Origin: Neodothiora populina
Taxonomy: Eukaryota
Assembly: GCF_041146345.1 (NCBI RefSeq)
Contig: NW_027191411.1
Coordinates: 992,001 to 1,056,000 of the forward strand
Length of the DNA: 64,000 nt
Direction: 5' to 3'
Made by a program: the position numbers and the translations under genes. The notes beneath the pieces were generated by a model. That model searched no databases, was not told where the DNA came from, and worked only from the letters and a program-made list of their open reading frames with translations. Below are positions 1 through 64,000 of this stretch, one piece after another (position 1 is the first letter of the stretch; each line of letters starts with the position of its first letter).

Positions 1-16
1 ACATAGTCATATCTAG

Positions 17-1324
17 TTGTCAGCGCCACACTTAGAAGCGCTTCTAGCTGCGCATCCACCCAAGGCAAGCATCAGCAGAGAAACGCAGACTTTTGTTCAC
101 CTCTATGAATTTAAAACGCGATTAAAGTTCAGCTTGAAGAGCTGGAAGATACAGCCGCTCCTCGATAAGCTTGGTCGTAACAATGAAATCCTCGATCGAT
201 ATACCACAATGAGTAGCAAACTGGAGAAAGTGCAAGGCAGAAGGAAGTCAAGCCGAAAGAGTACATTTGCGGCACCACTCCTACAGATACAGAACAGCGC
301 AAGAAGGCTATACAGAGTTCTTGAGACTGTATGGACTTGTTCGAGACATACTAGCCACAGCCTTAACTTTGGACTCGACGCACGCTTAGCCCAGTCTGGT
401 GCGAAGCCCACCCGAGCGGGTGAGTCGGAGTCAAGAGTGTGCTTTTGCGTAAGATCTCCCAACTCTTCTCCTTCGAAACGATGGCAAGAGCTCGAATTCC
501 ATGTTTTGCCGGAATACTCAACGAAGGCCACACAAGTGCGTTTTGCCTCGCAAGCTGCACATGTGTCGGCGGTTGACCCAAATGATCTAGAGGTCGTCGA
601 TTGTTTGTGTACTGCACTGCAACAAGCGCAGGCAGGAGAAGACTGTCTCGGATTCTGTCTCGACCACACAGAGAAACTGCTCGGCGACTACCCGGTCTTA
701 CGAGGTCAACGAGATCGTGGTCAGGTTGGCTACAACTCTACGATAAGCTTGAAAGAGCTGCTTGCAGCGTCGAGTACAATGAGTAATACGCAGCGTCGCA
801 GACTTCTCAATCTCAAGCAAGCTTACACTATTGCACTACATATTACCTCGTCCTTCTTGCAGCTCTACTCGACCCCATTTTTGAAAAGCAGCTGGAGCGC
901 AGGTGACATACTATTTTTACAGAACGAAGCCCAGCCGCAGTCCATCAACGTTGAAAGGCCCTACGTCTCGGAGACTTCCTCTTCGGCGGGCAAAACACAG
1001 GTAGATCTACCAGGAGATGATCATGGCGCTCTTCTGAGATTGGGCATCCTTTTGTTGGAGATCTTCTTCCGTGAATCAGTCGATGAGCACAGGGATCCCG
1101 CTCAAAGTGGGTCCAACCAGAGCTATACAGACCTCACCATTGCCAGACGCTGGGTGAAAGAGGATAAGGCAGAGATGTCAAAGGCTTTCTATGAGGCTGT
1201 CTCCTACTGCATCATGTCATTCGCCAATCCAGATGCCGACCTTGCGGACGCCACTTTCCGACAAGAGGTCGTCGATCATGTAGTGATACCTCTCAGGGAC
1301 GAAAAGGCAGCCCTCGGCGCTTGA
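17..1324 (+). CDS. 5'-partial (last exon) of a fungal DUF7580-like protein
   Basis: 435-codon open frame preceded by a probable acceptor (atctag, ending at 16). C-terminal motifs LCTAL..CLGF, ISLKELL, A.HITSSFLQLYSTP, LLRLGILLLEI and FRQEVVDHVVIPL resemble this fungal family. Confidence 0.6.
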   Translation: MSAPHLEALLAAHPPKASISRETQTFVHLYEFKTRLKFSLKSWKIQPLLDKLGRNNEILDRYTTMSSKLEKVQGRRKSSRKSTFAAPLLQIQNSARRLYRVLETVWTCSRHTSHSLNFGLDARLAQSGAKPTRAGESESRVCFCVRSPNSSPSKRWQELEFHVLPEYSTKATQVRFASQAAHVSAVDPNDLEVVDCLCTALQQAQAGEDCLGFCLDHTEKLLGDYPVLRGQRDRGQVGYNSTISLKELLAASSTMSNTQRRRLLNLKQAYTIALHITSSFLQLYSTPFLKSSWSAGDILFLQNEAQPQSINVERPYVSETSSSAGKTQVDLPGDDHGALLRLGILLLEIFFRESVDEHRDPAQSGSNQSYTDLTIARRWVKEDKAEMSKAFYEAVSYCIMSFANPDADLADATFRQEVVDHVVIPLRDEKAALGA

Positions 1325-1327
1325 ACG

Positions 1328-1404
1328 TGAAGAGACCATGAAGAGATCATGAAAAGATCGTGAATAGATCGTGAAGAGACAATGAAGAGATTATGGAGAG
1401 ATCA
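1328..1404. repeat. 11-bp degenerate minisatellite, 7 copies, consensus TGAAGAGATCA
   Basis: Units read directly: tgaagagacca, tgaagagatca, tgaaaagatcg, tgaatagatcg, tgaagagacaa, tgaagagatta, tggagagatca. Starts 4 nt after the stop codon. Confidence 0.85.
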
Positions 1405-1590
1405 TGAGGACATGCAGGTGTAAATAAGTCCATAGACATATCACGAACCACGACACGATTTGCATCTAATCTCTGTAAATTCTGAAGGGAGGATAGAAGA
1501 TGGTACTGATTGACTGAAGCGCAGCAGTAGTTGTCAATTGGAAGTTTTCCAAACTATATGAAGCATGATAAAGTGACCAATGCTCATCAA

Positions 1591-1699
1591 GGCGCTTTGG
1601 CGGAGTGGTTAACGCGATGCCCTGCTATGGATTCGAATCCTTCGAGTCTTAGTCCAGGCATTTCCTTCGGGAGCGTGTGTTCGAATCACACAGGCGTCG
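1591..1699 (+). tRNA. tRNA-Ser(GCT) with 28-nt intron (1628-1655)
   Basis: Acceptor GGCGCTT/AGGCGTC, D-arm with TGGCGGAGTGG, anticodon stem ATGCC/GGCAT with CT-GCT-A, long variable arm TCCTTCGGGA, T-arm GTGTG-TTCGAAT-CACAC, discriminator G, followed by a T5 Pol III terminator. Confidence 0.95.
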
Positions 1700-1960
1700 A
1701 GTTTTTGTTTTCTTTTGCCCCTGCAATCTTGCCTCGACTGCATCCCCTCCAATCTTGCCTCTATGCAGTCGAGGGAGAAAGAGATGAACATAATTTTTAT
1801 CACTCCTGTAGCATGACTTGAAAGTCTCAGATTTTGTGCTCGGAGCAGGTTACACTTTGTTGCTCGTATCAACCACTAAGCAGGGGTATATATAACTATA
1901 ACAATTCGAAGCAAACAAGCATGTGCAACAATGGTCCATCCATGGTGGCATCCATCCACC

Positions 1961-2737
1961 TCATCCAGCATGCCCCAAATACCGTTCAATATCGTCATTA
2001 GCATAAAACATCTCCCTCATCTTTTGGTCCTTCCTCTTCTGTTCCGCATCTAGCTTTCTGACCTTTCCAGCATCCAGCTTCTTGACTTCTTTGCGCTCGA
2101 CTTTCCGCTGTGGTTTTCTTAATTTCCTCAATACTTCTTCGTCATCGTCGTTGTTGATACCATGACCTAGGCCCACAGTGTCTCGCTTCTCCTTGGCTTT
2201 GACAGGGTGTAGAATGCCTTCTCCTTGGGCGCCTAAGCCTGTGCGAGCGTCTGGATCCCAGCCGTGAGACTGGAGTATTGAGATTCCTTTGCGCTTGCGG
2301 TCGAGAGCTGAAGGGGGATGAGAATGCGGAAGGCAGATCTGGTGAACCAAGCTGGTGGTATGGTCTTCTGTTGACGGGGTGGAAGCGTTGATCGGTGCGT
2401 TGCAGATTTCGCAGACGACGTCCTGCTGTGATGTCGGTGCCAGCGAAGATATCTCCTTGACTTCTGGTGCTACTGCACTTGTTTCGACGGTTTCTACCGA
2501 TGGTGGTAATGGACTACTTGCAACTGGTGAAGTTGACTCTGACTGTGACTTTTGAAAGACTACAGCCAGGTATCTTTCACTAGCAGATGACTTCGTCGTC
2601 TTTCCTGAAGAGATAGAAGATGCTGGCAGGGTGGTCGTCGAAGGTACAAAATTAATGCGCTTACGTTTTATGCCTGCGCCAAAGTATCTTTGGTCCTTGA
2701 GGGGAACCTCGTAGTATTCCTCGTCGCTATCCGCCAT
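1961..2737 (-). CDS. G-patch domain protein (GPANK1/CMG1-like, with zinc-finger-like CEIC..H..H)
   Basis: ATG at 2737 (MADSDEE). G-patch signature GISILQSHGWDPDARTGLGAQGEGILHPV...GLG. Confidence 0.85.
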   Translation of the reverse strand: MADSDEEYYEVPLKDQRYFGAGIKRKRINFVPSTTTLPASSISSGKTTKSSASERYLAVVFQKSQSESTSPVASSPLPPSVETVETSAVAPEVKEISSLAPTSQQDVVCEICNAPINASTPSTEDHTTSLVHQICLPHSHPPSALDRKRKGISILQSHGWDPDARTGLGAQGEGILHPVKAKEKRDTVGLGHGINNDDDEEVLRKLRKPQRKVERKEVKKLDAGKVRKLDAEQKRKDQKMREMFYANDDIERYLGHAG

Positions 2738-3009
2738 ACTGTGAACAAGCACGACGATCTACGGCGTTATCTACATGCACCTACGACATCTACAGCGCAA
2801 GAAACACGACTTTGTGAACTGCCCAAGACAGTGGGGTGGACGGAAATGATGTAGTAGCACAGAGGGGCGAAGAAGACAATACGGGATTATACGATCAAAT
2901 CTCCGGCGGTGATAAGATAAGAGATTGGCCTCTGAAGTTTACTGTACAACATCTCTCTCCCTCTGTTGTGAATTACCAATCTCCTATTCCACACAACCAT
3001 ACGGAAGAC

Positions 3010-4338
3010 ATGCCTGTCCCTTCGATAGCGACAGTCATTGCCGATGGCCTGGATGCGGTGCCGGGAGCCAGATTGCTGGTTCGGGCATTGCCATGGATGT
3101 TAGTGCTGTATGTCATCAAATGGTACTTTTCCGGCACCAGCAACACATCCGAGAGGAAGATGCATGGAAAGGTGGTCATGGTCACAGTATGCATTATATC
3201 TCGAATTCCATGAACTCAACTCAGTATGCTCATCAGAATTCTGTAGGGAGGCACATCCGGCATAGGTCAAGAAGTAGTGCGGAACCTAGCAGCACGAGGG
3301 GCTCAAATCGTGCTCTTGACGCAGCATCCCCTGAACGACCTCTTCCTGGTCGACTACATTGGCGAACTCCGCGAAAGGACAAACAATGAACTCATCACTG
3401 CCGAACAAGTGGATCTATCATCTCTACATTCCATCCGCACCTTTGCTACAAAATGGATCGACAATGCCCCTCCCCGGAGACTCGACATGATCATCCTTTG
3501 CGCCAGCACATTGACTCCCAAGGGAGGAAAGATCCAAGTGACAGACGAAGGAGTGGAAGAGAATTGGCAACTTAACTACCTCGCCAACTTCCACCTCCTC
3601 AGCATCCTCAGTCCCGCCATTCGTGCCCAGCCGCCTGACAGAGAAGTCCGCATCCTCTTCGCCACCTGCTCAACGTACGTCGGCGCCGATCTACCTATCC
3701 AAGTCAAAACTGCCGAGTCAGAGAAAGACAGCTCGGTCAAGAAAGAAGCAGTCAAAGCCTTCAACCCCAGCGCCGCCTACTCGTCCTCCAAACTCGCTCT
3801 GATGACGTTCGCCCTGGCATTCCAGAAACATCTGACCTCCTACTCTCGACCGGATAAGAAGCCAATGAACGCCCGCGTCTTCCTCGTCGACCCGGGATAC
3901 ACTCGCACGCCTGGAATGCGCCGCTACCTTACCTGGGGCTCGTTGATCGGTCTCGCGCTTTACCTCATCACTTACCCCTTTTGGTGGCTGGTCCTCAAGT
4001 CCCCTGAACAAGGTTCTCAGACCTTCTTGTACGCAGCCATGGAAGCGAGATTTGGACGCGGCGATGGCGGGTGGTACCTGAAGGAATGCAGGGAGATGAA
4101 AGTCCTGAGACAGGATCCTGCCGACGAAGCGTTACAGAAGAGACTTTGGGAGTACAGCGAGAGCATGGTGCAAGAGGCTGAGAAGAGAGGCGCGAAGAAG
4201 AGGGCAGTGATCAAAGCTGAAGCGGAGAAGAAGGAAAAGGAAAGGAAAGAGAAAGCGCAGCAGGCGCAGAAGCAGGAAAAGAAGCAGGATCCTCAGCCGG
4301 CAAAGGCTCCTGGATCAAGGAGAAGTCGCAAGGCTTGA
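3010..4338 (+). CDS. PBR1: Short-chain dehydrogenase/reductase, Pbr1-like; exons 3010-3186, 3247-4338
   Basis: Removing GTATGC..CTGTAG (3187-3246) restores the Rossmann motif VMVTGGTSGIG. Also NAPPRRLDMIIL, YSSSK catalytic motif and hydrophobic segments. Confidence 0.8.
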
Positions 4339-4482
4339 TTGACCTTGTGAGATTTGTTATTACTAACGGCCTCTTATCGGATCTGAGTATCTATAATCAC
4401 AAAAGCACCGAGTGGACGTTATCCTCCGCTCTTTCTCCCCATATCATACATTCAATCCCGTGCTCAGACAGCCGTGTACCCC

Positions 4483-5515
4483 TCAAGAAGCCAGTCCAGC
4501 AAACACAAGCATACCCACCGCCCCGGTGCCCATTGCCATCGCGAAATTAACCCCGTTATTATTCAGCAGATCCATGCCTCTCTGGACTCTACTTCCACCC
4601 GCTCCAGCACCAACAAGAACTCTCCGTCCATTCTCCCCCTCCACAACCCTCCCACTGGCTTTATCCTCTACAGTAGCCTGGCAAACAGCTCCGAGCACGC
4701 TGTCCAACACTGATCCAAACAGTCCCGCAACACTGACCCCTGCCACTAATCGCAGTTTCGTCAACGACTCGGAGCTAAAGACTGACGATGGGAGTAGCAA
4801 GATCGACGTTACGCCAGTTAGGAACCCGCCGAATAGACCCCATGCTAGACCCGTGATCGTGACGCCTCCATTCGTCCCCTTGGGCACGCTTTTCCAGGGT
4901 TGAGTGATGAGGAACGGCGCCGAAGGACTCAAGATTCCAAGTTCAGAGGACAGAGTATCCGCCGTCGCCGCAGCGTACGAACAGATAATCCCAACAGGCA
5001 GGACGAGCTCAGACGTCGTCTTTGCAGAGGAAGAAAAGAAAGAGGTAAAGTAGGATGAGACGGAAGAAGAAGGGGTGCCAGAGTAGTGGAGGTAGACATC
5101 TAGCAGGATCAGAAGGCCTGCGGGAAGAGCGTTTGCGAAGACTTGGGCTGCTGAGCGGCCGTGGCTTGCTTCGCCTCCTGAGCCGCCTTGACTGGATTGT
5201 GTCAGGAGCGCTTTTTGCTTGTGGTGGACCTGCGATGTATCAGTATATAGTCACACGAATTCATGGATTTCTGGGTTGTAAGTAACAGGTGCGTGAACAT
5301 ACTTTGGTGGCAATAGTGCCAGCCATGAAGAACGTGACGAGCAAGTAGAAGAACACGCTCCATGGGTGCAGCATATGTATCACTGCCGTCACGATGGCCG
5401 CGGCGATGCCATCAGGCGTCAGCTTCTTCTTGCTCAAGCTGTATACTACAAGTGCTACTGTGACGAGAACTTGCGGCGCATGGGCCGTCACGAATGACGA
5501 GATCGTTTGTAGCAT
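4483..5515 (-). CDS. TMEM19/DUF92 family membrane protein; exons 5515-5303, 5229-4483
   Basis: Intron GTATGT..CTGAT..GCAG (5302-5230) joins the frames. Motifs KKLTPDGIAAA, GRSAAQVFAN, ADTLSSELG, VPKGTNGGVT and DSVLGAVCQA. Confidence 0.85.
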
Positions 5516-6346
5516 CTTCGCGTCGTGGCCTGGTCGAATTCTATGGATTAGAGAGGTTTATGAACGGTTCTGACTTTAATGTAAGCGCCGAACAGAATAT
5601 AGGTATAGATCAGCCGGACAAGGCAGGATACGGCAAGGTAAGTACTGTAAGGTACCTTGACGCACTACAGAGGATACATACAGATCATACACAAGTGCCA
5701 AGCAATGGAAGACGATAGACAGCAAAGCTCTTTGGTGTGAGGAAAGTCACAGTCTCAGAAGGTTGAAAGTTTCAAGAAATTATTCTGTGGATGATCTTTT
5801 GCAATGAATGTTCCTACGATTTTCTCATTTCGATACATCATAGGTAGGAAGCATTCAATGGCGTCAGAACCCTGCCTCGTGGTCCATTCACTGCCGGGCT
5901 ATTGGACCCCATATGTGTGAACGAGATCAGGGACCGAGTCTCGGATCTAATCTTAGTCGTGAAGCTTATCGGCCCTCCACCCACCCGAGTCGTGCATTCG
6001 AGTGCGGAGGAATGGTTCTATCGCGATATTCGTTATATTGACTCTCACATAACAATTCGAAACGCATGCGCCGAAAGGCAGGTGTGATCTTCAGACGAGT
6101 GTTGTATTGCATGAGACAAAGATACATCGAGTGCAGAATCTATTTCTTGCCCCGCGGTCACCTGTTGCGCGGTGGTTCAGCTCTTGGACGTTCGGCCTTC
6201 AGCTCTCAGCCTACTTGCGCTGATCTCCGCTGCTTCTCATAAAACCTCGTGTCATTCCATTTTATTACTTTACTATCTTGCGTGCGGAGACACGAGAGAC
6301 CCGTTTCTGCGCAGACGATATACACTGCACTGAGGGCGTTGTCGCC

Positions 6347-8307
6347 ATGGCTTCTCCACATACAACACCAACATCCATGTCCATTCGGCCGCGACGGACG
6401 TCGGACAGGTCTGTGTCCGGGCCGACCGAAGCAGACGCAGACGACCGACATCGCATCGCCAGCAGCACCAGCTACATGCGCGGCATGCGACGACTAGAGA
6501 TGCGACGCGGCATGGAAGAATCACACTTTCTGGCACAGAAAGCAAGGGTGACCATGGCATCCGTAATTGAACCACCGGTGGATCTACGCTTGCTGGACTA
6601 TGTCTTGGATTACGATCGCAACCTCATGTGCCCCATCTGCCGCTGCCCCTTTGTCGATCCGGTCGTGTTGAGTGAATGTGATCATTGCTTCTGTCGCGAC
6701 TGCCTCAGTCAGACGTGGACCGGATATCATCCCGGCGGTCCGAGGGGCAACTGTCCAACCTGTAGGAGGGACTCGAGATTGGCGCCCAAGTCAGCTGTGA
6801 GCAAGATATTGGTCAATATTCTCGATGACTTGGTTGTCAGGTGTCCCAAGCATGAAGATGGCTGCACTGCCGAGATCAAGAGAGGCGAAGTGACCCATCA
6901 CGTCGAATTGTATTGTGGGTATCCTTCTGTGCGATGTCCGAGACCAGATTGTGAGCAGCCGATAAGACGGAAAGACGCAAGTGTCTGCCTTCACTACAGC
7001 GTGGCCTGTATCGACTGTCACAACACCATGTTTGTCAATCAACTAGAGGTAATCAAGAACCCATCATTCCCTTTCGTGTTTTTGCGTTCACGCCCCATAC
7101 TGACATCAAGTGCTCTCAGGATCACTGGGCGCGCGAATGCCCTGACCGCAAAGTTGACTGCCCCTCTTGCGAGCAGACTGTATACTATCGCACGCTAGAC
7201 TCGCATGTGAATACTGTTTGTCCAGCAATAACTGTACCGTGTCCAGGCTCTCCCTATGGCTGTGTGTTCCGCTCCAAGCGCGGAGAGCTGGAAGCTCACT
7301 CCAAGATCTGTGTACTTGCAACCCTGGCCCCGACGTTCGCAGCCCAGCAGAGACGCATCGACGAGCAGGAGGAAAGCCAAAAGGCACTGCTTCGCAAACT
7401 CGCAGTGTTCGAGCAGGGATTCGAAAAGCTACAGAACTTGGTCTCTGAGGGTAGCGCCCCTGACATGTACGAACCAACTAATCCTGCCGACCCGGAGCGG
7501 ATCCCCTTGACTTTGGAATCAAGGACTCGCAGACCTGAGTATGGACATACACGCGGGGAGGAAGAATTACTCGACCACGCGATGTATCGTGAGCGTATCG
7601 AAAGCAGCACCAGCGTACTCCCGGACCTGGAGTTTTCCTCTCCTCCCTCTGGCCGTGCAAGCAGGTTAAGTCAGCAACAATCACGGCTGAGCTATAGACC
7701 TGTGGAATCGCATGCCCGTCAAGCGTCGACATCAGGCTTGTTCGATGCCTCTCGCCAGCCTCAATCCCAAGATCTGCAGGACCTCGAGCTATTCATGCAG
7801 TCTCCGCCGCGCACACCACGCGAGGATTCGTCCTATGTGCCCTCGCCTATTCAACATCTTCTTTCACTGCATGAGTCCCTCCGAGACGAGGTCACACGTA
7901 TAGCGGCGGCCCTACACGATCTAGACGGCAGACATTCGATGTTGATCTTCAATGAAAACCTTCGCTTGAAAGAAGACATGGCGTTCCTCAACGCTCAAGT
8001 CAGCGGAATAGGTAGACAAGTGAATTGGCTTACAAACACCACTTCCCGTGGGCTACAGATGGCCCAACAGCAGCGACAAGGACAGTCGTCACGGAGTGAT
8101 GACGACACGGATGGGGAGCAAGACAGGGCCAAGGGTATGGAGGGTAGTATCGGCATGCAGAATGCGGTCACTGCCTTGAGAGGCGCCGCCAGAATGGTCA
8201 ACCTCAACGGAGGCTCAATGCAGCGGGCAGGAAGCGTTAGTGCAGGGGGTAATATTCTTCCTCCGCCCAGGAGACAGGGAAGCGACGAAGGGAGAACCAA
8301 GCTTTGA
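6347..8307 (+). CDS. RING-finger / TRAF-type zinc-finger protein (probable E3 ligase); exons 6347-7048, 7120-8307
   Basis: C3HC4 RING CPICRCPFVDPVVLSECDHCFCRDC..CPTC, followed by TRAF-type Zn fingers and a coiled coil. Intron GTAATC..CTGAC..TCAG 7049-7119. Start could instead be the ATG at 6553. Confidence 0.85.
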
Positions 8308-8906
8308 GGGTCTGGCTCGATGATCAATGAAGGATGAATATCCATCTCAAGTACTCGGTCGCTTTATGTGTGCTACCGTACGGACAGGGTGTCAGTCCAT
8401 AGCCCTGAACGAACATTATGAAAGCACAACTGAGCATTTCCCACAAGGTCAGCATACGTAAAATTGATATACGTTCATTACAAATAGAGGACGAAGTGTT
8501 ACATTACTCCACTGGTATCTCTGCACTACTTATTCAGTCCTTGAAGTTATAAGCAGATGTTCAGTAGGTAAGGCAGCTGGTGAAGGGAGAATGACGCTGA
8601 AAGTAGACGGGGGCTGTGGAGGGACTCCAACCATCTCGGCAACAACGCCTCGAGCCAAGGATACCGACAGCAACCTACTGCCTATCGCCGACTCGAAGGC
8701 TTCCGTCTATCTTTCGACGTCACTACACATATCTTCCATTCTCCATCAACGAAGCGACAATACCACTGAATCAGTCGGATCAACTGCAGTTAAAACATCC
8801 ACATTGAAGAGTCGCATCCATCGGCCACAGAATCGCCATCTCCACAAACCAACGACTCCGTCTCCCGCCTCTCACAGGCACCAACCACCACCAGAACAAC
8901 GCAAAC

Positions 8907-9767
8907 ATGTCAAGCAACCCCAGCCAACTCTTCCTGCTAGCAGACCACATAAAACTCTCCCTGCTCGAGCGACAACGCGCCATAGCCCTCAACCTCGAGC
9001 CAACGAAACAAGACGGCCACATAACGCGCTCTCTCGAGTCCCTGCGCGACGGCATCGAGAACCTGCGCAAACAGCAGCGCCAACTAAGCAGCACGGGCAC
9101 ATCGACAAAAGACCTTCAGGAGCAGACGGTCAAGCTGCAGAAACAATATGCCGAGATGAACGTGGCGTTCTATGGCTCTTCTGGTGCAATTGTCTCCGAG
9201 GCGATTACGGAGCCTAATGACCCTGCGCTGGCGGGCGACTTTGCGCGCGCGAAGAGGACGCCGAAGGGAGCTGCGGCGGCGGCGAAGAGTGGGAATAAAT
9301 CCGTCAGGTTCAGGGATAACCCCGATGACGAAGAGAGGTCTTACCACGATGACGACGACGAAGAGAACCGAACAGCGCTTTTCTCCTCATCAGGCAGCGC
9401 AGCAACGACGGCCGGCTCAGGGAGATACACCGACGACACTTCCGCAGACCTCGACCAGTCTGCGCTTTCGAACCAGCAGATCCACGCCCATCACAAGCAG
9501 GTCTTGCGGGAACAGGACGACCAGCTCGATACGCTGGGCGAGAGTATCCGGCGCCAACGCCATTTAGGCGTTCAGATGGGAAATGAGCTGGACGAGCAGG
9601 TCGAGTTGTTGGACGATGTCGAGGCGGGTGTGGGTAGACATCAGGGCACGCTGGACAGAGCTCAGACGAGACTCAAGGGCGTTGCGAGAAAGGCAAAGGA
9701 TAATTGGAGCTGGATCACGATTGCTTGTTTGATTCTGATTCTGGTCTTGTTGATTGCTCTTACGTGA
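8907..9767 (+). CDS. SYN8: Qc-SNARE syntaxin-8-like protein
   Basis: N-terminal QLFLLADHIKLSLLERQRA, SNARE motif EQDDQLDTLGESIRRQRHLGVQMGNELDEQ, C-terminal TM anchor. Confidence 0.88.
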   Translation: MSSNPSQLFLLADHIKLSLLERQRAIALNLEPTKQDGHITRSLESLRDGIENLRKQQRQLSSTGTSTKDLQEQTVKLQKQYAEMNVAFYGSSGAIVSEAITEPNDPALAGDFARAKRTPKGAAAAAKSGNKSVRFRDNPDDEERSYHDDDDEENRTALFSSSGSAATTAGSGRYTDDTSADLDQSALSNQQIHAHHKQVLREQDDQLDTLGESIRRQRHLGVQMGNELDEQVELLDDVEAGVGRHQGTLDRAQTRLKGVARKAKDNWSWITIACLILILVLLIALT

Positions 9768-12700
9768 GTCGTGCAATCTTGTCGCTCGCTGCTGCTGCTG
9801 CGCGGAGATGATGCAGAGCAAAGCGAGCGACGGACGGGCAGAACGTTATCGATATGGGCAGTGAAAGGCGCCATCATCAACATCTTCATGGTTCAATTGT
9901 ACATACAGGGAGCACAAGAGCTGGGAGGAGAAGAAGGGGCGGTTTTTGTTTTGTGTTTCTGGTCTCTTGTTGTGCCTCTGCGTTACTCTTCACGAGACAC
10001 CCACTTTTTGTCTATACCAAGATCCCAGAACTAGACTGTAGCTAATACTAACGTGTAATGACTATTTTTCCCTATTCCTTCTATTCCCATGTCCGTTGAT
10101 TTGACCTTCTCGAGGACACGGTCCAAGGAAATGCACACGCATCTCGGATACGAATATGAATGAACGCATACATGAAAATTGTTCACAACTATGGAAGAAA
10201 GCTTTCTCGTGGAGTAGACGAGCTGCGCAACCTATTGAGAGGACACGACCAAGATTCGCCGCGATGATAGTTGCCTACACGTTTGTTTCCCAAGTCCGCA
10301 AACGCGGAGTTTGTCCAAATCATGCACTGGCCAAACCTCGCAATCCCCGGCAGCCAATGCATTTCTGCTCTGATCTTTGCCTTCAAAGCTTTGGCTAACA
10401 TTTCTTGCACACCGGAATGGTGGGCTACGGTTGTCGTAATGCTTCGCACATCATGACCCTACTAGGATGTTTTCCGTAGATGAAAACAATAGCACATAGC
10501 TTCAATCCCTCCTCTCGAGTCTGGCGGTGGGGAAGACTCTCCTCAGATCTTTACGTCAGACCGACGGTAAACGAAGTGACATGTCCATCCACTCGATATT
10601 GGTAGGTAGACACACGAAACCGGGTTGCAAGCAATTCCAATGACTCGATGTTTTTGCATATGGAGATGCGCCGTGCAAATCCTCACATATCGTCCTTTGT
10701 TAGCCCCCAATCGACGACTTGAGGAATACGCATCAAATTTGTCCAAACAAAAAATTTGCACCCCGTGGATTGCATGTCCAGCTCATGCTGATGACACTTC
10801 ACGGTGTCATCGTCGTGCAGCAAATATGGATCCTTTGTCCAGTGATAGAACTTATTACTGGTCTGTATGGTCAAAAACGAGGCGCGAGACAAGGGTGAAA
10901 ATCTTTTCAGAGGCTGTTTCACTTGATGCCAGGGACCATTAAAAAGGCAAGAGCGCTGTGGGGGTACCTTACATTTGCAGATCCTTGCTTTCTCTGCTCT
11001 TGTCACTCTCTGTACTCGTATCACTGCCAGAAAGTCCACATGTCCACTGCGATGCGCAAGCTGTGCAGGTCTCACTTCTAAGGCGGTTTTCCGATCGGTG
11101 ATGTATTAGAGGGAGTGACATTTGATCGGCAGCAAGACAGCGCGTAGACCTGCCCATGCAAAGCAGTCTAGTATGAGAAGAACATACCTGCTCGATTACA
11201 ATGCATTCCACTCGCGGAATGCCATCACCTTCACGAATCATGGACGAATTGACGGTGTACGGCATGGGACTCTCAAGATAATGGGACGTCCGAAGGAGAG
11301 GATGGGGTCATCAGCTCGTGGTAGGTTACCTCAATCTAGAGCAGGTAGATACAGCTGGTCTCAGATTCTTTTCGTGTATCAGCTGCCACTGGTCGTCGTA
11401 ATGCGCAAGGTACGAGAGACACACGAGCAGCTCAGCTTCGGAAGACTGACACCGCGATAAGCAGGAGCAACAGATCTGTCCTAAATGGACATTCGGAAGC
11501 ATGCATTAAAGCGAGGGGTGCTTGTTCAAAAACTGCAATTGTCGAATCCGAACCCATTACCTTTTGATCAGCAGGCGGCATGCCGTATCCAACTGCTGAT
11601 GTCCCATTCTTTGGGTAAGATCGATTCCTGGTCATTCGACCATCTTGTTGATCGCCAGGCAACCAGGACATGCTCGACATGATTCGAGCCCGCGCTTTGT
11701 TTATGTTGTTCCGACGATCTCAGGGATTGACATTGACCAAAGCGATTGACAGGCACGTTCATACAATAGCCGATGTGGTCTGTGCCCTCATGTCACCGTG
11801 TTCGGTGTGCACTAGAGTGACTGGATGGGACCTGCTGAATGACCTGCATCGCTCTTCGCGTTCTACAGTAGACTAGACCCGCTTGGCTTGCAGGTGGTGG
11901 TCCTCAGGCACCTACGGCACGGGACGCACCGAGAGACAACCTTCGCCGTCCGAGAGCCAGTGCAGGCGGTAGCACGCAGCTTGCGGTGTTTTCGCAGCAT
12001 GTCGTGATGCTCTGTGTAGCTGTGGTCTGTCCTGGTCTAGTCCACACGCCAGGGTTAGGAGATGTTGAGTGATGCGGTGACAAGACTTGGCGTGATGGCC
12101 AATCAACAACAGTGTCCACCATGATGCAGCGGTGCAGAAGGCTACTTTCTGTCAGGTGCATATCCTACCTTACTAATGTTCAAAGGTCTCGATCTCGGGA
12201 GCGAATGAAACGTGATATATGGTCCCAGCAAGTGGGGAAGCGCAAGCGGAATGACGGGTAGGAGAACCGGATTGCGGCTTTCAACTTTGGTGTCGGCGCC
12301 AAAGCCTGCCGCATACAGTAGGTAGGTGAAGGGCTCGGTCTAACAAAGGTGAGTAAACATAGCGGCTCGTTGGCTCACGAGTGTCCTCCTACCCTACTCG
12401 ATTTGCAGCGGGCATTGAGATGTAGACGTGAGTAGCTATGAGCGCCACAGTCATGTTGATACCCTATCAACTCGGTGAGTGACAGATGCCAACGAAGCAA
12501 GGATGGATACTAGACAGGACTAAGAGAGACCTTGTCTGGTCAACACAGTCAGGATGACTTAGTGGCAAGCTTCTACGAACGATTGAAGAACCAGTGAAGC
12601 GTAAGAGCATCGACTATCGCGAAATTATGAGATAACCGTCGTAATTGCAAGACATGCCAACCTGCCCTAAGGTAGATCATAGTAACAAGCAGCGCATGGA

Positions 12701-14222
12701 CATCCCTTTTGTTCCACGCTCGCGGTTCCTATCATCAAGAAAGGAAATCCACACTGTTGTTCGGTGAACGGAGGATCCTTTCGAGGTGCATAGAAGGCTT
12801 GCGTTCACGGGAACCTCTGTGCTGGCAGCCAAATTGGGCCGTAAGGCTCCTTCCGTATTCGCCATTCGTGGAAGCACATGCTGGGCTGCATGCACCATCC
12901 TTCAGCTAAACTCTGCCAGATTCATGGTGAAATACCAAGTCGGACACCAGCCTGTATGGAAGTGGGGATTGGTGCGAATGCATGTTCGCATAGCCACTGC
13001 AGATATTCTCGCACTTTCATAGCATGCGACTTGCCGTGCACGCGACAATGATGTACGTCCAGGATAACGCTACATCACACTCCTTGTATAATTACGGAAG
13101 TCAAATGCGATGCGGTATGAGCTTCCTCCAAAACAAATGCTCGTTCTCGTTACGAAAGTGGTGCGTTGCACACGGCGCACTGTGTTTGAAATAGAATTAT
13201 ACCGTCGCACAACATGTGGTGGTGTGGCACCGAGCCGTCGAGTCGGTAAGGCATGCCCATGTATCGAGGATGCTTTGTAGCAAAGCAAGAATGGTCATGG
13301 TTCACGAGTCAAATTTCTGTATGATGTGCTCACAGTACTGTATGCATCAAAGACAATGGCTAGGTATGGTCCGGGTAGTGACCAAGTACAGTACATCACA
13401 GTACAGTAGCAGCGCAGCAGGTGAATCAATCAATCAATTTAATTACAATTAGTTGGATTCCACGGGCTTCCAACTATAGCCGCGGCTGGGAACGGCATCC
13501 CAGCGTTATAGGTGGGGAGATTTGGTTGGGCGCAAATGTGCGAGAAGCCAACTGCTCATCTAGCATTCGTTGCCCCTCCCCATCCAGGCAGACCGACTTC
13601 CAAAACATTGTGCAACTTTTTTGCTTCGTCCTTCTTTGCGCAAGTTGAATCTTCGAGTAAGGATTCAAGAGAGGTCTTTGCGACTCATTTAAGTCTCGGC
13701 TCGCAAGGTGTGCACAGGCTCTATTCCGTCTGCTTCAGCCACCTACTTATCATTCCCTGGCGCTCTGGCCCCTTTTCTACGCGGTCTGAAGATCATTGGC
13801 TGATTCACAATACATTATACCGTGTACCAACCCCCCCCCCCAATAAACTCGAAAAATATCTACTACTGTTGCTTGCTCTTCCTCAGTCTTCTATCAAGGG
13901 CCATTGTTTGTTGGCTATTGCGTGTGACTGATTGACAACACCAATCAGGCTTATATTAACAACTCATTCGCCTTCGACTCTCGCGAGATCTTGCTGGTCT
14001 CGTCTCGGATGTTCCACGAGAGTGTCATTCATAACCAAATGTTCGCTGCAAAGAATCAGAGTCGCGCCTTCCCTACCTCTTTTCCACCGCTTCATCGCAA
14101 GAGTTCAACTTCAGACTCGCGCTGAGGCTTGCATCAAACCGAATTGGAAACGCGGAATTTCTATCATATAGTCTGTAGCTTTAAACCAGCTACAGACAAA
14201 TCAAGAAGAAGAATATCAAAAC

Positions 14223-15428
14223 ATGTATCACGCATCTTACTGTCCTCCGTCGTACCATTCGGCGTACGATAAACCTGGATACTACTCGCCTCGCTATTCT
14301 ATACATACAGCGACCCCTTCGCCACGCTCATCGCCTGACAAACATCAGCGACGGGCGACTCACGACTACGCGTATGCGACGCCGCGTCGCACTTCGACAA
14401 CCTCATATTCATATGCCGACTATGCCAGCCCAGGATATACAACGCAGCAGCGCAAGCCCGACTATGTAAGTGAACCTATTCCGTCTCGAGGCAAATCTCG
14501 ACGCTTTGAGGATGGTCGCGGCGGCGCAAAATCCAAGCGCAAGTCTGGCACTTATCAAACCTCGCGGACCACTTTCACCTATCCCGATGGTGATTACCAC
14601 GCCTTCGACTCCAGTGAAGAGTATCTTCCTCGTTATGAGGAGCGATACCCACGAACGACGCCGCCGCCTCCATATACACGCGACTCTCATCAGAGGCACC
14701 GGGACGTTAGAGCTGATTACTATTCCTATTGTGATCAGATCCCTTCCCAGACAAAGGCCGAAGACTATGCCACGCATCACACGTCGCGCCCCAGGCGGGC
14801 CTCATACACTGCCAAGCCTCAGACGACGACTCCGAGGCCACGAGCAAACACGGGTCACTCCAAGCCGCCACCCACGCCACCCAAGGCTACGGACGAAGAC
14901 AGACGCAAAGCCGGCATCCCAGCAGGCTTCAACTTGAAGAACTGGGATCCCACAGAAGAGCCAATCTTGCTTCTCGGTAGCGTCTTCGATGCCAACTCAC
15001 TCGGCAAATGGATATATGACTGGACTGTTGCCTGGTACGGTCCCAATACACCCATGTCGGAAATTGCAGGTGACTTGTGGCTCTTGCTCATCCAATTGGC
15101 CGGGAAGATCAAGCGAGCGGAGAGTGTTCTGCCTAAAATTCGCCACAAAGACGACCGCGAATTGATTGGAGACTACCTCGACAGCGGCGAGCGACTGTGG
15201 CAACGCTTCAACAAGCTCCTCAAGATCTGCGAGTCTTTCATGTTGAAAGCAGCATCTCGGGATAGCCGAACCGGCAAGCCATTGCAGATGGGCCAAAACA
15301 GCGGCTGCGAGTTCGTTGACACCATCTTCGGCCGCGATCGAGAACTCGAGAGGACGGAGAAGTTGATGGCCGGCATCCGACTCTGGAGCATGCGCTTCGA
15401 TGCCAACTGTGAAGAAGTCCTCCGATAG
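14223..15428 (+). CDS. Conserved Pezizomycotina protein of unknown function (family often mis-labelled 'vegetative cell wall protein gp1')
   Basis: Single-exon 401 aa ORF with a Y/S/P/R-rich disordered N-terminus and a conserved-looking C-terminal domain IPAGFNLKNWDPTEEPILLLGSVFDANSLGKWIYDWT...RLWSMRFDANCE. Confidence 0.8.
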   Translation: MYHASYCPPSYHSAYDKPGYYSPRYSIHTATPSPRSSPDKHQRRATHDYAYATPRRTSTTSYSYADYASPGYTTQQRKPDYVSEPIPSRGKSRRFEDGRGGAKSKRKSGTYQTSRTTFTYPDGDYHAFDSSEEYLPRYEERYPRTTPPPPYTRDSHQRHRDVRADYYSYCDQIPSQTKAEDYATHHTSRPRRASYTAKPQTTTPRPRANTGHSKPPPTPPKATDEDRRKAGIPAGFNLKNWDPTEEPILLLGSVFDANSLGKWIYDWTVAWYGPNTPMSEIAGDLWLLLIQLAGKIKRAESVLPKIRHKDDRELIGDYLDSGERLWQRFNKLLKICESFMLKAASRDSRTGKPLQMGQNSGCEFVDTIFGRDRELERTEKLMAGIRLWSMRFDANCEEVLR

Positions 15429-17928
15429 AGGAGACAATATCAAAGCACGCCACACTACAAACAATCACCAAGACATCACATATCACTACATCAACAGCAC
15501 ATTACATTGCTTATCGCATCACGGCACGGCACGCACACCCAATGCAGTGCCATTTTACATCTTTTCGGGAGTGGGCGCCATGCGTACTTGCCTGCTTTAC
15601 CAGCGCTTCTATTCGAGATACCCAAATCTTTGCGCTTTCTGGTTCCACGGAAATGGAGTTTCATGAATACATCACCATGTAGATCGGGTCAACTTGCAAC
15701 CAACTTCGGCTCGACTAAACTTTCTCGAGTCATATCTCTTTCTTGATCTTTAAGCATGGCGTTGGCACAACTTACTTACAAGTGTGGGAGGACAAAAGTC
15801 TCATGACCATGTTAGGCCGGCTGGCCACTGCGAGTTTCCTGTCATTGTTACCTACATATACTCATTCTCATTCCTTGTTAATTAATCTATTTATATATCT
15901 ACTTTTAGGCCTATGATATGGCATACATGATTATACTCGTGTAGACACATATTACAAGTCCCTCATTTCAGCTGAAAAGGCCTCCCGCCCTCCTTCCATG
16001 TTTCCTATGAGGCATCTTCTGCAGGTACTTGTGCGACGTGATAATATCAGCCTCGTGGCCATTACACATGTCATGTGCTGAGCATGCCGTGCCAAACTTT
16101 TGAGGCTCTAGATGCGCTGTGTTATCCAACCACAGAGTCTAGAGACAGCCAGTGAACTATGCACATGTACGGCACACCGCAAGAGATGCCTTGATCAAGG
16201 TATGCCACTTTTTTGATAGAAGGCGTACAGGTGATATTCTAGCCACCACGTCGGCGATGCTCCCGCGCTTTGCCCACGTGTATGGACACAATCCAGGCAC
16301 CCACGGTTGCTAGGAAGTAGAGGCCGCCATTGCCGCCACTATGGAGCTTACCTACTACCTTACAGTACTACAAGGATCATCGCATCGTCAACATTCGCAA
16401 ACCCCAGATTAATAGTACCATAATTAGTTGCCCGCTTCGTACCGTACACTTCCACCCTCGATCTACCCCACCACACCCACTCAGTTCAATAGGGCGTATC
16501 GACGTGGTTCATGTCGGTCACATCACACAGGAGCCATTCACATAATACCCAGTTCGCTGGCAGCGGCGCTTACACAAGGCTTAGCTAAGGTCTTCTTTCA
16601 CCTTCCAGGGCTATTCGTGCCGCCGCTCGCATCGTCACCATCATCGTACCACGCCTCCTAGACTCCTTCCAGTATGTTCTTTCCCCCTGCTTGATCCCTC
16701 CTCGAATGGTACATGCAGCTTTGTTATTTCTCATCCTTCCAGAAAGGAAAGTAAAGAAACAGCACTTTTGCTCGGGCGGACGTACGTTTTCGAACGGTAC
16801 AGTCGTGATAACCCCTGTATGTGATCAAGCGGGTGTACATTACCATACAAGAACACAATCTCTCGTGCAGAAGGAGCAGCAGCAGCACCCATCGACCATC
16901 CACCCGACTGTCTCGTGGTTTCCTTCTTTTCGTCTGGCCCCCACTTGCCTAAAAGTGATAATTTGAGGAGGGGACGACAGAAAGTCTCCGATTCGTTACC
17001 TGTTGGTTACTCTTAGCGCTGCCCCTCGCCCCCTCTCTTCGGTGCGCCTTGTGCTTTACTCTTCTCGCCTTGCTTGCATGCATGCAATATCTCGCACATT
17101 TGTGGCCATACCCGGAAAGGTGTTGATGAAGTTCGCAAGGAGAGTCTTATCGCTTCCTGCAGATGAATAGATGAAAAGAAAAGCACCGCGGCACTTTCGT
17201 TGTGCCATAATCTGTATGAACTACTTTCTACGCGCGGCGGCTAATTCATCTAAAGAACTGAAAACGACAAGTCTACGAAGTCTCGCTTGCATTATCGAAC
17301 ACGTCTGTTTTTTCACTTCCCCAACCAACACTCCGTAAGATTGATTGAATTGATTGTGCAGTGGATCAACTACACAAACTCCGAAATGCAAATCTAAGAA
17401 AACTCCGGCTGATTTATCATATGCTACCCTTCATTGCTTCTTTCTTTCCACATTCCGAACCTCCGCTATTCGCTCGCTTTTCTCCAGTAGCGGGCGCAGG
17501 CTGGATTGACCGGCTGTGCAAACAACATAGCGGCCGGCTGTGTCTCTTCGCTGGCAAATCAACACTATACACGTTTGTTGTATTCTGCCCATGTGTGTGT
17601 GGGAGATCCGCACAAAGTCAGGCTCATAGCTGTCTCTGCTCTGCTGCGAGTGGACAAAGTCCATCCGGAGACATCGAGTGTTCGGAGCGGACGTGGGGGT
17701 CGTAGCTGGTCATGGTCTCTGGATGGCTTCCATGGGCGTTCTGACCTATCACGTCCCCGGTCTGAGCGTCACGTTCGCGAATGCCATCTTCTACTCACGA
17801 GGCGTGACTACGGCGGCTTCTTCATGCAACTTCTCAGGCTGTGTTCTCTGCTGCAAAGAACCTCCGTAGAAGTACTCAGCACAACTTGTAATGCCCTGCG
17901 TACTTTTGCAACCCTGTTGGAAATCATC

Positions 17929-19401
17929 TCATCCGCACGTCTTCTTAAACGGTGAGGACGACGACGATGGCGAACCATCGTCTCGCTTTCTTTTACATGT
18001 GGACTGTTCCTTCGATGACTCTTTTTTCTGTTCCACTTGTTTCATGTCATTATCTTCCTCGTCACTCAATGTGTTGGCTTCAGGATCATGCAATGCATTG
18101 ACGATCTTTTCTACAGCCATATCATCGCCTTCCTCAGTTTCGGCCAACTTGGGGTCTATCCAGCCATCTGTATAGCTGCCTCCGAAATCGATGATCCAGA
18201 GATCATCGTTGCTGTCCACCAAAAAGTTGTCCGCCTTGCAGTCTCCAAAGATCAAGTCATGCTCGTGCAGTAGGTCGACTATGCGCTTGGACTCGGTGGC
18301 CCATCTGTCACGTTTCCTTTGCGGGACGTCTTCGTCGAGCATGTGTGTTAGAGGCGTTGGTGATGAGATGTCGGTCATCATGAAACCCATGATATCTGTA
18401 TTGCTCCCATCATGGCGGACCAGTCCGACAACTTGGGGTACGTGAAATTGCATATGCAGGCCCAATCTTTCGATTTGCTTCATAAGCTTAATCTCTCGTT
18501 TCGTGGCGTCTGGTTGCGTGTCATCGATGACCTTGAGGAAGTGTTCCTTGTCGCCAACCCTGACTCGTGATGGATGCAAAGGCACAAGCATGTCACTTTC
18601 ATCCAGCACAACTACCTCCGACGGATTGAACCAAGGTATGTCGAGGTTAGTGACATACTTCGGTAGCCGCAGTCTCGGAGTCATTTGCTGCATTCTGTCG
18701 CTCAGCTCTTCAGTCTCTTCGAGCTGTACGGCAACAAGCTCAGAGCCGCGTATTTTGAGCTCGTAGAAGTTTGTCTCGGGATCGTACCATTCAGCCAGTG
18801 TCAGTCCTGCATCGTGTTCTTTCATATTGGGTGCCAATGGCGAGAAGATATTTCCAAAAGGTGCAAGCATCCAGTTTTGTAATTCTCTCTCGGGCTCCTC
18901 CTCTTCTGCTGGATCATGTAGCTTGACTTTGACGACTGGCATTGTTGCTTCGGGCATGGACATATCCACTCCACTATCGCTGGCTGGGCTCGACTCGCGG
19001 CACTCTGGACATATCCATTCTCCTTTAGGGGCTTCCTTGAGTCCGACGCAGGAGAAGTGATACCACTCATACGGACAATCTTCCTTTTCACAAGCTATCA
19101 TCTTCTGGTCGTTCTCCGGTGAGCGACAGATGCACCAGACATCTTCATCTCTTTGTTTCTCATCCGCATGGGGCTTATTCCGTGCCGACAGCTCCTGCCC
19201 TTGTGAAGCTGCAACCAATTCGTTGTACTGCTGCTCAAGGTTTCTGCCCCTTTTGCTTTTGGAGCGCATATCGGCAGCATCTGCAATGATGTGACAGCGG
19301 GTATCATTGACCCGCACAGTCATGGCTGAGCCATTGTCCTCGTCTGTGAAGAAGTCGAGAACATGCACTATCGGCGTACTCATATGCCTTGTTGCCGGCA
19401 T
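17929..19401 (-). CDS. Atypical protein-kinase-like protein containing an ING-type PHD finger
   Basis: PHD C4HC3 WCICRSPENDQKMIACEKEDCPYEWYHFSCVGLKEAPKGEWICPEC (about 19137-19000). Kinase-like motifs HFLK, KREIKLM, FGDCKADNFL and IIDFGG. First in-frame ATG at 19401. Confidence 0.85.
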   Translation of the reverse strand: MPATRHMSTPIVHVLDFFTDEDNGSAMTVRVNDTRCHIIADAADMRSKSKRGRNLEQQYNELVAASQGQELSARNKPHADEKQRDEDVWCICRSPENDQKMIACEKEDCPYEWYHFSCVGLKEAPKGEWICPECRESSPASDSGVDMSMPEATMPVVKVKLHDPAEEEEPERELQNWMLAPFGNIFSPLAPNMKEHDAGLTLAEWYDPETNFYELKIRGSELVAVQLEETEELSDRMQQMTPRLRLPKYVTNLDIPWFNPSEVVVLDESDMLVPLHPSRVRVGDKEHFLKVIDDTQPDATKREIKLMKQIERLGLHMQFHVPQVVGLVRHDGSNTDIMGFMMTDISSPTPLTHMLDEDVPQRKRDRWATESKRIVDLLHEHDLIFGDCKADNFLVDSNDDLWIIDFGGSYTDGWIDPKLAETEEGDDMAVEKIVNALHDPEANTLSDEEDNDMKQVEQKKESSKEQSTCKRKRDDGSPSSSSSPFKKTCG

Positions 19402-21036
19402 TGTGTTCGATTGTCTAGTAAGAACTGGAGGCGAGAGATGTGGTGACAAGAGTCAAAGTCAACAATGTAAGAATTAACAGGGATAAACAAGCATAAGAAA
19501 AGAAAAGGTAGGAGACGGAGGCTCCATATACTCGACTCACGAAGAAGACGCGTGAACGGTCTGTCACAGGCGAGACAAAGCAAAAACCACTTACGATTCC
19601 TAATCCAGCCTCTACGACTATCCTACTGTACATCACTCAGCTAGAACTGAAGAGCATTCGGCTCGAGGATCGAGACCAACGGATCGTAAAGAGGGCAAGA
19701 TAAACTACATCATCACTTTTCGTATACAGTATAGGGTGAGGGATCAGCAGGGCAGGGTGACTTCGATCTTAGTGCCGCTGCGATCTGGGGGCATCTCATT
19801 ACCGTACGTGTGGATAAGTGAGATAGGCTTTCGGTCGGCGGGCCCACGAGTGAGATGCCGTCTAACGCTTTTTCTTTCATGACGTTGCTGAGAAACATCA
19901 ATGTCGCGTGGGTAAGTCTCGGATATGCTGTGTGTAGAGTCCGCGACTCTGAGGACATTGACTTGAGATTATGGGAGTCGAAAGGCTGGTAGATAATAGG
20001 ACAAGTTACAATACAGTAGCTGTCGATTTGAGATTGAAATTTAATTGTCTCGAGGCAATGGTAAGGTACCTAAGGTAAGGCAAGTGAGCCACGTTGGATG
20101 ACGTCGCTGGAGAATATTAGAATAACCCTGGCATTGGCCTTCTGCACCTCATACAATACCTTAACATGTCCTCTACTTAGTGCCGTATAACAACCTTATT
20201 GAGCCTATGACGCCCAGCCATGTCAAGAATAATGATTGTATGCTGTGGCCAATAGCGGCTGCTGTCATGTCGAATTTGTCTACATCTTCGTAGTAGCAAA
20301 GATATTGAAGTGCTTGCTATCACATCATCCTTCCAAAGTCATAGAATTTATGCTATCTTGAAAGTCATACGCAAAGATACGGAAGCGCAAGCCTGTTGAC
20401 CACCAAGATGTGCATCTGATGCACTATCTGCATATACAATATATCGACATGTGTTGCAGCACAATCTAATCAATAAGATAACATGTGGAGCTCGACGAAG
20501 CCCTCGGTCATCGAGCGCCTCACGTTGACAGATCCTAGCTGCTACGATCTTTTGAGGACAGAGGAGCCACATGCCATAGTATTCTCTTCACTGCCTCTTG
20601 TCCGTCAGTGCCACTTGTAACATAAGAGTCTCATACCATGAAGTGACTGGAAGTGTCCTCTGATATGCTCACATCGGAGCCGCAGTCGTCCTAACATTTG
20701 AACAGCTTGAACGAAGACATAACAACCAAAGCCCCCGGACATACTAGCCGTCAATGGCTTTGCCATGAGCGAGGTAATTTGTGTAAGGATACCTTTGCAA
20801 GCTGTGAACCTCGGCCGAATTATTCGCCTCTGATGCGGACCATAGCGAAGATGGTCGCAATGCTTTGACTGGCTACAAGTGACCAATCAAGAGCCCAATC
20901 TGCAAGACTTGTCACAGCCAGAGCATAGGTCGTCATTTCTAAAGAGGTCGTCGTGGATGAAAATCGTCAAATCGTATCGTCAAGAGGCCATCGGGCCGTC
21001 GTGAGCTAGAAGAAGTGGTTCATCCCTTTTCGCCAC

Positions 21037-21303
21037 TCAGATATATCGGAACATGTTGTTCTTGACGCTTCGTTTCATGCTGACGGGCTGTCCATCTTCA
21101 TATTCGACACCAGATTCGCCGCCGTCTCCCGACAGGCCAGACATTTTCTGGCGAAGTTCTTCGTCTAGCTCGGCCATAGTCTTCTTCTTCTTTGTCATTG
21201 TATGTGGCTGGGCTGGCTCGGCTGATTTTGATGATGCATCAGAAGTTTCATGCTGATCTCGATTAGCTACTGCTATCGCATGATCCTGGCAATCAACGGA
21301 CAT
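21037..21303 (-). CDS. Small (88 aa) hydrophilic fungal protein of unknown function
   Basis: ATG-initiated ORF with conserved-looking C-terminus KTMAELDEELRQKMSGLSGDGGESGVEYEDGQPVSMKRSVKNNMFRYI; divergent from CEF1. Confidence 0.75.
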   Translation of the reverse strand: MSVDCQDHAIAVANRDQHETSDASSKSAEPAQPHTMTKKKKTMAELDEELRQKMSGLSGDGGESGVEYEDGQPVSMKRSVKNNMFRYI

Positions 21304-21706
21304 TGGATGAATCAGCTTGTTTTGTGTCTATAGAGTGCTCAGTAGTTGACTTGGAGCTAGCGGCGCGCCAAGACATGAACGAAGTAGGACTCGTCGAGGT
21401 GCTTCTTGCGAAGACCCTAGTGGAGGATCGCAAGCTTCCGGTATACATTTTAATTATGGAAATGGTAAGAAACCATCAGAGTCAAGTCTACTTGATCTTG
21501 TAGTCAACGTGAAAATAAGGACTCACCATTGCCAAAGGTCGATTACCAGGTGAATACGTCACAAGCAGAGGGCAACGCGGGTCCACGTGATGGCTTGCGA
21601 TTAGTCTTGGCATTCATTGAACATGTTCTTGAGGACTAACTACGACTACCTTCTCTATCGACATCGCCAGCGACGACACGCTTTTCATCTATTCTAGCTA
21701 AGAAAA

Positions 21707-24142
21707 ATGCCTGTCGTCAAGGGAGGTGTGTGGTAAGTGACGGAGCGCAACTTCTACATCTCTTCGATCTGCTAATACCTCTTAGGACAAACATTGAGGA
21801 TGAGATTCTCAAGGCGGCCGTGTCCAAATATGGACTGAACCAATGGGCGCGCGTGTCCTCACTTTTGGCGCGCAAGACACCCAAACAGTGCAAAGCGCGC
21901 TGGTCAGAATGGCTGGATCCCGGCATCAGGAAGGTGGAATGGAGCAAAGACGAAGATGAGAAGCTGCTTCACTTGGCCAAGTTGATGCCAACGCAGTGGA
22001 GGACTATTGCGCCCATCGTCGGACGCACCGCTACCCAATGCCTGGAGCGGTATCAGAAGCTGCTTGACGATGCAGAGGCCAGAGAGAATGACGAGCTGGG
22101 TCTTGGTGGTCCTTCAGGCGGAGAGGCTGCGGCACCAAGCGCAGACGATGTTCGCAAATTGCGACCTGGCGAAATGGACCCGGACCCGGAAAGCAAACCC
22201 GCACGACCAGATACTATAGACATGGACGAGGATGAGAAGGAGATGCTGAGCGAAGCGCGCGCTCGTCTTGCAAACACTCAGGGAAAGAAGGCTAAGAGAA
22301 AGGCGAGAGAGCGACAACTTGAGGAGAGCAGAAGACTGGCTGTGCTGCAGAAGAGGAGAGAGCTGAAAAACGCGGGCATAAATATCAAGGTCGTCAGCAA
22401 GAAGAAGGGACAGATGGACTACAACGCCGATATCCCTTTCGAGAAGGCACCTGCGCCTGGATTCTACGACACGGTTGAGGAGGAGACGCGCAACGAAAAA
22501 CAACGAGAAGCCTTTGACCCGCGCAAACAGCAGCTTGCCAACAAACGCAAGGGCGATCAGGAAGATGACAGGGATGATAGCAAGAGGAGGAAGAACGACA
22601 AGAGTGGTACAGCTGCAGCATACGCCGCCGCTGCTAAGGCCGGTCAAGCCCAGCGTCTCAGGGAGGCGGAGCAGAGCAGCAGGCGCCGTGGTCTTGCGCT
22701 CCCCGCTCCTCAAGTTGGAGAGAGTGAATTGGAAGAAATCGTGAAGATGGGCATCGCTGGTGAACGAGCATCGCTTGCTGCCGGTGGCAGTGACAACGAG
22801 GCTACCAGAGGTCTTATCGGGAACTATTCTGAAATGGTTGGTAGCACACCCATCCGGACGCCAAGAGCACCACAGGAAGAGGACCGCATCGCGAATGAGA
22901 TTCGTAATGCACGTGCCAGAACCGAGACACAGTCAGCCTTACTTGGAGGAGACAACGCAGAGCTATACGAGGGTGCCTCTACGACCGGTTTTGGTGGAGT
23001 AGCACCTAGTAAGCAAAGTACAGCAACACCTAATCCATTGGCGACCCCCTTAAGAAATGGAATGGGTGCTACTCCGGCCCGGAGACCCGGAGCAACCCCT
23101 CTACGCACGCCGCGTGATAATTACGGCCTTAACCAAGAAAACGGCATGCAGCTTGTCGGGCAGACACCAAAGGACATCCGTCGTCACGAACAAGCCATCC
23201 GAGGGGACCTTCGAAGCAAGCTTTCATCTTTACCAAAGCCAAAGGAGTCAGAGTGGGAACTCGAGCTACCGGAGGAGCAAGAGGAGAAAGCCCCTCAGGC
23301 GGAAATGAGTGATGAGGATGCAGCTATCAGAGACCAGCGCCTTCGGGAGACACGAGATGCCGCTGCCAGGGCAGATCTGAAGCGACAATCTCAAGTGATA
23401 CAACGCGGCTTGCCTAGGCCAACCGTGGTTGATGTAGACGCTATGCTCAAAAACGCCGCTGTCTTGAAGGATTCAATCAAGCGGGACATTGGCAAACAAA
23501 TGGCTCTACTTATCGCGAATGACGCAAGGAAGTTCGGTGGCGCCAAGATCAAAGGCTCGCATCAACCTGTAGAGATGTACGAAGATGACGAGATGCGTCG
23601 TGTCCGTCTAGAGGTTGCTTTAGAGATGGGCAAGGACGAACATGGCAGAAAGATTTTGCAGGAACAGTTTGGTCAGGCATGGGACAAGGCACATGAGCAG
23701 ACGATACTCCCTGGTCTTGCAGGATATGCTGAGGATGAAATTGACGAGCATCAATTAATGACTGAAGCTTTTGACGTAAGTTTGCATGGATACATGTCAC
23801 AATCGGCACGCTGACTGACATCCGTTACAGACCATCCAGGACGGTATCATCTCGACTGCAGAGAAGGGCAATGCATTGGAAAAGAAGCTTGCGAAACATC
23901 ATGGTGGCTATCTGGCGCGTTCGGTAATGCTACGAAAGAAAATATCTGAGGCGGCTGACTTTATGGCACGTACGAGCATCGATGTTGAGACCGCCAGGAC
24001 AGCTCAGCAGGCTGAGGGTGTTGCCATTACTGATCGTCTAGAAAGACTAAGGGACGAAGTCAGTCTTGTCAGTAGGAGAGAGAGGGAGGCGCAGGAGGAA
24101 TATCGAGCAAGGAAATACGAGCTCGATGGTCTCAGTGCATGA
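21707..24142 (+). CDS. CEF1: Pre-mRNA splicing factor Cef1/Cdc5L; exons 21707-21732, 21786-23775, 23831-24142
   Basis: [36 protein letters not shown]yb repeats. Canonical introns 21733-21785 and 23776-23830. Confidence 0.97.
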
Positions 24143-24703
24143 AGACTCGAAATCCGCACGCATCTTCGCCAATCCGCTCAAATGCGCATGTCGCCTAGGC
24201 GCACAAAGTCATACCCTAAGTAATAATTAGATAGAAGAAGCGACGGGTCATCAGCTTCGGTATCGGAGACGACTATCGCTATCGGTGAAACACCAAATTG
24301 CACCTTCTATATTGAGTCACACAAACACTGCACTCCCGCCCTGTATGTGTTCACATAGTGGTGTATGAGGTGATGAGTCATCCCCAACCAAGTGATGTAT
24401 TTGTAAAAAGGCGATATTGCTTGTATTACTGTCAGCAGGGCGCCTTGTTCGAGTCTGAGAATCGACCCCACCTCTTATCGCGGTTTAATGCCTACATGTG
24501 TACCTGCGACGATCGCACCAGTTGTTTAGTTGTAAAGACACAATCTGTCTTTCTCTGCTGTTTACAATTGACTCTTTTCCTTCCCCTTTCCTGCAATTCA
24601 CAAGTAAATACTTCGGATCTGCAGCAACCCGTCTTCAATTCGAAGCCAGTTGAAAATACAGACATAGAATAACCACAGAACTATATAAAACAGCGTGATC
24701 ATC

Positions 24704-25555
24704 ATGACATCCACCACAAGCTCATCCAGACCTGAAGCCCTCCCCAAGATTGTTTTCTACGATATCGATCACACTCTGACCCCCTCGACGCGCTCGTGGT
24801 CTCCTGCTACCGTGCGCACGCTGCTCGCGCTGCGTTACAGGAAACTTCCTTACACGCGCGAGGCAATCTCGTACCCAGACATTGCAGGGCTGCTCAAAGG
24901 CAAATACGTCCCTCCGCCTGCAGGCTTACGCGTGCCCTACACTCTGCCAGCCATCGATCTCATCTGGCCATCGTCCGCCGAAGTCCAAAATGAAGACTCA
25001 CAGCTCATCACCACGATAATGGACTCGGACCCCATCTCCAAGGCTCTCGAGACTCTAGTTCCTGTTTCCGATGCGCATCCTTCTCTGTTTCCCCTCGGTG
25101 AGGAATCGCATGCTCAAGTGAAGAAGATCCAAGCAGCCATTGGAGCCGCGAACCCCAAGATCGGCAAGTTCGTCTATGCTCGCGTGTTCCCGTTTTTGGA
25201 CCCTAGGGGTCGTGAATACTTCGTTCGGACTCGAGAATCGTGGATGGAGAACGGGAGGACATTCAAAGATGTCGAGAAGGAAGCTGACATGCCTGAGGCG
25301 GAGATCGTGGAGTGTTTCAAGCAGGCACTGGGAGACTTCGCTAAAGCGTATGCGGACGAGGCCGCAAAGTCAGGGAAGAGTGATGGTATCTACTTCGGTG
25401 GCGTGGCGAGCCCGTCTTATGCCGATTTTGTGTGCATTGCTTGTATCGAATGGTGGAGATGTGCGAGAGAAAAGGAGGTAGACAGGGCTTTGGCTGAGGC
25501 GGACGGAGGCCTGTTCAAGAAGATTCATGACGAGTTCCATGATTTGCTTTACTGA
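24704..25555 (+). CDS. Glutathione S-transferase (GST_N_3; GSTFuA/LigE etherase-like)
   Basis: WSPATVRTLLALRYRKLPY, YTLPAI, MDS, LDPRGREYFVRTRE and PSYADF motifs. TATA box TATATAAA at 24682. Confidence 0.8.
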   Translation: MTSTTSSSRPEALPKIVFYDIDHTLTPSTRSWSPATVRTLLALRYRKLPYTREAISYPDIAGLLKGKYVPPPAGLRVPYTLPAIDLIWPSSAEVQNEDSQLITTIMDSDPISKALETLVPVSDAHPSLFPLGEESHAQVKKIQAAIGAANPKIGKFVYARVFPFLDPRGREYFVRTRESWMENGRTFKDVEKEADMPEAEIVECFKQALGDFAKAYADEAAKSGKSDGIYFGGVASPSYADFVCIACIEWWRCAREKEVDRALAEADGGLFKKIHDEFHDLLY

Positions 25556-26625
25556 AAGGTATACCTGCAGTCGGACGCAGGCCACGAAAGATATGGCCTT
25601 CAAGTCGTCAATCTAGACTGTGCTCGTAGTCATCACGCCTATTAGCTTTGACATGTTCTAATCGCATGTTACCTATATGCAGTCAGGTCGATGATATTGG
25701 TAGAACTCCCCAACTATACACGATACTGCCTCTGCTCGTTCGGACATGGCAATGTACCTAAACGAAGACACATGATCAAGCTAGTACATACACCTCTCCA
25801 ACACGAACACTTTCTGTTATGGAGGCAGAGCGATGTGACTTTCGACTCTCTCTCTCTCGTGATAGATACGAGATGTCGAATTTCTTATAAGCGTACGAAC
25901 CAATCAAATAAATCAGAGTACATCAGGTCGTCCATCATTAAAGATTCAATCAAGCTAAAAAAAACCCCTACTCACCGACCACAATCATGATTGCAAGTAA
26001 GAGAAAAAGCCATACCATACCGATGTAAAAGAGCACACAATGGGATAACGAACAGGGTCGCCCTTAAACCACTGTCTCAATATTCCAACAAGAAATATCG
26101 CGAGTCTCTAAATCACAATTGGCAGGGCAAGAACAGTACTGAAAACCCACTGTCCAGTCCACAAAACCCAGCAAAGCGACTTTCCACGGATCAAAGCAAT
26201 AGTGAAACAAGACAAACGCAGAGGTAAGATAAAGGTAGGAAAAGTCACTAATAAAGGTAACAAGCGCAACAGCAGCAGCCAGAGAGGAAGAAAATGGGAA
26301 AAAAGCCGACCCGGACCGTTCCTACATTTCTCTCTCTCCCTCTTTTCTTTTCTTATATCTTTTAAACTGAGCATTGTGTCTACTCTGGTTTGCTAGAACT
26401 ATCTTTTCACTTTGCTTATTCGTCAGAGACCGCGCTACTGGATGATATTCTCAGTTTTACATTGCTCACCTTTTCTTTTTCTGCACGAATGATCTATCGC
26501 GACGACTTTAAGCGCCCACTCTTCCGAAAATTGCAGTAACGAAGAGACAAATTTTCTTCAGTAAGCAGCCGAGCCCGCGTTGAATTTACAATAGGCAGCC
26601 TTTGCGCCCAATGTTCAACAACAAA

Positions 26626-26737
26626 GGCACTTTGGCGGAGTGGTTAACGCGATGCCCTGCTATGGATTCGATCTTTACTTCGAGTCTTAGTCCAGGCATT
26701 TCCTTCGGGAGCGTGTGTTCGAATCACACAGGTGTCG
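26626..26737 (+). tRNA. tRNA-Ser(GCT) with 31-nt intron (26663-26693)
   Basis: Same cloverleaf as the copy at 1591, with acceptor GGCACTT/AGGTGTC; T-run downstream. Confidence 0.95.
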
Positions 26738-27272
26738 TCGAAGAAGTTCTTTTTATCTGCGTCCTGTTCTTTTCCTCATGCTCCTAGCTTGGTGGACCTT
26801 TGCCATGTGTTTTATGGTGAGGCGATTGTTTGAGTGTGGTTTTTTGTACATTCAAGGAAGCGTACTTCGTAAGTGTTGGCACAATTAGTTTGAGTTGGTA
26901 GGTGTATTAGTGTTCTGGAGCAGTGCTGTGGAAGGCAAGTTGTTTTGGAACATCATTGACGACCTTGACTATGCGATCATCGTCTCATTGAACAACTGCA
27001 ATACTTGGGAATCACTTCAATGACTGTAACATCATAGAAAAACATGCATGTAGATTCGTTATAAAAATGCTTCGAATGCTATCATCTGTACATTTCGTAA
27101 AAGAAAATCCTTTCTTTGTTCTCTCAGACAAAAGAGAACGCAAGACCAATGCCAGTCATCTTTGACGGCAGCACCATCTACGTGATGGTATAGGCCTATA
27201 CTAGCTAGTATGCTGGTTGCAGTATATCTTTCTGTGTGGACCAGATGTTGATATCTGTACCGAGCACAGTAT

Positions 27273-27918
27273 TTACTTGCTCTTGGCCTTCTCCTCGGCG
27301 AGGTGGGCAGTCTCCTTCTGGAGCTGGTCTATCGTGCTCTTCGAGGCCTTGATCTCGCCTCTGTCTGCCTTGATCTGTTTTCACACTGTCGGTAGCTGTT
27401 CTTGTACACAACTGTAGGAATCGAAGTGGGGTGTGGAGGCGTGGAGATGGGGGTGTGTCGAATGGACAGGGTCGCCATGTGCTCAACTTGTACTTGGGAG
27501 CTGTGGCTGCACCGCGTTCGAAAGGAATCTGTGACTGTGTGGGATGCAGAAGATAAACTTACAATGCTCTCGCTGTTGCTGGCAAGCTCGTCGTGCCATT
27601 CACCCTTGCCCTCCTTCTGCTTCTTCAGTTGTGCCTGCTTGGCCTGTTCGGCCTCCTCAGCGCGGCCCTCATGATCTGAAGTGAAAACAATGTCAGCAGA
27701 TGCGCATAGGATGCCTTGTGAATGCCAATGGAGCTGAAAAGCACATGTGGACCATGAAGTAGCACGACTAAATGCTAGATGTCGATGGTGTGTAGGAAAT
27801 CAAGTGGAAACTCACGTAGAGCATCCTCCTTGCCAGCGAAGACCGCGCGAGAGGTCTGGAATGATCGAACGGGGGCAGAGACAATTGCTCTTCTGGCGAT
27901 GAATGATCGAGACAGCAT
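27273..27918 (-). CDS. Small (about 105 aa) mitochondrial-targeted coiled-coil protein, possibly ATPase-inhibitor-like; exons 27918-27816, 27675-27563, 27374-27273
   Basis: Presequence MLSRSFIARRAIVSAPVRSFQTSRAVF. Spliced product AGKEDALH|HEGRAEEAEQAKQAQLKKQKEGKGEWHDELASNSESI|IKADRGEI.... GT..AG introns keep the frame. Split across several ORFs in the track. Confidence 0.75.
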
Positions 27919-29331
27919 CTTGAGGATTGATGAATTGGCTTGGTTTTTCAAAAGGTATGAAGACACGGGTCGCATGCGGTTCGGGACCTCGGTTATGCAG
28001 GTCTGATGTAGAGATATTCAAGTGAGAGCTGGAAGCTGAGGAAGCTGATAGAGTGTAGTAGAGGTCTGTTTGGGTGATGGGATGGATGGTATTGTGAAAG
28101 GAGAAGAGGAAATATTCAAGTCAATAAGCTCCTCGAGGAATTATCTAGTTTCCCATACGACGACCATCCTCGGCTACCAACCTCCAAGCAACTTGTCTCA
28201 TCACTGCTTGAGCAGTTGCGGGATACTTGATTGTGACGTCACCGATCACCAGCGAGTGACGAATTGGCTTCGTCGTATTACAGTACAACAATGCTAGCCC
28301 ACCTTTGTTCGGATGACAGGAGTGTCTATCGAGGACTGGAGCTAGATGAGACGATCAATATCATGACATAGCATTTCTATATGATGAAGAATGCCGTGCG
28401 TGTTGTCAGACTGGACAGACGTCGCATCCCGTCTGGAAGCTTGACACTGACGCAGCAGTTCGTAAGTGGCAGAATTCTCCGACATGTACCGAACAATGCA
28501 CGAGCCAACACATGAGGGAATACGCCAGATGCAGAACTATCACTGAAAAATAGACAGTGATTCGATTGTGTCTTATCCAAGATGTAACCCAACACCAGAC
28601 CCAGCCATGTAAGCCATGTCCCAAATCCAGTGAGTGTAGCAAAGCAATAGATCCAGACCTTCCCCCGAGTGGTATACCAACAAAAAAATGACTCCTTTCC
28701 CAAGGCTCGCTCGCTGGAGACACGCTAGGGTGAACTGTAGATGATCACTCCGATATGTAAAAGCAGCCTCCGTTCTCCGAGCCAAAGTCTTCTTCGCAAT
28801 ATGAGATTCGTGACAAGAAGAGGATGTATAAGCGAAAGCAGAAAAAACCCGGTTTGCCCCCAAAAAGAGAAAACAGAATATATCCCATCAGATCAAAACA
28901 GAAATAGAACACCGACCTATGTGTGTTCGCGAAGCAAATATTTTCTGTTTCGTTCCTTCCTCTGGCAACACCATCCCCCGAAATAAAAAGGAAAACACCA
29001 TGCTTTGCTGTAATATCGCTCAAGATAAAACCATCGTGATACGAAAATCAGGACCATTCAATGATCCGAGAATATATGTTAGGCAGAGAAAATAAAGGTG
29101 CATATGCAGGTCATGACATTAAAACGCCGGTCGTCCAGGATTCCAGGTCCGCAACCCAAAGGTGGGTATCTTTTTTTTAGTCGAAAAAGAAGCATTCGTT
29201 AAATCTGTACAGTCGGAGGGGATCAAAATGATACCGTGTGGTTTCTTTTGGTCTAATCCAGTGAGTGCGTCCCGCCAGCCCTGAAAGAGGTTGTTGCGCC
29301 ATGTCAATGTCATGAAGAGAAATGCAATCCT

Positions 29332-29979
29332 CTACCAGCGACGGTTGCCATATTGGTGCTGCATCTGGCGGGCGGGCGAGACGCTGGGGGGAGGGCTCGC
29401 AATAGAGACCCGGGTGCTAGGGTCCACGATGGGAATGGCATTGCGAGTGCGCTGAGCAAGAGGCTGATGAAGCTTCATCTGGTTGTGTTGGAAGGAACCG
29501 GTATTAAAGGCATTAGGGGTGGCAGCAGACAGCACAAAGGAGGGCGTGGGCTGAGCGGTCTGCTGTAGAGGAGAAGCATCGGGAGATCCCGATGACAACG
29601 AAGATCGGTCAGAAGAGTTGGACGAGTGGATAGAATGGAGCTGGTGATGCTTGTCAGATGGTTTTGCGCAAACATTAATCAGATTAGATTTCGAACATAC
29701 ATCGTCCTCGGTCAGGAGATGGAAGGGACAGAACACCTCGTCATCCTCAAACTCGAAGCTCTTGGCAGCCTCGAGGTCCCGCATGTACGCATTGTACTCA
29801 GGAGTCTCGGGGATGGATTTGGGACTTCTTTGGGCCTTGTACTGCTGTTGACGATGGGCGTTCTGACCAGATGAAATGCGCGGACCGCGGCGGGATCGAC
29901 CGTGGTGGTTGTTTGAGTGGGCGGGATGAGCAGAAATTGGTTGCGCAGAGGGGTGGAAGCCGTAATGGAAGTTTGACAT
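29332..29979 (-). CDS. Low-complexity fungal protein of unknown function; probable intron 29700-29641
   Basis: ATG at 29979 (MSNFHYG). Motifs AAKSFEFEDDEVFCPFHLLTEDD and QPLAQRTRNAIPIVDP. Intron GTATGT..CTGAC..CCAG. Confidence 0.8.
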   Translation of the reverse strand: MSNFHYGFHPSAQPISAHPAHSNNHHGRSRRGPRISSGQNAHRQQQYKAQRSPKSIPETPEYNAYMRDLEAAKSFEFEDDEVFCPFHLLTEDDVCSKSNLINVCAKPSDKHHQLHSIHSSNSSDRSSLSSGSPDASPLQQTAQPTPSFVLSAATPNAFNTGSFQHNQMKLHQPLAQRTRNAIPIVDPSTRVSIASPPPSVSPARQMQHQYGNRRW

Positions 29980-32900
29980 GATTGCGGAATTCGTTTGTGG
30001 GATATTGAAATGAGCCGAAGGAGGTCGTACTTTGCGTGTAGAGTGCGCGAATCGGAAGGCAAAGGTCAATCTAGACGAAAAGGAAGCGGATTTTGTCGAA
30101 GATGACGGAAGAGAGATAAATAATTGGTATAATTTTGAAGCTTTTTGATAGGTGTTATTGGAAGGTTGGAAATGCGACGGATATTATGGGTAATGATATG
30201 AAAGTGTGTGGGAGGGAGGATGGCTGGTGATGAAGAAACAAGAGGCTCGGGGGGGGGGGAAAGAGGCGAACAGGGAGTGGGACCTGTAGACGGTGGGGAC
30301 AAGAGACAAGACCCGTGGACATGTTTCCACACTACAATGCACTACGATGTGAGCGTCCAAGTGCAAAGGCAGAAAAATGCACTGACGCTGCCGCTAGCCG
30401 TCTTTGGTGCATGACGAGCTTCCCAGCGGCTTGCGGAACCAATCACGCCCCGTCTCCGCTCCCCTGCCGTTCTCAGGGCCAGCTACCTCACCAGAGGTAC
30501 AAGTACTCCGTATCCGATCATGGGAAACAACACGGGCCCGACTCTGCTGTACTAGGCGATATCTGGATGCCGATACACTACTGGCCGAGCAACCTCCCAT
30601 ACTACTCCATGGCCATGGCATCACAACGTTGCCTCATACAACCAGACAGGTCAGGCAGTATACTGTTGGTTGTTGCTGCCAACGCATGGCTCCCTTGCAC
30701 AGTCCCCTAATCGAGAGCAATAATAAGCAAAAGCAAAGCACTGCCTCGGGAAACGAAGCTCCGTGTGAGATGAGAGGTCCCACCTACCTTAGCCTGCATG
30801 AGACACAGCGGTCTTTAGCGCCTCGAAGCCTGGTCGCTTCTCGAGTGTGGCGCAATGCGCTCGCCGGCCCGCTTTCTGATCTCTTCTTTGACCGCCTGAC
30901 TACCGCTCAGACCTTTTTACCATGCGCCGGGGACTTTCGTGAAACCACAGGTACCATTCCAACATTGGATATTGCCTGTTATCCTGTGAGTCTGTGACTA
31001 TCTGCAAAACATCGTCCGAACCAGTCGAGCGTTGCGAACTGTGCGTGCTCGCCCGCCCCATGGAGACCTGTTGACAGGGCGGCAACGGCGTGAGCGTTTA
31101 CTGAGGCAAAATTCGAATAGGGACAGGCTCTGGCTTTGGCCTGAAGCCAATTGTCTTGACCATGCCAACAACGTTCGTTCATGGGACCATCAACACCCGA
31201 TAGTTCTAATCGCATCTATTGCGAACCTGACATACAGTGTGCACCATACAAGTAAGATTATTGAATGCACCAGGAGATATCACAGCATCTCTCGCGTTCA
31301 CGAGACATGGAGACCAGAAAGACGCTTGCGGGACCCGAAACGGACAGGAACAATGGGAACTGGAAAGTGCAAGCGGCACCTGCAGTTTGGTGACTGAGGT
31401 ACTGTACAGCAGTCCGGTACGAAAGTACAGCGCGGTAGTAGAACGGTAGTAGAACATTCTCGGCAACCCCACTGTAACATCGTCTCGTCTCCGATTTTAG
31501 CCATAGCAAAGGCAGAGCTCATTTCGTCGCGCCACTGATGTCCCCCGCCGTACCTCTCGTGGCTTCAGGGGGTGCAAGCACTTAGATTTCTTTCCCTCGA
31601 ACATCGTCTCTGATCCTGAGATTGAGGGCTTGCTATAATTAAACGCCAAGCCACACTCCTCAAAAGGCTGATGTCAGGTACGAATGCTTATTTCACCCAC
31701 GGCTGTACACGCCCCCCTCGAATGTACAGTATGCAATTTTGCTACCCCTCGAAAGGGCACGACTCCTGAGTTTGAGTGGATCCTCCATCATGCATTTCAG
31801 GTACAGTATATATCGTTCATACGTCTGTGACAATGACCTATCCGAGATTGCCTTCGTCTCGGCCTCGTGGCAGCACGTTGTAATATCATTCCCTCAAACC
31901 TCCGACAATTCTCCTATACCTGGATCTACCATGATGGGTAACCCCTCATTCCTCATTTCTCATTTCTCGTATCCCTCGTACATGTTTCAAGATTGTGGCA
32001 CGAGGCATATGCTCTACTCGAGGGGTCAATCGTACCCTACGCGATCCCGGAGATCTACAATCGATAGATGTCCTCGGGTGGCTACACTAAGTATAAGTAA
32101 TTACGACTGAATTTCACGAATCGTATAAGCTTAATATGATTTCGTTTCCGTTTCAAAGGGCGACTTTGATGAGCATTGATCACCTATTTGAGGAACCGGT
32201 GCGGATTCTGAGTCCGCAGGACAGGATTGGTATCGCATATCGATAAAGCAACATTACCCACTGTAAACAACAGGGCTATGCGCAAGCAGTATTGAGCCAG
32301 ATGTACAGAGTTACAGTGCAATGACAATCGATAATACGAGGTTGTCGCTCCTAGACCAAGCCATCTTCATGAGAACTCGAGATGTGGATATGCATCATGC
32401 CAGATCTGACATCAAGAATTGCATGATGTCGGACTAATCCTTGCACTGTGGGTTTGAAGCCTTCCAGCTGCAATCAAGCGAATCAGAGCTTCAATCGTGG
32501 AACATAGATTCTCCAAGGTCCATTTTGTGTCTCTCGACTACCTCGACCTGAGTAGAGATGACGTCGCTCTGGGATCTCTCGTCAACTTCCCCAGCTCTCT
32601 CTCTGAGCATATACCCCGCGTTGGGGTTGTCATCATTATGTGTAGGACATGTCCAACTGCCAAACACAACCCTGACGTTACCCTGCTTGGTGGAGCTTAA
32701 AAGAGCTCTGACTACCAGATGACTTCCAATTGACTGTGCCTGCTTCCCTTGTGCTCTGTTGTTTTCTTCATCTTAGACGAACTCAAGAATACATCCTGAC
32801 AATATATCTTTCTGTATCATACAAACGCTGGTTGATAGAGAACACTGACACAGATATGGATTCACTGGTAAAACCATATTGTCCTTTATGCTCATTGCAA

Positions 32901-33001
32901 GCAATTCCATTGATATCGCTCAATAGATCTTCCATGGTTACTGTTACGGCACCGCAATCTGGTACGCCCTTCGTGGCGCCTGCCGAGTATATGATCCAGA
33001 A

Positions 33002-33452
33002 ATGGTAATCGGCTGTAAGCACTCCTTTGCCTGCGGCAGCATCTTCGGGTCTCCTCCCTTTTCGCATCCAAGAATCAATCTGACCTTTGGACTGAACGAC
33101 AGGGTTCCGTCCTCCAATTCAAAGCCATTTTGTACCCAATGATCTGGAGAGATACACAATCAAGACCGACGCCTGGGGACTGATATCCCTTGCTCTGCTG
33201 CTGGTCACACTTTCGATTTACGCATCACAGACATCCGCAGGATTCAGGCGTGCCGCGGTCTTGGTGACGGTTATGCACCATGTGACCACTGGTATCGGAG
33301 CCTGGGACCATTACAAAATGGACAGCCACTTCAACACGAGCATGGGTATCGGTGTCTGGGCCAATGTGTGGCTGACTCTTGTCGGACTGGCAGCTACAGC
33401 GGTGATGCCAGGAACTCGAGAGGGACGAACACTGGACAAAAAAGTGAGGTAG
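33002..33452 (+). pseudogene. Small multi-TM fungal membrane-protein gene interrupted by a +1 frameshift (or a sequencing error)
   Basis: Frame from ATG 33002 (..PFSHPRINLTFGLNDRVPSSNSKPF) stops at 33140. Removing one T from TTTT 33128-33131 continues into VPNDLERYTIKTDAWGLISLALLLVTLS...HHVTTGIGAWDHYKMDSHFNTSMGIGVWANVWLTLVG. Confidence 0.55.
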
Positions 33453-34528
33453 AGTCTGTGTCGGCAGCAGGGGTAGTGTGGACGAACATAGCTGTGAACG
33501 ATATTCAACGGGAAGGCGAATAACGAAATAGAAGATCGGTAATTCTGGGATTTAGATCAAGAGCTTCGAATCCTCCAAACACCTCTACACATACAACATG
33601 TTTCGATGAGTCGAGATATTGCACGTTGTATCGGACTCGTCGCCATCGAGGCAGTGTTCTTCGATGTCGAAAGTCGAGTCCATTGTAGCGCGAACCCAAT
33701 AGGAGTCCATTTAGAGAACGACATGGTCAAGAAGATCGCTTTTGGCTATACATAATCTCAAAAGTGCAGCTTGAAATTCGACTTTTACGTGCAACAAGTC
33801 GTAATGTGTATCAATGCATATAACAAGAGGTCCGGTCAACGTCGATGGGTGAGGCCTGTGCGCTAGGATTACCAGATGCAATGTAAGCAAAGTAAGAGGT
33901 AGGGCACCTTAGGATAGAGAAATAAATAAGCCATCTTTTCAACATGTACTGTAGGAAGGAGCGACCACAGCTACCCGACTGCTAGTGTGTTCGTCTATCA
34001 CGAGACATGACAGCACACAGACATACTCAGGTCCTTTGTAATTGCTAGATGTGGTGCTTTGATATACAATACTTGCCGGTCCTTGGACAAGGTAATCTGA
34101 TACTCGCCAAAGGTCAGCAATAAGCCAGAAAATAGGTAAAGTGTGAGTGCTGAAAGGGATCGCCAAGCAATTTGCGTCAGTGGCTCGCATCCTCGCACCC
34201 TCGGCAGCGAGCATTAGCTGCAGCAGCTAAGGTATTGAAGACCTTTGGTTGCAATTCAAGGTGATCGGGTTCCCTATCGAAGTGCTTCTTGGCCCGCTGC
34301 AATTGCTATCATTGTGACTGCACCCTCTGAGCGGATATAGGTAGATCTCGTGCATATTTTTGCAGTTGTATGCATACACCATAAACACATCCATTGCGCC
34401 GACAGATTTCCCGACTCCCTATACAATCAGGAGGCAGCTCGGCACACCGTCTGCGCTCCCGTCTCAACCATTGCACGCATATTCGAACCATGAAACCGAG
34501 ATAGCACGACAACAACTTGCGGAAGACG

Positions 34529-36786
34529 ATGAACGGCGAGTCCCCGGATGAGCGGGATGCCAGAACGCTCTCTCTCTGGAAAAAGTTGGATTCGGAAAAG
34601 CAGGGCGCTCTAGACATACGAGCTCTGAAGAAAGGATTGAAGAAGATCGACCATCGTGAGCAGCATCATTTCAGCCAGCTCGGTGCGCTTGCAGCAGCAA
34701 CAACTGATTCCCGTCTCTCCCTCCAATAGCTCTGAAGAATGCCGATGGCTTGATCGAAGATATCCTCGACTTTGCAGACTTGAACAACGATGGCAGAATT
34801 TCATACGATGGTCAGCTCCTTGTGCCCCTCATCGTCACCAGGAATTTGCTTTTACTCGAGTCTACTCTATCTGTTATGATCGAAACACTGATTATGCGCC
34901 GAAGAATTCCGAAAATTCGTACTACAGACCGAGCGGGAGCTGTGGTCCCTTTTCAACAGCATCGACAAGGATCGAGACGGCCACATTGATAAATCAGAAT
35001 TGCGCGCAGCCTTCGTGAGGGCCGGCCTCGCCGTTCCCAATTCACGCCTGGACAAGTTCTTTGCAGACGTGGACTCCGACAACGATGGTGTCATCAGCTT
35101 CGACGAATGGCGGTATGTATTCGTGCAACAAAACCTCGCTCAGACTGTGACTCGCTGCACGCATTCCAGAATGTGATTACTGACTTTTGTTCTTATTGAC
35201 AGCGACTTTCTCCTCTTTCTGCCGTCCCAATCACCCGGCTTGAAAGCTGTCTTATCGTACTATCAGTCCGCCTTGAAGCTCACTGCTGAAGGAGACGTTT
35301 CTGTGAGCGACGATACTATACAAGGCTTAGGTACCGCAGCATCTTCCTTCCTCAAGACCCTTGAAAGATATTCTTTTGGTGCCATTACACAGATTGTCGC
35401 TCGCCCGGCGGTTCAGCAAGAGTCGGCGGATTCGGGAGCTGTTACGCAACTGCGCAGTACCTCCGATCCTCTAGACGAGGTAGAGCTGATGCAGCCTGAA
35501 CACACATCACCCGAGTTGCAGAAGTGGACGGTGCTGACGCAGTACGTGCCCGATCCAGGCTACTTCCTGGCTGGTGGTTTGTCTGGTGTCGCCTCAAGGA
35601 CCACCACTGCCCCGCTTGACCGTCTAAAAGTTTATCTTATCGCGAATACCGGAAAATCAGACGAAGCAATCAGTGCTGCCAAACATGGCGAGCCGATCAA
35701 GGCTACCGAACACGCCGGACAGGGCATGGTAAGGGCGATGAAACAACTTTGGGCCGCCGGTGGGCTTAGGAGCCTCTTTGCTGGTATGTCTCAATCCACT
35801 GAGACTGCTATAATCCTTGTACTAACCTAAAGCAAGGCAATGGCATCAACGTCATCAAAGTCATGCCAGAGTCAGCTGTCAAATTCGGTTCATACGAGGT
35901 GCGTCGCTGTGATTCGAGTTGTAACTGCCGCCACTCCCTGACTGACAAGTCATGCGTAGGCTGCGAAAAAAGTCGTTGCTCGCTTCGAAGGACACAGCGA
36001 TACCAAGAAAATCGCGCCTTACTCTCAGTTCATTGCAGGTGGTCTTGCTGGAATGTTCTCACAGTATGTCTTCTATCTTGCCATTCACATCGTGTGGAAG
36101 CATGGCTGACCCACTTATAGGGCTGTAGTGTATCCTTTGGACACCCTAAAATTGTAAGCGTCCCACGTGAGGTCAAAATGTCTACTCACGCTCACACGTT
36201 CTACAGCCGAATGCAATGCGAGACTGTCCCCGGCGGCATGCACGGAAACCAACTCATCATACACACAGCGAAGAAGATGTGGAGCACTACGGGCATAGCA
36301 GGTTTCTACCGTGGATTGCCCATGGGTCTCATCGGCATGTTCCCTTACGCTGCGATTGACCTTGGAACCTTTGAGTACCTGAAACGCACTCTTACTCGCT
36401 ACTACGCGAAAAAGTATGGTGGACATGAGGAAGACTCTGCGCCAGGTGGCTTCACCACTGCATTGATTGGAGGCATGAGTGGTGCTTTTGGAGCCTCGAC
36501 GGTCTACCCTTTGAACTTACTGAGGACCAGGCTGCAGTCACAAGGAACTGCAAGCCATCCACGAACGTATACTGGTATCGTCGATGTCACCCGACAGACC
36601 ATTAAAGGCGAGGGTGTCCGAGGGCTCTTCAAAGGATTGACTCCAAATCTTCTGAAGGTGGTTCCTGCAGTGTCAATAGTGAGTCCCTACGGAGTACTTA
36701 TGCATCCCCCGCCCCGAAGTTGTCTAACACTTTCACAGACCTACGTCGTATACGAAGAGACGAAGAAGAAGTTGCACCTGAAGTGA
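34529..36786 (+). CDS. SAL1: Calcium-binding mitochondrial ATP-Mg/Pi carrier (SCaMC/SLC25A24-like); introns 34656-34729, 34811-34904, 35113-35202, optional 35331-35558, 35784-35836, 35899-35959, 36064-36120, 36153-36206, 36679-36738
   Basis: EF-hands (DLNNDGRISYDE, DKDRDGHIDKSE, DSDNDGVISFDE) followed by three carrier repeats (PLDRLK, PLDTLK, PLNLLR). Confidence 0.93.
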
Positions 36787-37229
36787 AAGATCTCGGCGGC
36801 CTAACAACAATGATACGAGTAAGATACCCAAAGAACCTCTTGTTGTCCTTCAGGGCGATAAACCTTTTCATGTCGCGCGTTCTCCTTTTGTTTTTGCATT
36901 GCGCTTGGCGCTTGGGCTGGATGTAGGTAAAGGACAGTTACACTACCATGCTACGTATGAGAGGGCTACATTGACAATTGAGCTCTTTTATGTTGTTTTT
37001 CCACGCCACAGGCAGTTTGAGGTTCTTGAAGGATAGTGTGCTCCACTTAGAGCGCGCATGCCATGACAATGTCGGCATGGGAAATGTCATGTTCATTGAC
37101 TTAATATTACATTTCGATAAACTGGCAGCGATCCTTGTCCCTACTCGACATCGCCATACACCCACGTTGCGATGTTCACCTTGGCGGACCGTCTTGACTG
37201 CTCAGTAATAGGGGCTTTTGCCAATTACT

Positions 37230-38470
37230 TCAAAGCATGCTGGCAACCTTCAGTTCGATCTGCATGATCAATCTGCCAATAGCCGCCTCAAATTGACCCT
37301 TCACTTCGTCGAGCAAAGCCCACTCCACCATGTCCATCTCAGTCTCTGCCTGAGCCAACAATTTGAAGCCCTGTATCTTATCATCATACAGATCGCGCTC
37401 CTCGCTGCTGTTCTTTGCAGTGTAGAAGTCAAATTGAGAACCATCAGGGTTATGTTTGTCTTCTTGTCCAAGAACGAAATTTATCATGTCCATGGCCTGG
37501 ACACAACCAGCTGCGCGCCCACTAATGTGGAACTCACACTGACGCAGGTCATGGTCAGCTTCATCGAATACCCGGATGCGTGTGCCTGAGACTTCTTCGA
37601 TTTGAGTAATGTTGCTGAAATCGTGGCCCAGAACGAGGCGAGCTTCCTTGAGGTCCAATCTCATGACATGCTGCTCAACATCGGCCCGTTTGCCCTTTGC
37701 AGAAGAGCCATGAACGACTTCATCAACAGATTTCGTGGAGCCGTTGTTAGTTTTCGCAGTCTTGAATGACTGGAACGAGAGGACACTGCTGGCGGCACTG
37801 CTAGCGGAACTCCTACGAGAAGGCTCGGCACCGCGGAGCCTAGACTCGTGACGTTCGAGAAAGCGAATGAATTGGGCGTGGTAATCACGAATTTCGATCT
37901 TCTTGTCCTTGCGAAGCTAGGGCGGCAGTAAGTTCTCATGTCATTCAGCAGAAGAATTTGGAGTCTTACCTTGGTTTTCAATGCTTTCATCCCAAGCACC
38001 GGACCTTCTGCCATACTTCCTTGACCATCTCTGGTGAGCCAGTCCAGAGCGTCCAAGGCTGCATCGATATCGAACCAGCACTTGTGCTTGCAGTCTGGCA
38101 TCTCGGTGCCATTACGTACGAGCTCCTCAATTGAACGCAGACGTGAAGCGTGGATGCCAAGTCCACTACGAACAGTGATAATGTCGCACGTCTCGCTGAG
38201 CCAAGTCAACTTGGTTCCGAGATTGGACAACTTGCAGATCAACTCAGCACGACGAGACTTAACTTCAAGCAATGGGTGGCTTGGGTCATAAAAAGAAAGA
38301 CCGTTGCCTGCGGAAGTGGACTGCTCACTTGAAGCGCGTGTATCTGCTTCAGGCTCGCGTGATGGAGGATCGCTAGGACGCATGCCGAAAAAGCGCTCAT
38401 CATCACTGGTGAAGGAGACGTAATGGAAATCGTCCATGTCATAGGGCAGTGGGCTCGACTCTATATTCAT
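37230..38470 (-). CDS. Hypothetical protein (about 395 aa); exons 38470-37970, 37916-37230
   Basis: A 53-nt GTAAGA..CTAG intron (37969-37917) joins the two overlapping ORFs of the track in frame. No domain recognised. Confidence 0.6.
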
Positions 38471-39278
38471 GGAAAAGGAACGGGAAAGCTGATGTCAAAG
38501 TAGATTCCGTTGTGGTTCTGAACAACGTCACGAGAAGGATTTACCGAAGTGAGGCAGATGAGATAGAGCTCAGGCAAGGTAGCAAACACCCTTTCCGGAG
38601 TAGTACTCGGCGCCGAGGTGTATATCAGAACGACGAGAGCCAATGGATTACCAAGTCTGGATACAGGCCACCAGTGCCAGCCATGTGCCAATTAGGAGCA
38701 GAAGCTGAGGGATGGTCCTGGTCTCTAGGTGCTCAGAGCCGTCGACCAAATTTTGTCATCGTAGCTTGTGGTGCATAAATCTCGATCGCTCATCTCTACA
38801 AAAGTTGAAGGTCACATTTCTATACCATCTAGATAGACGCACACCATCTGGCAGACGTCTCGAAACTTTCCTCATTCCACAACCTAAGACCTTTCGCTAT
38901 GTACAGTAGTGTACCTTCGACTCTCTACGTTTTTGCAATTAACAGAGGAGAACAAGGAAGATGTATGGTACTTAGGCACAGTCATCACATCGAAAAATGT
39001 ATACTAACTAAGGATATCTCTAGGAGATCCGATTTGCAATGTGTAAGCTAACTTATATAAAATCGTCTGTAGTCAACTAGCGTGACTAACCCTAAGTATT
39101 ATTGGTAGACACTCCCGAGTAAGAAAATACTAAAGATGTCTTGGCGTACTTTGACGCTAGTAATTCTTCACAGCAGCAGTAATATCATGTCTAGTATTTA
39201 ATACATCAGTACTCATCTCTTGTCTGCTAGTGTGGTTCTCTGATAGGAACCTCAGTAGACACGTCACTTCTTTTAAGA

Positions 39279-41834
39279 ATGGAGACTCTGCCAGGCGTAC
39301 CCCCTGAGGAAACTCCGATCTACTTTTATGTTGGTCAACATGAAACGAAAAGAAATGTTCAAGTAACAAATTTGCTTGTCAGCCAGGCACAGGATGTTGG
39401 TGTAGGTATTCCCGTTCCTTGCGCTATGTATAACACTTATAGATTCTTAGTATGACATGATTACAAGACCCATCACTTCGTCCAGTTTTCAGAACAAAGT
39501 CCTTGCTGCGTTGGATTCCTACTTTGAGGCTTTGTCTAGCGCTGCCAAAGAGGAAGATGTTCCCTACCCACTTATCTCTCCTCTCACACCGGAGGACACC
39601 AATTTGCTTCCAGACGAGTACATCTCGTCCATGCTAGCAGTGACTAGCCCTTGGATTGATCTAGCCTCACCGGACCCTGTGATAGCTCATGTCTCTCGTC
39701 AAGTCTTCAACTTGGAAGTCGCTTATGCTGCTTTCTGTGGCGTCAACAACATGGTCATCGAAGGACCGAGGCTGCAAGGAAATGTTGCGATTCCTGTATA
39801 TGCCAGGTCTATCGTGCAAGCACTGAACGTTGGCCCCTACCTTAATCTTCAGATTCGTCTCCCAATGACGGCGAAGTCGAGTAAGGATGAGACCCAAAAT
39901 CCGCGTCACATGGCTAGCAGAATGCGTTCGCGCTATGCCGAAGCCGCCGATATTGCTTCGACAAGTAGTGATTCTCTTCGGTCTTGGGATGCTTGGGAGC
40001 TGATCCGGACTGTTTGCAAGTTCCACGGCAGGCTATCCGTAGGTAAGTTATTGCTCAATTTCTCCCCCTTGATTTCCTTTGCTCTAACGCGCTCTCTCAG
40101 CGTTGTCGATTCCTCAGAAGTTGCCGAGCATGGAAATCCAGTCCAGATGGTTCTCTGAGCCATTACGTCTCATCGAACTTCACGAGTCGACGTTCATGCG
40201 TAATGCGAAGGGCTTCCCAGTGCTTTCCAAGGCTATTCAGGCCCTGATAACTCGCTATACTCGTCTCAAAACCTCGCCTTGGATTCTCCTGAGCGATGTT
40301 GGCGCTATTCCGACGGATGATGAGCTCGATGCTGCAAATCCTGCCGAAGACGAGCTGCCTACCCCAGCTCAAGCTAGTTCTGCAAATCGAATGCCTAAAA
40401 GGCCAAAGCAGAAGGATCTCACTCCCCACCTAAGCTACATACGCCATTTGCAGAGATCGCAACCTCCCCGTCCTATCATCGACCGATTTGCTTCAGGATA
40501 CCAGGACTTCCTGCAGTCACCACTTCAGCCCCTGACCGATAACCTAGAGTCTATTACTTACGAGGTCTTTGAGAAGGATCCGGTGAAGTATGAATGGTAC
40601 GAGCGCGCCACTGCTGCTGCCCTCGTGGACCTCAAGAAGACTCTCAACAGAGACATTGTCGTCGCTGTTGTTGGTGCTGGACGTGGCCCTCTCATGACCA
40701 GGGCACTGAAGGCTAGTGCCAGTACAGGCATCTCTATCCTACCTTACGCAGTGGAAAAGAACCCGAACGCATACGTGCTACTACAGAACCGAAACGCCAC
40801 CGATCCACTCTGGGGAAAGCGTGTTCAGGTAGTCAAGACAGACATGCGCGCATGGGCCGGGCCTACGCTACCTTCTGGCGAAGTTGGCAAGGTCGACATT
40901 TTGATCTCTGAGCTCCTGGGCAGTTTCGCAGATAACGAGCTGAGTCCAGAATGCCTTGACGGCGTTCAACACGTGCTACATCCAGACCACGGAGTCAGCA
41001 TTCCCACGTCTTATACCGCACACTTCACGCCAATCGCATCACCAAAGATCTACTCGGATCTCTTGAGCCGCACCGGAGCTGGCGCAGAGGATAGATGGGA
41101 GCTTCCATATGTATCTATGCTACACCAGTTCGACAATCTCTGTCTTGCGTCTGCCGCAAAAGACTCCACGACTCCTTCAAGCAAGGACGACAAGGCAGCC
41201 ACAGAGCCTCTTCAACCCGACGTCCAACAAGCTTGGGAGTTCACCCACCCGATTCCTCAAGCCATTCTCGCCCAGTCGCAGCTCCGACGAGGCGGAAGCG
41301 CAGCGGCCGGGTTCGGAGGTGCAGTAGGCGGAGATGGCTGGAACGAGCACAACGCACGATTCAGCAAGTCGACATTCACGTGTACGAACCGCGGAGTCTG
41401 CCATGGCTTAGGCGGCTATTTCGAGACAGTGTTGTACGAGAGCAAAGCTCAGGGTGGCAAGAAGATCGAGCTGAGCACAAACCCCGTGACGATGGATCAG
41501 AAGAGCAAAGACATGATCAGTTGGTTTCCGATCTTCTTTCCTCTCAAGGTATGAATCAATCACCCCTCGTCTACCTCTCGCTTGCCCTTTATCCCTCCGT
41601 CCTTCTTACCCCCCAGAACCCCAACTACTGACCTCAACAACGTAGACACCAATGTACTTCCCCGACAAAGCCGAAGTAGAAGTAAGCATGTGGCGCCAAA
41701 CCGACGACCGAAAAGTATGGTATGAGTGGATCGTCGAAGTCTACGCCCGCGTCGGAGCAGGGGCAGAAACGACTCGACAGCGCGTCGCTGTGTCTGATCT
41801 GCACTCTAGTTGGAAAAATGGGTGTTTGATGTAG
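39279..41834 (+). CDS. PRMT5: Protein arginine N-methyltransferase 5 (Hsl7/Skb1); exons 39279-39401, 39451-40042, 40101-41548, 41646-41834
   Basis: QSPLQPLTDNLESITYEVFEKDPVKY, VVGAGRGPL, ISELLGSFADNELSPECL, MISWFPIFFPLK and KVWYEW motifs; canonical introns. Confidence 0.95.
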
Positions 41835-42400
41835 AGATCTGGATAGCTTCGTGGGGTGGGCGTTCTTGCTCGCTCCTTTGGTTTTACTTGCGACTACTTT
41901 ACATCAGAGACTCTGGTTTAGCAAAGAGATATTGTATATCGGTGCTCGTCTGCGGAACGTCGTTATCGGTTGCCCGGCCTATGCGCGAGTAACAAACCTG
42001 TTCGAGAACACTCGATCGTGACAAGACTACGATTAGAAGCTTCCTGCTGGATTTTTCTTACTGCATGAACAAGGTGACACTCTTGAAACACGCTGGTTGA
42101 GCATACATCACTGTGTATCCATTACTTGACATGACAACTGCACTGCACAAGCATTCACCTACAGCAAAGAAGAACAGCAGTGTAAAAAAAACCTTGGAAA
42201 CACGCAGACGGGTATACAAAGCAGGAGAACGAAGCTATATAAATCGAAAATAAACAGAGCAAGAACTTCAACTAATGATCAAGAAAAGACGAAAGAAATT
42301 CAACCAAAAGAACGGGCATGATGCATAAATGTCCCAGTCATCGACCCCCCCCCCCCCCTCTCTATCCTCCCTCTCTCTGTCCGCCATCTCACTTGCCCAA

Positions 42401-45400
42401 TCATGAATAATCATGCAACCCCTGCAGCACATGCCCCCACCCCAAATCCCTACTCCCGCCTCTCGCACCATGTCCAAACCCAGCACGACCAGTAGCATCA
42501 TCGCCGATGGCAATCTTATAATGCTCTCTAAGATACTCTCCGATGATATGCAACTCCTTTTCTCGCTTACGGGTTTCCCGCCTTTCGGACTCGCAATAGC
42601 TCTCGTAGATGTCGAGGTTCTCGTCCAGAGGGCGCGAGGTGTCGATTGGGAAGAAGCGGCTGGACGAGAGAAGATGGGCGGATGGGGCGAAGTGGGCGCC
42701 GATGTGGTGCGGGATGCTGAGGTGGCCTGATGCTGTTAGGCCGGTTGAAGTTGCTGCTGCTTGGATTGGGTTCTTGAATGAGTTGGATGAGGCTGGGTCG
42801 GTAGGTGCGTCAGACATTGGACTCGAGGGCTGGGCTGATGTGTCGAAGGAAGGATGATCGCCGAGGACTGCACGGACAGGAGCGGCGGCGAATGCCTTGA
42901 GACGATTGTTTTCGCGTTGGAGTCTCTGCTCGGTACGAGACGACTCGTCGAGAGCCGTGTTTGCGTATTGCAGTCTCGAGAGGAGAGTCTCATTTGTGAC
43001 GGTCAGATGGTTGATCTTAGCGCCATTGAGATCGCTAAGTTCCTGCGATTTGGCTTGCTCTTGGAAGTCTGTATCATTGGTCTTGTCTTCTCCAAGTTGG
43101 CTTTTGTAGGATGAGATCTTCCTGGTTTGTAAGTCAAGAGCCTGTTGTAGCTGAGCCAATTTCTCCAAGGCCTCGAGATGTTGACTTTCGAGTCTTGCTC
43201 GTCCAGCTGTAGCTACCGCCAGTTCTTCCTTGAGATGTTGTTCGTTCTGGACCTTTGGTGAAGCAGGCTCGTCATCTTCGTCATCCTCGACTGAAGCTTT
43301 GACCTTCCCAAGTTCCTCGCGCAGTCGCTGGATGTCTCTGGTGTACTTATGAACAATCTTCTCATGCTGGATTTTCTGCACTTCTGCAGTGCGAGTGATT
43401 TCGAGGTTGTGCCGATGACTGTCTCGATTCTTCTGGTCCGCATCCTTAAGTTGAGCCTGATATTTTTCTTCCAATTGAGGAATCTGAGAGTTCAGGTTTG
43501 CAATAGTGGTAGCACAATCCTCGTGACCATGTTTGAAGATCTCGAACTTCCCTTCGATCTCGAGCACCTCTCGACGGTACTTGTCTGCGAGTTCTGTCTT
43601 CTTCTGAGCTCTGCCTCGGAGGGCTTCAGTGTCACGCTCGTGTTCTTCGTCCTGGAAGTGCAGTTGCTTTTCGCGCAACTTGACTTTCTCCTTGTATGCT
43701 TCCACCTCTTGACGAAGGTCCTCTATCTGTTGGTCGTCTAGACCCGAATCTGTAGTTGGATCTGTGGTTGTTTTGGTCGTGGGAGAGGAGGGCGTGCTCT
43801 TTTGCGCCAGGAGCTCTTCGATAGTCTTTTCATGGTCTTCCATCTGCTGCCGAAGAGCGTCGTTCTCTTGCTTGAAAGCCTCATTCTTTTGATAAAGCTC
43901 ATCAACGACCCTTTGGATTTCATCGAGTTTGCTGACTTGCGCTTGAACCTGCTCACGCAGATCATCTATATCAGCTGATTGAGCTCCAGACTCGCTTGTG
44001 GCCCGTAGTTCTTCCATGTCTAGGTCTCTAGCAACCAGTTCACTTCTGAGCCGTTCTACCTGATCTTGAAGGCTACGAATGTCGTCCCATTCTGCTCGCA
44101 TGTCTTCATATGCATCGAGATAGTTTCGTAGATTCGCTGGCTCGGCATCGTCATCCATGTACCCAGGGATGGTGAGATAAGCGTTGAGGAGATCGAGGTT
44201 GAAGATTTCACCAGAGAATAGGAGCTCTCCGAAGAGACGACGGGGTTTGAAGCGGTACTTGGTCTCATGATCCGCCAGCCACTCAGCGATTTCGCTAGCA
44301 CTCTTATTGAGGACTAAGAGGTCCATGATCTTTTCTGCACCGAGAGCTGGTAAAGTCTTATTCTCATCGTTGATGCAATTGACGATTATCGCAGCAACGG
44401 CTTGTCGCTTTTCTTCCGGCCACTGCACACTATTACCGTAGGCAGAAACTGCCAACGAGAAGGTCTGCTGGGCTCTCAGTTCTTTGTTGACCTCTCTTTC
44501 ACGGAACAGATCTTCTTGATGGCTGACAAAGTGGTCTTGCAGCTCATCATAACGCTTTCGCCAGCCTTTGATAGCCCTTTGAAGCTGACTGATCTTATAG
44601 TCCGACTCTTGTAATAGTGCCTGATAAGATCCAAGATCAGTCTGGAGATTTGTGTTGTCCATCGTGAGCCTGGCCTCCCTTTTGTGGCATGCAGCAAGTT
44701 CGTCAATGTAGCGCTCGAGGACATCTACAACCTCTTCGCTCGACACGATTGGAGGTAAAGGTGTATCTCTACGACCCCTGCCTCTGCCAGAGGCTACTAC
44801 TTGTTCGAAGAGGGCTTTTCTGGCGCGTTCGAGTGAGTCTCTTGGAATGTCTTTCAGATGGGTGTAGGAGCGTTGCTTAAGTAGTCCTTTCTCCTTGTCT
44901 ACATCGTATTCGAGTCGCGAAGGAGAGACATGTTCGGTCGATCTCTCGGGACTCAGTGAGCTACTCTTCACTGGAACCGATGACTTGTTTCTCACCTGGG
45001 AGGTCAGGAGAGAGTGAGCTCTTACGTCTGGTCCATCTTCCAATAAAACGTCGGTCCCCACGATCGACGTCCTCGCGAGAATTGCACGCCTTGCAGCAGC
45101 AGGGCCTGGATCTGGTAACGCTGTCTCTTCGACCTCTTCATCGCTCGAACTACTCCATGCTGATATTGTTGAGCCTGTTGGGCTAGGTGGACGTTCCAAA
45201 GTGCTTTCAATTCCTTCCTGGCTCTGCGTGGTGTCTCTGTCAACATCGTTATTGTCTTCGTCAGACCTCCTGCCAAGTCGACTCGGTGGCCGAACGAATG
45301 AGTCTCTGCTCTCCTGACCATCTTCCTCATGCGAGATAGCATGATCGTCGTCTGCAACCGACTGTTCAATGAGCGAAGGATCACTTGCGGGAGTGGCGGG

Positions 45401-45478
45401 CTCAACAATTTGAGGCACACTGCTCTCGCAATCTTGAGCAGTGCCGCTCTGCTCATCAAGGTTGTCAATGTCGCTCAT
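42401..45478 (-). CDS. Large coiled-coil protein of unknown function (1025 aa)
   Basis: Uninterrupted ORF with an acidic/Ser-rich disordered N-terminus and extensive E/Q/K/L heptad regions. Confidence 0.8.
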   Translation of the reverse strand: MSDIDNLDEQSGTAQDCESSVPQIVEPATPASDPSLIEQSVADDDHAISHEEDGQESRDSFVRPPSRLGRRSDEDNNDVDRDTTQSQEGIESTLERPPSPTGSTISAWSSSSDEEVEETALPDPGPAAARRAILARTSIVGTDVLLEDGPDVRAHSLLTSQVRNKSSVPVKSSSLSPERSTEHVSPSRLEYDVDKEKGLLKQRSYTHLKDIPRDSLERARKALFEQVVASGRGRGRRDTPLPPIVSSEEVVDVLERYIDELAACHKREARLTMDNTNLQTDLGSYQALLQESDYKISQLQRAIKGWRKRYDELQDHFVSHQEDLFREREVNKELRAQQTFSLAVSAYGNSVQWPEEKRQAVAAIIVNCINDENKTLPALGAEKIMDLLVLNKSASEIAEWLADHETKYRFKPRRLFGELLFSGEIFNLDLLNAYLTIPGYMDDDAEPANLRNYLDAYEDMRAEWDDIRSLQDQVERLRSELVARDLDMEELRATSESGAQSADIDDLREQVQAQVSKLDEIQRVVDELYQKNEAFKQENDALRQQMEDHEKTIEELLAQKSTPSSPTTKTTTDPTTDSGLDDQQIEDLRQEVEAYKEKVKLREKQLHFQDEEHERDTEALRGRAQKKTELADKYRREVLEIEGKFEIFKHGHEDCATTIANLNSQIPQLEEKYQAQLKDADQKNRDSHRHNLEITRTAEVQKIQHEKIVHKYTRDIQRLREELGKVKASVEDDEDDEPASPKVQNEQHLKEELAVATAGRARLESQHLEALEKLAQLQQALDLQTRKISSYKSQLGEDKTNDTDFQEQAKSQELSDLNGAKINHLTVTNETLLSRLQYANTALDESSRTEQRLQRENNRLKAFAAAPVRAVLGDHPSFDTSAQPSSPMSDAPTDPASSNSFKNPIQAAATSTGLTASGHLSIPHHIGAHFAPSAHLLSSSRFFPIDTSRPLDENLDIYESYCESERRETRKREKELHIIGEYLREHYKIAIGDDATGRAGFGHGARGGSRDLGWGHVLQGLHDYS

Positions 45479-46423
45479 GTCCGGCTACTGTCAATCAAAT
45501 GTATGCGGTGTGAAAAGGAAATAACGTAACAAGGCCTGCCTTTAGTTGATTCACAAGTTTCAAGCGATCGACTGGGAAAATTACGCGATTGGCAAGAGGG
45601 ATATTATTGACGGTGAGAGTGAAATGTGAGATGTAAAATTATCATGATAATAGTAGGAAAAAAGGCGTGGGTGTAATACTACTTGGACTCGCGTACAATT
45701 CCTTTGACATGGCATCGAGTGCAATCTCTTTCGAGTACCATCTTTTGCATTAGGAAGTTCACTCGAATTGCAACGAGTGGCGTCCTTTGTGTCCATTATC
45801 TCATCGGTGCAACAAAGAATGGATGAAATGTAGCCTATCGAAGCTGGAGCGCAAGAAGGCTGGCATAGCATATTCTTTGTCGATATGACCGAGGACAGAT
45901 ACTTCAAAGATAGCTGGGAGTCGATTAGAATGGGACTTACATCTTGAACTCAGTTGAGGTCAATAGCGATGCTGCAAGTCTAAAGGTCAATATTCGCAAG
46001 ATGGACACTTCGGAGGGACGAAGCAACGTTGATGTGTTGACTACAGTAGCTGTTCTTCATCTACGAGAATTCAACAAAATACAAGATGTTCAGAGATTAG
46101 AGTGTTGAGCTGTCCCAGTGAAGGGGAATCTCATAGCACCTTGTGGTATCTGTTGACCAAGAGTGAGCAGAGGTCAGCTATCTGTGAAGGGGAGTGAGTG
46201 CCTCCACTTCATAGGACTAAGGTCGGCCGGAAATGTGCTAGTGAGTCTTGGCGTTTTTCGTGTTTCTTTGTCCAGGCAGCAAGGCAGCGATGCATGAGGT
46301 CTGATCTCACGTTCCACTTAATTACTTACTTTACTAAAGCAGCCTATTGATTTCAATCATAGTCTACTGGTGGGGACAAAGAAAGTCACGGCCTCAATCT
46401 CATTTTCGAACGAGCATGGCATT

Positions 46424-48103
46424 CTACGACACCTGCACTGTTCCTGCCTGACCATCTCCCTCTAAGCTCTCAATATCTTGCCATACTTGTCTCTCCCAAT
46501 CATCGTACATTGCACATCTGTCTTTCGAAAGCCAGTCGATCGCATCTTGGAACATCGTTCCTAAGCCGCTCCTTAGACCAGCTTCACCCAGTACGCCATC
46601 ATCTAAGGTCCCATCTTGCGCAACAGGTCGCGGTGTATGCTTCTCCTTCCTTCTCAGTGGGGTCTTCGCTGGTCTACCTCGCTTCTTGGGCGTCTGTATT
46701 TGAACTTCGTCGCTGTCGTCCCTGTCGTGGTCGTCATTGCCTACCTCCACCACATCAGCCGTGCCGCTAACGTCCAGTATGCCAGTCGCCTGCGCAGGGT
46801 CTGAGATCTCGTCCCTGCCATCGTCTCGCATCTCGACATCGTTATCGGCAGACGAGATCGTGGTGGAAACGTCTTGCCGTCTCTGTGCTTCTGTTTGAAC
46901 GTCCAAAGCCCACTGTAGTTCCAGCCAACCTTCTGTGTGTGCAGCTTTTAAGAATGTTGCGATGTTGCGTCTAGTGCTCTCGTCATTACTACGGTTTCCA
47001 TCGAGCCCTGTGATTCTAGAGATGGCAAGGTCTCGGGCTTCATTGTACTGAGCCCCGCTCACTGCCGCCCTTCTCAGGGTGAAAATGGTGTATAAGCCCA
47101 AAGCAATAAGGAGAGGCGGCAGTGTTGTAGTCGTGATGGCGCCATTTGTAGGATCTTCCTCAACGACAGGCTGTGCTCGAGTAAATAACCCTGTGCGTCT
47201 GCGTTCTCTCCCCCGACCTATATCTTCGTCTTCGAAGTTCTCCTCAGCCCGGGTTTCTACAGATTCAGCAGACTGTCTCATGCGTTTGCGGGTCATGGAT
47301 GGCGAGCTGTCTGCCTCTGGACCGGGAGCTGTCGGGCTCCACCCTCGCAAAGCCAAGACAGCAGCACAACCGGATAGGATGTATGCTTCAGCACCCGTGA
47401 CGCCGAAAGCATCGCAGATAGCATGAGCCATGATTGCTGCTTGTGGCGGAAGATCATGTGTATTTTGTGCTTCGCTTGATGTCTCCGCATGCGCTGGCGT
47501 AGGAGTTCCAAGTTTTCTCGTCTCGTTTCGTGATGACCTCGTCGCCGATCGTGGGACTGAAGGAACCGTGTATTCTCCCACAGTCTTGGATGGTAATCTC
47601 GTGCTTCTCCTTCCGCCACTAGCCACACTTCCAGGAGTCGCAACGGCACTTCTCGGTGTCCTCTTACTCGCACTTCCACTGCCATTTTCGTTCCCGTCCC
47701 CCAGCCCTATATTCAGCGTCGTGGTTCTCCTCCTACCTCCAGAAGCAGACATGGTTTCTCCATGTGACCCATCCACATCCCTTAATCTAGATGCGCGCTT
47801 AGGCGTACTCATGCCCAGAGCACCATTGAGATATGAGTACAACTTTCCATAGACCCTCGGGGGAACGGGCGCTCCCTTGACGTTGACATCTCCCGAGTCG
47901 ATACCCAGACGCTGAGTCAGACGATCACAGGCGATATGACAAACGGCGAACGTGCGGGCGATCTCTTCTTCAGGTTTCAATGTCGCGGCGTGTGCTCGAG
48001 ACTGTGCGAGAAGACTTGTCGCTAGGTCTATCAAGGGCGTTGGCAGAGGATGCAGGGTTGGAAGTAGAGTGATTAATGCTTGTTCGACTGGCGAGGTCGG
48101 CAT
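46424..48103 (-). CDS. ORC6: Origin recognition complex subunit 6
   Basis: N-terminus EQALITLLPT..LIDLATSLLAQSR..LKPEEEIARTFAVCHIACDRL..PVPPRVYGKLYSYL and C-terminal GLGTMFQDAIDWLS, typical of Pezizomycotina Orc6. Confidence 0.85.
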   Translation of the reverse strand: MPTSPVEQALITLLPTLHPLPTPLIDLATSLLAQSRAHAATLKPEEEIARTFAVCHIACDRLTQRLGIDSGDVNVKGAPVPPRVYGKLYSYLNGALGMSTPKRASRLRDVDGSHGETMSASGGRRRTTTLNIGLGDGNENGSGSASKRTPRSAVATPGSVASGGRRSTRLPSKTVGEYTVPSVPRSATRSSRNETRKLGTPTPAHAETSSEAQNTHDLPPQAAIMAHAICDAFGVTGAEAYILSGCAAVLALRGWSPTAPGPEADSSPSMTRKRMRQSAESVETRAEENFEDEDIGRGRERRRTGLFTRAQPVVEEDPTNGAITTTTLPPLLIALGLYTIFTLRRAAVSGAQYNEARDLAISRITGLDGNRSNDESTRRNIATFLKAAHTEGWLELQWALDVQTEAQRRQDVSTTISSADNDVEMRDDGRDEISDPAQATGILDVSGTADVVEVGNDDHDRDDSDEVQIQTPKKRGRPAKTPLRRKEKHTPRPVAQDGTLDDGVLGEAGLRSGLGTMFQDAIDWLSKDRCAMYDDWERQVWQDIESLEGDGQAGTVQVS

Positions 48104-48237
48104 GATGTAAATTTATCATCAATCAAGCGCATGGGCCGTATCGGTTTAGTTGTGTTTGTTGGAAGTTAGGATGTGAATGGGTTGTAAATTGATGTAAGAC
48201 CGAACTATTTTGATTAATTCCACGTCGACCATGGAAG

Positions 48238-48267
48238 ACGCGAAGCACGGAAGGTGACGCGGCGCGT
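48238..48267. promoter_or_regulatory. MCB-like (ACGCG) cluster upstream of ORC6
   Basis: ACGCGA 48238, ACGCGG 48257 and GCGCGT 48262 lie 135-165 bp upstream of a replication gene. Confidence 0.5.
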
Positions 48268-48639
48268 TGAACGTGCAACTAATTCAATTAAACCGCCGCT
48301 TTAGGCCAGTTCATGCAATACAAGTACCACACCCTTACTATTCACGACGGATTTTTGCAGTCAAGTTGAGAGGATAGTTAAGACGACACATGTGATGGCT
48401 CAGAAGGGATGAAAGAGTCAATGCGATCAGTCTATCCCCGTCACTCCCAGCGAATGTAGCCCTTCTATGGGTGCCACGGCAGTTTCCCTATCCCCTCCCT
48501 AGAACTCCTCTAAGGTATGCATGTAGATTAACAGAGTGCAAGAATCTGGGTTTCTCTGCCGTATAACCCCACCAATAACGGATATAACTCCACTGTTTCA
48601 CCTGATTCAGTGTCCCGAATTGTCACTACTCCGCCGTCT

Positions 48640-51028
<2,389 letters not shown>

Positions 51029-51578
51029 GTTTGCAACTACTTTGCTTCCTTTTCGGACGATGGACAGCGAACGTAATGGCGATGCGATAAGCGATGAGAG
51101 ATCAATCAAGAAAGATTCGCCATCGCATCTTCAAAATCCATAAAAGTCCCTGCATCCATGTCATAGTCCCCATAACTCTTGGCATCATGACTCGTGATGG
51201 CCTTGGCCTTGGCACACCCCCACCACCTTCTGGTCTCCCACCCCTCCATTCGTGTTTGTTGTGCCCACCAAGTGATTACGTCCTCAGACAAGTTTTTGTC
51301 ATAGAAAACAGGAGGTAAGCTGTCTTGTATTCCCGATCGGGCCCTCCCGTCTCCTCCTACCGAACAAAACTACAGGTAGACATCCTTCCTTCTCACCGAG
51401 TGATCCTGATCTATATTCATCAACCTTGCAACCTTTCGCCGTCTCGGCTCAGCCTCCCTACGTAATCGCTCGGCTGACTAGCCGACCCTAAAGGGACTTC
51501 ATAAAGCTCCATTGCCCTTTGAACAATTGATTTATCTATCAACCCTTTCTGACTCTGTCCCTACAAGCAGACACGATA

Positions 51579-54065
51579 ATGGCGAACAAAATGCTTCTAG
51601 TTGTGCTCTGCATCGCGGTGGCGCTCGCACTGTTTGCCACACCTGCAGATGCGTTTGGAGCTGGAAACATCGCTTCCATCTCTAAAGTCGAAGGCCGCAA
51701 CTGGCGTCATGGAGATATCGAAGATATGCTCAAGACAGTTGAGTTTCTGAAGAAGCACAAAGTAAGCCACGATTGTATTCTCAAATGTATCATGTTGTCT
51801 TGCTGACATTAAGAAGTGGACATCGATGATGGTCAAGGTAAGAGAAACGAATAAGGGGGAAGTACAATATGAGCCCAACTGACACCTCCTTAGCGTGTTT
51901 ACTTTGGCAACTGGCTGCGTGACTACAGTCAAGCAGTCGATGTGGGCACACTCAAAGGCGTCCCTTCTAGCACCATCAGAATCCTTGTCTGGGTCCTGGC
52001 CTTCATGTCATTTGGCTATGCCACTGGCGAGTTCGAGGTTACAGAGGAGCGCCTCGGGGTTTACCGTCCAGAGGAGCATATCGACAACCCCAAAGATTAT
52101 GCCGATAACCAGGACGCCCGTCACTTCGACCAGAGGCTCCGTGGTCCTGTCGAGCAGATCGAGCTTGACATCGACCCTAGCACAGGTATGAAGAACTACA
52201 TTGCCAACGAGTCTGGTGGCTGGTCTACATCAGCTGGTTACATCAGGTACAGTTTTGCCCGTGCTATTCACTATGGCAGGATGTATACACACGGAGCCAA
52301 CAAGGGCCGCGAGGAAGATCTTTGCGAGGCTTTGCGCTGCCTTGGTCAGGGTCTGCATTGTCTCGAGGACTTCGGTGCTCACACCAATTACACTGAGCTA
52401 GCTTTGCGAGAGCTTGGTCACAACAACGTATTTCCGCACGTTGGCACAGACACCATGATCAATCTTCATGGAAAGCATGTGTATCCTCTTGTCACGGGAA
52501 CCTTCGGTGGCGTCGACTTCTTGCATTCGGTCCTCGGTGAAGCCACCGATCACGTCACACAGAGTGAGGTCGACGAGATGCAGACCGCCCTCACTGATGC
52601 AAGCGCTTCGGGAAAGCGTGGAGGTAGAGATGGTGGTGAGCTCTCAGCATTGACCGGTCTACTGGACAAGATTCCTGGCACAGGCAGTCTTATCCAGGAA
52701 GCCATCAGCCTGCAGTCAGCATCAGATCAGCAAGCCTCACAGAACTCTGGTTTCAGCGGCTCCCGTGGCTTCGATGACCAGTCTGACTACAATCAAGATC
52801 GTGGGATAAATCCTGCTTCAATGGCCGGTACTGATCCGCAAGTCGTTATCGCAAAGATCTACCCTATCCTAGAGTTCCGAGATAAGGTTGTCCGTTCGAT
52901 CAACGGTATCATCTCAAAGATTCCAGGCTTGGAGGACTTCATCGAGAAGATCACTGAGAAAGTCACCATGTTCGTCATGGGTCTGCTAGCACCTTATATC
53001 ACTCCTCTCATAGCCGCTGCGTCTGAACAACTCAAGCAGGGAAGTTATGCCGTCGTCGATTCGAGCGGTAAGCATCAGTACGAGGTCTGGACTAATCAAC
53101 AGTGTTCCGACCCCACTCATTCTCTGCTTTCGAAGGATCACTTTTCCAACATTCTGAACGAGCCCGCTGGCGAAGTAGCTGTCGCCATTGTCCAGTACGT
53201 CGCTCCTCGTGTCATCTACGCATGGGACCATCCCGACGTGAACGAGCAGCAGATTCTGGATGATGTGATTCGTGTCTTCCATCACCCTGCAGCCCGAGAC
53301 CGCAACTGCGAGATACACAACAACATGTTCCGTGTTGTCGAGAAGTGGTCTCACAACTACCGCGGAAACTTGGACGAAGTCCTTAGTTCAGAGAGTGTCA
53401 GAGCCGGACGTAACCACACCGGTGGTGTCAACCCTCACCTTGGTGGTGGACATGCACACAGTGGGGCTATCAACGTGTCAAACTTCCCTGGTCTAGGAGG
53501 TGGACAGCAACAACAGCAAGGCGGATGGGGTCAGAGAAACGATCCTGACTCTTCGGCGGGAAACCACTCCTCGACCCCACAGCATAGCCACTCTGCGTAC
53601 AACGCGCCGGAGGAGACATTCCAGCAACCCCAACACAGCTCGTCTTTCGGTCAGCAAGAGTATAGCCACAAGTACGAGCAGAAGTACTCGCAGCAACAGC
53701 CACCTCCCCAAGCACCAGCAGGCTTTGCGCACAGTGATCCTTACGCATATCCAAGTGCATACCAGCAGGGCTACGAAGTCGGCTACCAAGGGCCGCCACA
53801 GGGACAGTACGGTCAGCCAACACCGCCTCCCCAGCAGTTCGGTTGGGGTGGACAGCCACCTCCAGGTCCTCCACCTGAGCAGCAATGGGGTCAACCGCCT
53901 CCCCAACAAAGCTGGGGAGGACCTCCTCCGCAGCAAGGCTGGGAGGGCCAGCAGCAGAGGTTCGATGAATATGGGCAACCAATCCCACAACAACAACACC
54001 ACCATCATCATCACGATCATCAAGGAGGTGGTGGCGGCGGTTATCCGGGTGCTGGGTATCAATGA
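51579..54065 (+). CDS. het-c: HET-C family protein (signal peptide, Het-C domain, Q/G/P-rich tail); exons 51579-51761, 51817-51837, 51894-54065
   Basis: AFGAGNIASISKVEGRNWRHGDIED, RVYFGNWLRDYSQAVDVG, YRPEEHIDNPKDY, GLHCLEDFGAHTNY and PTHSLLSKDHF. Confidence 0.92.
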
Positions 54066-54694
54066 TCAGGACGATCATTTGGACAAGGGACTTTAATTAT
54101 ATGTACTTCAGTATGATTCCAGTGCTTCGATTAATGATGAAGACTGTGGACGGCATACTATAGATGAGCAAGTTCATTGGCAGATGAGTTTGATTAGATC
54201 TGGCTTGGCTTGGCATGATGAGACTTGCTTCGAACAAATGGATTTCAAAAAAAGTGTTTTGGCTTACTACACATGCTCAAACGAATCCAAGTGATTTCCT
54301 AAGGCACCGACCTCATCTCAGGAAACCACCGAGAAAGTCCATGATCAGATTACGACACAGTCAATTATAACGAACAGCGAAGAATGGACAGATTTTGTGA
54401 ATTTGTTTTTCTGAGATTTTGGTATAGATATCAAAAAAGGTTATTTGACAAGAAATAAAAATAAAAAAAATACGCAAATGCTCGCTATGTACAACAGACA
54501 AAAGGAGGAGCAAAAAGGACGCTCCCTCCAAAAGACTACGACGACAACGACGACGGAACAAAAACCCCAGCAACAGAAGTAATATGTGTGCTGGAGGAAT
54601 CTGTTTAGGTATCGAAACAACAAAGACCGCTTGGAATCACTCCAGGCTCTCTCTTCCTCACGACGAGGGGTCCTAGCACGAAGACATCTGCAAC

Positions 54695-56608
54695 TCAAAG
54701 GCTAGCCTTCTCGCCGCCACCGAGGCTCTTGGTCGAGAACGCAGCGAAGAAGTCGTTGAGCGCGTCCACAGTGCCGGAGCCCTCGACGAGCTTGACGACA
54801 GCAGAGACATAGCCATCGGGTCTGACGACGACGACGCCGCCATCTTCCTCGCTGAGGCCCATCTTGGCGTGCGCGGCGGCCTTGGCGTCCGGCACGCGCT
54901 GGTCCCAGATGTCGTCTGCGTAGACGTGGTCGAAGTATCGCGCGATGAGCTCGGGGAGGAGCTCGCGGACCTCGATGGCCTCGCGCGCGGCGTTGAAGAT
55001 GGTGCAGATTGTGAAGAAGGGCGAGTGTGGGTTGTGGCGCTCGTGGTACGAGACTTTGTCCGAGTCTAGGTGGCCGAAGGCGCTGTAGAAGGAGGTTTTC
55101 TTGGCCAGGCCGGCGGCGAAGTCCGCGATGGCTTTTTGCGTCTTGGACGGCTTGCCGCCGAATAGGAAGATGCGGTAGCTGCCGTTCAGGGGCACTTCTT
55201 GCTCGAGGTGCACGACGTTGGCGTCGGCGACGCGGGTCACGGTCGAGGCTGTCATGATGCGGCCGGTGCGTTGGGTGGTCGTCTTGTCGGCGAAGCTGAG
55301 GAAGAGAGGGGATTTGGCCGGGTGCTCGGGGCTCCAGTTGAAGATGTTGGGGTTGTAGGCTACTCCGTATCCCGAGGTGAACTCGCAGCTCTCCTTGAAC
55401 ATCTTGATGAACTGGTTCTCCTCTTGGGGTTGCTGCTCTGCCGCTGTTGCGGTTGCACTGCCGATCTCGCCTGCGGAGGGCTGGCGGGTGGAGAAGAGTT
55501 TAGCGTAGGCGGCGTCGAAGTTCAGGAGGTTCTCGGCGATGAGCTTGCGCTCGGACTCGTAGGACGAAAGGATTGAGCGGTCGGCGAAGCCAGACTCGAC
55601 GTGGTGAATCTTCCATGCCAGGTTCACGGCGTCGAGGAAGGCAGTGTTCATGCCTTGGCCGGCCTTGGGGGAGTGGGTGTGGCAGCAGTCTCCGCCCATG
55701 AAAACGCGCTCGTCAAGAGTATATTTGTCGGCAATACCTTGTCCGATAGGGTAGACAGAGTACCACTCGACACGGTCCCATGAGATCTCGTAGGGCTTCA
55801 TGATCTTCTTGGCGAAGTTCTGCACCTCCTCGGTGGTGGCGGTCTTGCGAGGGTTGAAGTCCGGGTCGGTCGAAGAGGCGATCTGGATGTAGAGACGGAC
55901 CATGTTGTCCTCACGGGGAATGACCATGATGGAACCGGCGTCGGAGTGGATGGTGCACTTCATCTTGATATCGGGGAAGTTCGTTCGCACGACACCGTCC
56001 ATGACACCCCAGACGTGCTGGATGGGGTCCTTGTGGGTGATGCCGATTCCGAGCTGGGCGCGGATGAAACTCCTCGCGCCCTCTCCGCTGAACAGGTACT
56101 TGGCTCTGACCGTCTCCTTCGCGGTGCCGTCGACGTGTGCGAGATTGACTTCCACAGGGTACTCCTTGTCGGCTCCGTCGTTCTTGAAGCCGGTGATCGT
56201 CCACGGTCGCTGCACCTGGACGTTGTACTTCTCCATGTCGGCGATGAAGACGCGCTCGATCAGACCCTGGTGGAGAAGGGTGGTGAATGGGTATCTTGCA
56301 TCAATGAAGGAAGGGCATGATTTCCAGTTGCCAGTGCGGTGGATGCCCTTGCCGCTCTCGGAGGGATCCCAGAAAGCCACCTCGTACACCTTTGCAGGCT
56401 CGTGTGCCATGATTGCGCGCTTGAGACCCATGTTGCGGAGGAGATCGAGGGATCTCGGTTGGATTCCGTCTGCTCGTCCGGTCAAGGTGGGCTCGGGTCT
56501 CATGTCAATGTGCTTGATCTTGTAGCCCCATCTTGCGAGACAGGTGGAGAGGAGCAGGCCAACGGGACCCGCTCCGACTATGACAATATCGTACTTTTCG
56601 ACGGACAT
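54695..56608 (-). CDS. FAD-dependent phenol 2-monooxygenase-like flavoprotein
   Basis: [37 protein letters not shown]-terminal thioredoxin-like VVVRPDGYV. Intronless; ATG at 56608. Confidence 0.92.
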
Positions 56609-57583
56609 TATGAACAGCAAATTGACAGGGACAGTCTCTCTTCGGTCCTTCTATACAGCTATTGAAGATAGGCGTGAAGAGATAGATGGGGGATTGGAGA
56701 GTTGAGAGAAAAGAGACAATGATGAGACAATTGGAACGGGAAGTTCTGGTCGTGGGACTGCCGAGTTCTTATATACTACGATAGCCAGAGCATCATCCAC
56801 CTACCTTCTTACCTACGAGCCCTCTACGGCAAAAACGAAATACAAACTCGGGTCGAGTAGCATAGGAGCTAGGAAGCCGAGTTCGCAAGACTTGACTGCC
56901 GCGGGATTACATATTGCGGGGACGATCCTAGCGGGAACCCCAGGTCAGCTCCAGATTCGACGTGTCTAGGGAGGTTTGGCCGCCGAAACAGCATATCCCG
57001 AATTCGCAATCCATCCTGCCGTACGGTCAGCGGTCCAGCCGGCATTGCTTTTGGCCCTTTTCGGTGCGGATGTGGTGCCGCCCCTTTTGCGCTTTTCTGT
57101 CCCCATCTCCGTTTCTGTCAAATCAACTGCCGCTCATTGGCTGTCCCCACTCACTGGCGCTGGACGAACAATAATATGGCCCACCCGCTGCGTTTCCGGA
57201 GAAATCTGGAGAAGCATGCCCTCGACGAGTGACGGCACAGCGGTTTTTCTTATTAAGGTTGTCTTGTGCCGTGTCATACTGGCCAAGCTTCGAGGTTGGT
57301 GTGGGGTTGCTTTACAGTTGTGTCATGTCAGTCTCAGTCGTCGAGAACCCTCGTGATGACCCCCTCATCGTATTGGATTGTAGATCCATGCAACAAGTAA
57401 ACTTTGTATTTAGTGTACAGTATGAGCCGATTGCTGTACAAATACTGTACACTACAGTGCTGTACGTCGAGGTGAGGGGAACTCAAACATGCTTTAAAGT
57501 GTAACCACCGCGCGTATATATACTGTACAGTCGCATCGGCCTTGGACATGCCAGTAACAGCACCATTTTGTTGTCTTTAAGCA

Positions 57584-59203
57584 ATGCCTGTGTTTGATAC
57601 TGATCGTGGCCCGTTGGTCGGCCCAGGACACAGTCCTGTCCTCTACTCGCTCATCGTGCTTGTTGCTGCTGTAGCATACGTGATCTATCAGCGCTGGTTC
57701 CATCCTCTCGCCTCTGTACCGGGTCCGTTCTGGGCCAGTCTCACGCGATTATGGATGGTCAAACACAGCTGGGATGGCGACATGCATCGAACCATGATCG
57801 CTCTTCACGAAAAACATGGCAAGCTTGTACGAACCGGTCCGAACGAAGTAAGCGTCTCTGATCTGTCTGCTATCAAGACAATTTATGGAGCTGGCACAAA
57901 GTTCAACAAGAGTGACTGGTACTCTGTCTGGCAAGGTCATCGCAAGTTCGACCTGTTCGCCGAACGCGATGAGAAGCTGCACGGGAAGCAGAGAAGCCTG
58001 ATCAGCTCTGCATATTCCATGACCAGTCTCAAGGATCTCGAACCCTATGTGGACGACTGTGTACGTAAATTCATGGATGTGATGGATGGCTTGCAAGGTC
58101 AGGTTGTCGACATGGGCTATTGGGTACAGCTGTTTGCCTTTGGTGAGTCGATCATGGATCTGTCTGTTCTACACTTTGTCACCATGTAAGCTCACAAGCG
58201 TGCAGATGTTATTGGTGAAGTCAGCTTCTCTAGGTCTTTCGGGTTCATGGACGCTACTATGGACGATGGCTCGTTCGCGCAGATTGAGAATGCTTTACAG
58301 TCTGCAGCCTGGGTTGGACAGATTCCGTGGATCTTCTGGCTCAACGATCGCTTGAGTAGATTCATTGGTAACAAGTTGAGCTTGAACAACAGACATGGCT
58401 CCATCCGTACGCTTGCGCTGAAGGAGGCCAACTCACGCAAAGGCCGGGGTAGCGACCGCAAGGACATATTATCCAAACTGTTCAGAGCACAAACAGAGAA
58501 AGGTGGCGAGCTTGACGATGCAGCCATCGCGTCCATGGCGACAAGCAACATCTTCGCGGGCTCGGACACTACTGCCATATCTGTGCGTGCTATCATTTAC
58601 TACTTGTTGAAGAATCCTCAATACAAGCAGCGTCTAGTGCAGGAGATTGATGAAGGAAGAAGAGCGGGAACACTGAGCGATCCGATCAAGGTTAGTGAGG
58701 CGGAGAAGATGCCTTATCTGCAAGCAGTCATGTATGAGGCTTTGAGGTGTCACCCAGCAGTAGGAATGAGTTTACCGAGAGTGGTGCCGCAGGGTGGCAC
58801 TGTGATTGGTGGGACATTCTTGCCTTCGAATGTAGGTCATATGAGCTGAGCAAGGCACTACGATAGAAGGCTGACACGGATACAGACTGTAATCGGGGCG
58901 AATCCTTGGGTGATTCATCGCGACAAGGCGGTATATGGAGATGATGTCGAGGTTTTCCGTCCTGATCGCTGGCTCAAGGAGGATACGGGAGACATGCGGC
59001 GCTTCTTCTTTGCTTTCGGAAGTGGCGCACGTATGTGTCTCGGCAGGAACCTGTCGTGGATGGAAATGTCGAAACTCATCCCGACATTGTTTTTGCATCA
59101 CAACATAGAGCTGGCAGACCCGGATGCGGTGTGGTCGGAGACATGCTACTGGTTCGTCATGCAGCGGGGAATTCATGTGAGGGTCAACAGACGGGCAGTG
59201 TAG
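57584..59203 (+). CDS. Cytochrome P450 (pisatin demethylase/benzoate monooxygenase-like clan); exons 57584-58142, 58206-58831, 58886-59203
   Basis: TM anchor plus HPLASVPGP, AGSDTT (I-helix), EALR, FRPDRW and FGSGARMCLG heme motif. Spliced length 500 aa. Confidence 0.93.
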
Positions 59204-59767
59204 ACGCCTCGACTCGACGGGCAATAAACATGAAGCAACAATGGCCGTCAGAGAAAGAAGGTGCCGACAATCAGATAGCTTAATCGAGATGCTCGTGGCG
59301 CAGTAGCAGCGTCAGAGCACGAGGAATTGGAATTGCCAACGATTGACATATAATTATGTATGGCATGTCCATGACGAAGATGTGGGCTCAGAATGTCGCA
59401 GGCCAGGCGCTGGTCCTTGCTGGCTAGGGGCGATCCTGCACGATTGCCGTATTGCTTGGATTGTCTGGGCAGATGGTGCGTATGCATATGTGCCTGTCTC
59501 TGGCTTGGACGAGGGTGTGTTTCTGTCAGCAGGAAAAGAGAGCTGTCATATACATATACGAAGGGCAGTACTGGACTAATTACTGTACCTTATCCCAGGC
59601 AATGGCAATGTCAATGGATGTACCTTTGCAATTAAGGTAGGTAATTACCGTACTCGTACAAGCACCGTAAGTTGATCGAATCAACGATGACGACAGAGAC
59701 AGACGGTGACTGATGGTCGGAGCGTTTGTCCGAAGATCTAAACACACGCACGCGACGCCCGAGGATT

Positions 59768-59795
59768 AAGGATCAAGGATCAAGGATCAAGGATC
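59768..59795. repeat. (AAGGATC)4 tandem repeat upstream of the TBC gene
   Basis: aaggatcaaggatcaaggatcaaggatc read directly. Confidence 0.85.
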
Positions 59796-59845
59796 AGTTC
59801 CATCGGCTGTGAACAAGAAAGCACGAAATCAAGAACTCAACAAAG

Positions 59846-62800
59846 ATGGGCGAAGAAGGGCGACCTTCTCGGCGCCAACCATCGTCCACTCGACACTCGT
59901 CAACACAGAGAGTCAAGCCGAGATCGCGCAGATCAAACCAATCCCTGCAGAGCGCCGGACGCCCACAGGAAGGAACCACCTTCACCTCCTTCGAGCCCTT
60001 TTCGCCTCCCAGTCAACGCACGAGCCGCTCGTCAGAGCCAGACAGGAGCAGGAGCAAGAGCAGGAGCAGAAGCACAAAGGCCAGCGATGACCACCACCGG
60101 ACAGCGCCCTCCCTCGCCCCAGCGACGGCGACGGCGACGGCGACAGCGACGGCGACGGCGGTCAAGAGGCTGAGTGACGCCGTATCAATACGCTCCGGCT
60201 CCTCCAGCAAACGCTCGCGCTCCATCTTTGCTCCGCACCGCGAGAACTCAATCGCCCTCGAGAACTCGATTGCCCCGGACCAACGCAGCGAGGCCGCCGC
60301 CCAGAGCCAGCACGGCGACGGCAAGCGTGACGGCGAGCGTGACGAAAGTGTCGGCTATGCCGTGTCTCAGGCCTCACGTTCACTGCACAACATGCTCATG
60401 GACGACCAGGACGAGCACCGGCCAGCCCTGTTCCCAGACGACCTCAACACCTACCGCACCAACCCCCAAGTCTTGGCCAATCTGAGCAGAAGAGAAATCG
60501 GCACTTTTGTCCGTCGTGCTGGCGGCGTCTCACACATCATCCACACCCTGGCGAGGGATCTTGCAGACAAGGATGCCGAGATCTCCATTTTGCGCAAGAA
60601 GACAGACCAGTGCGCCTTCATCTTCAAGGAGCATCTGACCACCGTCCACGGCATCAGCAGACTCGCGGCAGACAGGAAGGTCCAGAGTTTGTTTCGCGAC
60701 GCCAGCGACATCACACGCACGTACAGCGACGACGTCCAGGCTGCCCTCGCCGAAGCCAGCGGGGAGAATTCCCCCGACGGCCACACGAGAATCGACTCGC
60801 TCTACTCCGCCGCTGAGCCTGACCCTGACCCTCATCACACCTCGCCCACTCTGTCCCGCAACAAGAGCACCCGAAGCTTCAAGAGCGTCAAGAGCTCCAG
60901 CAGCGTCAACAGCAGCAGCGGCAAGCTGCTCCTCCAGTCTGTCGAGCCGCGTCCTGAAGAGCAAGACATGGCCACGCGCTCCGCCCGCCTCACCCATCCA
61001 CATCCCCAAGCGTGAGTCGAAAGCCGCCTTTCTCTACACAATCAACAAAAACACTAACATGATGATCAGTGCCACCGTCGAGAACAAACGCACAGGCTTC
61101 TGGTCAGTCTTTGGTGGCGGTGGAGGCTCCACCAAAATCCCCAGGGACGCTCCCGCCAAGCGTGCATCCATCTTCGCAAACCCTCTGCCGAGCCCCAAGC
61201 CGCAAAGTCTACGCTCCCCGAGCATCGCCGAGCCACCTTCCGCCCTTGCGCCCATGGAGATGGAGCAGAAGATTGACGAAGAAAAGCTGCCTCCTCCCCT
61301 GCTTACCATGGACAAGCTGATGACCTTGTTCCCCCAAGTTGTCTGCGACAACTATGGTTTCATCATTGACAGACAACGTGTCTACAGCCATATCAAGTAC
61401 TGGGCCAGGAAGAACGACCTGCCCATTGACGATTATCACCGCATCTTCGCCCCTACCTCCAGATCTGCCGCTACGCCAAGGCCCAGCTCGATGATTTCTG
61501 TCGATACTGATGAAGCCGATCTATCTGCCTCGCTAGATGCACTTCTCTCGCCCGCGGATCCGACTGCTCTTGATGCTTCAGCTGCGCCGTCCAAGTCATG
61601 GTACGATTACCTCAGCATAAGTGGTGGCCTGGGTCTCTTGTCTCGCATACCCACGCAGGCTCGCCATGGAGGTGCCCGACCCTCTACTGCATCTGGAAGT
61701 GACGACGAGTCGGACGACGAGCAGCACTCGGATGCCACCTTCAACAACATGGTCACCGAGGACGACGTGAAAGCCATCGCCGAGCAGCTGCGCGACGAGA
61801 TCTCCGCCGAGTATTCCGCTCTACAACGCGACCGAAACATGGCCTGGCTGCGTCTGATCAACCAGATCGATGGCACGGCTTCATCCTCCAACCGCTTATC
61901 ACGTCTGCTGCCCAGCTCCGCGAGCGCATCTGCTGTCGAGCACCATCGCCACCGCGCCAACACGTTCAGCTCTAGCAGTATTGGCATTGCAAACCTAGCC
62001 AGCAACCAGCACCAAGACCAATTCATCAAGTTCGTCTTGGGTGGCATCCCGATGAAGCTCCGTGCAAAGATCTGGCTCGAGAACGCCGAAGGCAAGATCC
62101 ACTACAGCCCAGAAGCATTTGCTGCCTACAAGAAAGAATTCGACAGCCTCGGCGAGGATGCTTTGGGCCTGTCGTTCGGCGGAGTCAAGGGTGACATCAA
62201 CGCCGACAAGACGCGCACTCTGACCAACAACATCTTGTTTCGGCAGAGTCGAGGTGCTAGATTCGCCGGGAGAGCGACACCCGAGGAGCTGGCCTCCGTG
62301 CTGCGTGCTTTCGCCGTCCGCAATCCGGACATGGGGTACATACAGGGCTTCAACCTCATCGCCGGATACCTCATGCTGGCCATGCCGGCCACGGAACAGG
62401 CCTTTTGGGTGTTCACCTATCTGATCGAAAGCGTGCTGCCGCCGCAGTACTTCGCTCGGAGCGACAGCAGCCTCAAAGGTCCTCGTGCGGATATCACAGT
62501 TCTGCGCTCCTTCATCAGGCATCTGATGCCGAAGCTGTCGGCCCACATGGACAGTCTGCAACTGCCCGACGACCAGACCGTGCCCATCAACTGGCTCATC
62601 ACAGCCTTCGCCTCGACTTTATCCATCGAAGCTCTATTCCGCGTCTGGGACGTGGTGCTTTCCATCCCAGCCCAGAGCACGTACCTTCTACGTGTCGCTC
62701 TGGCCCTGCTCAAAATCAACGAGGACAGGCTGCTCGACACGTCCAGCGCCGCGCACCTGTATCAGGTTCTGGACAGGCACATGGGCGCCGGCGTGTCTAT

Positions 62801-62897
62801 TGACGGTCTAGTGCATGCGTCTTGGGTGCTCGGCCGCAGCGTCACGCCCGCGCTGGTGCAGAAGCGACGGGAAGCGGCGCTGAAGGCCCTCGATTGA
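59846..62897 (+). CDS. TBC-domain Rab GTPase-activating protein; exons 59846-61011, 61070-62897
   Basis: DNYGF, GIPMKLRAKIW, R-finger INADKTRT, Q-finger YIQGFN and RVWDV. Intron GTGAGT..CTAAC..TCAG 61012-61069. Confidence 0.88.
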
Positions 62898-63624
62898 TTG
62901 CTTACTGTATATCACTTGTTCAGGAGGAGGTCCATTGTGGATTCTCACGGCGCGTACGATCTTTTCTTTTTCTTTTTTGTCTCTTACTTGGACATGACTA
63001 TACGTGTTTCATCTTTTTCGCTTTCTTCACTGAAAAAAAGCAGATACCCCCACCAAGCGTGTTTTTTGCTGTGTTTCCATGTACCATATCTTGCTCAAAT
63101 GTGTAGCAACAAGACGAAGAGAAGGAAACAAGACGATGAATATCATGATCTGATTACCTTTCCTTACCTTACCTTTTCTTGCTCCTTGTTTTTCTCATGT
63201 TGTGGTGCGACCGGATCTGTTTAGCGATGAAATGAACGGAAATGTACTGTATTCCACGTGCTCCCCATCTTTCCTAGGATAGACGTGTGATGGGTGTCTA
63301 CCTTTCTTAGTCGTCTTGCTTGAGGATTAAATGAAGGAGCATACGCGCGCCCCGGTGTGGACGGGTCGGTCTGTACATCACTCGATGAATGGCTGGCTGG
63401 GTACGGGGATAAAGTAAATGGATAGTAGATCAATGAATTGAGCGAGAGGGCGACCCTGTCCCACACCCTACTGTACATCACCTGTATCCATGTTCGCTAC
63501 CGGACTATTGGAGTCTCTTGGCTTCGTTTGTGGAAGTCTCAAACGGTCTGTACAGTACCTTGCCTCACCTCGTTATCCGAGATCTAATCCTCTTTCATCG
63601 GAGAAGCTCGGTGTGGAAGTCAGC

Positions 63625-63656
63625 GCTGCTGCGGCGTGATGCTGCTGCGGCGTGAT
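63625..63656. repeat. 16-bp perfect tandem duplication GCTGCTGCGGCGTGAT
   Basis: Two adjacent identical copies. Confidence 0.8.
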
Positions 63657-64000
63657 GTGAGATGCTGTGCTATGCTATATTACGTTACACTGCATACTGT
63701 ACATCGTTTGCGCTTGGTCGGACTGCTTGTCAGAAATTTGTACACTCACTGCCCTGGTGTGGGATGCGGTGTCTGGATTATACTGACTGGTGTCTTGTCT
63801 ACGCTTGACTGGACTCTCTGTCGTCCGTCGTCTATCAGTAGTCTTCCATGGAGACTTCATAGATCATCAACACTCGTCAAAAGCTGGGGATATGCACTTC
63901 TCCTCATATACAAGCAGGCAACAACAGAGACAAGGACGCCAAAATGTATGTTACTAAAGTTTTTATTACTTCATTTCTTAAATTGTATGTATATTTCATT

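Follow-up and report, generated by a model that had tools for sequence, protein, structure and literature searches.

The gene at 17929..19401 of the window (the whole 64-kb stretch of DNA analysed here) is, judged from its sequence, intact, and its product is a kinase-like enzyme specific to fungi that is fused to a PHD finger, a predicted histone reader. In the sequences compared, the pairing of this kinase core with a PHD finger is widespread in its orthogroup and is not a one-off insertion. The protein, P0001, is probably a nuclear, PHD-tethered, non-RD Ser/Thr-type kinase that would be delivered to H3K4-methylated chromatin.

The gene and all its features described below lie on the reverse strand. 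The open frame runs uninterrupted over 17929..19449, and translation from the ATG at 19401 gives a protein of 490 aa followed by a TGA stop. This ATG is the right start, since at least 90% of 79 aligned homologues share M1 and the N-terminal motif (aa 8-45). No intron is needed, since the homologue P0006 matches the window collinearly as a single tblastn HSP across 19401-17974; the single intronless ORF of the preliminary description of this locus therefore stands. The N-terminal motif itself (19267..19380) is a three-strand element that is conserved family-wide and is modelled with a pLDDT of 95-97.

The finger is an ING-type C4HC3 PHD at 19000..19137, comprising W89 and C90-C134. The Pfam profile PF00628 matches aa 90-134 (window 19134-19000) over its full length (profile positions 1-47) with 29.8 bits and an E of 6.3e-7, above its gathering cut-off of 24 bits; the codon of W89 lies at 19137-19135, and the zinc-ligand pattern is also recovered by a regular expression. 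The complete C4HC3 finger that had been placed at about 19137-19000 is thus where it was said to be. The PDB sequences that it matches best all come from ING-family PHDs, i.e., Yng1 (2.3e-15, 59.8 bits) and ING3 (3.7e-15, 59.1 bits), then ING1, ING4, Yng2, and Pho23, and the 19 top matches are ING/Yng/Png2/Pho23 fingers with E values from 2e-15 to 1e-9, in agreement with the ING-type assignment made earlier. In these alignments, W89, M101, and W113 of P0001 are matched by Tyr, Met, and Trp, respectively, in Yng1 and ING3, and an acidic pair, E105 and E112, is present. We take the ING cage, on the basis of the ING2 and Yng1 structures, to consist of an aromatic residue ahead of Cys1, a Met at the third position upstream of Cys3, and a Trp preceding the His ligand. 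The cage-equivalent positions of P0001, previously described as intact, are all occupied accordingly, with Trp for the ING Tyr at the first of them. Loop 1 of the finger has 11 residues, compared with 10 in the C-terminal PHDs of the family, which makes the position equivalent to the ING Ser ambiguous. Downstream of the finger, a short DSGVD motif (aa 142-146, 18964..18978) lies in a disordered linker (aa 139-154) with a pLDDT below 50; D142 is invariant and S143 at least 90% conserved among the 79 aligned members.

The protein-kinase-like core, together with an N-lobe extension, occupies aa 166-441 (18079..18906), and the kinase fold proper spans about aa 250-460, as indicated by Pfam, the alignment, the structure model, and fold searches. 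Its kinase motifs are all present as first described. They are the beta3 lysine K290 in HFLK (18532..18534), the alphaC glutamate E303 in KREIKL, the catalytic loop FGDCKADN with D387, K389, and N392 (aa 387-392, 18226..18243), in which FGD takes the place of HRD in a non-RD form, and DFGG (aa 405-408, 18178..18189), which is followed by a conserved S-Y-T411-x-G-W. None of the 79 aligned members has a substitution at K290, E303, D387, K389, N392, D405, G407, or G408, and GDxKxxN and DFGG are retained in more distant paralogues. The Pfam Pkinase profile (PF00069) matches aa 291-409 with 30.3 bits, just below its gathering cut-off of 31.7 bits, and only profile positions 36-145 of 263 are aligned. 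No Gly-rich loop (GxGxxG) is found at aa 264-289 of the P0001 sequence. The conserved core stops about 35 residues past DFG, so that the canonical peptide-substrate docking elements, i.e., APE, the P+1 loop, and alphaG, are missing. The basic tail, which the preliminary description had also pointed out, is present and resembles a bipartite NLS, KRKR-x12-KK (aa 470-487, 17941..17994), with KRKR at 470-473 and KK at 486-487; R471 and K486 are kept in at least 90% of the family, and the segment aligns with the linker ahead of the C-terminal PHD in most relatives.

An AlphaFold2 model, proposed earlier as a check, gave a confident bilobal kinase fold for P0001 (mean pLDDT 84.8, pTM 0.74, core above 90), with linkers of low confidence (aa 81-87 and 139-154) on either side of the PHD. 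Foldseek returned at least 500 kinase matches to the model (e.g., LIMK1, RIPK1, and ITK, E about 1e-5), many of the matches having a probability of 1.00, and VIA-align placed IRAK1 first (Z 12.1, 199 residues aligned), followed by ScRIPK, MKK7, Csk, and Rad53 (Z 11.5-11.7). Among the matches listed, both searches contain protein kinases alone. In both, ePK families unrelated to one another rank about equally, and assignment of the core to one kinase group was therefore rejected; as no single family is favoured, the fold offers no clue to the substrate.

From these components, we infer how such a kinase might act on chromatin. The conserved basic tail would take the protein into the nucleus, where the ING-type PHD, tethered to the core via flexible linkers, would bind methylated H3K4. 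The core, a putative Ser/Thr-type kinase of the non-RD form that lacks a Gly-rich loop and has a short C-lobe, would then phosphorylate a target on or near promoter-proximal nucleosomes.

It is unlikely, but worth entertaining, that P0001 is an active kinase which is not guided by H3K4me3, its PHD binding, e.g., unmodified H3, a non-histone partner, or nuclear phosphoinositides (as reported for the ING2 PHD); alternatively, the catalytic domain would phosphorylate a small molecule or lipid. A small-molecule substrate is possible given the weak Pfam matches to APH (20.7 bits), to Kdo (16.0 bits, below its cut-off of 21.3), and to WaaY (14 bits, below its cut-off of 20.3), and a minority of members of the neighbour clusters in the Atlas bear APH, Kdo, or RIO1 labels. 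The missing protein-kinase docking elements, the Trp at the first cage position, and the longer loop 1 also favour a reading of this kind. However, the core has Lys at D+2 of DxKxxN, a signature of Ser/Thr protein kinases (Hanks and Hunter), and the fold-search matches listed are exclusively protein kinases. The fingers of the family also argue for H3K4 methylation as the ligand. The nearest solved relatives of all three PHD classes found in it are H3K4me readers, and the cage-equivalent Met and Trp, as well as the acidic residue after Cys3, are each kept in 101 of 101 PHDs. An aromatic residue precedes Cys1 in 96 of the 101 (76 of 78 C-terminal ING-type, four of five N-terminal ING-type, and 16 of 18 other N-terminal fingers); P0004, a member of the window's clade, has Leu at this position.

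We regard it as quite improbable that P0001 is a reader-scaffold or pseudokinase, in which the PHD would read chromatin while the kinase-like domain senses nucleotide or binds protein without phosphotransfer. Such a role is suggested by the Gly-rich loop not being visible in the sequence, the truncated C-lobe, and the Pkinase score under the Pfam cut-off, and the top structural matches include several pseudokinases (TYK2 JH2, JAK2 JH2, MLKL, ULK4, and PTK7). Pseudokinases, however, have normally lost the beta3 Lys, the catalytic Asp, or the DFG Asp, if not more than one of them, whereas K290, E303, D387, K389, N392, and D405 are invariant in the 79 members and kept in distant paralogues.

The preliminary description regarded the kinase-like family as usually PHD-less and the finger as an insertion. 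The former is true of about 57 clusters of distant full-length paralogues, which are shorter and none of which has a PHD, but not of the protein's own orthogroup, where a PHD is present in 98 of 157 sequences; an insertion restricted to this gene is contradicted by PHD plus kinase being the majority state, both there and among the best matches to P0001 (91 of 120). What is unusual in P0001 is the site of the PHD, in the N-terminal linker, compared with the C-terminus in most relatives. By class and position, the orthogroup has 75 C-terminal ING-type fingers and, in the N-terminal linker, five of ING type (the window's own clade), 16 of BPTF/PHF2 type, and two of ASH1L/MLL5 type. The non-ING classes are represented by P0026 and P0016 (BPTF/CFP1/PHF2/DIDO-type) and by P0063 (ASH1L/MLL5-type). 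No protein of the orthogroup carries two PHDs, and the 79 aligned members comprise 13 with the finger in the N-terminal linker, 45 with it in the C-tail, 21 with none, and none with both. The remaining 59 of the 157 sequences lack a PHD, including a well-supported Xylariales clade, and the kinase can therefore work without the finger; some of these sequences, such as P0023, may be truncated gene models.

In an outgroup-rooted IQ-TREE tree, the PHD-bearing clade has three basal branches, two of which are occupied by C-terminal ING-type forms, and the PHD therefore very likely predates the window's clade. Within the PHD-bearing clade, the C-terminal ING-type finger is the commoner and probably also the older state, and the N-terminal placement in P0001 looks derived. 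A reading in which this lineage alone gained the PHD, by insertion into a kinase that otherwise lacks one, and in which the architecture would be unique, is scarcely tenable against this tree and the frequency of the PHD in the orthogroup, even though the distant paralogue clusters are PHD-less and the N-terminal ING-type arrangement is common to five sequences only. As to where the N-terminal finger came from, its segment scores 50-67 bits when compared with C-terminal PHDs of the family, and 59-60 bits when compared with the PDB sequences of Yng1 and ING3; it is thus equidistant, and neither relocation within the family nor capture from an ING gene is favoured. A homologue search with the PHD only (P0001 aa 78-140) yielded no more than P0001 and P0002 out of six candidates and is uninformative, and tblastn with five homologues across the 64-kb window (E up to 10) found no second PHD or PHD relic downstream of the stop.

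That the gene is decaying or unexpressed, its frame open merely by chance, is very hard to reconcile with a frame open for 490 codons, the same full-length architecture in four relatives at 53-63% identity, and conservation that differs domain by domain. Among members of the window's clade, identity is 53-76% in the PHD, 61-68% in the core, and 11-36% in the flanking linkers; with the finger near the level of the core, purifying selection on it is indicated.

P0001 resembles the ING/Yng proteins (Yng1, Yng2, Pho23, and ING1-5) in the ING spacing of its C4HC3 ligands and in its cage-equivalent aromatic, Met, Trp, and acidic residues. In contrast to the ING proteins, it has the finger close to the N-terminus and not at the very C-terminal end, and the finger is linked to a kinase instead of acting as a subunit of a HAT/HDAC complex. 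Membership of the whole protein in the ING family was rejected, as Pfam (E up to 1) found no ING N-terminal domain in it and the PHD lies at aa 90-134 of 490.

With the ePK superfamily, the P0001 family shares the bilobal fold and the invariant beta3 Lys, alphaC Glu, DxKxxN, and DFG. It differs in having (F/W)GD for HRD, no GxGxxG loop and no APE/P+1 segment, a Pkinase score below the cut-off, and a large, conserved N-terminal extension (aa 8-75 and 169-250). The short C-lobe and the weak Kdo, WaaY, and APH matches recall the Bud32, RIO, and Kdo/WaaP kinases. None of these is among the 50 matches listed per fold search (of at least 500 in Foldseek), an absence that does not count against them. 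Those kinases lack the N-terminal modules and PHDs of the P0001 family. To our knowledge, Bud32 and RIO are universal, whereas the named members of the P0001 family are all Pezizomycotina.

In concept, BAZ1B/WSTF, TAF1, and TRIM24/28 also combine a histone reader and a phosphotransferase in one polypeptide. BAZ1B/WSTF, for example, has a PHD plus a bromodomain and acts as an atypical Tyr kinase on H2A.X. However, their kinase activity resides in non-ePK regions, their PHDs are not known to be H3K4me3 readers of ING type, and they have no known sequence relationship to the P0001 family. The general character of the P0001 family, compared by description only, matches that of FfkA-K of Aspergillus nidulans, which are described as unclassified kinases specific to filamentous fungi, patchy in distribution and without deletion phenotypes (PMC3591445). 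Unlike here, the term 'PHD' does not occur in the main text of that paper.

The preliminary description knew of no characterised example of this architecture. Likewise, in the literature outside subscription journals and supplements, searched also by homologue locus tags, we found no paper on the P0001 family and no characterised member. It had also raised the case of an architecture both common and already characterised; the present one proved to be common, but not characterised in that literature. We know of no described ePK-like kinase hard-wired to an H3K4me3-type PHD, and that literature yielded none.

We propose, tentatively and as an idea that may well need revision, that this orthogroup, so far known only from Pezizomycotina, is an unrecognised 'reader-writer' family which was coupled several separate times to H3K4-methyl-reader PHDs. 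The fingers concerned would be the C-terminal ING-type, the N-terminal-linker ING-type, the BPTF/PHF2-type, and the ASH1L/MLL5-type. If so, there would have been strong selection to bring kinase activity to H3K4-methylated chromatin, a phospho-mark would be placed beside H3K4me3, on the H3 tail or on promoter-bound machinery, and the protein of the window would be the variant whose ancestral C-terminal finger either gave way to one in the N-terminal linker or was moved there. Enzymes fused to histone readers, e.g., demethylases, methyltransferases, and acetyltransferase subunits, are central in chromatin signalling. The family amounts to a natural experiment, with the same core occurring with three PHD classes, in two positions, and also finger-less, and would allow a direct test of whether H3K4 methylation can recruit phosphorylation activity. 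Its members are found in many plant-associated and extremotolerant Dothideomycetes, and also in Chaetothyriales and Xylariales, so that, should the family take part in regulating fungal genes, this would be of broad relevance.

Some JGI records call relatives of P0001 'Bud32', which looks like automatic naming. Automatic names such as this one and 'chromatin modification-related protein Yng2' are misleading for members of the family.

The gene encoding P0001 occupies a single open frame at 17929-19449 on the minus strand, in which the ORF listing and translation place an ATG at 19401 and a product of 490 residues. This start is the correct one because M1 and an N-terminal motif (residues 8-45) are kept in homologues, at 90% conservation or more across 79 aligned sequences. 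The gene needs no intron, since residues 1-436 of the homologue P0006 align with 19401-17974 as one tblastn HSP. The preliminary description of an uninterrupted ORF at 17929-19401 combining a PHD finger with a kinase-like fold is therefore borne out, with both domains detected in one frame.

The finger is a full-length Pfam PHD (residues 90-134; 29.8 bits, cut-off 24), and the solved structures closest to it in sequence all belong to the ING family, led by Yng1 (2.3e-15) and ING3 (3.7e-15) and followed by ING1, ING4, Yng2, Png2, and Pho23. In the PDB sequence alignments, W89, M101, and W113 correspond to the Tyr, Met, and Trp of ING-family fingers, the residues that make up the H3K4me3 cage in the structures of ING2 and Yng1. 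By sequence the finger thus belongs with the ING-type PHDs, and its earlier assignment as such, with cage-equivalent residues intact, holds. It is akin to them in sequence and proposed working, but the whole protein lies outside the ING family, as a Pfam search found no ING N-terminal domain and P0001 was rejected as an ING protein. In the AlphaFold2 model, low-confidence linkers (residues 81-87 and 139-154) flank the finger, from which it is predicted to behave as a tethered module. P0001 is 53-63% identical overall to its four closest relatives (P0002-P0005), with 61-68% identity in the kinase core and 53-76% in the PHD as against 11-36% in the flanking linkers, which indicates purifying selection on the finger of this clade. 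A DSGVD motif (18964-18978, minus strand; residues 142-146) falls within a linker modelled as disordered (pLDDT <50); 79/79 family members keep its Asp, and its Ser is at least 90% conserved. The P0001 sequence DSGVDMS resembles a DSGxxS phosphodegron, and the motif may act as a degron, in docking, or as a target of autophosphorylation.

The kinase-like core scores 30.3 bits against Pfam Pkinase (residues 291-409), slightly below the cut-off of 31.7, and its other Pfam matches (APH, Kdo, and WaaY) are all weak. Structural comparison nevertheless agrees with the fold originally proposed. The AlphaFold2 model, built from a 79-sequence alignment, has a mean pLDDT of 84.8 (mostly >90 in the core) and a pTM of 0.74. 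Foldseek returned at least 500 PDB matches, and all 50 of those listed are kinases or pseudokinases. VIA-align, an independent fold search, placed IRAK1 first (Z 12.1, 199 residues, rmsd 4.0) above a flat series at Z 10.7-11.7 that includes ScRIPK, MKK7, Csk, Rad53, IRAK4, and CLK2; these matches span model residues of about 250-460, and no single kinase family stands out among the PDB matches listed. K290, E303, D387, K389, N392, D405, G407, G408, and T411 are invariant in 79/79 aligned members. A Lys two residues past the catalytic Asp is a Ser/Thr-kinase signature, and the core has one. While it shares the protein-kinase-like fold and catalytic set of ePKs, it differs from them in its sub-threshold Pfam score, in showing no Gly-rich loop in its sequence, and in lacking an APE/P+1 segment, because conservation runs on for only about 35 residues past DFGG. 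In place of HRD it has FGD, which makes it a non-RD form. The most fitting name for the core is atypical ePK-like kinase. Immediately past DFGG lies a nearly invariant S-Y-T-x-G-W segment (18160-18177, minus strand; residues 409-414; T411 and G413 invariant, S409, Y410, and W414 at least 90%). It amounts to a very short 'activation loop' in which three residues could accept phosphate. The basic tail consists of KRKR (470-473) and KK (486-487), with R471 and K486 at least 90% conserved in the 79 aligned members.

The preliminary description had taken the kinase-like family to be usually PHD-less, so that the finger looked like an insertion. A word-indexed search with P0001 found 271 relatives at E ≤1e-3; the best 120 were checked for PHD pattern and names, and 91 carry the pattern. 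The named members come from Dothideomycetes (Aureobasidium, Delphinella, Baudoinia, Zasmidium, Dothistroma, Fulvia, Cladosporium, Teratosphaeria, and Venturia), Chaetothyriales (Exophiala and Lithohypha), and Xylariales (Pestalotiopsis and Seiridium). An exhaustive representative search with the core alone (residues 141-441) reached 1010 clusters at E ≤1e-3, 552 at ≤1e-10, and 66 at ≤1e-30, the more distant of which are about 330-370 residues long, have GDAKxDN...DFGGxYTxGWVD in common, and are without a PHD. In a FastTree phylogeny of 215 cores, an orthogroup of 157 rows (support 100) comprises 75 C-terminal ING-type, 18 N-terminal non-ING, and 5 N-terminal ING-type forms and 59 with no PHD; a block of 57 short paralogues has none. 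The PHD-less label therefore suits the superfamily but not the orthogroup of P0001, and with fingers in 98 of its 157 rows a unique insertion is rejected. Atlas neighbours of the family are unnamed clusters from Ascomycota only. The labels 'Bud32' and 'Yng2' on some relatives are automatic names. P0050 (604 aa), recorded as Quercus suber 'yng2', probably reflects contamination of the oak assembly with fungal DNA, as every other member with a name is an ascomycete fungus; P0068 (835 aa, Lithohypha guttulata) is annotated as a fusion with an enoyl-reductase/ADH domain and may be a merged gene model.

Across the 79-sequence alignment the PHD sits in the N-terminal linker, which separates the N-terminal motif from the DSGVD motif, in 13 members, at the C-terminus past the basic tail in 45, and nowhere in 21; none of the 79 has it at both places. 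By nearest solved relatives the fingers form three classes. C-terminal fingers are ING-type (best PDB matches of the homologue P0117: Yng1, Yng2, Png2, and ING4), in the Aureobasidium group and P0016 the finger is N-terminal and of the BPTF/CFP1/PHF2/DIDO type (59.7 and 54.1 bits to BPTF), and P0063 has an ASH1L/MLL5-type finger, with P0091 placed beside it by similar motif and tree. Among 101 family PHDs, the cage-equivalent Met and Trp are each present in 101, an aromatic residue before Cys1 in 96, and an acidic residue after Cys3 in 101. A quick IQ-TREE phylogeny (LG+C20, 87 cores) rooted on the short paralogues puts PHD-less lineages at the base of the orthogroup. Above them, a 69-row clade (SH-aLRT 92) splits into a C-terminal-ING clade, the clade of P0001 (support 99; five N-terminal-ING rows and P0023, a Delphinella gene model short at its N-terminus), and the remaining 58 rows, both halves of which include C-terminal ING forms. 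The BPTF-type rows group together (94), as do the ASH1L-type rows (98). From parsimony on this tree, in which some PHD-less rows may be truncated predictions, we infer with moderate support that a C-terminal ING finger was ancestral to the PHD-bearing clade and was replaced three times by an N-terminal-linker finger. The finger of P0001 may be either the family's own, moved, or a new capture, as it scores similarly against family C-terminal fingers (50-67 bits) and against Yng1 and ING3 (59-60 bits); tblastn with homologues found no PHD relic 3' of the stop codon.

The best-supported reading, which we consider probable, is that P0001 acts in the nucleus as a kinase tethered to a chromatin reader. 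Its PHD would dock on the H3 tail, most likely at K4me3, and the non-RD core, probably constitutively competent, would phosphorylate a nearby protein substrate; histone binding, activity, localization, and substrate are all inferred. Beyond residue conservation, the main argument is evolutionary: finger classes and positions vary, yet the core is repeatedly kept with a finger that, among solved structures, is closest to H3K4-methyl readers, a pairing that strengthens the original reader-kinase idea. Less likely, but worth weighing, is a kinase with a non-histone substrate or with a PHD that binds something other than histones; the absence of substrate-docking elements and the weak resemblance of the core to APH and Kdo would fit this. 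A pseudokinase scaffold is improbable given that the catalytic residues are invariant in the family, and sequence conservation makes an unexpressed gene unlikely.

The reader-bearing kinases WSTF/BAZ1B and TAF1 are conceptual precedents for such a reader-tethered kinase, but their catalytic regions are unrelated. The P0001 family is a variant of reader-enzyme fusion, widespread as database sequences, for which a full-text literature search turned up neither a paper on the family nor a functional study. The A. nidulans kinome paper (PMC3591445) describes fungal-specific Ffk kinases, with no PHD mentioned in its main text; any link between them and the P0001 family would be hypothetical.

The surrounding genes (Cef1/Cdc5, PRMT5, ORC6, DEAH helicase, Het-C, phenol hydroxylase, and RabGAP) belong to the usual core gene set of filamentous ascomycetes. 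The Cef1/Cdc5 pre-mRNA splicing factor gene (21640-23814, plus strand; Myb repeats and Myb_Cef, E 1e-54) is divergent from the P0001 gene and lies about 2.2 kb from its start. PRMT5 (39451-41554, plus) is split over two frames and therefore probably has one intron; together with ORC6 (46424-48112, minus), the DEAH-box helicase (48771-50705, minus), and Het-C (51894-54065, plus), it indicates a core chromosomal region. Open frames of 1027 residues (42401-45484, minus) and 418 residues (14172-15428, plus) match no Pfam family at E ≤1e-5 and ≤1e-3, respectively. Local GC rises to 0.60 at 60001-62000, against about 0.50 elsewhere; this GC-rich stretch overlaps two long frames that also overlap each other, one at 59813-61015 and the other, at 60639-62897, encoding the RabGAP-TBC protein.
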